Shown one piece after another: positions 1-45,125 of a DNA stretch of 45,125 nucleotides (the first letter of the stretch is position 1; every line of letters starts with the position of its first letter). The translations under genes and the position numbers were made by a program. The notes under the pieces were generated by a model, which saw only the letters and a list, made by a program, of their open reading frames with translations, did no database searches and was not told the origin of the DNA. This stretch comes from a virus. Lineage: Duplodnaviria > Caudoviricetes. The DNA lies in the IMG/VR virus record IMGVR_UViG_3300011443_000022, positions 1 through 45,125 of that record, one strand, 5' to 3'.

Positions 1-123
1 ACTACGCGTCTCATCCCACCTAAGACGCTTGGTATTCCCGGTGGTAGCGTAGTTCTTAGCGTAGAAGGGATGCACGTTGTAACCATTATACTTCTCCCAC
101 TGAGACGTTCTTACCTCATGGCG
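1..123. repeat. 123-bp exact direct repeat (copy 1); probable circular-assembly overlap
   Basis: Identical to 45003-45125; lies inside a CDS that stays in frame across the join. Confidence 0.95.
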
Positions 124-789
124 GTTCTTCAACTCCTGCACTGTATACTCAAGAGTCTCCTTATCTATCCTCACCGCGTGATAGTTAGGAATCTCCACAC
201 CTTGCAGACCTGTCGCCGCAAACAGCATCCATGATTCACTTGCAAAGTATATCGCCTTCTCTCCCTTAGCGATATACAAATCATGCCAAGCGTCCCGCCA
301 TAGCCACACTGCATTTGGGTCTTGCACCGTATCAATCATAGCTACCGTGGTCGCCCCTTCCAACCTCTCCACAGCCCCTTCGATAGCTACATCAGTCGGC
401 TTATCAATACTCTCCTCCAACGCATGAACAATCGCCTCACTATCACAATCACTCCTACACTTAAACGCATCATCATTCCACACATGGCCGTTGTGTACAA
501 GCATGAAACGCTGACCGATATGAGGGTGGTTGTTCTCGTTTACGTGTGCTGGCCCACTTGTACTTAATCTGGTATGCCCGATAAGCACACTGGAATCTAA
601 CGCATGGGGGTAGTCTCGGATAACAAAATCCGTTACCGGCCCCGGACGCTTAGCATAACAGAACTTATCATGGGATTCGTTATACCATATCAACCCACCA
701 GCATCTTTACCACGATTCTGTGACCAGAATCCTAGTTCGTATAGCTCAGCTTTATCCATCTCTCCTACGCCGCCAAAAATCCCACACAT
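1..789 (-). CDS. Class II (Ntn) glutamine amidotransferase, 5' part; continues across the join to 44640 (383 aa total); missing from the ORF track
   Basis: Manual translation from ATG at 789: MCGIFG (catalytic Cys2)...QNRGKDAGG...IGHTRLST...NNHPH...VHNGHV...DCDSEAI. In frame with ORF 44640..45077. Abuts the amidoligase stop (TAAATG). Confidence 0.92.
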   Translation of the reverse strand, partial: MCGIFGGVGEMDKAELYELGFWSQNRGKDAGGLIWYNESHDKFCYAKRPGPVTDFVIRDYPHALDSSVLIGHTRLSTSGPAHVNENNHPHIGQRFMLVHNGHVWNDDAFKCRSDCDSEAIVHALEESIDKPTDVAIEGAVERLEGATTVAMIDTVQDPNAVWLWRDAWHDLYIAKGEKAIYFASESWMLFAATGLQGVEIPNYHAVRIDKETLEYTVQELKNRHEVRTSQWEKYNGYNVHPFYAKNYATTGNTKRLRWDETRS

Positions 790-1923
790 TTATATGCTAC
801 TCCTTAACTGCTCTCTTGCTGGAACCTTACAGCCATTCAGCATATCCGGCGTAAAGGTAAACCTAGGTATCACACTACCTCTACTCTTAGCCAAACTCCT
901 CATCTCCCTCTTGTAATGCTCCTTTGCTGACTTACCGTACTCATCATCACTAAGAATTAACTTACCCCACATCTCCTTCAAAGGTGCAGAAGACTGTGTT
1001 ACTCTCAACGGTATATTAAACGTGTAGATAGCGTACTCCAACAGCATATTCGTAAGTATAATCCAATTACGGATACGCTTGTAACTCACCGTTCCTTGAT
1101 GTTGGCGGAATTCCACTGTACTATGGTGAGTCGGCCCGTTAATTGAAAGATACCGACCATGCGGATTACGTAGACTAAGGTTACCCAATCCGACGAAGGA
1201 TTCACAGTATTCGTTTCTCCACCGAGAAGGCCGGAAGAACAACTCAATCGCAGGAGAGTAGCGTTGATATACGAACCTTAATCTCTGGCATATCTCCTCC
1301 GGGGTAAGAAGGCCAGAGTTGGGCTGCGTGTAAGTTTCATAGTTACTATAATACTGTGTTAAATCGTGATGTACGTGTAAACCGCAGCTACGATTCACAC
1401 TTATCTTCTCCTCCTTTAGAATATCACATATTTCTTTGACTTTACGTAGCCCACTATTGCCCCTCCATGGCCCCAACCTTATCTCTCCCGCTCCGTGTGG
1501 TATAAGAGGATGAGCGTTGATACTACCATCCCCGACGATTTGTACACCCGCATCCTCAATCCTATTACGAGAGTGGCGAGTCAACCCCACACACTCAATC
1601 TCCACACCGAACTTACGCTGTGGATTATATCCACTATAATGTGTAGGAATAACGCTACTAGGAGTAGGAGGGGTTTCAGGAATGGGAGCATCAGTAGGAT
1701 ATGTAGTAAGTACCCTTTCCAACGGCCTTAACTGCTCGTCTAACATGTATAAGTAGTTATCCGTCAGCCTATCTCGTGCTGGTGGAATAGGTTCCTCTAC
1801 ATCCTCTACAAGTCCATAAGAGAACCTTGTACAGTTGCAGTCGTTCAGAATACATCCATCTCGACTGTTGTGGTCAGTATAAGTATGGTTGCAATTATAA
1901 CAGTCTTGGGATGTTCTAGGCAT
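790..1923 (-). CDS. Putative amidoligase (COOH-NH2 ligase, Amidoligase_2-like) with Cys-rich N-terminal extension and Pro-rich linker
   Basis: RKFGVEIEC, GDGSI, NRSCGLHVH, RYLSIN and TVEFRQHQGT motifs; adjacent to the GATase. Confidence 0.88.
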   Translation of the reverse strand: MPRTSQDCYNCNHTYTDHNSRDGCILNDCNCTRFSYGLVEDVEEPIPPARDRLTDNYLYMLDEQLRPLERVLTTYPTDAPIPETPPTPSSVIPTHYSGYNPQRKFGVEIECVGLTRHSRNRIEDAGVQIVGDGSINAHPLIPHGAGEIRLGPWRGNSGLRKVKEICDILKEEKISVNRSCGLHVHHDLTQYYSNYETYTQPNSGLLTPEEICQRLRFVYQRYSPAIELFFRPSRWRNEYCESFVGLGNLSLRNPHGRYLSINGPTHHSTVEFRQHQGTVSYKRIRNWIILTNMLLEYAIYTFNIPLRVTQSSAPLKEMWGKLILSDDEYGKSAKEHYKREMRSLAKSRGSVIPRFTFTPDMLNGCKVPAREQLRSSI

Positions 1924-2190
1924 TTACTTTCCCTCCTTCTTTACCCTAGTGGCTTGTACAAACTGCTCGGCGTTGAAGTCCAACTGTGTAATCCTTCTTC
2001 CATCGAGATACATCTGCGTTTTGTTAAACAGAGATATAAACGCCTGTGTAAGTTCATCTTTTGAATAGCAAGGCTCATAGTCGTATAGACCAAAACCACT
2101 ATCAGGGTCTTTGAAGTTATACGTATCTGTTTTTCTTAATACTTCTGCTATTAACTGTATCTGTTTCTGCGAAAACATCCATCTCCTCAC
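1924..2190 (-). CDS. Hypothetical protein
   Basis: ORF abutting the amidoligase start within a tightly packed operon. Confidence 0.65.
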   Translation of the reverse strand: MRRWMFSQKQIQLIAEVLRKTDTYNFKDPDSGFGLYDYEPCYSKDELTQAFISLFNKTQMYLDGRRITQLDFNAEQFVQATRVKKEGK

Positions 2191-2288
2191 TTTCCTGTTC
2201 TAATCCTAACAACTTCATCCATGGATAGAGAATCAAACCTACAAAATCCATATACAGATGTACTCCTTTTAACAACTCCTCTCCTATG

Positions 2289-2513
2289 TCACATTTTGCT
2301 GGCTCGACTACCTCTTGTTGCTTCCGGTATGCTTTCATCAAAGCACTCCTTAGAACATATGACTGCGCCTATCTTACACAGTTTACCACACTGTACGCAA
2401 GACCAGACTATCTTACCCACTACCGGCGCACAGTCTCGGCAGATAATACCAATCTCCCAACAGCGCGGACAGGGTATGAACGTCTCCTTTCGTATATCTA
2501 ATCCCGCACTCAT
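2289..2513 (-). CDS. Small Cys-rich (multiple CxxC) hypothetical protein
   Basis: CPRC, CRDC, CVQC and CSKEC motifs; likely start MSAGLD with ATGA overlap. Confidence 0.55.
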   Translation of the reverse strand: MSAGLDIRKETFIPCPRCWEIGIICRDCAPVVGKIVWSCVQCGKLCKIGAVICSKECFDESIPEATRGSRASKM

Positions 2514-2669
2514 GCTATATCCTGCACTACTGCATTCCACAATACATACGTCAAGAACTTCTTCCTCTCCTCATACGCATCAGCTATGCTCAACAAACAT
2601 TGCCAGCAGCTAAGCCACTCGGTAGCGGCTCTACCATGCGGACAGGGGCGCGTTCCAGCAATATACCTC

Positions 2670-2933
2670 TCAGTTTGCAGCATATTCTTCTTCCTCCAAA
2701 TCCTCTCGACGTTCTAACACATCTTTCCAGTCCTCTCCACTAAAACAGCCATACAAGTTCTCTACTTCGTCAGGTGAGAACATCATAGGCAGTCTAGGAA
2801 ACCGTACCTCGATACCCTGATAGCTAAATACCAGTGTTTCGTACGCGACAGAACTTCCTCCATAGCCTAGAAATACTGCCCCTTCCGGCGCAGAGGATTT
2901 AATCTTATCCTCCCAATTAGGCTTCGGAGACAC
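2670..2933 (-). CDS. Hypothetical acidic protein
   Basis: ORF with AAAGGAG RBS. Confidence 0.65.
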   Translation of the reverse strand: MSPKPNWEDKIKSSAPEGAVFLGYGGSSVAYETLVFSYQGIEVRFPRLPMMFSPDEVENLYGCFSGEDWKDVLERREDLEEEEYAAN

Positions 2934-3090
2934 TGACTACTCCTTTCCTCATACACTCCTCTACTAACAGATCAAACCCTACCCTATCCTCCTTTCGGAA
3001 GTTCATCAACTCCATCATACTGACTGCCTTCGTCTCGCCAAACACAGCTTGAAGAACACCAATCTTCACCTTGATAGATAGTTCAACCAT
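2917..3090 (-). CDS. Hypothetical protein
   Basis: Likely start MVELSIK after AAGGAAG. Confidence 0.55.
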   Translation of the reverse strand: MVELSIKVKIGVLQAVFGETKAVSMMELMNFRKEDRVGFDLLVEECMRKGVVSVSEA

Positions 3091-3182
3091 CGCACTTCCT
3101 TCTTTCTTCTGTGGTAGCTCCACCTGTATTTACAGTGTGGTACTACACACCACATATTGTCTACGCCGTATTTCTGGTGTAT
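3066..3182 (-). CDS. Possible 38-aa peptide with ATA start
   Basis: AAGGAGGAG directly upstream of ATA CAC CAG AAA...; the first ATG is 9 codons further in; fills a gap between genes. Confidence 0.4.
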   Translation of the reverse strand: MHQKYGVDNMWCVVPHCKYRWSYHRRKKEVRWLNYLSR

Positions 3183-3195
3183 AGCTCCTCCTTTA

Positions 3196-3408
3196 CTAGT
3201 CAAGTAGAACTCCTACAACGGAGTTGATAAGCTGAGACTCGGATGAATCCACCTTCAACACCCTCACCCACATACTCCCCCCGAACGTAGGTGACACATG
3301 CACTTGATTGTCGTTCATGGTAATAGAGAACTTATGCCCTTCGGGGGTTGTAAGGGCTATAAGTTCATCCTCTTTGATATGAACAGAGCGTACTCGGTTG
3401 ATCATCAT
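3196..3408 (-). CDS. Hypothetical protein
   Basis: ORF with TAGGA RBS in a packed operon. Confidence 0.65.
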   Translation of the reverse strand: MMINRVRSVHIKEDELIALTTPEGHKFSITMNDNQVHVSPTFGGSMWVRVLKVDSSESQLINSVVGVLLD

Positions 3409-3412
3409 TGTC

Positions 3413-3676
3413 CTACATCTGCCTCATGCACATACAAACCATCCGCCAGTGTCCATCCTCTACTTCCCGTCCCTGCTTGTTCACATGAGAGCCAGTACTC
3501 ACCCAGACCTCCACCCTCTCACTGGTACACTTGGCGCAAATCTGCTTCCACACCTTATGTGAGACAGAGTACAAGCCATCCCGGACAATCCCTGCCCAAG
3601 TGAACTTACTGCCACTAGGGTTTGGTAGTGGAGGAACGATAGTGTTTCGCTGTGTGTAGCCGTTGTGATTAGTCAT
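3413..3676 (-). CDS. Hypothetical protein (CxxC...CxC)
   Basis: GGAGG RBS before MTNHNGY. Confidence 0.6.
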   Translation of the reverse strand: MTNHNGYTQRNTIVPPLPNPSGSKFTWAGIVRDGLYSVSHKVWKQICAKCTSERVEVWVSTGSHVNKQGREVEDGHWRMVCMCMRQM

Positions 3677-3868
3677 CTCGGCCTCCATAATTTCTTTTCT
3701 GCTTCACTTGGATGTAACCAACAAGTTACGACCCCGAAGATTGGGTGTCGTTCATACACCCTTAAACATACAGGGCAGATGAGTCTCGTTATGAACTCGA
3801 ACATACTTTTCCTCCGTTAGAAAGTCCAGCATCCACTGAACGCTGCATGGAGATGAGTAGAGCTAGTT

Positions 3869-4084
3869 CTATATTACCTCCTCTATCCTTGTTACATGAA
3901 CTCCACGGCTCTCGAAATGCTGTAGAGCTAATTCGATTGACGGAAAGTTTAGTAGGCCGGTGTGATGCGCTCCGTTTGAGTCAGTACAGAGTGCGGGGCC
4001 AAACACAGGGCATACCTCAGTAACCTTGTTACGAGGGTCGTGATTACCCCTCATCCTCACTTTAATTGTTATTAGTAACTGCAT
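3869..4084 (-). CDS. Hypothetical protein
   Basis: Likely start MQLLITIK, TAATG-coupled to the upstream gene. Confidence 0.6.
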   Translation of the reverse strand: MQLLITIKVRMRGNHDPRNKVTEVCPVFGPALCTDSNGAHHTGLLNFPSIELALQHFESRGVHVTRIEEVI

Positions 4085-4317
4085 TATCCTATCCTTTCCT
4101 TCATCGTACAACTCTTCCAGCATGATACTGTGTGACGGGTTGTGCGGCGGATTCTTGCATCACCATCCACTGTGGTTAGCTCAATCCTTGTGTCCCTCAT
4201 CCACCTGTCTCCCTCAGCCCCTAGAACATCTCTAGCGGCATGCATAATACCCCCAGCTAGCGGGAGGTACTCCACCCTGAACGCTTCACAAAGGGCTAGG
4301 AAACCTAACTCTGGCAT
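4084..4317 (-). CDS. Hypothetical protein, first gene of the leftward operon
   Basis: Likely start MPELGF after AGAGGAAAGGA. Confidence 0.6.
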   Translation of the reverse strand: MPELGFLALCEAFRVEYLPLAGGIMHAARDVLGAEGDRWMRDTRIELTTVDGDARIRRTTRHTVSCWKSCTMKERIG

Positions 4318-4365
4318 ATCTACTATCCTTTCCTCTAGTGGCTCGGCGGCTCCGAACCTGAGAAA

Positions 4366-4395
4366 AGCATTGCACAAACGGCGCAAGTTTGTCAA
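4366..4395 (-). promoter_or_regulatory. Possible sigma70-type promoter for the leftward operon
   Basis: TTGACA-18 bp-AATGCT with a TG extension. Confidence 0.4.
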
Positions 4396-4564
4396 GTTTG
4401 TATCTAAATCGGCCTATTTGCGAAGCGTTTTGTTTGTTTATTCGCGGCCATTCTCCTGCGGCCATCCCCCGCGTACTTTCCATTAGACTCGCATCTCTAC
4501 TATCCTTGCTACTCTCACTCTCACTTTGACTCTCATGTGTCTGACTACTTTCACTTTCCTTTTC

Positions 4565-4618
4565 GTGCGGGGGAAAACGCGCGCGGGGGTTCGCGCCTGC
4601 GGGGGTTCACGGTGGGGG
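4565..4618 (+). repeat. Four G5 tracts in near-16-bp periodic repeats
   Basis: GGGGG at 4569, 4585, 4601 and 4614; the first three follow GC. Confidence 0.75.
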
Positions 4619-4666
4619 CCGACACCGGAAGCTGAGATATAGAAATTCCTCTGTAGTCCAGACCCC

Positions 4667-4697
4667 TTGACAGCCGCAACCTGCGCCATGATACATT
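4667..4697 (+). promoter_or_regulatory. Possible promoter for the + strand mini-operon
   Basis: TTGACA, then TGa-TACATT extended -10 (spacer 19 bp, long). Confidence 0.4.
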
Positions 4698-4732
4698 GGT
4701 GACCACGAACCAACCATCAGCGGAGGACGCCA

Positions 4733-4909
4733 ATGGATACGAAAATGCAAGAATGGGTGAGACGCGTTGGCCGCCAATACCTTGACGCTATGCGAATTGA
4801 CCAATTGCAAGTTGTAGCTATGCGGTTAGGTATTGGCCCACGAAACTACAGCCGGAAGGTTATGACAGACAAAATCATCGAACGTAGTCAAGTTACATAT
4901 TGGAGGTAA
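4733..4909 (+). CDS. 58-aa protein with a Rho N-terminal/HeH-like helical motif (below the ORF-track cutoff)
   Basis: GGAGG RBS; MDTKMQEWVRRVGRQYLDAMRIDQLQVVAMRLGIGPRNYSRKVMTDKIIERSQVTYWR fits the L..m...qL..vA..lGI.....rK..m...Ii pattern. Confidence 0.6.
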   Translation: MDTKMQEWVRRVGRQYLDAMRIDQLQVVAMRLGIGPRNYSRKVMTDKIIERSQVTYWR

Positions 4910-4914
4910 CGCCA

Positions 4915-4962
4915 ATGCACCAACGGAAAACTGAATACGCAACCTACCAACTCAACCACTAA
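4915..4962 (+). CDS. Possible 15-aa peptide MHQRKTEYATYQLNH
   Basis: GGAGG..ACGCCAATG start context repeats that of the 4733 ORF. Confidence 0.35.
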   Translation: MHQRKTEYATYQLNH

Positions 4963-4980
4963 ACAGGAGTTAGATTTACG

Positions 4981-5271
4981 ATGGCAACCAAGAAGGCAAC
5001 AAGCGGCCAGTTCGACGCAATCACGATCACTGAGCAGCGAGTCACCAAAGTAGGACGTTCGAGCAAGGGAAACACGTTCCGCAACGTGTTCCTTACCGGG
5101 AATGCCGATGGACACGAATTCAGCGGCAACGTGCAGGTTTACGGCGATTTTGCTCCCGATGCGACAACTCCCGGTGCAGTGAAGTCCTCGGTAAAGCCAG
5201 ACCCGGCGATCATGGCCGCGCTGGCCGCGAACCCCGACGCCCTAGCAATCTACATGAGACAATACGCCTAA
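4981..5271 (+). CDS. Hypothetical 96-aa protein
   Basis: CAGGAG RBS; followed by a terminator. Confidence 0.8.
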   Translation: MATKKATSGQFDAITITEQRVTKVGRSSKGNTFRNVFLTGNADGHEFSGNVQVYGDFAPDATTPGAVKSSVKPDPAIMAALAANPDALAIYMRQYA

Positions 5272-5298
5272 CACCCCTCCGCCTCAGTAGATAGAAGT

Positions 5299-5330
5299 GA
5301 ACCCCTGCTACGGTGGGGGTTTCTTCTTGT
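5299..5330 (+). terminator. Intrinsic terminator
   Basis: AACCCCTGC-TACG-GTGGGGGTT hairpin (cUACGg loop) followed by a T-rich run. Confidence 0.75.
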
Positions 5331-5804
5331 CCATCGCACAGCCCCCGGCCCATGTTCCACCCTCCCTCATACCTACCATCGCCCCATCCCTAGCGTCGAT
5401 TCTAAGCCGCCTCACAGCCACGCCAGCCTGCTTCTACCCTACACAGTGGTATCCACCCCCACCCCCACTGTCTACACCTAGCCTAGCGCCGTTCTGACAG
5501 CCGCTCGTGGGATTCATATGGGGCCAGGAGCTATGCTACTTACTATAAGTTAGTTACTCTCCCCGATCAGTGGGTAGTAGGTAGGGAAAGGTATTCCCTC
5601 CGCGCACTACTGATACCTAGTCTCACTACTCCCTATCTGGTAGTACTGGCCCTCCATCGTTAACCAAAACGGTTAGAAAGGGCTGGAATCGACTGGAATC
5701 TACCTAAATCTGGCTATTTGGGGACGAGTTCCGGTTTTTCTGTAACCGTATTGGGGGTAGGGGGCCACTTCGCCGCAAATCTGGGCAAAATAAAAAGAGG
5801 TAAG

Positions 5805-5853
5805 TTGACAAATACTATAGAAAAAGGTTATACTAAAGATAGGAAGTGTCTAT
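5805..5853 (+). promoter_or_regulatory. Sigma70-type promoter with conserved box, upstream of the packaging operon
   Basis: TTGACA-18-TATACT; TTATACTAAAGATAGGAAGTGT is identical to the copy at 18011. Confidence 0.85.
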
Positions 5854-5877
5854 TAGCAGAAATTTTAGGATTTTTTA

Positions 5878-6555
5878 TTGCGAAAACGTGAAAAAGAACT
5901 AGCAGCGGGGCGGACGGCCAAAGGCGACGAGCAGATTTTTGAAGAAAGTCGCGGGGTTGGGAGAAAACCCAAGATAACAGATTATCCTTTGGATTATAAA
6001 ATGGAGGCCGTCCGCCTTTTTATAGAATTGGGGAGTAATTACGCTCATACTAAGCGGAGATTAGCGGAGCGGCATCCCGAAGAGCGGATTCCCCGTACGG
6101 ACACGCTAAAGCGGTGGATAACGCAGTATCAAAACGTGGGGTCGAGGCGGGTTTTGTTCACATCCGACCCCGGACAACTCTGGCAAGAGGTAGAAATTGC
6201 GGCTCTGGATAAGCTACTTGACGATGTTAAAGCTGGCGGGATTCCAGCTAACGTATTATACGCGATTGCTGGCGTGGCTGCTGATAAGAGACTTAAAACC
6301 GTCGAACTCACTAAGGGTAAGACTTCTAGCGTACATCACTTCCACGAACTTGTCACCCAACGTCGTCAACAGCTTGTTGAAAGGGCACAGGAGCAGATGG
6401 GATTGACTGAGGAGGAGGCGGATGCAGCAGTGGAGTTTCAGGAGACGTTCGTTCCTCTTCTGGACGACCCAACTAAGCACATAAGAGTAGATTTAGACGC
6501 GGTTGCAGATAGGATAATTGAAACGAAGGATTATATTGTGAAGGAACCCGCTTAA
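5878..6555 (+). CDS. Putative terminase small subunit
   Basis: N-terminal HTH-like segment (KMEAVRLF...PRTDTLKRWI); first gene of the packaging operon; TTG start. Confidence 0.6.
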   Translation: MRKREKELAAGRTAKGDEQIFEESRGVGRKPKITDYPLDYKMEAVRLFIELGSNYAHTKRRLAERHPEERIPRTDTLKRWITQYQNVGSRRVLFTSDPGQLWQEVEIAALDKLLDDVKAGGIPANVLYAIAGVAADKRLKTVELTKGKTSSVHHFHELVTQRRQQLVERAQEQMGLTEEEADAAVEFQETFVPLLDDPTKHIRVDLDAVADRIIETKDYIVKEPA

Positions 6556-6977
6556 TGAAGTATGCAGTCATCTTAGCCATCCTGCTAGCGCTTACCGTGA
6601 CAGGCGTAGAAGCGAAACGCAGGCCCACGGTGCAGGCCATCACTGTTCCCGGGTGTCCCGTCGTCAGTGAGACGGTGACGTTATCGCCCGGAAGCTCTGA
6701 GACGTGGACGATTGAAGGGTGTCCGGCGTTCGGTTTGTGGGCGGCGTACGCAGAGATAGATAAAGCCTCAGTGCCCTTCGATACCAACGACATCCCGCGC
6801 TATGACGTGGGCCTTACGGTGACGGCACCAGACGGTGTGGTGTTCACGCGGGACACTCATGACGGGTGGAAGGAAGCGTTTGCCTACAACGACTCGATAG
6901 CGGGGACGTGGATTGTCGCCGTTGATAACCACGGCACGAACCAATTCAGCGTCAACGTACTGGCAGGTGGGCAATGA
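6555..6977 (+). CDS. Secreted beta-rich hypothetical protein
   Basis: Signal peptide MKYAVILAILLALTVTGVEA; the C-terminal GTWIVAVDN strand resembles PPC-like beta-sandwiches. Confidence 0.75.
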   Translation: MKYAVILAILLALTVTGVEAKRRPTVQAITVPGCPVVSETVTLSPGSSETWTIEGCPAFGLWAAYAEIDKASVPFDTNDIPRYDVGLTVTAPDGVVFTRDTHDGWKEAFAYNDSIAGTWIVAVDNHGTNQFSVNVLAGGQ

Positions 6978-7037
6978 AGTACGCAATCCTCATTCTCAGG
7001 GACGGTGCTTGTCATTGTGCCGTTTGAAGTTCAATAA
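6974..7037 (+). pseudogene. Possible deletion remnant of a second secreted-protein gene
   Basis: ATGA-coupled MKYAILIL start echoes the preceding gene; another frame reads SGTVLVIVPFEVQ-stop just before TerL. Confidence 0.35.
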
Positions 7038-7040
7038 GAT

Positions 7041-8546
7041 ATGCCTAGACTCGCAGAAGTTGAACTAGCCGAGAAAGCTACGGTAGATGCCGCAGCAATG
7101 TCGGGGCTGTATTTTAAGGATTACTGCGAGTTTGTCCACGGCTGGAAGATGCGAAAGCATCAGGAGCCGATGTTTACCGCACTACAACAGTTGGCAGATG
7201 GGACGCTGCTGGATGTGCATGGAAATCCGACGACGAAGTTAATGGTGTTGATGGCACCGGGGTTTGGAAAGACCGACACGCTGATTGAGTATAATGCGTG
7301 GACGATTGGGCGGAGTATTGAGAAGGGTGAGATACCGCAGCTTGGCTATGTATCCTACGCGGATGATGTAGCGACTCTGAGGAGTCTCGCCATTCGGAAC
7401 ACTATTGAGTTTAACGAGGCGTATAAGATGGTGTTTCCGTTTGCTACGCCGGATAAGAATATTAAATGGGCAAGCCACGAATGGTTTTTGGAGAGGTCTG
7501 ACCCATCGAAGAAAGACCCTACGTTGAGGGCGAGTGGGCTGACAGGGCAGATTTTGTCTTATCGCTTCCCTACGATGATTACTGTGGACGACCCGCACGA
7601 CCCGAAGAATGTTAAGACCCCGGCGCAGAGGGATGAGGTTTGGCGGATTTGGCGCACGACTATTCGTACACGAGCGTTTGAAGGTACGCCGATTGCGCTG
7701 GTCTGTACGAGATGGAGTGGGGATGATTTGGCAGGGCGGTTGATGGAGACAGAGGATGATTGGGCGATTGTGCATATCTCCGCGCTGGATACTAACGATA
7801 AGAGTATTTGGGAATTGGAGAAGGACACCGGCATGGGGCTGAGTACGAAGAAACTACATCAGCTTCGGAAGGAAGATAAGGATTCTTTTCTTACTCAGTA
7901 TATGGCGCTTCCACCGGGGACTGTCGGGGATATTTTTAAGTGGTGGACGTATGGGCCAAGGCCGACTATTCAAGAGGTTAAGCGGGTTGTACAGGCGTGG
8001 GATACGGGGTATACCGCCAAGAGCTATTCGAGTTATTCAGTAATGGTGGAAGGGTGGGAATTGAATAACGGGAGGACGTTTATAGCCAGAGTGTGGAGGG
8101 GGAAGTTAGAGTTCCCGATGCTGCTAGATAAGTTGACGGAGTTGTATTACGAGGCGGAGCAGCTTTGGGGGGATAGGCTGATGGTGATTGTGGAGAATAA
8201 GGCGAGCGGGCTTCCGCTAGTGTCTATGAGTGGGATAAATCGAATCAAGGCACAAGATGTACCTAGACACACTAGGGATGGTGCGCCGGGACAACAGATG
8301 GATTTGGTAGCAAGGGCGGCTACGGCTAGTAAATTCTTTGAAACCCGCCATGTGGTTATGCCGGACGAGTGGACGGCGTGGAAAGATGATTATATGGATG
8401 AGTTAAGGGAGTTCTCAGGGATGCGGAAGCCGCGATACGACGACCAAGTTAGCGCAACTTTATTGTTATTGGAGTACGTCTATCCTCCAAGGATTAAGGA
8501 TTACTCCTACCAAATGGGAGTAAAGTATAGTGGATGGAACTACTAA
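7041..8546 (+). CDS. terL: Terminase large subunit
   Basis: Walker A APGFGKT, Walker B ITVDDPH, CTRW coupling motif, nuclease motifs QAWDTG, IVENKASG and YDDQVSA. Confidence 0.95.
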   Translation: MPRLAEVELAEKATVDAAAMSGLYFKDYCEFVHGWKMRKHQEPMFTALQQLADGTLLDVHGNPTTKLMVLMAPGFGKTDTLIEYNAWTIGRSIEKGEIPQLGYVSYADDVATLRSLAIRNTIEFNEAYKMVFPFATPDKNIKWASHEWFLERSDPSKKDPTLRASGLTGQILSYRFPTMITVDDPHDPKNVKTPAQRDEVWRIWRTTIRTRAFEGTPIALVCTRWSGDDLAGRLMETEDDWAIVHISALDTNDKSIWELEKDTGMGLSTKKLHQLRKEDKDSFLTQYMALPPGTVGDIFKWWTYGPRPTIQEVKRVVQAWDTGYTAKSYSSYSVMVEGWELNNGRTFIARVWRGKLEFPMLLDKLTELYYEAEQLWGDRLMVIVENKASGLPLVSMSGINRIKAQDVPRHTRDGAPGQQMDLVARAATASKFFETRHVVMPDEWTAWKDDYMDELREFSGMRKPRYDDQVSATLLLLEYVYPPRIKDYSYQMGVKYSGWNY

Positions 8547-8898
8547 ATCTGGATGGACACTAGAGACGTTCAAAGAACACGTAGATGCATTACGTGCTGC
8601 GGATGAGAGGTTCTATAAGGAGCGCGATAGACGGTATTCCGAGGTAAGTGTCGAAAAAGAAAAAGCCTTGAAGATTAAGGAAACTGCCGACCTTGCTGCG
8701 CTTGGACTATCGCGGGATAGTCAGACGTACAAAGACGAGAAGGCGAATGAGCTAAGAGAGCAGATTAGTAGCGAGCGGGGAATTTACGCTACAAAAGAAC
8801 AAATGGATACGGCAATAACGGGATTGAGGAATCTGCTGTTCGGCACAGGGGCAGTTGTGATTGGTGCGTTAATTATTAATGTTATATTACGGCAATGA
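8530..8898 (+). CDS. Coiled-coil protein with C-terminal transmembrane helix (possible lysis-associated)
   Basis: Charged helical body plus LLFGTGAVVIGALIINVIL. Confidence 0.65.
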   Translation: MDGTTKSGWTLETFKEHVDALRAADERFYKERDRRYSEVSVEKEKALKIKETADLAALGLSRDSQTYKDEKANELREQISSERGIYATKEQMDTAITGLRNLLFGTGAVVIGALIINVILRQ

Positions 8899-9461
8899 GA
8901 TGGTTATTTCTTGGCGCGGCAATAGTTGTTTTAATAGGGATAGGGTTGGGATTACTAGTCGCTCCCAAGCAAAACGAGGTAGGAGTTCTTGATAATGAAG
9001 AGGAAGTATTCCTAGGGTTGATTAATAATTATAGGGCAGAGAATGGGCTAAATCCTTTAGTTCTAACCCCTTTACTGGAAGAGGCGGCACAGTGGATGAG
9101 TGAGGATATGAAGAAGAAGGAGTATTTCTCTCATACCGATTCACAGGGACGCGACCCGTTTCAGCGAATGAAGGCGTTTGGATATAACTTTAATACATGG
9201 AAGGGGGAGAATCTGGCTTATGGAGTGTTGACGGGAAAAGATGCGTTTGTATTGTGGAAGGAAAGTCCGGGGCATAATGCGAATATGTTAAATCCACAGT
9301 TTATTGTAATGGGTATAGGGAAGGAGGAGGAGTATTGGACTACGGATTTTGGTGGATATGTACCAGTAAGTAGCACATTTATTCCAACATCCCCACCTAC
9401 AGAAGTGCCTGTTATTACCGAAGTTCCTATCCCTGCAACCCCTATTTGTACCTGTGAATAA
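8895..9461 (+). CDS. Membrane-anchored CAP/SCP (YkwD-like) domain protein
   Basis: LINNYRAENGL, YFSHT, GENLA and WKESPGHNANML motifs; N-terminal TM helix; Pro/Thr tail. Confidence 0.92.
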   Translation: MRWLFLGAAIVVLIGIGLGLLVAPKQNEVGVLDNEEEVFLGLINNYRAENGLNPLVLTPLLEEAAQWMSEDMKKKEYFSHTDSQGRDPFQRMKAFGYNFNTWKGENLAYGVLTGKDAFVLWKESPGHNANMLNPQFIVMGIGKEEEYWTTDFGGYVPVSSTFIPTSPPTEVPVITEVPIPATPICTCE

Positions 9462-9472
9462 GGAGAAATCGT

Positions 9473-9571
9473 ATGTTTAATAATTGGATGGGCATTGTGG
9501 CAGTCGTAGTATTTGTTATCTTTGTCTTTTTCATTCTGGGTATTATCAATATTACCCCGATTTTTGAATGA
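9473..9571 (+). CDS. 32-aa single-TM peptide
   Basis: AAGGAG RBS; MFNNWMGIVAVVVFVIFVFFILGIINITPIFE; ATGA overlap with the next gene. Confidence 0.7.
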   Translation: MFNNWMGIVAVVVFVIFVFFILGIINITPIFE

Positions 9572-9795
9572 AGGAGGTATGGAGGAGGATAAAGAATTTC
9601 TGTTGGGGGCCGACTACTGGATTCCAATGGAATGATGCGCCTCCCGGTGAGACGCAGTTATTTCCTCCAATTTGGCCGCGCCCCTTTCACTGGTACGGCC
9701 CAGAGGATGCACCAGAACATTTTAATAAGCTAGGGATTATCGAGGTACAAGCGTGGCGGTGGATAGTCGGGCTGTACTACGTCGATAACAATTAG
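9568..9795 (+). CDS. Trp/Pro-rich hypothetical protein
   Basis: Translationally coupled ORF. Confidence 0.6.
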   Translation: MKEVWRRIKNFCWGPTTGFQWNDAPPGETQLFPPIWPRPFHWYGPEDAPEHFNKLGIIEVQAWRWIVGLYYVDNN

Positions 9796-9804
9796 GAGAG
9801 ACAG

Positions 9805-9999
9805 ATGGTAAATAACGCATTGAAGTTACTTAGAGGAGGAGTACGACCTGTTGTAACAATTGAAGTTGTGACGGCAGCAATTTATGCGTTTTTGTTTGAG
9901 GATACAGAAACGGCATTAGCGGTAGCCGCGTTTGCGGGGCCGGTATTCGGCTTCTGGTTCGCCTCTCGACAGGCACAAAGGGATAGTGGTAAGTCCTAA
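9805..9999 (+). CDS. Putative holin (2 TM)
   Basis: VRPVVT...GFWFASR pattern, two hydrophobic segments, basic C-terminus, AGGAG RBS. Confidence 0.6.
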   Translation: MVNNALKLLRGGVRPVVTIEVVTAAIYAFLFEDTETALAVAAFAGPVFGFWFASRQAQRDSGKS

Positions 10000-11870
10000 T
10001 GAAGTATACGGGGGAGCATACCATTCCCGATGCTCAGGATATTTGCGATGAGGCAGAGGAGCTAGAGGATGAGTTTAAGGAACAGCGGACAGAGGATGAG
10101 TTAGTTCGTAAGAGCCTTTCTCGGACTGACTTGGTTGATGTGCAGAAGCCGGACGAGGATGGCGGAGCGCATATCAAGAAGATTGTTAGTGGTTATAAGG
10201 CGCTGATTGTCGAGCAGGACTTTTCCTTCCTAACTACTCCCCCGTTTATGCGTATAAATCCTTTAACCCCTGAGCAGGAGACTCATGCGGAGATGCTTGA
10301 GACAGCGCTAGTTGGTATGTACCAGCTTAGCCAAGGACAGAGGGATGTGTGGTTGGAGCAGGTATATGACTTTGTGTGGGCGGGTAGAGGGTGGAGCGTA
10401 ATCTGTCCAGTGCCGGAAATGTGGAGTGAGGGATATAGTCCAAAGGAGGGAGAGGAGGGGAAGGCGTATTTAGATAGAATCGCGCAGCAGAAAGAGGACG
10501 ATTTTCCAATTATTTGGAAGAGTGTGCCAGTAGAGAATACGTGGCCGACTTACGATATGCGCGGGAACTTGAAGAAAGTTTTCGGTATTCGTAAGATGAA
10601 GGTAAGGGATATTCGGACGCATTACGGGGAGCATCTGTGTCCGGGGAGCGCTTCTCATGAAGAGAAGAAGGTTATCGAATATGCCGACCTGCACTGGATG
10701 TGTACCGTATTGGAGGATGCGGAGTATAAGGCAGAGATAATCCACGCATGGCATCACAATATGGGGGTTAATCCTCATATATTGGCAGAGGCTCCGCGTT
10801 CAGCCCCTGTAGCGGCGGGTGAAAGATGGCAAGGAGCGCTGTACCACACTAGGGAGTTGCTAACGGAATTAGATTCGCTGATTTCTGATATTCGTTATAA
10901 TATCAAACGGGCGATTCGGGCGCAGTTAGTAGCGCAACTTGACCTTGAAGGCAGGCGAGCGCAAGACTCATCTGGCAGAGGTAAGTCGGAGATACTGGAT
11001 ATTAAGCCGACTAAGACTATTACGATTGATAAAGATGAGAAGATTTATGAACTCGAACCCGCTAGGACCAACGTCGATGCTTATAGGTTGATTGAGATTA
11101 TTCAGGGGTTGACGAAGGAAGTCGCGGTCAGGAGCGTACTTCTGGGAATTTTGGGTAGTGGGGGGCAGGAGAGCGGTATTCTCTATAACACTGCCGCTCA
11201 GTTTGCCCAGAAGCAGTACGGCCCTGCGGTGTCACAACTTCAACGGGCGGCTGTAAGTGTGGGTCAGGGGTTCTTTGCTTCTGTTAGGGCGTTTTGTGAG
11301 GATGAGGATGATGAGATTCCGATTCTTTACTCCTCAGCCGATGGAGAGATAGTTAGAGTTAGTCTAAAGGCGAAGGATGTTGAGGGATGGGGAAGGGCGG
11401 CACTCCAAGCAAGGATTGACTTGGCGATTCCGATTAATGAGAGCGCGAATATTACTAACGCGAAGCTGGTAACAGACCCGAACAACCCGCTTATGTCTTA
11501 CACAACCGCAGCGGCTAGGTACTTGAGTATTGAGAACCCGCTAGAAGAATATAAACTTATTGTTAGGGATGAAATTCGTCGGGCGGTTAAGCCTATGATT
11601 GCTCAGGTGGTTAGTGAGAGTGGGTTGCACCTGTTGGCGGAGTCGGAGGGTCAGGATGAGGAGCTAGCGGGTATGTTCGCAGGACTGCCGGATACTGTTC
11701 AACAGGCTATTGCGGCACACGCGGCACAGACAGGCCAGCTAGTTCCACAAGGTGGGGCTGCGCTACAAGGCGGCATTAACCGAAGTGCGGCGAATCATAT
11801 GAAGGCGAATAGGTTCCAGAATACGAGTGCGGTAAGTGATCAGAGTTCTACTCCGCAGGGAGGTTATTAA
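9999..11870 (+). CDS. Portal protein
   Basis: Size, position after TerL, DFVWAGRGW segment, SG...TA motif, low-complexity C-tail typical of podoviral portals. Confidence 0.8.
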   Translation: MKYTGEHTIPDAQDICDEAEELEDEFKEQRTEDELVRKSLSRTDLVDVQKPDEDGGAHIKKIVSGYKALIVEQDFSFLTTPPFMRINPLTPEQETHAEMLETALVGMYQLSQGQRDVWLEQVYDFVWAGRGWSVICPVPEMWSEGYSPKEGEEGKAYLDRIAQQKEDDFPIIWKSVPVENTWPTYDMRGNLKKVFGIRKMKVRDIRTHYGEHLCPGSASHEEKKVIEYADLHWMCTVLEDAEYKAEIIHAWHHNMGVNPHILAEAPRSAPVAAGERWQGALYHTRELLTELDSLISDIRYNIKRAIRAQLVAQLDLEGRRAQDSSGRGKSEILDIKPTKTITIDKDEKIYELEPARTNVDAYRLIEIIQGLTKEVAVRSVLLGILGSGGQESGILYNTAAQFAQKQYGPAVSQLQRAAVSVGQGFFASVRAFCEDEDDEIPILYSSADGEIVRVSLKAKDVEGWGRAALQARIDLAIPINESANITNAKLVTDPNNPLMSYTTAAARYLSIENPLEEYKLIVRDEIRRAVKPMIAQVVSESGLHLLAESEGQDEELAGMFAGLPDTVQQAIAAHAAQTGQLVPQGGAALQGGINRSAANHMKANRFQNTSAVSDQSSTPQGGY

Positions 11871-12139
11871 TGCCTAGAGAGAAGGAAGATTTTACCAAGA
11901 TAATTGAGGAGATTGTGGCGGAGGAAAGTTCTCTGTTTAAGGATACTCTACAGGAGGAGTTGGCTAAGGTCAGGACGGTCGGTTCTGCGGAGGTCAGCAT
12001 GGAGGAACAGAAAGTAGAATGGGAATTGATGCAGGAACAACCGGAGGTTATGGCGAAGTTTTTCTCTGACCAGAATGCAAGTGTGGCTAGTGCGATTCGA
12101 TATGCGGATATGATGAGTAAGCAAGGAAAGGAGAAGTAG
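11870..12139 (+). CDS. Hypothetical helical protein
   Basis: TAATG-coupled to the portal. Confidence 0.75.
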   Translation: MPREKEDFTKIIEEIVAEESSLFKDTLQEELAKVRTVGSAEVSMEEQKVEWELMQEQPEVMAKFFSDQNASVASAIRYADMMSKQGKEK

Positions 12140-13720
12140 ATGCCAGCAGATGGACAGCAGCAGAAACATCCTGATGGAAGTATTTGGATTTATGATTCGG
12201 ATAAAAGGGGATATATAGGGCCGTACTGGTATTCTCCGACCGGACAGCTTGTATTCGGCCAGCAGCAAGCGGCTGCTCCTGCGGCTGACCCCTATGCTTC
12301 TTTCTATGGGGTTTATGGGATTGTTCCCGGCTCTCCCCAAGCACAGGTTATTCTTGATGCGATTAAGTTTGACGAGACGGATGGAGAGGGGATAGGCGCT
12401 GCGGCGATTTTTGACGCTTATGCTCAGGCATGGCAGACAGGCCCATATGCGCCTAAGCCGCCTACTGGTGGAAGTGGGCTAGCATATTCTTCTACTGCTG
12501 CTTCTCAAGCACAGGCAGAGGCGTTTGCTGCGGCAGAAGCAGAAAAGGCGCGGCAGTATCAGGCTGAGCAGGAGAGACTTCAGCGCGAATGGCAGATGGA
12601 GCAGGATAGGCTAGCGCGGGAGGAGCAGGCAAGGCAAGCACGTCTTGGCGTTCTTACCGATTTAATCACGAACTTCGCGTCTAATCAGCAGAAGAGTAGG
12701 GAGTTGCTCTTTCAACTCGGCCCTGACCCGTTCAAGTTCGCGGCAGGGTTTCAAGGAATGGCGAATCGCGGAACTACTCCACAGCAAGCCTTCTCCAATC
12801 AGCTAACAGAGTACTCTGGCCGTCCGCTTCCTACTGTAGACCCAAATGCGCCTAAGGAGTCTATCGACGCGGCGATTAACAAAATCGCACCGGGAGGGAT
12901 TATCCCCGGACTGCCCGTTCCCGCTGCTCAGTGGGGTTTGGCTAGTGGAGGGACTATTAAGAAGGATAATAAGGGTCAGCCGACGCGGGTAATGGTGGGG
13001 GAGAGAGGCCCGGAAATGCTAGAAGTCGATAAGGATAGCGTTAAAGTTATCCCGAATCACCAGCTTCCGATGATTAGTAGGCCGATGTACCATGCGGCAG
13101 AAGGAGGGGACTTTACCTTTGATGATGTCAGCATGGCACCGGCAGTCTCCGCTTTGTATCAGGGATTGGGGATGGGAGGGCAGGATATACCAAAGGTTAA
13201 TACCTTCGAGCATGGGTATACTCTGCCGAATAGTGGGTTGTATAAGACTCTAGGGATTCAACCATCGCTTATCCGCGACCACCAAACAGGTCAAGCATAT
13301 TGGAGAAACGCACAGGGTCAGCTACAGCCGATTACAAGTCAAGCTGAGTTTGACGCTGCGGGATTTGATTGGGCGGATTTTGCAAACGTCCCAACAAGTG
13401 GATTGAGCCAAATGGGGACAATTTCAAATACTATATTTGACGATGCGATGATGAAGGATATACCGCAGGGGCAGACAAACCCTCTCGGCCCTTACGGAAA
13501 TGTGTTAAATACTACAGCGGGTAAGTTCGCCCTACCTGCACCGATTAAGGTATTGTCGATTCTTCGCCAGATGGAGAGAGATAACCCGTTCTTCTTTAAC
13601 ATGTTGATGGGGGGGTATGAGGATGCAGGTTTCCCCGCTAATACAATCAAGGCGCAAATGGATGAGGGGGCGGTTCAGGGAGTTACGCAGAACACACGGA
13701 GATTGATTGGATTTAGGTAG
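12140..13720 (+). CDS. Probable internal virion/ejection protein
   Basis: Gln/Ala/Gly-rich, coiled coil, LASGG...PTRVMVGERGPE motif known from tape-measure/ejection proteins. Confidence 0.6.
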   Translation: MPADGQQQKHPDGSIWIYDSDKRGYIGPYWYSPTGQLVFGQQQAAAPAADPYASFYGVYGIVPGSPQAQVILDAIKFDETDGEGIGAAAIFDAYAQAWQTGPYAPKPPTGGSGLAYSSTAASQAQAEAFAAAEAEKARQYQAEQERLQREWQMEQDRLAREEQARQARLGVLTDLITNFASNQQKSRELLFQLGPDPFKFAAGFQGMANRGTTPQQAFSNQLTEYSGRPLPTVDPNAPKESIDAAINKIAPGGIIPGLPVPAAQWGLASGGTIKKDNKGQPTRVMVGERGPEMLEVDKDSVKVIPNHQLPMISRPMYHAAEGGDFTFDDVSMAPAVSALYQGLGMGGQDIPKVNTFEHGYTLPNSGLYKTLGIQPSLIRDHQTGQAYWRNAQGQLQPITSQAEFDAAGFDWADFANVPTSGLSQMGTISNTIFDDAMMKDIPQGQTNPLGPYGNVLNTTAGKFALPAPIKVLSILRQMERDNPFFFNMLMGGYEDAGFPANTIKAQMDEGAVQGVTQNTRRLIGFR

Positions 13721-16700
13721 TGCCGTATACACCGCTAAAGGTTAAACAGTCCTCTTCTTATAAAGACTTAGGGAAGTATCAAACGACGCGCCAGCGTATG
13801 CAGCGTCTTGGTATGCTACAGGCTCAGCCTAAGCCTAAGCCGAAAGAGAAGAAGCAAGGAGGAGGGGGTTTTTTAGGCACAGGGGTAGGGCCGAATGTTA
13901 GTTTAGGAGATGTTGGTGAGCGGATTGGTAATATTGATTTTGAGCAAGCTGCTCGTTCTTCTGTTGGATTATCTGAGGAGCGTGGAAATCGTCCCGGTGG
14001 TTCTCCACTTCTTCCCGGTCAGCCCTTTCGTCTAGGTGCCCCCTCCGAACTACAGGGGAGAAGCCCCGCCGAAGCACATCTACAGGAGAGTTTCCGCCCC
14101 TACATACCGGAGAGTGCTAATCCTTTATCTCGTATTCCCGGCCCATTAGGGGATGAGGCCGCTAAACTTACCTCTGGTATGACTTCGCCTGCGGCTATTG
14201 CAATGACATTAGCTGGTGGCACAGGCGTTCTTCCAGCACTTGGCGGATTTCGTCCTGCTGCTTATAGCGTAGGCGGGGGGATTTTAGGCGGCACAGCGGG
14301 TAAGTATGCAGAGAAGGCGGGAGTTGGTAAGTTCCGCATTCCCGGCCCTGTAGGTCTAGACGTAGGGCCAGCGGGAGTTGGAGAGCTATTAGGGGGATTT
14401 TATGCGGGGCCAAGAGGTATTCGCCCCAACCTTGGAACGAAAGAAGAGCAGATACTTGGGCTATGGAAGCAACGCCCTCCTAGCGAGTTAAAACCCACTC
14501 GTTATATTAACGTGCCCAAAAGCACAGAGGTTTTTCCCACAGAAGCTAATGACTTAGTTGATAGTTTGATGAGATATAAAGCGGGAACCGTCGATATGGA
14601 TATACGGGTGGCTCCTCCACGCCCCGATATGGGTAAACCGCAGGGGTATATTACAATTGATATACACTCTCGCGGGAAACCCTCTGCCGATAACATGGTT
14701 GAGGTATTACATATATCTAGGGAGTTAGCACAGGCAAATCCGGGTTATCGGATTAAAGCTAATGTGGTGAACGATAGGCTTATGGGGACGATGCGAAAGC
14801 TAGGATTAAAGGGGGTGGATGTGCCCTCGGCGCGTGACCCATCGAAGTCTATTGGGGCGAATTTTGATTTAAGCTTTGAAGATTTAGATGAAGTATATCA
14901 GCGATTGCCAAAAGATACACCCGGTATGGCGGGGCTTGTTGAAGGAGAGGATGCAGGTAGTGCGGCACAGAAGGCTAGAGAGGTATTAGACACAGCCGGA
15001 ACTTCTCATTGGAGTGCAGGACAGGTAACGTCTCGTGCTATGCGGCAGGGTACGAAGAGTTTAACTCAGGCCGAAAGAAGTACGTTGCTTAACGCCAATG
15101 CAGGAGATGCAGAAGCGACGGCAGCACTAGAGGCGTGGTTGGGAATATCAAAGGGTGGGGCGGGACGTGTTACGGACGAAGCGGCGCTACGCCGTGCGTT
15201 TGATAATGCTGCTAGCGCGGAACCCCCCACCCCTCGCGGCGTTATGCCAAGTAGAGAAGAACTTGTGGCAGCGTGGGAGGCAGCGGGATACCGCTTTACT
15301 CCTGAGACTGTACCAGATTACCTTCCCGGTGGAGCATTGGGCACACAGCCGGGGCTTCTCCCCGATCAACCCGCTCAGCCGGGGCTATCCCCCGGTACAA
15401 CCGGCGCGATCACCCCAACATCTCAACCTGAACTAATCCCCGGTATGGGCAGGCAAGGAGAGGCAGTAACTCCTCCTCTTTCTAATCCTCCTCCTCTATA
15501 CCCTACACATGGGGAGCAAGGTTACTTCCCCGGTATGGGAAGTTCTATGGAGTATCAGCCTAGATTCCCAGAAATGGAGCCTCCTCCCACTCCACCGCGT
15601 GAAGGGCCGTTTCCTCCCGGTAAAGAGGAAGCTAGAGGAGAGACTATTGGTTTAGGTCTTTACGACGAGCCTACCGAAGATGCTCTACGGGTTATGCAGA
15701 ATGCTATTGACGGAGAGCCGATTGGAGTTATGGGGCGGCGCACTATCGCTAAATACTTCGGTAAGGATGTGGCGGATAAGTTTAAGAAGGGTAGTGTGCT
15801 TGATGAGGTATTAGGCTTACTTAACCTTCCCCGCGCTTTCCTCGCAACAGGAGATGCAAGTGGTACGTACCGTCAAGCAGGACTTCTAAACATTGCTCAT
15901 CCTGAACTAGCGGCTAGAATGCTTAAAACCCAATGGCGTGCGTTGACCGAAGATGGGGCACTGGCAGTCGAACAGCGCATTGCTAAAGACCCCTACACGC
16001 AGAAGATGCTAGATAATGGCCTGCATCTTACGTCGTTCCGTCCGGGAGCAGCATTCGGCGGATTGCCTACAGAGAAATTACAGGAAGAATCATATCTACT
16101 TGGAGAGGGCGCAGCGGGAAGATTCGTCCGCAGTAAGCCTATCCTCCGCCAGTCTGAACGTGCCTATGTAACAGGCTTGAATGATGTACGGCACGGGTAT
16201 GTTAAGAACATTTTGAGTAAATGGGAGGAAGCAGGGGATGCTCGCTTCCACGACCCTAAAGCGTTAAAGTCTCTTATGACGTGGGCAAACCACGCTACAG
16301 GAAGAGGCTTGAGTAGTGTACAGCAGAATGCCGCACTCTCCTCAATGAATGCCGTGTTCTTCTCCCCGCGACTTCTCGCCAGCCGCGTACAAACATGGGC
16401 AGACTTAGTAACAGAACTTAATAAAGCCGCTCGCGGTCAGTCGAACATATCCCGTTATATTGCTGAGGATATGGCTAAGACCTATTCAGCGGGTATAGCG
16501 GCTTTGACGTTCCTCTCTGCAACCGGCGTAGCAAAAACCAACACCGACCCGCGTTCTACACAATTTGGTAAGGCTAAATTCGGCAGCATATCGGTCGATA
16601 TGTTTGGCGGAAGTACTCCGATGATGCGGTTAATCGCGTTGGGTGGGCCTGCTGCGTTGAAAAAAGGTACGGTACGAACGCAGGCCGGGGAACTTGTCGA

Positions 16701-18003
16701 TGTAAGTTTAACCTCCGCAGTTGAGGATTTCTTGCGGAGTAAACTTTCCCCCGTCGCTGGCGCAGGCGTTGACATATACACAGGGAGAAGCGCGGTAGGA
16801 GAGAAAGTCGGAGTCAAGCAGATTCCGCAAGAACTCCTCGCAAACATCGTTCCTTTAATTGCACAGGATACATATGAGGCGGTTAAAGAAGAGGGAATAA
16901 AGGGGGCGGCTGTTGCTCCTCTAGCCTTCGTCGGTGGAACGGTGTCTATTTCTCCTAAAACCGCTCGAACTCAATTCCTCGAAACCTTCAAAGAAAAGCA
17001 CCCTGAGATTAATACCGAGGATAAGAGTCTTGTTAACCTTATAGCAGCGGACGACCCTGAACTCTCTGCTCTACTTGAAAAATCCCGCGCACAGGCGTTG
17101 GAACGGGGAAGCGAGTCGGGGGTTACTATGGCAGAAAATGCTGCGTTCTTCAAAGAAAATGAAGATAAGGTTAATCTCCTGTCTCTAGCCAAATCATTAA
17201 AAAGTGGTAATGCGGAGGCGGGGCCAGCGTTCGCAGAGGCATATAAAAACTATGAAAAAGGTGTGGTGGAAGTCCTACAGCGGCAGTTTTTTGGTAAAGA
17301 ATCAGATGCGGCTGTCTCCCCTATCGGCCAAGCATTAGAACAGTATCGTCAAATCGAGCCAGAGTTCCTTCCCGAAGAGAACTCATACGATTGGGAGACA
17401 TATTTCACAGAGAAGGACAAGGCGTTTGCACGATTAAAGCAACTCAATCCCGACACTGCTCATGCTATCGAAAACAAACTTCGGACAGTAGACCCGACCG
17501 TACAACAGGTCGAGCTACAGTTTAAGAACGCCAAGAAGGCCTTTCACACAGCGTTAGGAATGAACAAATGGAAGGATAACATCGCTAATCAAGATATTAT
17601 CACGCAATTACACAAGGACGCACAGTTTGTCAATCAGCAACTTGCATTAGCAGGTAGACCAAACGCTAGTGTAGGACAGATATGGAAAATGGTTGCTGCG
17701 GCAAACCCAAATGTAGACCCACAAACTTTACGCATGGCTAGGAGGTTACGACCGGGAACAAAGTATAGTTTACGCCAGTCAAATCCAGAGCGGGAGCAGT
17801 ATTTGATAGATAATTACTTGGAGCTATCAGTGTTCTTTCCTACGCTTTATCGCTCAGAAAAGCTATTAAGGAAGATTGGGAAGAAGTATGGGAGAGCGGC
17901 GATTAACCGACAATTGCTACAAGTCGCCCCTCAAATCGGCTCAAGACTACCAAATAATCCCACAAATACCGGAAATAGTCAACTACAGTTGACACCAGCA
18001 TAG
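13720..18003 (+). CDS. Large (1427 aa) probable ejection/polyvalent protein
   Basis: Gly-rich hydrophobic stretch, Pro-rich linker, helical C-half with an LPD38-like segment (LRSKLSPVAGAGVDIYTGRSAVGEKV). Confidence 0.65.
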   Translation: MPYTPLKVKQSSSYKDLGKYQTTRQRMQRLGMLQAQPKPKPKEKKQGGGGFLGTGVGPNVSLGDVGERIGNIDFEQAARSSVGLSEERGNRPGGSPLLPGQPFRLGAPSELQGRSPAEAHLQESFRPYIPESANPLSRIPGPLGDEAAKLTSGMTSPAAIAMTLAGGTGVLPALGGFRPAAYSVGGGILGGTAGKYAEKAGVGKFRIPGPVGLDVGPAGVGELLGGFYAGPRGIRPNLGTKEEQILGLWKQRPPSELKPTRYINVPKSTEVFPTEANDLVDSLMRYKAGTVDMDIRVAPPRPDMGKPQGYITIDIHSRGKPSADNMVEVLHISRELAQANPGYRIKANVVNDRLMGTMRKLGLKGVDVPSARDPSKSIGANFDLSFEDLDEVYQRLPKDTPGMAGLVEGEDAGSAAQKAREVLDTAGTSHWSAGQVTSRAMRQGTKSLTQAERSTLLNANAGDAEATAALEAWLGISKGGAGRVTDEAALRRAFDNAASAEPPTPRGVMPSREELVAAWEAAGYRFTPETVPDYLPGGALGTQPGLLPDQPAQPGLSPGTTGAITPTSQPELIPGMGRQGEAVTPPLSNPPPLYPTHGEQGYFPGMGSSMEYQPRFPEMEPPPTPPREGPFPPGKEEARGETIGLGLYDEPTEDALRVMQNAIDGEPIGVMGRRTIAKYFGKDVADKFKKGSVLDEVLGLLNLPRAFLATGDASGTYRQAGLLNIAHPELAARMLKTQWRALTEDGALAVEQRIAKDPYTQKMLDNGLHLTSFRPGAAFGGLPTEKLQEESYLLGEGAAGRFVRSKPILRQSERAYVTGLNDVRHGYVKNILSKWEEAGDARFHDPKALKSLMTWANHATGRGLSSVQQNAALSSMNAVFFSPRLLASRVQTWADLVTELNKAARGQSNISRYIAEDMAKTYSAGIAALTFLSATGVAKTNTDPRSTQFGKAKFGSISVDMFGGSTPMMRLIALGGPAALKKGTVRTQAGELVDVSLTSAVEDFLRSKLSPVAGAGVDIYTGRSAVGEKVGVKQIPQELLANIVPLIAQDTYEAVKEEGIKGAAVAPLAFVGGTVSISPKTARTQFLETFKEKHPEINTEDKSLVNLIAADDPELSALLEKSRAQALERGSESGVTMAENAAFFKENEDKVNLLSLAKSLKSGNAEAGPAFAEAYKNYEKGVVEVLQRQFFGKESDAAVSPIGQALEQYRQIEPEFLPEENSYDWETYFTEKDKAFARLKQLNPDTAHAIENKLRTVDPTVQQVELQFKNAKKAFHTALGMNKWKDNIANQDIITQLHKDAQFVNQQLALAGRPNASVGQIWKMVAAANPNVDPQTLRMARRLRPGTKYSLRQSNPEREQYLIDNYLELSVFFPTLYRSEKLLRKIGKKYGRAAINRQLLQVAPQIGSRLPNNPTNTGNSQLQLTPA

Positions 18004-18036
18004 AAATAGTTTATACTAAAGATAGGAAGTGTTTAT
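17989..18036 (+). promoter_or_regulatory. Sigma70-type promoter with conserved box, upstream of scaffold/capsid
   Basis: TTGACA-17-TATACT; near-identical over about 37 bp to 5817-5853. Confidence 0.85.
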
Positions 18037-18873
18037 ATGACTACACCGGAAGATACGTTTGGACTGCCCAACACCGGAGACGGTACTTTGGCAACAGACG
18101 ACGACGAGACTCCGGTTCTCTCCGACGAAGATGAATCCGACGAGGAGGAAGAATCTGACGAGGATGAGTCAATCACCTACGAAAGTTGGATGCAGGCTCT
18201 CGAAGCCAATCCAGCAATAAAGGAAGCCTACACCACCCGGACAACGGAACGGGAAAAGGAACTTTCGACGGAAATCTACCGCAAGTTCCAATCCGCCATC
18301 CAACCAGCCGTTGATAGGTGGAGTCAGAATTCCGCAGCTACGAAGAACGCTCTATCAACCATAGCGAACAACATTCAAAAAGCCGTCGCGGACGGAAACT
18401 TGGAAGCTGACGATGTGGCGAGTATTCTGAACAGCAACCAATCCGCGTTGGACGCCTTCAACCAGCAGCAGTTTTGGGAGGGTACGAACTACATCCTGCA
18501 TACTCTAGGCGCAGCGACCGAGAATGAGTCGTTTGCAAACGAGTTCTTTGGCAGGATGTATGCGATGGCAAGCGGTAAGACAGATGTAGAATTTGCCTCT
18601 GATTTACTTTCCGCTATTGTAGACCCTGCCGTAATAGCTAAGGTTAAAGAAGCGGAAGATGCGGCTTACGCTAGAGGTTTGCAGGATGGCGGGAAGGTTA
18701 AGGCAGAAACCATTAAAGCAGAGACTAGAAGTGGTAAAGGCCCAGACCTAAACCCGAAGAAGAGTAGAACCGCAAAGCCTAAGTACACAATGGAACAACT
18801 AAAGAAAATGACGAGAGAAGAGATACTACAAATCCCTCGTGAAGACAGGGAAAGTGGTGCATTTCTCGCCTAA
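18037..18873 (+). CDS. Putative capsid scaffolding protein
   Basis: Acidic N-terminus, helical body, EQLKKMTREE C-terminal motif; directly precedes the capsid gene. Confidence 0.7.
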   Translation: MTTPEDTFGLPNTGDGTLATDDDETPVLSDEDESDEEEESDEDESITYESWMQALEANPAIKEAYTTRTTEREKELSTEIYRKFQSAIQPAVDRWSQNSAATKNALSTIANNIQKAVADGNLEADDVASILNSNQSALDAFNQQQFWEGTNYILHTLGAATENESFANEFFGRMYAMASGKTDVEFASDLLSAIVDPAVIAKVKEAEDAAYARGLQDGGKVKAETIKAETRSGKGPDLNPKKSRTAKPKYTMEQLKKMTREEILQIPREDRESGAFLA

Positions 18874-18888
18874 CAGAAAGATTAGCAC

Positions 18889-19743
18889 ATGACGATTGAT
18901 AATTTTATCCCGACCTTGTGGTCTGCGTCGTTGCTGGAAAACCTTAATGATGCTCATGTTTATGCTCCGCTTCTGAACACGGACTATGAAGGTGAGATTT
19001 CCGGGCAGGGTGATACCGTCAAGATTAACGCAATCGGTAGGGTGAGTGTTGGAACTTACGTGAAGAACGTAACCTCCATCTCCCCTGAGACGCTTGACGG
19101 TGGTCAGCAAGTCCTTACAATCACCGAGGCGGATTACTTCGCCTTCGAGATTGACGACATTGATAAGGCACAGCAAAAGCCGAAACTGATGTCTGCTGCA
19201 ATGAAGGAAGCTGCGTGGGCTATGTCCGACGAAGTTGACGTATTCATTGCAACGATGTTGGAAGCTGGCGTAGCAACCGCAGCCCCCGACAACACACTAA
19301 CCGCCGTTACCGTTGGTACTGGCGCAGCCGACGACGACGCCTACGAAACCCTCGTAGACCTACAGGTTAAGCTAACGGAATCCAATATTCCGCGAGCAGG
19401 CCGATGGGTAGTCGTCCCCCCGTGGTATCACGGTTTGCTTCTGAAAGACCCCCGGTTCGTTTCGTTCGGCACCAGCCCCAACCTTGGGGTTTTGAAGAAC
19501 GGGCAGATTGGGCAGGCCGCAGGATTCACCATTGTCGAATCCAATAACGTCCCCGTTTCCGGTGCAGCCTATACGGTTATCGCTGGATACAAGGGAGCGG
19601 CTACCTTTGCAGAGCAGATTGACGACCCCGAAGCATACCGCCCCGAAACAGCGTTCTCGGACGCCGTTAAGGGTCTGCATGTATACGGGGCTAAGGTTAC
19701 GCGCCCGTACGGTTTGGCCTCAGTAGTGGCGACGGCGGCATAA
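18889..19743 (+). CDS. Major capsid protein (HK97 fold, P22-coat-like family)
   Basis: NFIPTLWS, DYEGEI..GDTVKI, FAFEIDDID, P...RWVVVPP, GF.I.ESNN, VKGLHVYGAKV.RP. Confidence 0.93.
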   Translation: MTIDNFIPTLWSASLLENLNDAHVYAPLLNTDYEGEISGQGDTVKINAIGRVSVGTYVKNVTSISPETLDGGQQVLTITEADYFAFEIDDIDKAQQKPKLMSAAMKEAAWAMSDEVDVFIATMLEAGVATAAPDNTLTAVTVGTGAADDDAYETLVDLQVKLTESNIPRAGRWVVVPPWYHGLLLKDPRFVSFGTSPNLGVLKNGQIGQAAGFTIVESNNVPVSGAAYTVIAGYKGAATFAEQIDDPEAYRPETAFSDAVKGLHVYGAKVTRPYGLASVVATAA

Positions 19744-19757
19744 GGAGAGTATAGAAC

Positions 19758-20129
19758 ATGGCAACTACAGCACTCCCCGTTGTTACCCTCGTCCACAACA
19801 CGCCTTCGGCTGACCTTCTCGATGCGAACGGTGTTGCAGCTACGACTCCCGCCGATGGGTGGGTGATTGCCGCTGCTGGCATTGAAGGTGGAAGACTCCT
19901 GATTAAGCTACTCGCAGACGCCACTGGCGACACTGTGACGTTTCTTGCAGGAGACAACCCCCCCTCTCATCGAAAGGGTCTAGGCAACTTGGCCGTTGTA
20001 CTAGCCGCATCGGATGTCCGCTACCTTGTTCTTGAATCAGGTCGTTTCCTACAGGACGACGGCACGATTCTCGCAACTTGTACGGATGCCGGTACGACTC
20101 TACACGCCTTCTTGCTGCCTAAGACGTAA
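19758..20129 (+). CDS. Probable capsid decoration/minor virion protein
   Basis: Beta-rich; follows the capsid gene with AAGGAG RBS; LESGRF motif. Confidence 0.6.
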   Translation: MATTALPVVTLVHNTPSADLLDANGVAATTPADGWVIAAAGIEGGRLLIKLLADATGDTVTFLAGDNPPSHRKGLGNLAVVLAASDVRYLVLESGRFLQDDGTILATCTDAGTTLHAFLLPKT

Positions 20130-20138
20130 CAAAAAAAT

Positions 20139-20222
20139 CCAGTGACGGTTGGGCAACTCCGCTAGTGGGGAAGGGGGTGATTCTTCTAATCCTACTAGCG
20201 GGGCCAAGCCCTACACAGGAGG
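20139..20222 (+). promoter_or_regulatory. Long structured intergenic hairpin abutting an AGGAGG RBS
   Basis: CCGCTAGTGGG/CCTACTAGCGG stem, inner GAAGGG/TTCTTC, outer GGGC/GCCC; G-U pairs favour the + strand RNA. Confidence 0.65.
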
Positions 20223-20228
20223 TTTGAA

Positions 20229-20705
20229 ATCGGATACCTAGACCAAGTACGACCCGCCGAAATTTTCGGCAAAGAAATGCACTTCCGCCATATCGGAATT
20301 GCTGCATATACGAAATCGAAAGCAGGGGCTAAGACAGGTACAGCTATCACAGGTGGTGTGGTTGAATCTGAAATAGTCACAGGGGGTCAGACATTAGTCC
20401 TCACCCTAACGAATGGAGAGTGGATTCGCTCTGGGCTGTTTAACGCCCAACGAGCGAACATCATCGCTGGCATTGACTCTGCTCAGGCTGAGGCTGCTGG
20501 CTTTGACGCACGTAAGGCTACCATCCTTCCCGTCACAGCCGTTGTACGTACCAGCGATACCGTAGTCACCATCACACTTGTTGCTGATGCTGGCTATGTA
20601 ATTACCGCAAACGAAACTATTACGGTTACGGTTCCTGCCTCTGCCATTGACGGGCAATTCCAGCCTCTCAGCATGGGCACATTTGTAATCACGGCGAACG
20701 CATAA
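20229..20705 (+). CDS. Ig-like/beta-rich virion protein; probable ATC start at 20229 (alternative ATG at 20277)
   Basis: AGGAGG-6 nt-ATC in frame with ORF 20277..20705; VVRTSDTVVTIT and ETITVTVPASA beta pattern. Confidence 0.7.
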   Translation: MGYLDQVRPAEIFGKEMHFRHIGIAAYTKSKAGAKTGTAITGGVVESEIVTGGQTLVLTLTNGEWIRSGLFNAQRANIIAGIDSAQAEAAGFDARKATILPVTAVVRTSDTVVTITLVADAGYVITANETITVTVPASAIDGQFQPLSMGTFVITANA

Positions 20706-21412
20706 TGCCTCCAAGGTTTCGCGTAGCCTATCCTAGAGAACATGTATTACGCCCACAGGAATGGGCTGATTCCGCAGGCACAGACTTCTGGCTGGTCGCT
20801 GGCCCCGGTGGTATGCTTACTGCTACTACTATCCAAGAGCTAGCGGACTATGGTTGGACAGCCACCGCCCTTACCTTCACAGCCGCCTCTGGTGCGGATT
20901 TTCTTAGTTCTGCCGATGTAGGTGTACCGAACACTATCGACTTCGGCGCATCAGGAGACTTGCTAAAATCCCCCGCAATCTTTGGTGATTATAACCATGG
21001 ATTGCTGGCGGCACAGCTATTAAAAAAGCGACCGACTAAGCTAGTAACGGAGTGTTATGCACAATTCAGTGTTGCGACAGCGAATGAACCGACTTCTGGA
21101 TTTGGTCTGGTCGAAGATGGCGGGACTCCTGCTACAGCCGCAGACCATATGGCGTTCATTTCTACAAACGGAACAAACTTCCTCTGCGCCAGTGGTGCCG
21201 CCTCAGATACCGGAGCCTTAGACGACTCCCTCTTCCATAAGTTCAAGACTATCGTGCGTAATACCGACAGCCTTGTTGAATGGTATATTGACGATGTTAG
21301 TCAGGGAACGCTAGCGGTTCAAGCCGACGAATGGCCTGTGTCGTTTGGCGCACACGTTCTAACCACTAACCGCCTTCAACTAGCATGGGCGCATATCTAC
21401 TATGACTACTAA
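20705..21412 (+). CDS. Virion protein with probable lectin/ConA-like beta-sandwich
   Basis: FHKFKTIV...VEWYIDDVSQGT pattern; structural module. Confidence 0.55.
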   Translation: MPPRFRVAYPREHVLRPQEWADSAGTDFWLVAGPGGMLTATTIQELADYGWTATALTFTAASGADFLSSADVGVPNTIDFGASGDLLKSPAIFGDYNHGLLAAQLLKKRPTKLVTECYAQFSVATANEPTSGFGLVEDGGTPATAADHMAFISTNGTNFLCASGAASDTGALDDSLFHKFKTIVRNTDSLVEWYIDDVSQGTLAVQADEWPVSFGAHVLTTNRLQLAWAHIYYDY

Positions 21413-21420
21413 GGAGAGCT

Positions 21421-22038
21421 ATGCCATCAGTAACTAGAAACACGATGCGGAAAGAGTTGATGGAACGGCTCTACGCTACCGAAGATGTACTCTACGGTAC
21501 ACTAGACGGGTCTGATACTGACACCGCTACCGCAAACGAATGGGTAAGCACAATGCTTACCTCGACAAACCTCGTCGGTGCGTGGTTGTTTGTTGACGAC
21601 ACTACAGACGACTTGGCACCGGAGGGAGAGTCTCGTAGGATTATCTCGTACAACCCCGCAGCGGGAAGTGTCGATGTAGACCCTGTGTTTACTGCCGCAC
21701 TTGCAGCGGGTGATACCTACGAGATTCACTATGCCGTTCATCCAGATAGATTGAACGAAGCCCTACAGTGGGCAGTAACAACTGGTACGCTCTGGGCGAA
21801 CGCCGGTTGGACTGACGACATTGCCGCCGCAGTAATCCCCGATAAGGATATATTCAAAGAAGGGGCGCTATACCGTATCAAGCAGGGATTGGTTCGCCGC
21901 GCTACCGGCAGTTTGAAGAATGAACTCCAAGACCAAATCAACCAACATAAGGAAGCGTTTGATAATGGCTTGGCACTGCTTGGGTATAGGAAGCCGCGCT
22001 CTGGTTCTACTCAGCAAGAGAGATTCGGGAGGGTCTAG
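21421..22038 (+). CDS. Head-tail adaptor-like protein, paralogue 1
   Basis: Shares R..LY, GA[WY], R[IV]..Y...G and YEIHY..P with the next two genes; C-terminal GAL helix. Confidence 0.6.
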   Translation: MPSVTRNTMRKELMERLYATEDVLYGTLDGSDTDTATANEWVSTMLTSTNLVGAWLFVDDTTDDLAPEGESRRIISYNPAAGSVDVDPVFTAALAAGDTYEIHYAVHPDRLNEALQWAVTTGTLWANAGWTDDIAAAVIPDKDIFKEGALYRIKQGLVRRATGSLKNELQDQINQHKEAFDNGLALLGYRKPRSGSTQQERFGRV

Positions 22039-22041
22039 TAA

Positions 22042-22719
22042 ATGGCATGGGCGCAGGCAAACCTAGTTAATGTACGACAGGAAGTAATCAAACGCCTCTA
22101 TACGGAGGAGGATATTATCCTTGGAACCGCTAGTTCTGGGTCAACCTCGACAATCGTGGACGTGGGAAGTACTGACGGAGTACATCTCGAATCAGGAATT
22201 CTTTCAAATCGCAACTTTATTGGAGCCTACGTGTATGTTCCGGCTGTGGCAGACCCCAAATGGAGCCGTGTTACTACTTACGACCCCGCATCAGGGACTC
22301 TTACATTCTCCCCCCTCCTAGGGGCGACCGCTGGTACAAACCCTTATGAAATCCACTACAAACTCCATCCTGAGCGAATAAATCAATTCATTAAAGATAG
22401 GGCGAGGATTGGTTCACGTCAGGCGCTTGACACAATCGCAGAAGCTACGGCTATCAACATGGACTTTAACGTCCTATCAGAAGGAACACTAGCGGATGCT
22501 AAGCGAGCTATCGCCAAGCGGTATCCTAGTGGCGACCCGGAGCGCGTACGCCTACTCGCAGAAGCGGATGAGCATGAGGCTATGTGGCAGGAAGGCTTAG
22601 TTCTACACGGGTATGGCGAAAGTTGGTTTACTCCAAAGAGTGCTATGGAGGAAACAGAGGCTAACTCAGTGATAGTTCCAGCACAGAGGAGCGGTTCGAC
22701 TCCCGGCGTAGGTAGGTAG
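22042..22719 (+). CDS. Head-tail adaptor-like protein, paralogue 2
   Basis: Same motifs (FIGAYVY, RVTTYDPASG, YEIHYKLHP, EGTLA). Confidence 0.6.
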   Translation: MAWAQANLVNVRQEVIKRLYTEEDIILGTASSGSTSTIVDVGSTDGVHLESGILSNRNFIGAYVYVPAVADPKWSRVTTYDPASGTLTFSPLLGATAGTNPYEIHYKLHPERINQFIKDRARIGSRQALDTIAEATAINMDFNVLSEGTLADAKRAIAKRYPSGDPERVRLLAEADEHEAMWQEGLVLHGYGESWFTPKSAMEETEANSVIVPAQRSGSTPGVGR

Positions 22720-22722
22720 CCA

Positions 22723-24027
22723 ATGCCGAGTGTTAACACTGGTACGGCTATTAGACGGGCCATCCTAGACGAACTCTATCCTCTGGATACTTGGCGTTAC
22801 GGAAGCCTAGCACATACAGCAATAACCACGACCACCCTTACCGAACCAAGGTTGGCCTATACTATGCTGCACCCGCAGCGGTTCATTGGTGCATGGCTTT
22901 ATCACCAGAACGGTGCATCTACGGATATAACCCGTATCACACAATACAATCACACAACCGGAGCCTTCACGCTCGCTCCCGCCATTACCGACCCAACTTC
23001 CGGGACAAGCAACTACGAGATTCATTATGAACTTGCCCCCGATGAGTTCCTATCTGCCCTTTCAGCAGTACACCAATCCATCTATGTACCAGAGATTGCT
23101 CCCCTGTCAGAATCCTTCGATGAGTCTAGTGCGGAATTTGACGGTATTGGACAGTGGGTTAATGAAGCCGATGCGGTAATTTCTGTAACACAGAATATTC
23201 TAGCCGAGAATCAGCGCCGCGCCCTTGGCCGCTATCGTATATCCTTTACCACAGATACCGGAGCTACAGCATCTCAGGTAGCTACTCCCGCAATCTCTGT
23301 TAAGCCATTAAAGAACTACCTCATCTCAATTCCAATATCTGCCGAACCCGGCCCTGACCCTCTAGCTGCAACCATCTCTCTTATAAATGCGGATACCAAC
23401 GTACAGATAAAAGCCTTAAGTGTACCTTTCTACGCTGAGGCAGGCTCTTATCGGCCCGGTTGGTATGAGGCAAGATGGATACAGACGATACCCGCCGATT
23501 GCGATGCAGTAAAGGTGCGTGTTCAAGGCGATAATAATTTCTCTGTTATACTTCTTAACCACGCATCCATACTGGAAATTGAGAGCGAGTCTTTTGTCTC
23601 TCCCGTTAACGTACAGAATCCCCATGATATTCTTGCGGTGATGGAATTACCTGTCGGTGATAGTGTTGTGGGTTTTCCCGACGTGTATCATTACTACACC
23701 GAAGAATTGGTTAAGAGGGCGTTCCATACCAACGACCACCGAGAGGGGCGGTGGAGTGAAATTGTTGTACCTGATGGAGTTAGTTTCTCCCCCCTGTATG
23801 TGGAGTTCCTCCGCAGTTTAGGCCCGTTCACGGTCGATACACAAAGCACCATTGCGGACTTGGATGTATTAGTATACGGTACTCTGGCTAGGCTGTACAA
23901 GAAAATGGGACGTGCTAGTGATGCGAGACAAGCTGCTAGTGTGTTTGACCAACTCCTTACCCGCCGTATGAATATACCACCTGTGTATATTAGAGAATCC
24001 GCAACTGAGAGGATTTACATTACGTAA
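22723..24027 (+). CDS. Head-tail adaptor-like protein, paralogue 3, with inserted CBM-like beta domain
   Basis: Same motifs (FIGAWLY, RITQYNHTTG, YEIHYELAP, VYGTLA) around an insert of about 230 aa (VKPLKNYLIS, IPADCDAVKVRV). Confidence 0.6.
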   Translation: MPSVNTGTAIRRAILDELYPLDTWRYGSLAHTAITTTTLTEPRLAYTMLHPQRFIGAWLYHQNGASTDITRITQYNHTTGAFTLAPAITDPTSGTSNYEIHYELAPDEFLSALSAVHQSIYVPEIAPLSESFDESSAEFDGIGQWVNEADAVISVTQNILAENQRRALGRYRISFTTDTGATASQVATPAISVKPLKNYLISIPISAEPGPDPLAATISLINADTNVQIKALSVPFYAEAGSYRPGWYEARWIQTIPADCDAVKVRVQGDNNFSVILLNHASILEIESESFVSPVNVQNPHDILAVMELPVGDSVVGFPDVYHYYTEELVKRAFHTNDHREGRWSEIVVPDGVSFSPLYVEFLRSLGPFTVDTQSTIADLDVLVYGTLARLYKKMGRASDARQAASVFDQLLTRRMNIPPVYIRESATERIYIT

Positions 24028-25845
24028 ATGACTTACGGTAAGCAGGTTCAATTTACGATAAACGGCGTGAACTATCCCATCGCTGTATCTCAGGAGGGGA
24101 TGGAGTTCGGCGTCGTCGGCGTTGGCGAAGCACTTACCCGTGTTTGGAACAACTGGCAAGATGGTGCAGGATATACCTTTGAAGAAGAAGGGGTAAATGG
24201 GTATTACTATATTGACGACCTTGATGCAACGTCGAAGGGAAGAATTCGTCACGCCCCGGACTTAACGGCAACAGCCCTCCGTGCAAACTCCACTACAGGG
24301 TTTGGGTACTTTTTTGAGATAGTCCATTCGGGCGGCACGAAATTTATGGGTTTGGTGGATGGGGATAGAATCTACGTCTACTCTTTTGACGGTGCGACTC
24401 TTCATCTCAATACGCAAGTAGCAACCGCTGTATTCGGACGGCCTGTATTCTGGCAGGGTTTTTGGTATCTTCCTGCCGGTAACGCTGTAGCTGCAAGAAA
24501 GATGTCGGCAGTTAGCAACCCGCCCGTGGCAGGAGATTTTGTAGCTGTAACCGACTCTTGGAAAGCAAACCATATGTGTACGCTTCAACAAGGAGATACG
24601 GGCAAGGTGGTTCGTGCTTTTGTTGAAACCGGCAGCAAAGCCAATGCAATTGATTTATCCGCTACGACGGGGGATATTACGACCGCCTCATGGATTGATG
24701 GTGGAACAGTAGGAGATACTTCCACCGCTATTAATGATTTAGTAGAAACACAGGGGTTACTCTACGTCGCTAAGGAAGATAACCTTTACGAGTATGACTC
24801 GGATAGCATTGCTCGTCCTATTATACCTTTCTTGAGCCGTTCATCTGTTGATACGGATAACGGAAAATATACTTCCGCCTTCGGGGATATTATTTTCTAC
24901 CCTACTAAGGATGGACTATGGCGGTACAAGATTGGAGCAGATGCGAGTATTGCCGGTTTGGACGGCATGCGGTCGTATACCGAAGGGCCGGGAGCGGGAC
25001 TAGCTCCACCGATTCGTGGACGACCCTACGGAGGTATTGCCGCCAATAAGTGGATATATCAGTTGTATGATGCGGGGTCAATTTTACTCCTAATGGAGCC
25101 TACACCTGATGGCCCTGCGGAGTTTGTCAATCACATCATCCTTGCTTGGTCGGCAAAGAAGGGACTGGTGATAGACTCCGCTAATAAACTGTGGGCGAAA
25201 GAAGCATCGAGTGGGAGCGTAACGGAGACGATAGTAACGCTTGGGAACGATGCGGGGTTGGAAGACGCTGCTAGGGATGATGGTTTGTTTGGTTCGATTA
25301 TCCTGAGCGGAACATATTTAGATAAACCCGGTATGGCGAAGCAACTCCGGGCCTTTCGTATTCTTACATCCGGTGGAACCGTCGATATGACATTAAAGGT
25401 TGTACGGGATTTCGGTGCATTGGATACAATTGGTTCTATATCTGCGGCAGGACTAACCACGGTGTTGTTCACTCCCGGCACAAACGATACTGCGGATATT
25501 GTGTTCCCGGTTATTGTACTTAATGCAGCGGGTTCGTCCAGCCAAGAAGTACATGAACTCACTCTCGAAACAAAGCGCCCGTTTATCTACCGTGTCCTAA
25601 TCCCATGTGATAACGATGTGCTACATATGTTTGGATTGGAAGAGGAGCAGGCTTGGCAGAACCTCGGCAGACTCCTTGACGCGGGGTTCTATGAGATAGA
25701 ACAATTCGACCAGACCGTCACTGCTGGTAACGCCGTGGGTTGGAGCGGGGAAGTTAAATCCGTTACACATACCACGTACTCAACCGCTAACGGAAGCATA
25801 GGGCGAGCTATTGAATTACTTATACATCGCTATACGGTAGATTAA
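24028..25845 (+). CDS. Probable tail nozzle/stabilisation protein (beta-propeller-like)
   Basis: Size, beta-rich repeats (LLYVAKEDNLYEY, IIFYPTKDGLWRY), position between adaptors and fibre. Confidence 0.55.
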   Translation: MTYGKQVQFTINGVNYPIAVSQEGMEFGVVGVGEALTRVWNNWQDGAGYTFEEEGVNGYYYIDDLDATSKGRIRHAPDLTATALRANSTTGFGYFFEIVHSGGTKFMGLVDGDRIYVYSFDGATLHLNTQVATAVFGRPVFWQGFWYLPAGNAVAARKMSAVSNPPVAGDFVAVTDSWKANHMCTLQQGDTGKVVRAFVETGSKANAIDLSATTGDITTASWIDGGTVGDTSTAINDLVETQGLLYVAKEDNLYEYDSDSIARPIIPFLSRSSVDTDNGKYTSAFGDIIFYPTKDGLWRYKIGADASIAGLDGMRSYTEGPGAGLAPPIRGRPYGGIAANKWIYQLYDAGSILLLMEPTPDGPAEFVNHIILAWSAKKGLVIDSANKLWAKEASSGSVTETIVTLGNDAGLEDAARDDGLFGSIILSGTYLDKPGMAKQLRAFRILTSGGTVDMTLKVVRDFGALDTIGSISAAGLTTVLFTPGTNDTADIVFPVIVLNAAGSSSQEVHELTLETKRPFIYRVLIPCDNDVLHMFGLEEEQAWQNLGRLLDAGFYEIEQFDQTVTAGNAVGWSGEVKSVTHTTYSTANGSIGRAIELLIHRYTVD

Positions 25846-25846
25846 A

Positions 25847-28369
25847 ATGGCAGAGTCCATACTAGCACTAAAGAAACGTATAGCTAAACTTGAATCCTCT
25901 ATCCGCAACGAACACAAACATGCGGGTATTGGCAATATGCCCATGCGAGCGAAACAGGCTGGCATAGAAGGGCATCTTCACGACCTACAGAATCACTTAA
26001 ATTATCCCGCCGCTGGAAATGGCGGCACTCTGGACGACGCTTATGACTTTGGAGGAGCAGGAGCAGGCCGGACTATCACAGTTGATTCCGGCGCTGTTCT
26101 TCTTCAAGAATCAACACAAGCAGACGCCAACTCACTCCTAGAGATTGTTCGGGGGCTTGTCACTGAGTTTGCTGTTGACCTTAGAATATCTACGGATACT
26201 TCTCCACGTCTCAGGATTCTCGCTGATGGTACGCTATTCTGGGGACGTGGCGCTGGTGCAGCACAGGATGCTAAGCTATCCAGCCCCCTAGCCAACATAC
26301 TAGAAGTTGCTTCTGGCGACACCCTCAACGTAGATACTATATCTGAGACTACCTCCACTCATGGAGTGTGGATTGACAAGCTACTCAGTCTACGAAACTT
26401 CCTCCATTGGAATCAAGACGCAGCAACCATAGATGCAACATTCAATCTCACCGGATGGGATGGTGTCTCTCCGTGGATTGAGATTAACGACACCGGAGCA
26501 GGTGGAGGAACTCTAGAGGAGATTACCTCTACAGTAACTTCCGGTGCAATGATAGTTGTCACCGCTACTTCGGATAAGACTATCACCCTCAAGCACGACG
26601 CTGCTGCGGGTAATATCTCCTGTATTGGCGCTGCGGATATTACCTTACAAAACACTACCGACCACTCCACTGCTGAGTTTGCTATTCTCTTCCGGCACAG
26701 GTCTAGCCGCTGGATAGCTATGAAGGGTGGCGGGGCCGCAGCAGGTGGTTCTGCCCATGTTATTTACGAAGATGCTGTTGCTCTAACTGCACGAGCTAAT
26801 CTTAAATTTATCGACACAGATGCAGTAGTAGCAACAGACTCAATCCCAGATACACTTATTACCCTACAAGGCTATGCCTTCTTAACTGGTAGAGCGTCGG
26901 CGCAGACACTTACAGGTGGTACGGCGGCTAACGCATCACTGACGTTGCGCGGCACGTCGAGCGGCACGAACACCAACTCGCAGGTTATCATCCTCAACTC
27001 AGACCTGAGGATGACATCGGGGCGGTTCATACAGGACAACACGAACGCGGACAGGATGCACTTCGATTCCGTAGAGCCGCACGTCTACATCCTCGGCAGC
27101 TTGCAGATAGACGGGACAACGACGAGTCCCAGTCAGGCACTTTACATCGGAGCGGGAACCGGCACGGCGTTGGGACTCGGTATCTACTGGCCTGCCACAA
27201 CATCTGCGGGTTCGATAACAGGGCTGGCAATTAATGCACAGACTACTTTTTCGGGCAACAACTGTGTATTCATCGGCCTCCAATCCTCGCCGTTGATGCA
27301 GCTAGCGACAGCGACAACGGGTCACACCTTAAGAGGGCTCAGCTTCGTAGCCTCCGTCGCCACCACCGCCGCTGTATCTGTTACATGGAACGAGGTAACA
27401 GGGTGCTATGCCGGTGCCACCGTGCAGGCTCTCGGCAACAGCTTCGTCGCCAACGTTAGTACACTCAATGGCCTCTTTGTTCCCTTTTCCCTTACAGTAT
27501 CTGGCACGGGCACCATCAACGTCACGGCGATGAATGGCATCTTCATCCAGCATTGGGTTGCGGCGACGGCGAAAACCATAACGACGTACAAGGGTATACA
27601 TCTTGAAGCCGGACAGCACACGGGCGTAACTAACTATTACCCGCTTTATATTAGTGGGGTGGACTCCACAACTCAAGGCAGCATCCACCACAACAGCCTA
27701 CAACTCGGCTCAACTACCCGTTCCTTTGCCGGTGGCGACCCGGTGTTGGGAATCACGGATGCACGGACAGTACCCACGGCAGACCCAAATGGTGGACTCG
27801 TTGTATTCTCCGAGACTCAATCACTGAAAGAGCAAGGACGGCTTGCAGTCAAGCTCCCCTATCAAAAAGGCGTGGACGCCGAAACTAACACCACTGCCAT
27901 TACCGCCATTTCTGAGACGGCGTTTGCGCCCGTGTTCAACTTCCCGGCGAACTCAGTTAAGGCAGGAGATGTGTACCGCCTGACAATGAAGGGGGTATTC
28001 ACCACTGATGCGGGTAACGATGCCTTACATGTACGCATAAGATGGGGAGGCGTGGCAGGAACGGCTCTATGGAGTAGTCTTAACGGCTCGTTGCTGGCAA
28101 ATCTTACTAACCGCTATTGGGAATTAGAGGTAATGATTCACGTTGTCACTGTCGGCGCAACCGGAACCTTTGAAGTACAGGGCCGGTTCACCTATGTCAA
28201 CGTGTCAACCGGCCTCACTATGCAGTCTCGCAGCGACGGCAACACAGCAACGATTACGGTTGACACAACAGCAGCCAAAGACTTGGTTGGCACGGCTATC
28301 TGGGCAGCAACAGGAAATTCAATCACCCCTCGTCAGTGGCTCTTAGAGCAGGTATATGCAGGAGTATAA
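25847..28369 (+). CDS. Tail fibre/spike (receptor-binding protein)
   Basis: N-terminal coiled coil, Thr/Ala/Gly-rich beta repeats, modular make-up, end of the structural arm. Confidence 0.8.
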   Translation: MAESILALKKRIAKLESSIRNEHKHAGIGNMPMRAKQAGIEGHLHDLQNHLNYPAAGNGGTLDDAYDFGGAGAGRTITVDSGAVLLQESTQADANSLLEIVRGLVTEFAVDLRISTDTSPRLRILADGTLFWGRGAGAAQDAKLSSPLANILEVASGDTLNVDTISETTSTHGVWIDKLLSLRNFLHWNQDAATIDATFNLTGWDGVSPWIEINDTGAGGGTLEEITSTVTSGAMIVVTATSDKTITLKHDAAAGNISCIGAADITLQNTTDHSTAEFAILFRHRSSRWIAMKGGGAAAGGSAHVIYEDAVALTARANLKFIDTDAVVATDSIPDTLITLQGYAFLTGRASAQTLTGGTAANASLTLRGTSSGTNTNSQVIILNSDLRMTSGRFIQDNTNADRMHFDSVEPHVYILGSLQIDGTTTSPSQALYIGAGTGTALGLGIYWPATTSAGSITGLAINAQTTFSGNNCVFIGLQSSPLMQLATATTGHTLRGLSFVASVATTAAVSVTWNEVTGCYAGATVQALGNSFVANVSTLNGLFVPFSLTVSGTGTINVTAMNGIFIQHWVAATAKTITTYKGIHLEAGQHTGVTNYYPLYISGVDSTTQGSIHHNSLQLGSTTRSFAGGDPVLGITDARTVPTADPNGGLVVFSETQSLKEQGRLAVKLPYQKGVDAETNTTAITAISETAFAPVFNFPANSVKAGDVYRLTMKGVFTTDAGNDALHVRIRWGGVAGTALWSSLNGSLLANLTNRYWELEVMIHVVTVGATGTFEVQGRFTYVNVSTGLTMQSRSDGNTATITVDTTAAKDLVGTAIWAATGNSITPRQWLLEQVYAGV

Positions 28370-28371
28370 GA

Positions 28372-28605
28372 ATGGCTAGAACAATAACCTTTACAGATAT
28401 CACGATGGATAGGGCCTACCGCATTGTCCAAGACCCTGAGACGGGTGAGGTCTTTGCCCATATCTCTGGCACCTTTGTAAACGCAGAGGGATTTACACTA
28501 AAGGCTAGCACACGAATAGGGCCGCTCACAGGAACGCCCCTAAATCGTGCAGCTAGCCTATTTAGTGACCTAAAGGATTTGTATAAACTACAAGAGGGTA
28601 TTTAA
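28372..28605 (+). CDS. Small protein after the tail fibre (possible chaperone)
   Basis: AGGAG RBS before MARTITF. Confidence 0.65.
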   Translation: MARTITFTDITMDRAYRIVQDPETGEVFAHISGTFVNAEGFTLKASTRIGPLTGTPLNRAASLFSDLKDLYKLQEGI

Positions 28606-28895
28606 TCCTTGCGGGAACGCCGCCTTTCAGCGCGATTAGGCGTAGAAGTGACGTTATCTAAGCGTCTATCAATCTCCTCCATACGCCACACGCAGTCCCT
28701 AAGAACACTCATCTGTCTATCTAACGCCACCTTACGGTCGTCTTCATTTAGCTCTGGCGTGTCACTTGTCAGGTCATAGTCGGCCACCAGAGAAGAAAGG
28801 GTTTTCTGTAGCTGATTTCTTCCCTGCTGTAACGCCTCTATGTATCCCTGCGGGTCGATAAGCTGGCGAATATCATCAATAGTCTTTACTACCAT
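28602..28895 (-). CDS. Hypothetical coiled-coil protein
   Basis: ORF ending NRAERRR; stop overlaps the + strand stop in TTAA. Confidence 0.7.
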   Translation of the reverse strand: MVVKTIDDIRQLIDPQGYIEALQQGRNQLQKTLSSLVADYDLTSDTPELNEDDRKVALDRQMSVLRDCVWRMEEIDRRLDNVTSTPNRAERRRSRKD

Positions 28896-29080
28896 TATTC
28901 CGTCAACTCAAATCCATCAGAGAAGACATCCTCCAAGGTCTTGCCTTCCTTCTTCTTTGCCGCCTTTTTCTTAGGCGCTTCCTCTACAATCTCCTCCACT
29001 ACAATCTCCTCCACTACTGCAATACCGTCTCGGTGGTGCTTTCCGTGTGGCTGTGGGGGGGTTCTTTGGCTCTTACTCAT
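28895..29080 (-). CDS. Hypothetical low-complexity protein
   Basis: TAATG-coupled on both sides; 15-bp tandem repeat encoding VVEEI. Confidence 0.65.
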   Translation of the reverse strand: MSKSQRTPPQPHGKHHRDGIAVVEEIVVEEIVEEAPKKKAAKKKEGKTLEDVFSDGFELTE

Positions 29081-30423
29081 TACGGTAATACTCCTATCTT
29101 AGTCACTACGTTTGCTTGTATTGTACCATTTTCATAGTCTCTCTGGTAACACCCACTACCACAGCTAGAGCGTGGGCCTAGCGGCTCACCATAATCGCTG
29201 CTCCATAGAGTACTGAATGCGCTACCTTGTCCGTCGTGTGATGGTGTGCTATAGAAATCCCCACTTTCCCTTGCTATAAGATACATTGCTAGGCCGAACT
29301 CATCCTGCGCCGCAGTGTAGTCGGTATAACTATTATCCGCTCTACGTTCAAAGTCTAGCACTGCTGTTCCAAGACCGTGTAACCTATCCAAGTAGGCTAG
29401 ATAATCCTCCGCCCCGCTAACTGTATTACATCCATGCCTACACTGTATCCAGCCAAACTCTATCTCAACAGCATCAGGCGCGGCCCAGAACCTATCAGCA
29501 TTAGTACCATCTAAAGCCTTTAAGCTATTCCATGTTGTGTATTGGCTGTTCAGAATCAGCGGCCCATCGACCTCGTTCTGCATCCGCTCGGCCAGCGTTG
29601 CCCACGCCGCCAACCAATCCGCATTCGACACCACCGGCGTACCCTGACAGTCACTAGCATGGGGTAGGTATGCCTCCGCCACATCAATGTAAATCCCGTC
29701 GAATGCGCTCTCAGCCACTAATGCTTGTAGCTTAGCGATAATCTCGTTCTGCACATCCGCTTGTGTTACATCCGCCAGATACCGCTGACTGTTATCATCC
29801 GGGCCAAACCCATTCTGATAACATACACCGCTTGACGCCTGTAAAATATCTGAACAGTCTGTCCCCGGCTGCTCCCCTTCACACTCTGGCGTACAAAATT
29901 CATCATTCAAGCCACATATCTTAGTACTATCCTGATAAACGTACGTCGTTCCATTAAAGGCATTGCCATACTCTCGACAAATGCCACAATCAAAAGTATT
30001 AATCGCCTCGTAGTTGGTGTTCATCATTGCCGCCCCCGCTGTGGGGTTAGCATCCCACTGCGCGTCGAAGTCCAACATCTTCGACATATACCTTACCTGT
30101 GTATCACACCAGCTAAAGTTCAACATAACATGAATCAAATCTTGAATGTTAATCCAGTTATAGGGTGGGTCTATTGTACCCAAATCTCCGGGGCCGGGTA
30201 CAACATCCCACCTTACATCATAGTTAGGGTGGCCCGGTGCTGTCTCCAACCTTCGGATAGGCGCAATAAACGATGTAACATCTAGGATGCTTACTTGTCT
30301 ATCGTTAGTTAAATCCAAGGGACAGGAGGAATCGAACCCTTTAGTCTGGGTATCATTTGAGCAAGCTATAGCTAGTATAGAAAACAGCAATAGCAACACC
30401 CCTCCCGCAATCCATTTCTTCAA
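29080..30423 (-). CDS. Lipoprotein with dockerin-like module and putative glycoside hydrolase (GHL15-like TIM barrel)
   Basis: Lipobox LAIAC; DLTNDRQVSILDV...WINIQDL; FDGIYID; FGLAMYLI; DYGEPLGP...YQRDYENGTIQAN. Confidence 0.7.
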   Translation of the reverse strand: MKKWIAGGVLLLLFSILAIACSNDTQTKGFDSSCPLDLTNDRQVSILDVTSFIAPIRRLETAPGHPNYDVRWDVVPGPGDLGTIDPPYNWINIQDLIHVMLNFSWCDTQVRYMSKMLDFDAQWDANPTAGAAMMNTNYEAINTFDCGICREYGNAFNGTTYVYQDSTKICGLNDEFCTPECEGEQPGTDCSDILQASSGVCYQNGFGPDDNSQRYLADVTQADVQNEIIAKLQALVAESAFDGIYIDVAEAYLPHASDCQGTPVVSNADWLAAWATLAERMQNEVDGPLILNSQYTTWNSLKALDGTNADRFWAAPDAVEIEFGWIQCRHGCNTVSGAEDYLAYLDRLHGLGTAVLDFERRADNSYTDYTAAQDEFGLAMYLIARESGDFYSTPSHDGQGSAFSTLWSSDYGEPLGPRSSCGSGCYQRDYENGTIQANVVTKIGVLP

Positions 30424-30436
30424 AGCAATCTCCCTC

Positions 30437-31183
30437 TTAAAACCATCTCACCGGAGTTTGCGCTAGATTTCTATGCGGAGCCAACTCCTTAAACACCCGC
30501 TCTAGTTCCACTACATCCTTCTGACAGTGTTTGATAATATAATTCAGCGCATCTGCATCCCCCCTTAATGCTCGTAGCCATATTTGTCCGACGATGCTAT
30601 CCTTCTTTGTCTTCCCAAAAAGGAAATCCCCTACACTAGCAAGCCGATTACTATGCAGCTTCAACTTCCAGCGGGAAGTATAGTACATATCGACGTGTCG
30701 CGCATAACCAAGCGTTGGCACACCTGCGGCTATCGCCCTCGTAGTAGTAAACGGCATGTCATACCCTGTACCATACCACGTCACAATATAATCATACTTA
30801 CGTAGCTCTTCGATAATATCAGGAACGATTGTCTCGTCCCCCGCCACACCTTCAATAGCGAAGGTCTTAGTCTTACCCCCGACCGGCTTGATACAAGCAC
30901 ACAGCATAGCCCCAAAATCAGCGTCAAGCTGTGTAGCTTCAATATCAAAGATAGCAAAGGATTTGTTTTTCAAAATCCATGCGTCTTTAGCTTTGTTTCT
31001 TTCCGCCCTTGCCTGCTTGCGGTGTTCTTCTAACTCCCATGCAGTTTCATCATAGATTCTAAGCGGGGTAGCAAGCCTCTTTACACTGTTCTCCTGCTTC
31101 CGCTTACACTTACAATCCTTACAATACTTCGCATTATGTACTGTTGAATCAACCTCATGGCAATTGTCGTAAACACATCTCAT
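30437..31183 (-). CDS. RNase H-fold 3'-5' exonuclease (RNase_H_2/YprB-like) with N-terminal Zn finger
   Basis: FDIEA, TWYGTGYDMPF, HVDMY, HCQKDV. Confidence 0.85.
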   Translation of the reverse strand: MRCVYDNCHEVDSTVHNAKYCKDCKCKRKQENSVKRLATPLRIYDETAWELEEHRKQARAERNKAKDAWILKNKSFAIFDIEATQLDADFGAMLCACIKPVGGKTKTFAIEGVAGDETIVPDIIEELRKYDYIVTWYGTGYDMPFTTTRAIAAGVPTLGYARHVDMYYTSRWKLKLHSNRLASVGDFLFGKTKKDSIVGQIWLRALRGDADALNYIIKHCQKDVVELERVFKELAPHRNLAQTPVRWF

Positions 31184-31770
31184 TAAAAACCTCGCTGATT
31201 AACCATGATTGCTGTGTCCAATGCATCCTTCAAATTATGTGCGGCGTACGGCGTCTTTACCTGCACGTTGTACGGCCAGCACATCTTCACAACAATCAGC
31301 CCTGCCTCAATCGCTGGCTTAATGTGTTTAGGAGAATCATCAACAAGAACACGTATCCCCAAATCATTACAAAGATGCCCCTTTTCCTCTCCGCTCTTTA
31401 CTCTCACCACAAGCGGTTCCTTTATACCATTAAATTCCAACCACTTAACTGTCTGGAACCACGGCTCTACTCCATCCCGCCGCGTCATAAACACGACGTT
31501 ATTCCTATGTATGTCCCGCAGGAAATTCATTTGGAAAGGCCAGAGAGGTTTCAGTGTAAACCAAAACCTGTCGCTCTCCATAATCCGTTCCCAAACATTG
31601 TCGTTTAATTCCTCGGTATATCCTTCCTTCCAGTACCAATCCCGAAAGTCCCACGATAGTACCCGCTGGTAGTCACTTACAATAGGCGCTTCGGGGTTAA
31701 CCCTCCCCGCCATCCGTGTATATCCCTCAGTGAAGTTCGCAAGAACTCCATCCATATCAACTGCTATCAT
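31183..31770 (-). CDS. HAD-family 5'(3')-deoxyribonucleotidase
   Basis: IAVDMDGVLANF, FMTRR, LVDDSP, WPYN. Confidence 0.88.
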   Translation of the reverse strand: MIAVDMDGVLANFTEGYTRMAGRVNPEAPIVSDYQRVLSWDFRDWYWKEGYTEELNDNVWERIMESDRFWFTLKPLWPFQMNFLRDIHRNNVVFMTRRDGVEPWFQTVKWLEFNGIKEPLVVRVKSGEEKGHLCNDLGIRVLVDDSPKHIKPAIEAGLIVVKMCWPYNVQVKTPYAAHNLKDALDTAIMVNQRGF

Positions 31771-32105
31771 GCGTGTTCATCTTCCCACAACACCCGACAG
31801 ATAGCAGCATAGACCCCTATATCATCGAAGCTATCCACCACTCCCTCATTTGCCAGTGTCCCTGTCTGTGCGTACGTCTGCAATCTGCTTATCTTATCAC
31901 AGAGGCGAATCAATGCCGCCCTCCACGGCTCGACGCCGAATAGCTTACTCTGTCTGAGGTTGGCAAAGGGGTCGTCCCCGCTACCATAGTCTGCCTGCTT
32001 CCGGTCGTGCAGGTCGCCCCACTCACCGAGAATATCATGGAAGCGTTCAGACGCCGGATGCCTCTTCGGAGTGGAGAGATAAGGAATATAATGATTTACT
32101 TCCAT
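31767..32105 (-). CDS. DUF1599/nucleotide-modification-associated domain 1 (MazG-like helical) protein
   Basis: K.ADYG..DPFANL, IRLCDKISRL, EGVVDSFDDIGVYA; start at MEVNH, TAATG-coupled to the ERCC4 gene. Confidence 0.8.
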   Translation of the reverse strand: MEVNHYIPYLSTPKRHPASERFHDILGEWGDLHDRKQADYGSGDDPFANLRQSKLFGVEPWRAALIRLCDKISRLQTYAQTGTLANEGVVDSFDDIGVYAAICRVLWEDEHA

Positions 32106-32803
32106 TATGTCGCCGTTAGCGCGTCGTATAGCTTCTTCTTCATTGTCTCCCCCAAACCCTCCACCTTTATAGCCTTCCACTGGCTCGGTGATAGGGAGGA
32201 AAGTTCCTTGATACTCCACTCCGAGAGGCTCTGTGCCCTTGTAATCCCTAGCCCCGGAACAAGTGCAGCCAGTGCCTCTGCACGGCCCGTCTCTGTCCCT
32301 GTCCATAGTAACTGCCTCTTCCTTCGGGGTTTCAGATGGCCCTTCCTCTGACTCCAATTGTACAAAAGGCGGATGCGTTCGCCTAAACCATTCCCAATAC
32401 ACGTCGTCAGGTAAATCCCCGCCATCTGCCACGAGAGCAGATAGTCGTCTATACCATCTCTCGTCCACTGTATCGGGCACTGCATCCTTTTCAAGTGGGC
32501 TATCTGTGCCGCAGCATCCCCCTGTACTAGCAGAATAGGAATTGGATATGTCTCCACCATTCGCTGCAATTGCTCCATCAAACGAGTACTTGGCGGTAAA
32601 CTGTTCAATAAGTCGTTTGCTTCTTTCCTCTCCACTCCCACTACACATTCAAATCCTCCACTGTACCATACTATATCCCCTGTCTCCATCTTCTTCTCTA
32701 TCACCGGAACGTGGGGGAGAGCCTTCTGTATCGCCTCAACAGTCGGCTTCTCCCCCCTTGTATCGACGATGATAGGGTAGACTATACTAGTCTTGCTAGT
32801 CAC
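32105..32803 (-). CDS. ERCC4/XPF-family nuclease (probable resolvase)
   Basis: IIVDTRGE, GDIVW, GVERK...DL..S, RL.EQL.RM, C-terminal HhH (VPGLG; VEGLG). Confidence 0.88.
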   Translation of the reverse strand: MTSKTSIVYPIIVDTRGEKPTVEAIQKALPHVPVIEKKMETGDIVWYSGGFECVVGVERKEANDLLNSLPPSTRLMEQLQRMVETYPIPILLVQGDAAAQIAHLKRMQCPIQWTRDGIDDYLLSWQMAGIYLTTCIGNGLGERIRLLYNWSQRKGHLKPRRKRQLLWTGTETGRAEALAALVPGLGITRAQSLSEWSIKELSSLSPSQWKAIKVEGLGETMKKKLYDALTAT

Positions 32804-32891
32804 AACAAGTAATCACAAACCCACACGTCATACAGATATACTTCCCGCCCGAACTCAGCCGCATTAAATTACCGCAACACCAACAACACAT
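32796..32891 (-). CDS. 31-aa Zn-ribbon peptide
   Basis: MCCWCCGNLMRLSSGGKYICMTCGFVITCCD; TAATG-coupled to the upstream gene. Confidence 0.6.
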   Translation of the reverse strand: MCCWCCGNLMRLSSGGKYICMTCGFVITCCD

Positions 32892-33211
32892 TACAGCGCC
32901 AATCTCAACACACTATCATCAGTACGGAAGGACACAACATCCCCCGCCATCATGTTAAGCTGAGCAATGGCGTTCTTGTAGCCCTTAACTTCAAGAGCAG
33001 GCTTAGTTGGAGGACGATTCTGATAGCCTAGACCCACTTCGACACCGCGTTCGATTTGGTCGAGAGCTATCTTTGTAGCCTTCTTCTGCCACGCTGCTAG
33101 TTTATCAGGATAACCCGCCTGCTCGGCCAAAAACTTCTGCTGTTCCCGTTCAATCTTAACCTCTAATGCTTGAATAAGCATAGCCTTATTAAACTTCTGT
33201 GCTGTTGCCAT
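32891..33211 (-). CDS. Hypothetical helical protein
   Basis: AAAGGA RBS before MATAQKF. Confidence 0.7.
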   Translation of the reverse strand: MATAQKFNKAMLIQALEVKIEREQQKFLAEQAGYPDKLAAWQKKATKIALDQIERGVEVGLGYQNRPPTKPALEVKGYKNAIAQLNMMAGDVVSFRTDDSVLRLAL

Positions 33212-33974
33212 TGTTATATTCCTTTCCAATCACCATGCGATAAAGCATATCGAACGTAACATCCGCTAAGTCCAGCCCTAGCAGACTCTCCTTCAACTTG
33301 CTCGTTACAATCTTACTCATATGCGTCCGCTTATCCGGCACCGTAACCACATTCACCTTACCCACTCCTGCTTCTACCTGCGCCTTCTCTGTCGGCACCG
33401 CAATCTCAGGACAGTGAACGTAGAGTTCCGTGTTTAGCCAACTCCTTGTATCTCCGAATCCTTTTCTATCCATTCCATCAGTCTTAGTCTTTGCTCCTGC
33501 CCATACAGGTGACGCGGTGGTACTAACGCAGACCTGTATACCACTCCGTGCCAGTCTTTGATAGTGGGTGTTAAAGTAGTTATTAACCCCTGCATGGTCG
33601 CGCGGCATAGCGTCCTCTGGAAGAAGCGCCGTCCGAACAATGGACAGAAAACGGTTCTCTCCGTCCAAGAAAAATCCTTTACACTGAGCGATGGCTGTGC
33701 GTACAGCCGCGTCAAACTGTAAGAGTAATCCCTGTGCGGCAGAAGGAGAGAGAGTATCCAAATCAACCTGTATAGGAACATAATACAACTCCTTCGTGTT
33801 GGGTAACTTCGCCACTAGACTTCCCGCTGGTCTATCACAGTTAACAAACATCAACGGAGAGGGTAGGCTTAGTCCAACGCTACTCTTCCCCGTACCTTCT
33901 AATCCAAACAGACCAATAAACAGAGCATCTTCTTCTTCACCTGTTGGCCTCTGTCCACCTACTAACTTTTCGAT
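33189..33974 (-). CDS. P-loop ATPase (AAA_24/Sak4/RecA-like); probable ATC start at 33974
   Basis: Extending ORF 33189..33854 upstream in frame gives IEKLVGGQRPTGEEEDALFIGLFGLEGTGKSSVGLSLPSPLMFVNCD (Walker A); Walker B-like FFLDG; AAGGAG 7 nt before ATC. Confidence 0.8.
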   Translation of the reverse strand: MEKLVGGQRPTGEEEDALFIGLFGLEGTGKSSVGLSLPSPLMFVNCDRPAGSLVAKLPNTKELYYVPIQVDLDTLSPSAAQGLLLQFDAAVRTAIAQCKGFFLDGENRFLSIVRTALLPEDAMPRDHAGVNNYFNTHYQRLARSGIQVCVSTTASPVWAGAKTKTDGMDRKGFGDTRSWLNTELYVHCPEIAVPTEKAQVEAGVGKVNVVTVPDKRTHMSKIVTSKLKESLLGLDLADVTFDMLYRMVIGKEYNNGNSTEV

Positions 33975-33986
33975 GACACTACTCCT

Positions 33987-34733
33987 TTACCCTGCCTCAA
34001 TACACGCCGTTTGAATCCGGCAGTACCCACACGGAAACTTATCCTTCAACGGATTAAACTCCCTTCTTACCTGCGAAATATCGTTCACAGTATCCACTAG
34101 ATACTTCACTTCCTCGCTCCTTATCTTCGCCTCATACTGATTCCCTTCATCCCGTGCAATATACCTCACAAAGAACTCAGGCAAATCCTCCGTTTGTTTA
34201 CCCCACTGGTGCTGCCCCTGCCGCCACAGCTTATTCGCCGCAGACCAATCCTGCACAGTACAGTGAAGTACCGCTCCCTCGCAGTCCGGCAACCCCATCA
34301 GATAACTCTGCATCTGCATGTAGTAGCCGGGGTCGCCTACCTCCACACCCAAACACAGTATCTTTATATACCCGTAGTATCCTAGGAATTTACTATCGAC
34401 AAGATACGTCTCTCCGTCTTTAGCAAGCCAGTCATACTCACCAGTCATAGGCGTACCCGGAATCTGGAACCTTTCGCCCGTACCCGCTGTTACCTCAAAC
34501 CCCGCTGCCTCATACACTCTCCGCAAGTACGGCTCTATCCCCTTACCCGCCTCCATCTTGATAATGTTATTATCGGGAGGAAAGTCAGTCGCAGGCATCT
34601 TCACACCCACACTCCACTGAGAACGAATACAGCCCCTTACCCCGCTAGGAGAAGGAGCATCATGCGGTGGAGCCTCTCGATATATCTTTTGTATAGCATT
34701 ACTCAGTCGTAAGTGTAATCCGATTTCATCCAT
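33987..34733 (-). CDS. Cas4-like PD-(D/E)XK exonuclease with Fe-S cysteines
   Basis: SPS...C.R, GEYD...LVDSK, QMQSY, CGYC.....C. Confidence 0.85.
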   Translation of the reverse strand: MDEIGLHLRLSNAIQKIYREAPPHDAPSPSGVRGCIRSQWSVGVKMPATDFPPDNNIIKMEAGKGIEPYLRRVYEAAGFEVTAGTGERFQIPGTPMTGEYDWLAKDGETYLVDSKFLGYYGYIKILCLGVEVGDPGYYMQMQSYLMGLPDCEGAVLHCTVQDWSAANKLWRQGQHQWGKQTEDLPEFFVRYIARDEGNQYEAKIRSEEVKYLVDTVNDISQVRREFNPLKDKFPCGYCRIQTACIEAG

Positions 34734-34763
34734 AAAACCTCTTTAACTTTTTAACAAAGGGGT

Positions 34764-34802
34764 AGGCGGGGGTGGAGAAAGGAGGAAAGCCACGCCCCGC
34801 CC
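34764..34802 (-). promoter_or_regulatory. GC-rich hairpin with anti-Shine-Dalgarno loop
   Basis: Minus RNA GGGCGGGG-C-GUGG [CUUUCCUCCUUUCU] CCAC-CCCCGCCU. Confidence 0.75.
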
Positions 34803-34817
34803 TGATGTAGAAATAGA

Positions 34818-35588
34818 CTAGCTGTTGAGGCTAACCGGCTTCAACGTACCATCTCCATTAACCTCCATGGGTAGAAGGTCAACAAGAGAACCATCTGCCG
34901 CAGCACCAATGAGATTCACTCCCTTAAATGTCGGCACAGACTTGACAAAGCTATCACCGAGAATAACATCGAAGACCTGAGAGGGTTGCTTGCCCGTCAG
35001 AATCTCGACCAGCTTAGCCTCAGTCGCACCATCATCCACAGCCACAGGCGTAGGAGATACCGCCACTCCATCCTCAGAATTCCTGCGAACAAGAATCCTC
35101 TTCTCCCCCCTGAACTGGTAGTCCGGCCCTCCAAGATGAGCAATCGGAACATTCACCCACGTCACCCGCTTCCCCTCAACCTTCCGCCCTTCAAAGACGA
35201 ATACCTGTCCGATAATTTCCTGAGACTTGGGGTTCCCCGGCCATACGGTAAACCCTCCGGGAATACCATCGGCTCGCGGACATTCGCGGAACGCCTTGGC
35301 TAGAATCGTCGGACGACTACCGGGGCCGTAAGGCTCTCCCGCATCGTTCTTCCACATCAGGCCAGCACCGCTGTAAGTCCCTGCCTCTGGAATATTCCCA
35401 TCTTCAAACACAGCGTCAAGCGCCTGTACTTCCAACGCCCACCATGCGTCCGGCACACCCCTTGCAGCAACCACCGCACTGTACTGTTCAGGCACAGTCG
35501 TCAGGTGGTTCGCGGTAACTCTACCAACGTGCGTCCGCTTCTGCTCTGGTGCATTTTCTGGGTCATAATTACTAGGGTCGTAACTCAA
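34818..35588 (-). CDS. Hypothetical protein (possible ssDNA-binding protein, by position only)
   Basis: Own promoter and GGAGG RBS, TTG start; heads the nuclease-ATPase cluster. Confidence 0.6.
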   Translation of the reverse strand: MSYDPSNYDPENAPEQKRTHVGRVTANHLTTVPEQYSAVVAARGVPDAWWALEVQALDAVFEDGNIPEAGTYSGAGLMWKNDAGEPYGPGSRPTILAKAFRECPRADGIPGGFTVWPGNPKSQEIIGQVFVFEGRKVEGKRVTWVNVPIAHLGGPDYQFRGEKRILVRRNSEDGVAVSPTPVAVDDGATEAKLVEILTGKQPSQVFDVILGDSFVKSVPTFKGVNLIGAAADGSLVDLLPMEVNGDGTLKPVSLNS

Positions 35589-35631
35589 TTAAACCTCCAT
35601 GAGTTGTAGAATGTGGAAGGATTTCTCTCCT

Positions 35632-35669
35632 CCCTATTATAGTATAACATATCGCCGCCGCATTGTCCA
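35632..35669 (-). promoter_or_regulatory. Sigma70-type promoter
   Basis: TGGACA-17-TATACT with TG extension; ATATGTYATACTATAA shared with the promoter at 44248-44286. Confidence 0.8.
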
Positions 35670-35671
35670 TC

Positions 35672-35974
35672 CTATTCTTCTTCCGTCGCCGGTCGGCGGC
35701 GCTGCATATACCAATTATGTGCTTGGCGGCGGCTCTCTAACACAACTTCCTCTGCATCTGGATACCTAGGTGCTATAGAATCTAACCACTCCTCCTCTTC
35801 TATTAGTCTCTTCATTAGTCTGTATTCTTTTTGGCTCGGAGGTTTGAACTTACCCTTCCGATTAAACTGCTTAGCCTTTCCGCAGAATTTACATATACCG
35901 AGTAGATACTTAGCCTTAGTCTTATCCGCAGATTGAATAAGCCAATGGTGGTCGCAGTCTGCTATTACCTTCAT
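35672..35974 (-). CDS. Hypothetical protein with probable Zn site
   Basis: CxHHW...CKFCG. Confidence 0.7.
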   Translation of the reverse strand: MKVIADCDHHWLIQSADKTKAKYLLGICKFCGKAKQFNRKGKFKPPSQKEYRLMKRLIEEEEWLDSIAPRYPDAEEVVLESRRQAHNWYMQRRRPATEEE

Positions 35975-37464
35975 CGCAGTGCAGCCAGTATATAATCCGG
36001 CCAGAGAGGACGGTTAAACTTCAATAGATTCCTCACATTAGAATCCAGAACATACGTCGCTCCCCAATCTGCCTCACTCCGCATAGCCCTACCAATCATC
36101 TGAGAAATCTGCATTACTGTCTGCGCTGCATAATCCTTCTTTCCGAATGGCCCATCGTTCATCCGTGCCGACACCAGCGGGTCACCTAGATATGGATAAG
36201 GAACCTTTGCGATGATGTTAACCCTGCATTGCTCATTAGGGAAATCCTCTCCTTCGCCAGCAGATGGGCTAAGTAGATACGTGCCTCTAGGGGCAGACCG
36301 GAACTGTTCAAATAGTCTCTGTCTATCCTCTCCCTGTTCACCGCAATGTAGTATAACATGTTCCCGGCCCAATGCACTGTAGATTGCGGCGGCTTGGGCA
36401 TTAGAGTTAACATGTATCATTCCTTTCTGGCCCGGATGCCTAGCCCATACCCCTTTAATATGTTCAGCCATCCGCATGTAATCCGCTTCACTCGTCCGTG
36501 CATTCATCGCCACTACCGGCTCGATATAAACAGGCCGTCTATCTACATTAAAGGGTGAGGGTAGGGAGATGAAGCTATACTGCTCCTCTGGTATCCCAAG
36601 CATATCAGCGAAGTGCTTCCCTCCGTAGAGAGTACCGCTCAAAAACACAACTTGCTCCGCTCTGATGGGTACATGTGTCAGCTTGGGCCACAGGGGGGAG
36701 AAGAACACCGTGCCACCCATAGAGTAGATAATATGTGGCTCCGCACTTTTTGCATACCACAATACACTCCGGGCCTTTCTCCTCATTTTCTGTCGCCACT
36801 TCTTATCTCCTACACTCTTATCTAACTCCAACATCTGCAACGCCCTAGCTGCACTCTCGCCCCACAGCGGCAGTGTATCCTCTACCGGCATACTATCTAG
36901 TCTCTCCCACTCCTCCCTTCTAACCTGTACCTGAAACAAATCGTCCAGTATATCCCGCAGCCTATGCGCCTCATCACATATCAGCACATCACACTCGCTC
37001 ACATCCCCGCTGGCAAACATAGTCTCCGCAAAGTAATACGCGTAACTAGTCACCACTAGCGGGTGAGCCTCAGCAATCCCTCTCTGTATATAATAAGGAC
37101 ATATACTTCGCACGGGACAGTTTATCCCATCAGTACACGGTGCATTCGCCGCAGTATCACTATTTGCCTCATCCCATACACAGGGAAAGTTACCCCTTCC
37201 CTTCATCGTTACCGCATGTGAGGAGAAGTCTCGCATGTATTGCTGCATGAGGCTGATGGTTCGTGTGAGAATCCTAACCCTAGCACCAGTTTGTTTTTGA
37301 TGGGCCACGGCGATGAGAGACTTACCCGTCCCTGTCGGACTTTCGATAGCAAGGAATGCTTCTTGCCCCTGCTCCATGTAGTTGAGAACTTCAAGCTGTA
37401 CGTCTCGAAAACCCGCATCATATCCCTCCAATCCTAGGCTAGAAGGGGTCAGTACGGGAAGCAA
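35971..37464 (-). CDS. DinG/XPD-family SF2 helicase
   Basis: SPTGTGKS, KGRGNFPC, Fe-S cysteines to CPYY, DEAH, LSGTL, EGEDF, KVPYP, QMIGRAMRS..DWG...LD. Confidence 0.93.
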   Translation of the reverse strand: MLPVLTPSSLGLEGYDAGFRDVQLEVLNYMEQGQEAFLAIESPTGTGKSLIAVAHQKQTGARVRILTRTISLMQQYMRDFSSHAVTMKGRGNFPCVWDEANSDTAANAPCTDGINCPVRSICPYYIQRGIAEAHPLVVTSYAYYFAETMFASGDVSECDVLICDEAHRLRDILDDLFQVQVRREEWERLDSMPVEDTLPLWGESAARALQMLELDKSVGDKKWRQKMRRKARSVLWYAKSAEPHIIYSMGGTVFFSPLWPKLTHVPIRAEQVVFLSGTLYGGKHFADMLGIPEEQYSFISLPSPFNVDRRPVYIEPVVAMNARTSEADYMRMAEHIKGVWARHPGQKGMIHVNSNAQAAAIYSALGREHVILHCGEQGEDRQRLFEQFRSAPRGTYLLSPSAGEGEDFPNEQCRVNIIAKVPYPYLGDPLVSARMNDGPFGKKDYAAQTVMQISQMIGRAMRSEADWGATYVLDSNVRNLLKFNRPLWPDYILAALR

Positions 37465-37699
37465 GTTCTGCCTGTAAATCTTCTATTAAACTTTCTATTT
37501 GAGCTATACCATCCTCGATAGCATAACCCGCCTGCTCCCCATTAACCACCATTAGCGCGTTCCACCCCGCACTCTCCTGCCGCCACAACATCTTAATAAT
37601 TGCTCGAAGATGGGGAGTTTCAAGTTGACAATAAAGTATCTCCTCTCCTTCTTTAGTTTCCCATGTATCACAGAAACAATCTTCATGCTGGATAGTCAA
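37439..37699 (-). CDS. Hypothetical protein
   Basis: AAGGAG RBS; W.TKEG...L...HL..II pattern. Confidence 0.7.
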   Translation of the reverse strand: MTIQHEDCFCDTWETKEGEEILYCQLETPHLRAIIKMLWRQESAGWNALMVVNGEQAGYAIEDGIAQIESLIEDLQAELASRTDPF

Positions 37700-38432
37700 G
37701 AAACTCCTTTACGCAATAAGGAAACAGTGGTTGAATCAACTCTCGTACCGCTATAGCATACTGCGTTATCTCATACTGTGCATCATGTTCTAACCTCTGC
37801 GCTAAGAAATGCAACACACTTTGCAAACTCGCCGTCCAATACCACGTAGTATACAAACCATACGCTGGAAGGAAAAGCCTAGCCTGTTCCGCCGAAATAC
37901 CACTAGCAATAGCCCATGAATAATTGTGTGTAGCCTGTGATTGTATCTTCTCCAACATTAAGTTCAACTCAGGAGTTAAAGGGGTTACTCCCTCCCCTCC
38001 CTGTTTATTCTTACCGCTCTGCTTGAACCATACATCAGGAACATAATACTCTGGCATATCATTAACATACCGCCTGCTTACTTCATTCCATCCCTCCATA
38101 GTATGATCACTCCCCACTACATACTTCCACCACTGACGCGCCACCATCAAGGGAGCCTTAACCTCAAACGTACATGAGGCGTGGCGAAAGGGAGAGCTAT
38201 GCCCATGCTCCTTCAAGTAACGTATCAGCTTAACATCACTCTCCCTTATCTTCTCCGTTCTTTTATTATAACTCACCCGCGCCGCATTGACAACAGATAC
38301 ATCACTACCCATGTAGTCTACCAGTCTAACATATCCCTTGTCAAGTACGTCGATAGCTAGGTCTGGGCCTACTTCACCAACCATGTATATTTCCCTAGCT
38401 GACTTGTAACCGCCATTTGTAGCATAAGACAA
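37683..38432 (-). CDS. thyX: Flavin-dependent thymidylate synthase
   Basis: VLDKGYVRLVD, NAARVSY, H.SPF, VARQWWKY (in place of RHR), NEVSRRY, EQARLFLP, AQYEI; true start may be internal. Confidence 0.93.
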   Translation of the reverse strand: MSYATNGGYKSAREIYMVGEVGPDLAIDVLDKGYVRLVDYMGSDVSVVNAARVSYNKRTEKIRESDVKLIRYLKEHGHSSPFRHASCTFEVKAPLMVARQWWKYVVGSDHTMEGWNEVSRRYVNDMPEYYVPDVWFKQSGKNKQGGEGVTPLTPELNLMLEKIQSQATHNYSWAIASGISAEQARLFLPAYGLYTTWYWTASLQSVLHFLAQRLEHDAQYEITQYAIAVRELIQPLFPYCVKEFLDYPA

Positions 38433-38569
38433 CTCCCGCAGTCCACGTTATTTGTACTCGCATGTATGCTGCGATATATATTCTGCAACACTCCGTTGAT
38501 TAGCATATCATAACGCTGTAAACTTATCTCAACAGGATCAAGAACTTTTATAGTGCGCTCTCTAACCAT
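38369..38569 (-). CDS. Hypothetical protein
   Basis: AAGGAGG upstream; fills a gap. Confidence 0.45.
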   Translation of the reverse strand: MVRERTIKVLDPVEISLQRYDMLINGVLQNIYRSIHASTNNVDCGSCLMLQMAVTSQLGKYTWLVK

Positions 38570-39141
38570 AAATTCAACGCCTCCTTTTCTCTGCGACTCC
38601 TCACACTCCCAATACTATCATTCACTACACTACTATCCGCACACAGTCGCGTCAACCTATGCCTTAGAGTATCGTCCTTGGTTTTACTAACAAACCCCAT
38701 TAACTCATTCAGTACCTCCCCTACTCTCCGCAAATTCCTATCCTTAATGTAATCATTCAACCTCTTCTCTTGCATATTCAGATACGTTTGGAACATACTC
38801 TCTCGCTTAGCCTGTTCCGCTGCGTTCTTCATCTCCCTGTCCCACTCTATCTGCTCCACCACCGCTTGCATTTCCGGGTCGTTTTCGGCTAAAGCAGTCG
38901 CTAACTCGTATCCCAACACCACAGCGGCATGTAACATGAGCCTGTGCAATGACGCGCCGTACGGCAGGCTCCTGTGATTCGCTAAGATTTGCAAGTTTTC
39001 TCGCAGTCTTGGCGGCATTGGAACGTGGACAGTTGCAGAGTTTCTTTCCTGAGGGAGAGAATGTTCCCCGTACCCTACGTCCATTAACCATGTTAAATCC
39101 GCATGAATAGCATCAACCGCTGTTTTAACCGCATCATCCAC
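38548..39141 (-). CDS. Possible ribbon-helix-helix-type regulator with coiled coil
   Basis: SATVHVPMPPRLRENLQILA...SLHRLMLHAA strand-helix-helix pattern. Confidence 0.45.
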   Translation of the reverse strand: MDDAVKTAVDAIHADLTWLMDVGYGEHSLPQERNSATVHVPMPPRLRENLQILANHRSLPYGASLHRLMLHAAVVLGYELATALAENDPEMQAVVEQIEWDREMKNAAEQAKRESMFQTYLNMQEKRLNDYIKDRNLRRVGEVLNELMGFVSKTKDDTLRHRLTRLCADSSVVNDSIGSVRSRREKEALNLWLESAL

Positions 39142-39950
39142 TATGCCTGCCCCTGCAACCAATCAATACGATGCTGGTCGAATGACGTAGTGTGCGCCAT
39201 TAAGAAATCTAGTTTACTAGGGAACGTCTGCGTTGCCCCGTTCGGCCATGTAACCGTATAGGGTTCCAGCGTCCACTGCGCCAGCTTTTCCAATGTCTGT
39301 GATTGTCGTTCTGTAAGTGCCAATTCATCCTCCGTACTAAAGTAACTATCGCGGAATGTGTTGAGGTCTACCGCCACCCCCTCCAACACTGTTGTATTCT
39401 GATACTGCTCCCCCATCAAATCGGCTATCTGCCATAAGCCATAAGGGGAGGTAGGAAAATCTATATCAGGGTTGCTATCATAAAAGGCGTTCCATAGATT
39501 CGGAAAACGCGCCTTCCATCGAGGGTCGTTCTTACTAGGTAGGGTATTCCAAAACCACTTCGCAGAATAAAGAGTATTACATATATGCCCCGACTCTATA
39601 CCTACATGCTGAGCTAACTCCGCCGCTCTCTCGTATGTAGTCCCTGCTATCTCCACATCCATAAACACCCATAGTAAACGTTCCCACTCATCACCGCAGT
39701 TTGCTTCGATCTTATTCATTTGAATTGGTAAACTCCACCAATCAGGAGGAGAGGCATTAACATAGGCACACGAAATTAATCCTGCCTCCCTAGCACAGCG
39801 TAGATTATTCTCACATACTGCCTTTATCCCCGGATTACCTGCTAACCCCCCCGTCCAAGCACACTGAACAAATACCTCATACCCCTCAGCTTTCCTATTC
39901 GCCGCCCACTGTGGAGTAATTTTACTAAACGATACGTCTATCCCCCTCAC
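39141..39950 (-). CDS. GH25-like muramidase (putative endolysin)
   Basis: GIDVS, FMDVE, LYS..WFW, LWNAFY, QYQ...VDLN. Confidence 0.8.
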   Translation of the reverse strand: MRGIDVSFSKITPQWAANRKAEGYEVFVQCAWTGGLAGNPGIKAVCENNLRCAREAGLISCAYVNASPPDWWSLPIQMNKIEANCGDEWERLLWVFMDVEIAGTTYERAAELAQHVGIESGHICNTLYSAKWFWNTLPSKNDPRWKARFPNLWNAFYDSNPDIDFPTSPYGLWQIADLMGEQYQNTTVLEGVAVDLNTFRDSYFSTEDELALTERQSQTLEKLAQWTLEPYTVTWPNGATQTFPSKLDFLMAHTTSFDQHRIDWLQGQA

Positions 39951-40198
39951 TCGTACACTACCTCTAACCTATCCACCACACTACACTTCGGTATAAGCAT
40001 AGGAGTATGCGCTGTCCTAACATCCTTCTGTCCACCAATTGAAGAAGCTAGTACAATCACATCCGCATCCTCATCCAATACAAATCCAATAGACTGACAT
40101 ACCATATCAGCCTTATAATCTGTCAGTATGTCCTCGACATCCGTCCATCCCATCTCTGGTGTGTGTGAATCAATCCACCGCACGTAACTAATATGCAT
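39947..40198 (-). CDS. Conserved phage hypothetical protein
   Basis: V.WIDS....GW, SIGFV..D....VLASS, IP..V pattern. Confidence 0.75.
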   Translation of the reverse strand: MHISYVRWIDSHTPEMGWTDVEDILTDYKADMVCQSIGFVLDEDADVIVLASSIGGQKDVRTAHTPMLIPKCSVVDRLEVVYE

Positions 40199-42336
40199 TA
40201 CTTAGTCTTTTCCCATCTATAACTCACGAACAAGTCTATCTCCATAGGTATTCCCTTAACAACTTCCCTTGCTGCCTTCATCATAGCATAACTAAGCACA
40301 TCCTTACTATGTTCTACGTCTACCTCATCGACCTCAGTGATAATCTCATCATGGCACTGGTGTATAATATCCTCCCGTGTCTCCTCATAAATATCCATAG
40401 CTTCCTTTGTCATATCCCCTACCGTACCTTGAATCGGAGAGTTCTTCGCCTGTCTCTCAGCGTGACTCCTCTTCACAGCATGGTCGCTCCATAAATCCGG
40501 CAGCTTCCTCCTTCTCCCATGCATAGTCTCACTGTAACCCAAAGAATATGCTAACTGTACCTGCCTGTCCAACCACTCATTCAATACAGGGTACGCCTGC
40601 TCGTGTGCTGCAAAAATCTCCATCGCCACACTCAACGGCATTCCCGTAACCTCGGCTAGTTTCTTCACTCCCCCACCATATAGCTTCTCGAAGTTCGCCG
40701 CCTTCGTCGCTACATACTGGCGCTCCGTATAGTCCCTACCATACAACCTCACCGCTAGTTCTTTATGCGGACTCCGCCCATCTTTGAACATCTGTAGTAG
40801 GTTCTCATCGCCCGACATTACCGCCGCGACTCTTAACTCCGCTCCGCTGTAATCCGCAATAACAAACTTCTTCCCCGGCCTAGCCCGAATCAACCTCCGC
40901 ATCGGAGCAGGAAAGTTCTGCCCATCACTCGAAATCCTACCCGTTTCAGTCCCATGAATTTTATATGTAAACTGTATATGCCCCGGCAGTAGCGGCTTTA
41001 AATACCGACTCCTCTGTAAAGTAATATCATTCCAATACAAGAGCAGCTTAGCCAACGGATGCTCACACGCTTCAAGCACACTCTTATCCACTGATTGTTT
41101 CTTAGTTTTTGTAGTGCGCTTCGGCAGTAATTGTATATGCATTTCTTTGAACGCCTGCCGCACCTGCTCGTCCGAGTTGGGATTCTCTACCCCACTGACC
41201 TGCCGTATCCGCTCCCTCAGTACATCTAGCTTAGCCTCTATCCCCTCACTGAGTACCTGTGCCCCTTCCGCATCCGTATCCATGCCAGCAAGCGTACAAC
41301 GCGCCAGAATGGGTATCAGCGGACGGTCAATACTCTCATACAGATGAGACTGGTATGGCTCTAACGTAAGAGCTTCGTGTAATCTCCACGTCAACACTGC
41401 ATCTTGTGCCGCGTTCTCAGCCCCGAACCCTAGCTCTTTACTACTTACTCCATGCAATCCAATCCTAGCCGCTGCCCCCTTCAACGACAAATCATCCTCG
41501 TCCTTCTCCCACAACTTAATCATCGTATCATGTGGGGGAGAATCGAACGTATACCTATCTCCTAAAACCACCATATCGTAGAGTGCGTGGTGCATGACAG
41601 CCACACCCACATGTGTTCTAATCTTTTCGCCAGTATAATCCCTCCAATCTATAACAGTAGCATCAGCCATACCGTTATAATGTCCACTATAATTAAGCAC
41701 CGCCACTCGTGAGTCTAGACTGTTGGTTTCAGTATCAATAGCCTCACTCAAACTTCGATAAGTAAGCGGCTGTACTGTGTTAAACTTAAACTCTTCTTTA
41801 GGGGCAGACTCCCTCCCGCCTGCTGCTAGGGAGAGCATGGCTAGTACCCCACCCACTAGCTCGGCGTATGCTCTGCGACTCCCTCTCTTCCTCATTATGT
41901 AAGAGGGGTGGAACATAGCGTAGCACTGTGCTTGCTTCTCTTCCGACCACATCACCCGCCCGTTCCTCTGTGTCTGGCTTCCTTTGAATCCTAGCCAGTC
42001 CGTTGCATATTTCCCGCAGCCAATAATAACGCTCGGCTTCCACTTCTCTACCTCCTGTTCTAGCTCCGATAAGCAAGCCGCTAGTTCCTCTTCAGTTGGG
42101 TCGTTCCTCTCCGCTGGCGGTACATACTTACACATATTCGAGATATAGTAGTTCTCTATACCTGCCTTATTCATCCACTCCCGCATCAACCGGCCACTCT
42201 GCCCTACGATTGGTCTACCTACCACTCCCTCTGTCCTACCCGGACATTGCAGGAGGAGCATAATACCGTTCTGTTTGGGAGTACCTACCCATTCTGCTCC
42301 AACGTATACGTTAGTTGGATGTACTACATTTCGCAA
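40198..42336 (-). CDS. polA: Family A DNA polymerase with N-terminal family-4 uracil-DNA-glycosylase-like domain (SPO1-type architecture)
   Basis: UDG: QCPG..E...GRPIVG.SG, N..K..P, FHPSY. Exo: DTET, YD, QDA. Pol: TGRISS, DYSGAELR, K..NF...YG, NSPIQG, HDE. Confidence 0.95.
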   Translation of the reverse strand: MRNVVHPTNVYVGAEWVGTPKQNGIMLLLQCPGRTEGVVGRPIVGQSGRLMREWMNKAGIENYYISNMCKYVPPAERNDPTEEELAACLSELEQEVEKWKPSVIIGCGKYATDWLGFKGSQTQRNGRVMWSEEKQAQCYAMFHPSYIMRKRGSRRAYAELVGGVLAMLSLAAGGRESAPKEEFKFNTVQPLTYRSLSEAIDTETNSLDSRVAVLNYSGHYNGMADATVIDWRDYTGEKIRTHVGVAVMHHALYDMVVLGDRYTFDSPPHDTMIKLWEKDEDDLSLKGAAARIGLHGVSSKELGFGAENAAQDAVLTWRLHEALTLEPYQSHLYESIDRPLIPILARCTLAGMDTDAEGAQVLSEGIEAKLDVLRERIRQVSGVENPNSDEQVRQAFKEMHIQLLPKRTTKTKKQSVDKSVLEACEHPLAKLLLYWNDITLQRSRYLKPLLPGHIQFTYKIHGTETGRISSDGQNFPAPMRRLIRARPGKKFVIADYSGAELRVAAVMSGDENLLQMFKDGRSPHKELAVRLYGRDYTERQYVATKAANFEKLYGGGVKKLAEVTGMPLSVAMEIFAAHEQAYPVLNEWLDRQVQLAYSLGYSETMHGRRRKLPDLWSDHAVKRSHAERQAKNSPIQGTVGDMTKEAMDIYEETREDIIHQCHDEIITEVDEVDVEHSKDVLSYAMMKAAREVVKGIPMEIDLFVSYRWEKTK

Positions 42337-42647
42337 TTATCGCAACCTTCGTCGTTGCAATCTTCACATATTGGTGGAGTGGGAGGGGACTCGAACCCCT
42401 CGTTAGAATCATGCACCTGCGCCACCCCATCCATACCGTACGCCCCCGGTTGTAGACTATATCTATAATGCTTCCTACAATCTTTACAATAACCTCTATC
42501 TGAAAGTCTTTTACCGTGTGTAGGACAGGTTGGGTATCTCTCCCAAAATGGCGCACACACCCAACAGTTATCTATAAAGGGATTATGATGCGCTTCTCCA
42601 ATACAGTCTACCATTATGGCATTACCGAATGTTCTAGCTCCGCTCAT
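42324..42647 (-). CDS. Cys-rich hypothetical protein overlapping a tRNA-like element
   Basis: CWVC, CPTH, CKDC, CEDC, CDNC. Confidence 0.65.
   Translation of the reverse strand: MSGARTFGNAIMVDCIGEAHHNPFIDNCWVCAPFWERYPTCPTHGKRLSDRGYCKDCRKHYRYSLQPGAYGMDGVAQVHDSNEGFESPPTPPICEDCNDEGCDNCEM
42372..42428 (-). ncRNA. tRNA-Ala/tmRNA-like acceptor stem plus T-arm, with no anticodon arm
   Basis: GGGGTGG-N20-GAGGGG TTCGAGT CCCCTC-CCACTCC-A-CCA; 7/7 acceptor pairs including G3-U. Confidence 0.5.
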
Positions 42648-43077
42648 TACTATCTCCTCTCACACTAGCAATCCACTTCCCCGGCTGTGTCTCAGTCAGT
42701 ACCAGCGTACCCTTCGGTGTCTTATCTTCCGGCCATATGTAAGACTCATCGAAAATACCTACAGCCCTCTTAGACTCTGGATATGTAACAAAACTAAAAC
42801 CCCCTTCTTGCGCCGTCCATGTACCCTCTGGTAGTCTATACGCATGTACATTACGGTAGTTATGTCGGCTCCCTAGTATCACCGCTCTATCCGCACAATA
42901 TTTTAAGTAATGTCTTACCTTAAACGGTAGATAAGATTTATACTTTTCTTCATTTAATACCCCTGATTCTCTGTCTTTAAGATACTCGAAAGATACATTG
43001 GATAACTCCTCTAAATAAAATACCACATCCGGCGAGAACTTCACCTTTACATGAGTTGAACCTAACGTAACCGGCAT
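42634..43077 (-). CDS. Hypothetical protein
   Basis: AAGGAGG RBS. Confidence 0.75.
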   Translation of the reverse strand: MPVTLGSTHVKVKFSPDVVFYLEELSNVSFEYLKDRESGVLNEEKYKSYLPFKVRHYLKYCADRAVILGSRHNYRNVHAYRLPEGTWTAQEGGFSFVTYPESKRAVGIFDESYIWPEDKTPKGTLVLTETQPGKWIASVRGDSNERS

Positions 43078-43086
43078 TCATCCTCC

Positions 43087-43536
43087 TTATCTCCAAGGAT
43101 ACCATCCTTGACTCTGCCATAATTGATACGCCTTCTCCACATTCCACCCAACCTCAGTACATCTACCCCAAAAATCCGGCCACTTCCCTGCATGTATAGG
43201 GTGAATCTGAAACAACCCACACGCACCACTCCCTTGATAATTCCACTTCCACGGCTCTCCTCCACTCTCTCTGTACATATAGTAGAGAGCTACACTGCAC
43301 GGCCAAGGCATACTACATACAGTAGATTCTATCTCCGTCAGCGGCGGGTAAATTGGAACCCATAACCTGTCAAGTACAGGTTCAGGGGTTGGACTGGGCG
43401 ATGGAGTAGGCTGTTCTCCTCTAGCAACCACACTCCATTCATATATTCCGTAATAGTCTATGCTATTACTATCCCGCTCTGACGCGCTACATCCTATTAG
43501 GAGTAACGCGCAGAGCAAGATAGCTAGACACCGCAG
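43087..43536 (-). CDS. SLT/lysozyme-like lytic transglycosylase, probable lipoprotein; probable CTG start
   Basis: RESGG, GACGLFQI, N...A..LW...GW.PW; signal (M)RCLAILLCALLLIGC begins at CTG 5 nt after GAGG. Confidence 0.8.
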   Translation of the reverse strand: MRCLAILLCALLLIGCSASERDSNSIDYYGIYEWSVVARGEQPTPSPSPTPEPVLDRLWVPIYPPLTEIESTVCSMPWPCSVALYYMYRESGGEPWKWNYQGSGACGLFQIHPIHAGKWPDFWGRCTEVGWNVEKAYQLWQSQGWYPWR

Positions 43537-43627
43537 TTATACCTCACGAGTTAGTCCTTCCTTCCTAGAACTAACCCGATCAATGCTACTCCGATAAAGG
43601 TACAGACCATCAATCGGGAATCCCAAG

Positions 43628-43843
43628 TCAGTTACTCACTCCGAAGACTAAGTCCTGACAGGCCTGACAGAGCCCAGAGATCCGGTACTCGTCACGGCTA
43701 ACGCTGTCTCGGAACGCAATGGCTGGTTTGCCGCAGCCATAGGGCTCGCGGACGCAGACATCGTTCTCGATGGCTGTCGTCCTTCCCGTCATGCTCTCCA
43801 GCATGGCCTCCAGTTCTGGTGACTTCTCAGTCGGCGTCCCCAT
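43628..43843 (-). CDS. Cys-rich hypothetical protein
   Basis: AAAGGAG before MGTPTEK; EY.ISGLCQ.CQD. Confidence 0.7.
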   Translation of the reverse strand: MGTPTEKSPELEAMLESMTGRTTAIENDVCVREPYGCGKPAIAFRDSVSRDEYRISGLCQACQDLVFGVSN

Positions 43844-44069
43844 TACGACTCCTTTCCAGCGAGAGTCCACGCAACTGCCGAAAGTATGTGTAGTCCCTCA
43901 GTAGATGGCTCCCCCCCAACGGTTGCGCCTTTCGGTAGTGATGCAAGCACACATCCTGCTCATGGTCGTCAGGGAAGGCGATGCAGCCATCGCTCAACCC
44001 GATTCGTGCCACGCTCTCGTCAGCGCAGAACCGGCACGGAGGCGCTGCAACACCATGTACGCCGTTCAT
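43827..44069 (-). CDS. Cys/His-rich hypothetical protein
   Basis: Likely start MNGVHG; CRFC...CLHH. Confidence 0.6.
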   Translation of the reverse strand: MNGVHGVAAPPCRFCADESVARIGLSDGCIAFPDDHEQDVCLHHYRKAQPLGGSHLLRDYTYFRQLRGLSLERSRNGDAD

Positions 44070-44162
44070 TTGTCTGCCCCCTGTAAGGCAGCACTTAGCC
44101 CACAGCCACACTCCCACTTATCTACGTCGCGCACGGTAAAATCCTTTCATAATCCGTCAACC

Positions 44163-44193
44163 TGTACCCTATACATCTCACCCGTTTTAGGTC
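44163..44193. repeat. Inverted repeat, left arm
   Basis: TGTACCCTATACATCTCACCC-gttt-TAGGTC; reverse complement of 44600-44630 (21 bp perfect plus 6 bp). Confidence 0.92.
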
Positions 44194-44247
44194 TAACTCT
44201 CCCCTCCCCTTATCCACCAACGAGTCCAATCAGGAGTCTTTCCCTAC

Positions 44248-44286
44248 CCCTATTTATAGTATGACATATTCCAAACATGTTGTCAA
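44248..44286 (-). promoter_or_regulatory. Sigma70-type promoter facing the polymerase operon
   Basis: TTGACA-17-CATACT with TG extension, followed by ATAAATAGGG. Confidence 0.8.
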
Positions 44287-44573
44287 CCCCTTCCACTACC
44301 AGAATATGAAAGATTCTTCTCGTACTCCATACTCAACCACTTATCGAGCGAAAGTGCCCGGCGAAACCCTATCCCTGTCACTGCCCCTCCTCTACTTCCC
44401 TCATCCTTTCCAAACAACCACGCTAGTATATCATGGTTCTCCTCTCCCGGCGCAGGTATACGCCGTCTATACATCTTCTCCCTCCCACATCGTATACACA
44501 ATCCCTTCAACTTCTCCTCTAGTACTACATCTGGACTCTGAATTATCTCATAATGAGTACAGTCTTCACACAT
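44283..44573 (-). CDS. Hypothetical CxxC protein
   Basis: AAGGAG before MCEDC; CIRC. Confidence 0.6.
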   Translation of the reverse strand: MCEDCTHYEIIQSPDVVLEEKLKGLCIRCGREKMYRRRIPAPGEENHDILAWLFGKDEGSRGGAVTGIGFRRALSLDKWLSMEYEKNLSYSGSGRG

Positions 44574-44599
44574 AAATCTCCTTAAATCTAACAAATCCC

Positions 44600-44630
44600 G
44601 ACCTATATTGGGTGAGATGTATAGGGTACA
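44600..44630. repeat. Inverted repeat, right arm
   Basis: GACCTA-tatt-GGGTGAGATGTATAGGGTACA. Confidence 0.92.
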
Positions 44631-44639
44631 CTTTACGCA

Positions 44640-45002
44640 TTATGTATTCATAATGTGTTGAACGGCTGTCGAGAGTGTAGTAGTACTCCTGCGCTTATAA
44701 AACTCCGTACCGTTCTCTCCATCCGTCACATGTTCCCATCCAAAACGCCAGTACGCACCGAAGTTATCCGCACACATCGTACAATCCTCATCACTACAGC
44801 CAAACGTATCCATGTGAAAGCCGATGTGCCAGCTTTCATACATAGGCGAGTCCGGCCACGGCTCATTCACTCCTTGGTCTGTGAAGGGAGTGCCTATTAG
44901 GTTAGGTATAAGAGAAGGAAGGAGATGTACTCTCGGCCCTCCGCCTGTCCTTCCTCTTAGGTACTCATCATCAAACCAATCTGCCCTATTAGTGATATAC
45001 TT
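44640..45002 (-). CDS. C-terminal extension of the glutamine amidotransferase that starts at 789
   Basis: Reading frame is continuous across the circular join. Confidence 0.85.
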   Translation of the reverse strand, partial: KYITNRADWFDDEYLRGRTGGGPRVHLLPSLIPNLIGTPFTDQGVNEPWPDSPMYESWHIGFHMDTFGCSDEDCTMCADNFGAYWRFGWEHVTDGENGTEFYKRRSTTTLSTAVQHIMNT

Positions 45003-45125
45003 ACTACGCGTCTCATCCCACCTAAGACGCTTGGTATTCCCGGTGGTAGCGTAGTTCTTAGCGTAGAAGGGATGCACGTTGTAACCATTATACTTCTCCC
45101 ACTGAGACGTTCTTACCTCATGGCG
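45003..45125. repeat. 123-bp exact direct repeat (copy 2)
   Basis: Identical to 1-123. Confidence 0.95.

Follow-up and report, generated by a model that had tools for sequence, protein, structure and literature searches.

Two genes of a single phage genome, encoding a RecA-fold ATPase and a predicted Ig-like protein, appear to begin with the codon ATC, and it is very likely that ATC serves as a start here at all. The explanation that we prefer, as probable rather than secure, is ordinary near-cognate initiation supported by a Shine-Dalgarno (SD) sequence at both codons, a constitutive down-tuning of expression that would require no switch on the part of the phage. The window, by which we mean the whole stretch of 45,125 nucleotides that was analysed, ends in direct terminal repeats (the IMG/VR class) of 123 nt, with a G+C content of 49% and a CheckV completeness estimate of 72%. 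It encodes a terminase, a major capsid protein, a family A polymerase with a UDG domain and a helicase, together with ThyX, an amidoligase and a glutamine amidotransferase found by profile searches. The phage is present in freshwater-sediment and groundwater runs, 12 of the 24 runs listed holding at least half of the sampled words, with the proviso that one of these runs is possibly the source and that several may stem from one campaign. Its host is approached through a few leads. The closest relative of the capsid protein (75%) lies on a 23.8-kb contig within an Anaerolineales MAG, a contig that may be misbinned, and matches to named phages do not exceed 51%. No host signal was obtained from the CAP protein, and the terminase search found no viral relative. 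The family A polymerase and a weak SLT-like match lean toward a bacterial host.

The ATPase gene lies on the minus strand, immediately behind a nuclease gene, in the following setting.

34818–35588, minus strand: gene with a TTG start and a GGAGGT SD, of no assigned family
33987–34733, minus strand: gene of a Cas4-domain exonuclease (phrog_1990, E 6e-8), ending in TAA and lying in the same frame as the ATPase
33982–33988, minus strand: SD sequence AAAGGAG, overlapping the TAA of the upstream gene, 7 nt before the ATC
33972–33974, minus strand: ATC, putative start codon of the ATPase, at the start column of its homologues and unchanged in runs X3 and X12
33962–33979, minus strand: out-of-frame mini-ORF of 5 codons, its GTG 33979 located 2 nt behind the SD
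33882–33905, minus strand: Walker A motif GLEGTGKS, preceding the first canonical codons, TTG 33854 and ATG 33851
33189–33974, minus strand: RecA-fold P-loop ATPase, AAA_24/Sak4-like, 261 aa, predicted from homologue profiles and a model; 220 or 208 aa in databases

The original prediction had stated that no ATG, GTG or TTG separates the upstream TAA from the Walker A motif, and that AAGGAG stands 7 nt before ATC 33974. A base-by-base reading of the minus strand confirms it, with AAGGAG at 33987-33982, a spacer of 7 nt and the in-frame ATC at 33974-33972; the nuclease stop TAA occupies 33989-33987, and the 44 codons from this stop to TTG 33854 contain none of the three canonical codons. The frame is open from ATC 33974 to 33189. 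Measured with a generic anti-SD, which may not be that of the host, the duplex energy of this SD is -8.2 kcal/mol, without extension, which ranks it 18th among 62 assigned starts. The remaining in-frame near-cognates before the Walker A motif (CTG 33923 at -1.9, ATT 33917 at -1.0 and CTG 33911 at +1.0) have no SD, and the GTG 33979 mini-ORF is probably not used. As for the gene starting at 35588, its product had no Pfam or PHROG match and no useful PDB sequence match; by its position only, it is a candidate for the SSB of the recombination module.

The homologues of the ATPase indicate where the protein begins. A protein search over 1.84 billion representatives yielded 28 non-self matches of 136-328 aa, and P0002, which is 57% identical to the ATPase, came from a word-based search; the alignment comprised the ATPase, P0002 and 26 of the 28 matches, the two omitted being a fragment of 136 aa and a protein of 326 aa. 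P0002 starts with MEKITGG, in register with the IEKLVGG encoded from ATC 33974, and since the M-E-K of the homologues is in register with ATC-GAA-AAG, no indel is needed to account for the reading frame. Methionine occupies the ATC column in 13 of the 27 aligned homologues. The Walker lysine, residue 30 when counted from ATC 33974, is found at residue 26-31 in 22 of the 27, the others being called longer (one) or shorter (four, with the lysine at 10-17), while G29 and K30 are invariant. Residues 2-41 are identical to those of P0002 at 28 of 39 positions, against 122 of 218 in the rest of the protein, so that the N-terminal segment missing from the canonical call is better conserved with respect to P0002 than what remains, and it carries the first strand and the P-loop. 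P0002, P0046 (74%) and P0049 are all called with M. The start codons of the ATPase homologues are known from gene calls, in which they passed as canonical, and not from DNA. We may retain the claim that the ATPase can be made whole only from a non-canonical start, with ATC 33974 standing at the homologous start. DNA of its relatives was found neither in viral contigs (queried with the protein, a two-sequence alignment, P0186, P0170 and P0197) nor among GenBank phages, which gave no match, nor in any of 401 genomes in the phylum of G001; a metagenome scan returned this genome only.

What the protein does is less directly established. Pfam AAA_24 (PF13479) is matched by 18 of the 28 alignment members, and the Sak4-like PHROG (phrog_124) weakly by the 3 homologues scanned out of 3; the ATPase itself matches neither. 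Among its Atlas neighbours, 28-44% of members have AAA_24, and a PDB sequence search returned nothing. The model of the 261-aa protein (pLDDT 90.5) brings up RAD51, RecA and KaiC as top PDB structures (E 2e-9, TM about 0.48), and phage AAA-domain or RecA-like proteins as top viral structure matches; it displays the RecA-core fold with the Walker A motif and lacks the RecA C-terminal domain. Strand E19-24 and helix H30-34 of this model sit in the segment lost by the canonical call. Like Sak4 of phage HK620 (AAA_24, PHROG 124), the protein has a RecA-core-only P-loop architecture of similar size, a Walker A motif and an adjoining exonuclease gene; unlike members of the Sak4 families, it matches neither library itself. 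We file it as Sak4-like, its annealing activity and its SSB partner being putative. According to PMC5928155, Sak4 consists of the RecA core only and carries out ATP-dependent annealing, which its own SSB stimulates.

One objection to an ATC start is that the sequence is wrong, by a one-base indel that would frame the nearby GTG or by a G miscalled as C. For four of the 24 runs (X3, X12, X6 and X2), contigs were compared with the window over 33000-35800. That of X3, which is a different allele, covers 33000-34902 and bridges ATC 33974 unchanged, with 6 substitutions elsewhere and 0 gaps; that of X12 (33851-34008) bridges it and is identical; X6 and X2 cover the codon partially, with 26 and 3 letters on one side, respectively. 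No difference is listed among runs over 33373-35201, and indels are found nowhere. The 6 substitutions of X3, 4 silent and 2 conservative, are clustered in the last 140 nt of the ATPase gene; such a cluster could be a recombined tract. Homologues are in register and independent callers truncate all variants: the 4 members, out of 4, of the 90% cluster of the ATPase (12 contigs including this genome) are called at 220 or 208 aa, hence without the Walker A motif, as would be expected if none had a canonical codon upstream. At contig level the assembly error, which had been put forward as a possible refutation, is itself refuted, and we consider it extremely improbable.

Several other routes to the same N-terminus deserve consideration. 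The nuclease and the ATPase share one frame with a single TAA between them, so that read-through would give a 514-aa nuclease-ATPase fusion; alternatively, translation might begin at GTC 33977, 4 nt behind the SD, as GTC is a proven start in sigR (PMC5472188) and some homologues start one residue earlier, or at GTG 33979 followed by a frameshift. In a search without length limit, none of the 28 non-self matches exceeded 328 aa, as a fusion would, and TAA is the commonest stop, ending 26 of the 47 genes counted, which tells against read-through and led us to reject reassignment of TAA as well. GTG 33979 has a spacing of 2 nt and, on a reading of the sequence, no usable slippery site. All these routes would leave unexplained an SD ideally spaced to the ATC and do nothing for the second ATC gene, and we hold them, taken together, to be very improbable.

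This second gene lies on the other strand.

20156–20202, plus strand: long predicted stem-loop, intergenic, upstream of the SD
20217–20223, plus strand: SD sequence AGGAGGT, 5 nt before ATC 20229
20229–20705, plus strand: predicted Ig-like beta-sandwich protein, 158 aa from its putative ATC start, two genes after the major capsid gene

The claim that the pattern repeats here, as AGGAGG-6-ATC, is borne out by the sequence and backed by homologues. Against a generic anti-SD, which may not be that of the host, the SD reaches -11.5 kcal/mol with a 7-nt match, the fourth of the 62 assigned starts. The databases call a protein of 142 aa from ATG 20277 in all 3 members of the cluster (13 contigs), a start that would cost 16 residues. 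The search produced 489 homologues, and among the 120 matches listed, 32 near-full-length ones were chosen and joined to the orthologue of L015. In these 33 selected sequences the column of ATC 20229 contains 32 M and 1 V, and Y3, one of the residues that would be lost, is invariant; in an unselected check the N-terminal motif was present in 38 of the 119 non-self matches listed, directly after the first residue in 35 of the 38. The model shows an Ig-like sandwich from residue 27 onward (27-158), the fold search giving a best Z of 9.0 with an rmsd of 3.0 over 107 aligned residues. The shorter product of ATG 20277 would keep the Ig domain, so that the evidence for ATC 20229 comes from the conservation of the N-terminus together with the strength of the SD. 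L015 and L016, the closest capsid relatives with DNA, carry ATG at the orthologous position, and among the 401 genomes the family is matched in the Anaerolineales MAG only. The X3 contig spans 20229 with 3 differing letters and 0 gaps; in the RNA run X24, compared over 2900-20800 only, 8 listed pieces fall within 9617-20800, none of them bridging 20229, so that they carry no information on the ATC starts. The fold of 20130-20260, which includes the stem-loop, has a z of -2.1, with 3 of 200 shuffles equally good; the stem-loop does not fit a consensus terminator, and a promoter and terminator scan near 20229 returned nothing.

That the pattern recurs had been claimed for further places, and a genome-wide scan for an SD followed by a near-cognate codon upholds it at 20229 and perhaps at 43536. 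The candidates involved are the following.

43087–43536, minus strand: putative lipoprotein with weak lysozyme/SLT-like similarity, GAGG-5-CTG at 43536
43551–43631, minus strand: hydrophobic ORF of 26 codons, its CTG overlapping the upstream TGA (CTGA at 43631-43628)
3066–3203, minus strand: small ORF with two candidate starts, TTG 3203 (AGGAG-6) or ATA 3182 (AAGGAGG-4)

At 43536 the GAGG-5-CTG arrangement exists, and starting there does lengthen the lipoprotein signal, to 16 residues ending in LLIGC, which we take to be a lipobox-like motif; TTG 43518 follows in frame 6 codons later and gives 10 residues. The similarity of this protein to SLT_3 (E 0.052) is below cut-off, its homologues belong to its own 90% cluster only and are all called from TTG, and no distant homologue able to decide was found, so that CTG 43536 is plausible as a start but unproven. 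The CTGA overlap is also real as sequence, with an in-frame ATG at codon 8 as a competitor, and AAGGAGG-4-ATA 3182 likewise exists, in competition with an SD-led in-frame TTG located 7 codons upstream, the exact product of which was not found in the protein collection. The 62 starts assigned by hand comprise 46 ATG, 7 TTG, 6 GTG, 2 ATC and 1 CTG. The genes with TTG starts, which had been advanced as part of the pattern, do exist, at an ordinary frequency: 7 of 62 (11%) is near the 7.8% reported for bacteria (PMC5499595), and we discarded an excess of TTG as evidence.

Is this more than chance would provide? A mechanical screen of ORFs of at least 120 codons flagged 3 of the 35 found in the window; over 94 related phage loci it flagged 5 of 1132 (p=0.0013). 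The criteria of this comparison and of the next one had been set after the candidates were seen, and the comparison loci are fragments of distant phages in which some non-genes were counted. The three flagged ORFs are exactly those of 33974, 20229 and 43536. Of the long ORFs that have a strong SD and lack a canonical start after it, 3 of 4 in the window show a near-cognate in that place, compared with 5 of 54 in the related loci, a background of about 9% (Fisher p=0.007). This enrichment supports, without proving it, a tendency of the genome as a whole to near-cognate starts. In the main rival account the host would be lax in start selection, AUC working almost like AUG, so that a change from ATG to ATC behind an SD would be nearly neutral and could have drifted to fixation in several phage genes. 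This account agrees with the presence, within 45 kb, of two or three near-cognate starts that are independent of one another and derived with respect to relatives, and with comparable ORFs of the related loci remaining at background (5/54); AUU and AUC have been reported as frequent in Mycoplasma gallisepticum (PMC5499595). It has to contend with canonical codons at 59 of the 62 starts and with the ATG of L015 and L016 at the 20229 orthologue. We give a lax host a limited but real chance.

The ATCs appear to be lineage-specific, because the nearest relatives start canonically, and nothing in the sequences points to a weak start having been selected for over the long term; the non-canonical codon is not conserved family-wide, the distant homologues of both genes starting canonically. 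One may ask whether the starts were simply lost, the genes being silenced or decaying and ATC the mark of a pseudogene. The relatives' canonical starts and the single substitution that separates ATG from ATC lend themselves to this idea, and the strains compared are close, X3 differing at no fewer than about 90 places over 17.9 kb. It was indeed part of the original prediction that relatives with ATG would count against it; this is so for distant relatives and not for the close variants, which also lack an upstream canonical start, and this argues against a one-off inactivating mutation. The same state is found in all close variants (12 + 13 contigs), the frames, the SDs and the Walker A motif are intact, substitutions are mostly silent, and two genes would have needed the same change to lose their function. 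Staphylococcal phages need Sak4 for their replication, according to PMC5499656, and the present phage occurs in many of the samples mentioned above. Start loss is, in our judgement, very improbable. Restriction-site avoidance is extreme in this genome. As a cause of the ATCs it was set aside: with a canonical codon, the words arising at 33974 would be only mildly avoided ones (CATG 0.77), and at 20229 no avoided word would arise.

A more elaborate proposal is that the phage lowers the activity of IF3 or alters the use of initiator tRNA, so that genes starting with AUC or CUG would be switched on during infection only. There are precedents for its components: non-canonical starts can be switches controlled by IF3, as reported for the GTC of sigR (PMC5472188), an excess of IF3 is reported to block the propagation of M13 (PMC2268962), huge phages are reported to encode IF3 (PMC7162821), and most small early ORFs of the present genome match no family in profile scans, leaving room for such a function. 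The claim itself found no backing, as the genome has 0 tRNA and no Rfam match, no IF3 C-domain (IF3_C, PF00707, the control for this search being positive in 10 of 14 genomes) and no translation-factor match among the proteins scanned. Moreover, the ATC genes belong to different modules, replication and head, on opposite strands, which is unlike one temporal switch, and in relatives canonical starts serve for these proteins. We regard it as slightly less probable still than the loss of starts. In its broadest form the thought is that the identity of the start codon acts as a gate of host range or infection stage, whether because an uncultured sediment bacterium, as the host, accepts AUC and CUG almost like ordinary starts or because an early phage protein disarms IF3; this is unlikely, and speculative. 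If it held, a recombinase, a head protein and a wall-acting lipoprotein would, in the variant where IF3 is disarmed, be licensed only in infected cells, and the short-called P0170, P0178, P0186 and P0192 would be further cases in the ATPase family.

We come back, then, to ordinary initiation. Host ribosomes would likely initiate at ATC with fMet-tRNA, a well-spaced SD holding the register, and the first residue would be methionine; the spacing is within 5-9 nt at both sites (AAAGGAG-7 and AGGAGGT-5, by a generic anti-SD that may not be the host's). At the ATPase, coupling may help, through ribosomes that finish the nuclease gene at its TAA, 12 nt before the ATC. Full-length ATPase and Ig-fold protein would likely be made at a reduced rate, below the level of AUG because the IF3 of the host would discriminate against AUC; AUU, AUC and AUA are indeed described as non-canonical starts against which IF3 discriminates (PMC4611024). 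To make relaxed fidelity a precondition of near-cognate starts goes too far, as published cases reach about 1-30% of AUG with normal IF3: E. coli near-cognates are given at 1-2% of AUG, with an N-terminal Met (10.1101/063800), and those of S. aureus behind extended SDs at about 10%, up to 30% (PMC13009471). The SD of 33974 ranks no higher than the upper middle in strength and is not extended, which counts against our explanation.

The mechanism has close parallels in bacteria. As in infC (AUU/AUC) and E. coli pcnB (AUU), an AUH codon is led by an SD, and fMet initiation of reduced efficiency is to be expected (PMC5499595, PMC4611024); the codon of infC, which bacteria at large have conserved, completes an autoregulatory loop, whereas the ATC of the phage appears lineage-specific, with no feedback evident. 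The resemblance is also strong to S. aureus ccpN (AUA), cvfC1 (AUU) and citZ and to E. faecalis ebpA (ATT), where a weak codon sits behind a good SD. These genes were missed or truncated by annotation and their output is lowered (PMC13009471, PMC4447247), ebpA in particular having been mis-annotated at a downstream ATG while its ATT lowers expression (PMC4447247), just as databases truncate the ATC genes here. Those cases are chromosomal, experimentally tested and mostly conserved, whereas the phage starts are predicted from sequence; in addition, ccpN and cvfC1 have extended SDs, and 33974 does not. Streptomyces sigR, whose GTC start is proven and repressed by IF3, resembles the phage case in that a non-canonical start would set the ratio of proteins within a coupled operon (PMC5472188), the regulatory role being shown for sigR only; GTC differs from ATC, and does directly precede ATC 33974. 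Among phages, the annotation of SPP1, as presented in PMC6316719, gives starts at AUG, GUG and UUG only.

The mechanism is therefore already known, and the present case is a new instance of it in an uncultured phage; present evidence does not reveal a new one. In the open-access literature, where absence is not proof, we found no report of an ATC start in a phage recombinase or Sak4 gene, nor of a phage inhibitor of IF3. For annotation the consequence is concrete: with ATC starts, standard gene callers return a recombinase without Walker A, an apparently dead ATPase, and every database copy of the ATPase cluster is truncated. Annotated near-cognate rates in bacteria are reported at 0.004-0.024% per codon (PMC5499595), and two or three such starts in about 60 genes are dense in comparison, a hint of an under-count of weak starts in phages from the environment. 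In this phage lineage the likely effect would be a lower output of the recombinase and of an accessory head protein. We have here an example, anchored by homologues, of phage genes of core function that appear able to start at ATC, and a genome that may be taken as a simple test case for the start-codon fidelity of its host.

In four of the 27 aligned database homologues of the Sak4-like ATPase (P0170, P0178, P0186/P0193 and P0192/P0195/P0196), the protein as called is short, and the Walker lysine falls at residue 10-17. The start called for P0186 and that called for P0193, which come from different sources, are at the identical place, within strand 1. In P0197, the reading frame is open 5′ of the start called for P0192. 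Judging from these sequences, it is possible that non-canonical starts are used in further lineages.

Elsewhere in the window, the genes for the terminase large subunit (7041) and the major capsid protein (18889) display the reverse of the arrangement seen at the ATC genes: both start with ATG without a recognisable Shine-Dalgarno (SD) sequence (about -0.5 and -0.9 kcal/mol, respectively). The gene ending at 20129 is separated from the ATC gene at 20229 by an element that may have a role in transcript processing or stabilisation:

20156-20202, long stem-loop, with no U-tract

A DNA polymerase and an exonuclease are encoded by separate genes. The polymerase gene has a TTG start codon that falls inside the final part of a Cys-rich ORF:

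40198-42336, family A DNA polymerase bearing a fused N-terminal uracil-DNA glycosylase domain
30437-31183, RNase H-like exonuclease

For so small a phage, several products appear to be secreted or lipoprotein-like, at four loci:

29080-30423, glycoside hydrolase of the GHL15 family, preceded by a lipoprotein-like signal
43087-43536, SLT-like lipoprotein
8895-9461, CAP-domain protein
6555-6977, signal-peptide protein

One more product has an N-terminus that appears to resemble a GH25-type muramidase, with no match in Pfam or PHROG:

39141-39950, 269-aa ORF

Comparison with contigs of another strain, from run X3, revealed a variable region rearranged at 3556-5090, where 830 nt are skipped and a 194-nt segment is replaced, close to the point at which early genes give way to late ones on the other strand. 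When the metatranscriptome X24 was mapped on 2900-20800, all eight pieces fell in the late structural region (9617-20800), a weak hint of active infection, as these are contigs only and DNA carry-over is possible.

The contig L015, compared over 17.5 of its 23.8 kb, is the structural region of a related phage, with matching gene order and a capsid protein 75% identical; it was binned within an Anaerolineales MAG, which may point, if only weakly, to a Chloroflexota host.

Across the whole window, restriction-like sites are extremely avoided: GATC occurs 26 times against 369 expected (both strands), CCWGG once against 56, GGWCC once against 38, and about 18 six-base palindromes never. Non-palindromic words are also depleted (observed/expected: GAGGTG/CACCTC 0/13, GAGACC 0/16, CTCCAG 2/20), and with GAGGTG absent the strongest SD extension is also missing. 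This avoidance is suggestive of a very large number of restriction-modification systems in the host, or across the host range, and the set of avoided sites could serve, via the methylome, as a fingerprint of the host.

Follow-up and report, generated by a model that had tools for sequence, protein, structure and literature searches.

The window, i.e. the complete stretch of 45,125 nt analysed here, spans an entire virus record and carries direct terminal repeats. It encodes a terminase, a capsid protein, a family A DNA polymerase fused to a uracil-DNA-glycosylase (UDG) domain, a helicase, ThyX, and Cas4-like as well as RNase H-like nucleases. On the minus strand, genes for a glutamine amidotransferase and an amidoligase lie side by side (1-1923); such pairs belong to phage clusters that have been suggested to modify the cell wall. 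The polymerase gene (polA) begins with a TTG codon, and 35 nt ahead of it lies a mini-tmRNA-like element of 57 nt (42428→42372), which coincides with exactly 19 in-frame codons of a small Cys-rich ORF (Table 1).

Table 1. Coordinates of the element, its parts and the neighbouring features in the window. TLD, tRNA-like domain; SD, Shine-Dalgarno.
Feature	Position	Strand	Basis or remark
Family A DNA polymerase with N-terminal UDG domain (polA)	40198..42336	-	Pfam DNA_pol_A, UDG; TTG start at 42336
8-bp hairpin 3' of the CCA	42339..42361	-	predicted fold; overlaps SD-like GAAGGT (42350-42345) for polA
TLD-only mini-tmRNA-like element	42372..42428	-	7-bp acceptor + 6-bp T stem = 13-bp helix
3' acceptor strand CCACTCC (U70 equivalent), discriminator A, encoded CCA	42372..42382	-	sequence
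T arm GAGGGG/CCCCTC, 6 bp, loop TTCGAGT	42383..42401	-	strands 42401-42396 / 42388-42383
20-nt connector	42402..42421	-	D-loop-like GG at nt 12-13, GA at nt 19-20
5' acceptor strand GGGGTGG (G3)	42422..42428	-	sequence
tmRNA-5'-like 19-mer	42429..42447	-	rank 12 of 90,212 positions, 4.7 bits, matrix of 17 host 5' ends
107-aa Cys-rich ORF	42324..42647	-	element = codons 74-92, then CxxC-x3-CxxC tail
Best upstream sigma70-like promoter candidate	44258..44286	-	1.8 kb away; total of 5 equals chance (5.1)

The two acceptor strands pair at all seven positions (42428-42422 with 42382-42376), including G3·U, and are followed by ACCA (42375-42372). In the connector, just TTCT stands between GA and AAC at the place where helix 2 would be, and AAC directly precedes the T stem; the 57 nt contain no anticodon arm, no helix 2 and no tag reading frame. 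The parts named in the initial annotation (acceptor with G3-U, discriminator A, CCA, T arm and a gap of 20 nt) match the window exactly, whereas its total of 76 nt has to be reduced to 57 nt, as the additional upstream 19-mer is missing from a sister allele described below. When the 57-mer is folded, the described shape is both the minimum-energy and the centroid structure (-22.2 kcal/mol), with a z of only -1.03; with the flanking window sequence included, formation of the acceptor is predicted with P about 0.99. The element is real: a rule-based scan gave a single match in the window and one in total over 1500 dinucleotide shuffles of it.

ARAGORN calls no gene anywhere in the window, the element included. 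In Rfam, the best match is tmRNA RF00023 (23.2 bits, E 1.4e-6), below the gathering score of 47. The alignment covers both ends of the model and lacks its middle. Since RF00023 gives ordinary tRNA-Ala near 40 bits too, the model alone cannot tell tmRNA from tRNA. Compared with a standard tmRNA, the 7-bp acceptor, G3·U, discriminator A and CCA are all present; helix 2, pseudoknots and the tag reading frame are all absent, with 20 nt leading from the acceptor to the T arm. The element agrees with the TLD-only type known from the mycobacteriophage DS6A, as an alanine acceptor and a T arm form one short piece without a tag frame, and it is closer to tmRNA than to tRNA, as the 6-bp T stem and the preceding AC match tmRNA of the host class. 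In the D-loop-like part, the GG/GA register is that of DS6A, but CGAC reads TGAT and GGAC reads TAAC. The residual helix-2 stem of DS6A is absent, which makes the element a variant of this type and not a full member. Two other identities were rejected: tRNA-Ala on account of the missing cloverleaf and anticodon arm, a T stem that is not 5 bp and the silence of ARAGORN, and a permuted two-piece tmRNA on account of the standard order of the acceptor strands and the lack of a permuted-model match in the Rfam search. Judged by its sequence, the most fitting interpretation of the element is a tRNA-like domain of tmRNA that lacks the tag.

DS6A provides the phage precedent, its TLD-only tmRNA being reported as 'standard, no CDS' (tmID 11587; PMC4131195, PMC11915505). 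Both elements are phage-borne, possess a 7-bp acceptor with G3·U, discriminator A and a T arm and no tag frame, share the connector register N4-GG-N5-GA, and fall below the Rfam gathering score (43.2 bits for DS6A at L311:979-1061). The DS6A RNA, however, is 83 nt long, carries a helix-2-like stem and a 5-bp T stem, does not encode its CCA and lies between annotated genes, whereas the window element has 57 nt, no helix 2, a 6-bp T stem, an encoded CCA and an in-frame position within an ORF. Immediately downstream of the DS6A RNA follows a gene with the annotation DNA polymerase III. Tag-less forms are also reported from organelles, namely CDS-less plastid tmRNAs of ~65 bp (Mallomonadaceae) and mitochondrial tmRNAs (PMC11915505). 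These likewise consist of the TLD only and are of similar size, but they are the organelle's own gene, whereas the window element belongs to a virus, is shorter, and would be present alongside a complete host tmRNA. With tRNA-Ala and synthetic minihelix-Ala it shares G3·U, discriminator A, CCA and the T loop, yet it has no D stem or anticodon arm, and its helix measures 13 rather than 12 bp. The kind of molecule is already known from DS6A; new are the lack of helix 2, the host-matched geometry and the in-frame ORF position. As delimited here, the element is shorter than both the plastid and the DS6A forms. Among openly accessible papers, we found no such short forms described beyond DS6A and the organellar cases; the nine 'standard, no CDS' sequences of PMC11915505, tmRNA database entries outside this comparison, might include similar ones.

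The geometry of the element points to a particular bacterial lineage. When all of GTDB was scanned for 13-nt-spaced ends, 16 loci came up. Of these, 15 are complete tmRNA genes, from records with Dehalococcoidia (10) or Chloroflexi/Chloroflexota (5) in the title; a stand-alone mini form was not among the 16. With a pattern open to 5 or 6 bp, the class gave 135 tmRNA matches, spread over 131 of its 151 genomes, and the T stem is 6 bp long in every one. Such loci in the class of G002 include L251-L266 except L253, L269-L298, and L338-L340. At the level of the phylum, the stem has 6 bp in 73 and 5 bp in 39 of 112 stem-forming matches (of 122 rows, 10 that did not resemble tmRNA were left aside, and G440 is included). 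Going by these sequences, the survey shows the 13-bp acceptor/T helix to be the norm in Dehalococcoidia-class tmRNA; at the level of literature listings, no description of this helix or of the 6-bp T stem of the class was found. Since the 6-bp T stem is standard in tmRNA of the class, whereas the T stem of host tRNA-Ala has 5 bp in all five genes examined, the comparison supports the view that the element mimics host-lineage tmRNA and not tRNA-Ala. The idea of a tRNA or tmRNA mimic in the initial annotation is thus borne out, and the 6-bp stem together with the preceding AC narrows it to tmRNA of the host lineage.

The likeness to Dehalococcoidia-class tmRNA comprises the 7/6 helix, GAGGGG/CCCCTC, AC before the T stem, G3·U and ACCA; the exact T stem of the phage occurs in 16 of the 68 matching genomes (401 class genomes searched). 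Relative to such a tmRNA, however, the element is short of about 300 nt (helix 2, pseudoknots and tag frame), its D-loop and connector depart from the class consensus TCGAC/GGAC, and two acceptor pairs are swapped. The 5' strand seen most often in hosts is GGGGACG, from which GGGGTGG deviates at positions 5-6, and CCACTCC is found in none of the host-class tmRNA matches; at both of the pairs that are unlike the commonest host tmRNA, the 5' strand of the element restores the pairing.

Matches to the capsid protein occur in 7 of 301 class genomes; the closest (59% identical) belongs to a prophage of the single-contig genome G256. Because of the tmRNA geometry and this capsid match in a class prophage, the host is likely a Dehalococcoidia-class bacterium. 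The G256 prophage, whose capsid is 58-59% identical to that of the window, has an element of ~100 nt with a 6-bp T stem, G·U and ACCA (L333:5718-5818; G256:C1, about 260717-260817, plus strand). A promoter-like TATAAT precedes this element and the terminase region follows it; its acceptor is paired at 6 of 7 positions, and the fold is uncertain. Among the 301 class genomes, the exonuclease gene had no match at E 1e-20. A DNA search with window 25200-45125 brought up no CRISPR spacer, as no CRISPR array was present at the two non-tmRNA matches checked.

When window positions 25200-45125 were compared with the 401 class genomes, the best DNA match was that of the element's 3' half to tmRNA (91% over 34 nt). 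This match would suit a relic, either a tmRNA 3' end acquired by capture (former att site) or a mini-tmRNA in decay, that is now tolerated as a linker in a small ORF, and so would the off-consensus D-loop and connector and the possible second 5' strand just upstream. But the last 34 nt are at least 5 nt away from each of 11 distinct host tmRNA ends compared. Second copies of the host tmRNA 3' end in G014:C61 and G100:C73, 1.3 and 5.3 kb apart, are identical and are probably due to islands integrated at ssrA. In addition, searches for recombinases (PF00589 and PF07508) were empty in this terminal-repeat genome, in agreement with the lack of an integrase noted before, and the altered 3' strand finds a 7/7 partner in the 5' strand of the element itself. 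Given the lack of a tyrosine or serine recombinase, a 3' half that differs from all sampled host ends and a compensating 5' strand, the relic att site of the initial annotation is unlikely, and we regard a relic of either kind as distinctly improbable. An attP at ssrA was also dismissed, for want of identity to the sampled host 3' ends and of an integrase.

Exact and near patterns of the window element matched no locus in IMG/VR, and searches there with the element peptide and polA retrieved no true relatives; L001/L002 and L007 proved to be chance Cys matches. blastn against INPHARED gave just T-arm and att-like matches at E 0.2 or above, and for P0003 no further homologue of comparable length turned up. 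Scanning 56 of the 64 IMG/VR parts for 13-nt-spaced ends yielded 120 loci in 89 distinct contexts. Short 7/6 elements with a fully paired acceptor number seven (L161, L174, L197, L222, L234, L239 and L240; 52-84 nt). L222, an 84-nt version, is intergenic, between a stop codon and the next gene start, in the related phage G518, which shares five syntenic genes with the window phage at 26-54% identity. The shortest form seen has 52 nt and also no helix 2; it is found directly behind a promoter-like TTGCAA..TATAAT in phage G001 (L239:246-297), which has no protein match to the window. GATTC..AC precedes the T stem in the window element, L239 and L222. With 52-57 nt, the window and G001 forms are the smallest natural tmRNA heads seen.

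A looser scan of 2 of the 64 parts gave 123 loci, several 5-bp TLD-only forms among them. TLD-only-like elements of 62-85 nt with 5-bp T stems were picked by eye (L030, L043, L036, L054, L097, L114, L091, L022 and L032). Longer alanine-type elements with 13-nt-spaced ends also occur (L135 group, L173/L194, L132 group, L213/L250, L241 and L170); they measure 76-136 nt where sized, have bodies unlike tRNA, and several recur in many contigs. A search for additional sisters without helix 2 returned 12 loci, one of which is L239 again and the rest tRNAs or chance, and L072 was rejected as a mini form because ARAGORN calls a permuted tmRNA. Across 12 minis, 96.7% of the positions counted are paired and 9 of 13 pairs show two-sided change, but such counts are circular as proof of covariation, since the rows had been chosen for pairing.

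A second allele of the locus is represented by metagenome contigs L005 and L006 and also occurs in contigs of runs X5, X6 and X10, which may stem from one campaign; L004, which agrees with the window in length and in sequence here, was not treated as an independent case. The divergence between the alleles is mosaic, with patches at window 41450-41799 and 42634-43518 (minus strand) and 99-100% identity elsewhere; it affects polA (89%), a 147-aa gene (72%) and an SLT-like gene (92%). Genes upstream of the element are 72-92% identical. The element region shows 0 differences over 58 nt versus 5 over the next 63 nt (Fisher p 0.035); as the known alleles number only two and are likewise identical over the first 509 nt of polA beyond 42309, this invariance amounts to weak or modest evidence. 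Synonymous changes that break the pairing, which the initial annotation had named as an argument against an RNA, were not seen, in a comparison of low power with one other allele and an element without any change. The hairpin 3' of the CCA differs by a single change, from A-U to G·U.

Upstream of the element, 232 nt are swapped for 85 other bases in the sister allele, the joint being at 42429, i.e. nt -1 from G1. Except for the common base at the joint, the tmRNA-5'-like 19-mer is absent from L005/L006 and is therefore not required. It would pair with the 3' acceptor strand at just 5 of 7 positions and is possibly a relic of an older register. In part, the upstream cassette of the sister allele (L005:1950-2030, and likewise in L006) could base-pair with the 5' half of the element. 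For sister-allele precursors with a leader of at least 60 nt, the upstream stretch is predicted to beat the acceptor stem by 2-8 kcal/mol, and 74 of 500 shuffled leaders (15%) out-compete the stem likewise; this alternative hairpin may be a switch, or else chance.

The overlap with a Cys-rich ORF reported initially is exact to the codon (Table 1). In both alleles the ORF overlaps the upstream stop and the polA start, and its frame is open, which makes translation through the element plausible. ORF residues ~5-65 form a widespread small Cys-rich domain. The family of this N-terminal domain (window 42450-42647, minus strand) comprises at least 167 proteins at 50% clustering; it has no significant Pfam or PHROG match and a weak one to DZR_2 (E 0.036). 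Matches to the 167 homologues mostly end near residue ~62. Among the 150 listed of the 167, residues 70-107 are covered by the sister allele's protein alone, and the Cys tail recurs in 0 of 31 homologues with a locatable end motif. Since the element peptide is unconserved in the protein family, the peptide is not the conserved thing. A coding coincidence, in which the ORF peptide spells the fold by chance, could appeal to the exact fit of 19 in-frame codons and to the frame being open in both alleles; GC-rich elements of this sort, however, often fall in open frames by chance, the fold arose once in 1500 shuffles, and residues 70-107 are covered as just described. This reading is largely refuted. 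Hardly better is the primer RNA for DNA replication proposed in the initial annotation, which found no support: no primase was recognised among the 49 ORFs scanned, as had been remarked before, but tRNA priming is known from reverse transcriptases, and none is among the family hits. We consider both readings very improbable.

In a sigma70-like scan of the window, no good promoter candidate was detected beside the element. Contigs of RNA run X24 cover just 43085-43200 and nothing over the element; they are uninformative on its expression. Without a promoter of its own, in a tightly overlapped operon and 35 nt before polA, the element might serve as a cis processing signal, i.e. an RNase P site at which the operon is cut before polA and the Cys-rich message truncated, with the RNA as a by-product. 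The predicted formation of the acceptor in the window context is consistent with such a role, and the DS6A copy likewise precedes a polymerase gene. A processing site, however, needs neither G3·U nor the tmRNA-specific sixth pair, and the G518 and G001 copies are intergenic, beside other genes. In G518 the copy has other genes as neighbours, so a processing signal coupled to polA has not been conserved. We therefore hold this reading to be quite unlikely; of the RNase P signal for the polymerase message suggested initially, the release of the RNA by RNase P probably stands, but the link to polA does not.

Anatomy, class tmRNA geometry, compensatory pairs, invariance in the sister allele and 7/6 counterparts in other phages can be read directly from the DNA. 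For the function, we tentatively favour a copy of the host-lineage TLD that is cut from a longer transcript, alanylated, and acts as a tag-less decoy dampening trans-translation. The element would be transcribed within the replication operon, then cut by RNase P at its 5' end and trimmed at its 3' end, as is the case for tmRNA, whose 5' end is generated by RNase P and whose 3' end is processed by RNase III/E plus T/PH (PMC3968760). AlaRS would charge it via G3·U and discriminator A. With less assurance, it may bind SmpB without helix 2, and tying up SmpB could lead to less tagging and degradation of phage proteins, to the benefit of the phage. SmpB is reported to bind the D-loop/elbow of tmRNA (PMC3968760), with G19 and A334 as contacts in E. 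coli (PMC8363625), and the element keeps the equivalents of G19, A20 and A334/C335. Furthermore, a TLD-only molecule is reported at second hand to inhibit tmRNA (Mao et al. 2009, as given in PMC4131195 and PMC11915505), perhaps via SmpB titration. The DS6A precedent, this reported inhibition and the retained SmpB-contact equivalents are among the reasons for favouring a decoy. On the other hand, helix 2 is gone, TCGAC has become CATGAT and GGAC has become TAAC, so that SmpB binding may be lost; and because the element sits inside an open overlapping ORF, ribosomes translating that ORF would be in competition with its excision.

An improbable extension of the decoy is a dual-use locus with feedback. 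Here, excision by RNase P would free both the decoy and the polA leader and leave a stop-less Cys-rich mRNA as an ArfA-like sensor; the Cys-rich protein would accumulate only after the decoy has shut down tmRNA tagging. The logic of ArfA is the model for such a stop-less mRNA that senses tmRNA activity. About as improbable is a decoy or replacement directed against host defences with tmRNA or tRNA ends as their target, for instance CoCoNuT systems or CCA-modifying toxins. The element would present acceptor, T arm and CCA in host tmRNA geometry, but no host or defence system has been identified, and the lack of an anticodon excludes anticodon nucleases as the enemies to be drawn off. CoCoNuT systems, with SmpB-like and RNase domains by prediction, are predicted to target tmRNA (PMC11090510), and that targeting is itself a prediction. 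Unlikely, too, is a tag-less rescue helper, in which the charged RNA and SmpB would enter the stalled ribosome, take over the chain and aid recycling without a degradation tag, a role that has been put forward for organellar tmRNAs lacking a CDS. All charging determinants and the host geometry are retained, and CDS-less mitochondrial tmRNA is suggested to still help with incomplete mRNAs (PMC11915505), but the element offers no stop codon for release, and the sole reported test of such a molecule showed inhibition (PMC4131195, PMC11915505).

With regard to gene finding, ARAGORN and the Rfam gathering cut-off each miss the 57- and 52-nt forms. With the 13-bp helix as the norm of a bacterial class, one may ask how RNase P, EF-Tu and the ribosome cope with it, and the two short forms would probe the helix 2 requirement for SmpB binding. 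More generally, the element suggests that phage tmRNA mimics copy host-lineage geometry to the single base pair, which may provide a marker for host prediction as well as a direct test of the idea of an SmpB decoy.
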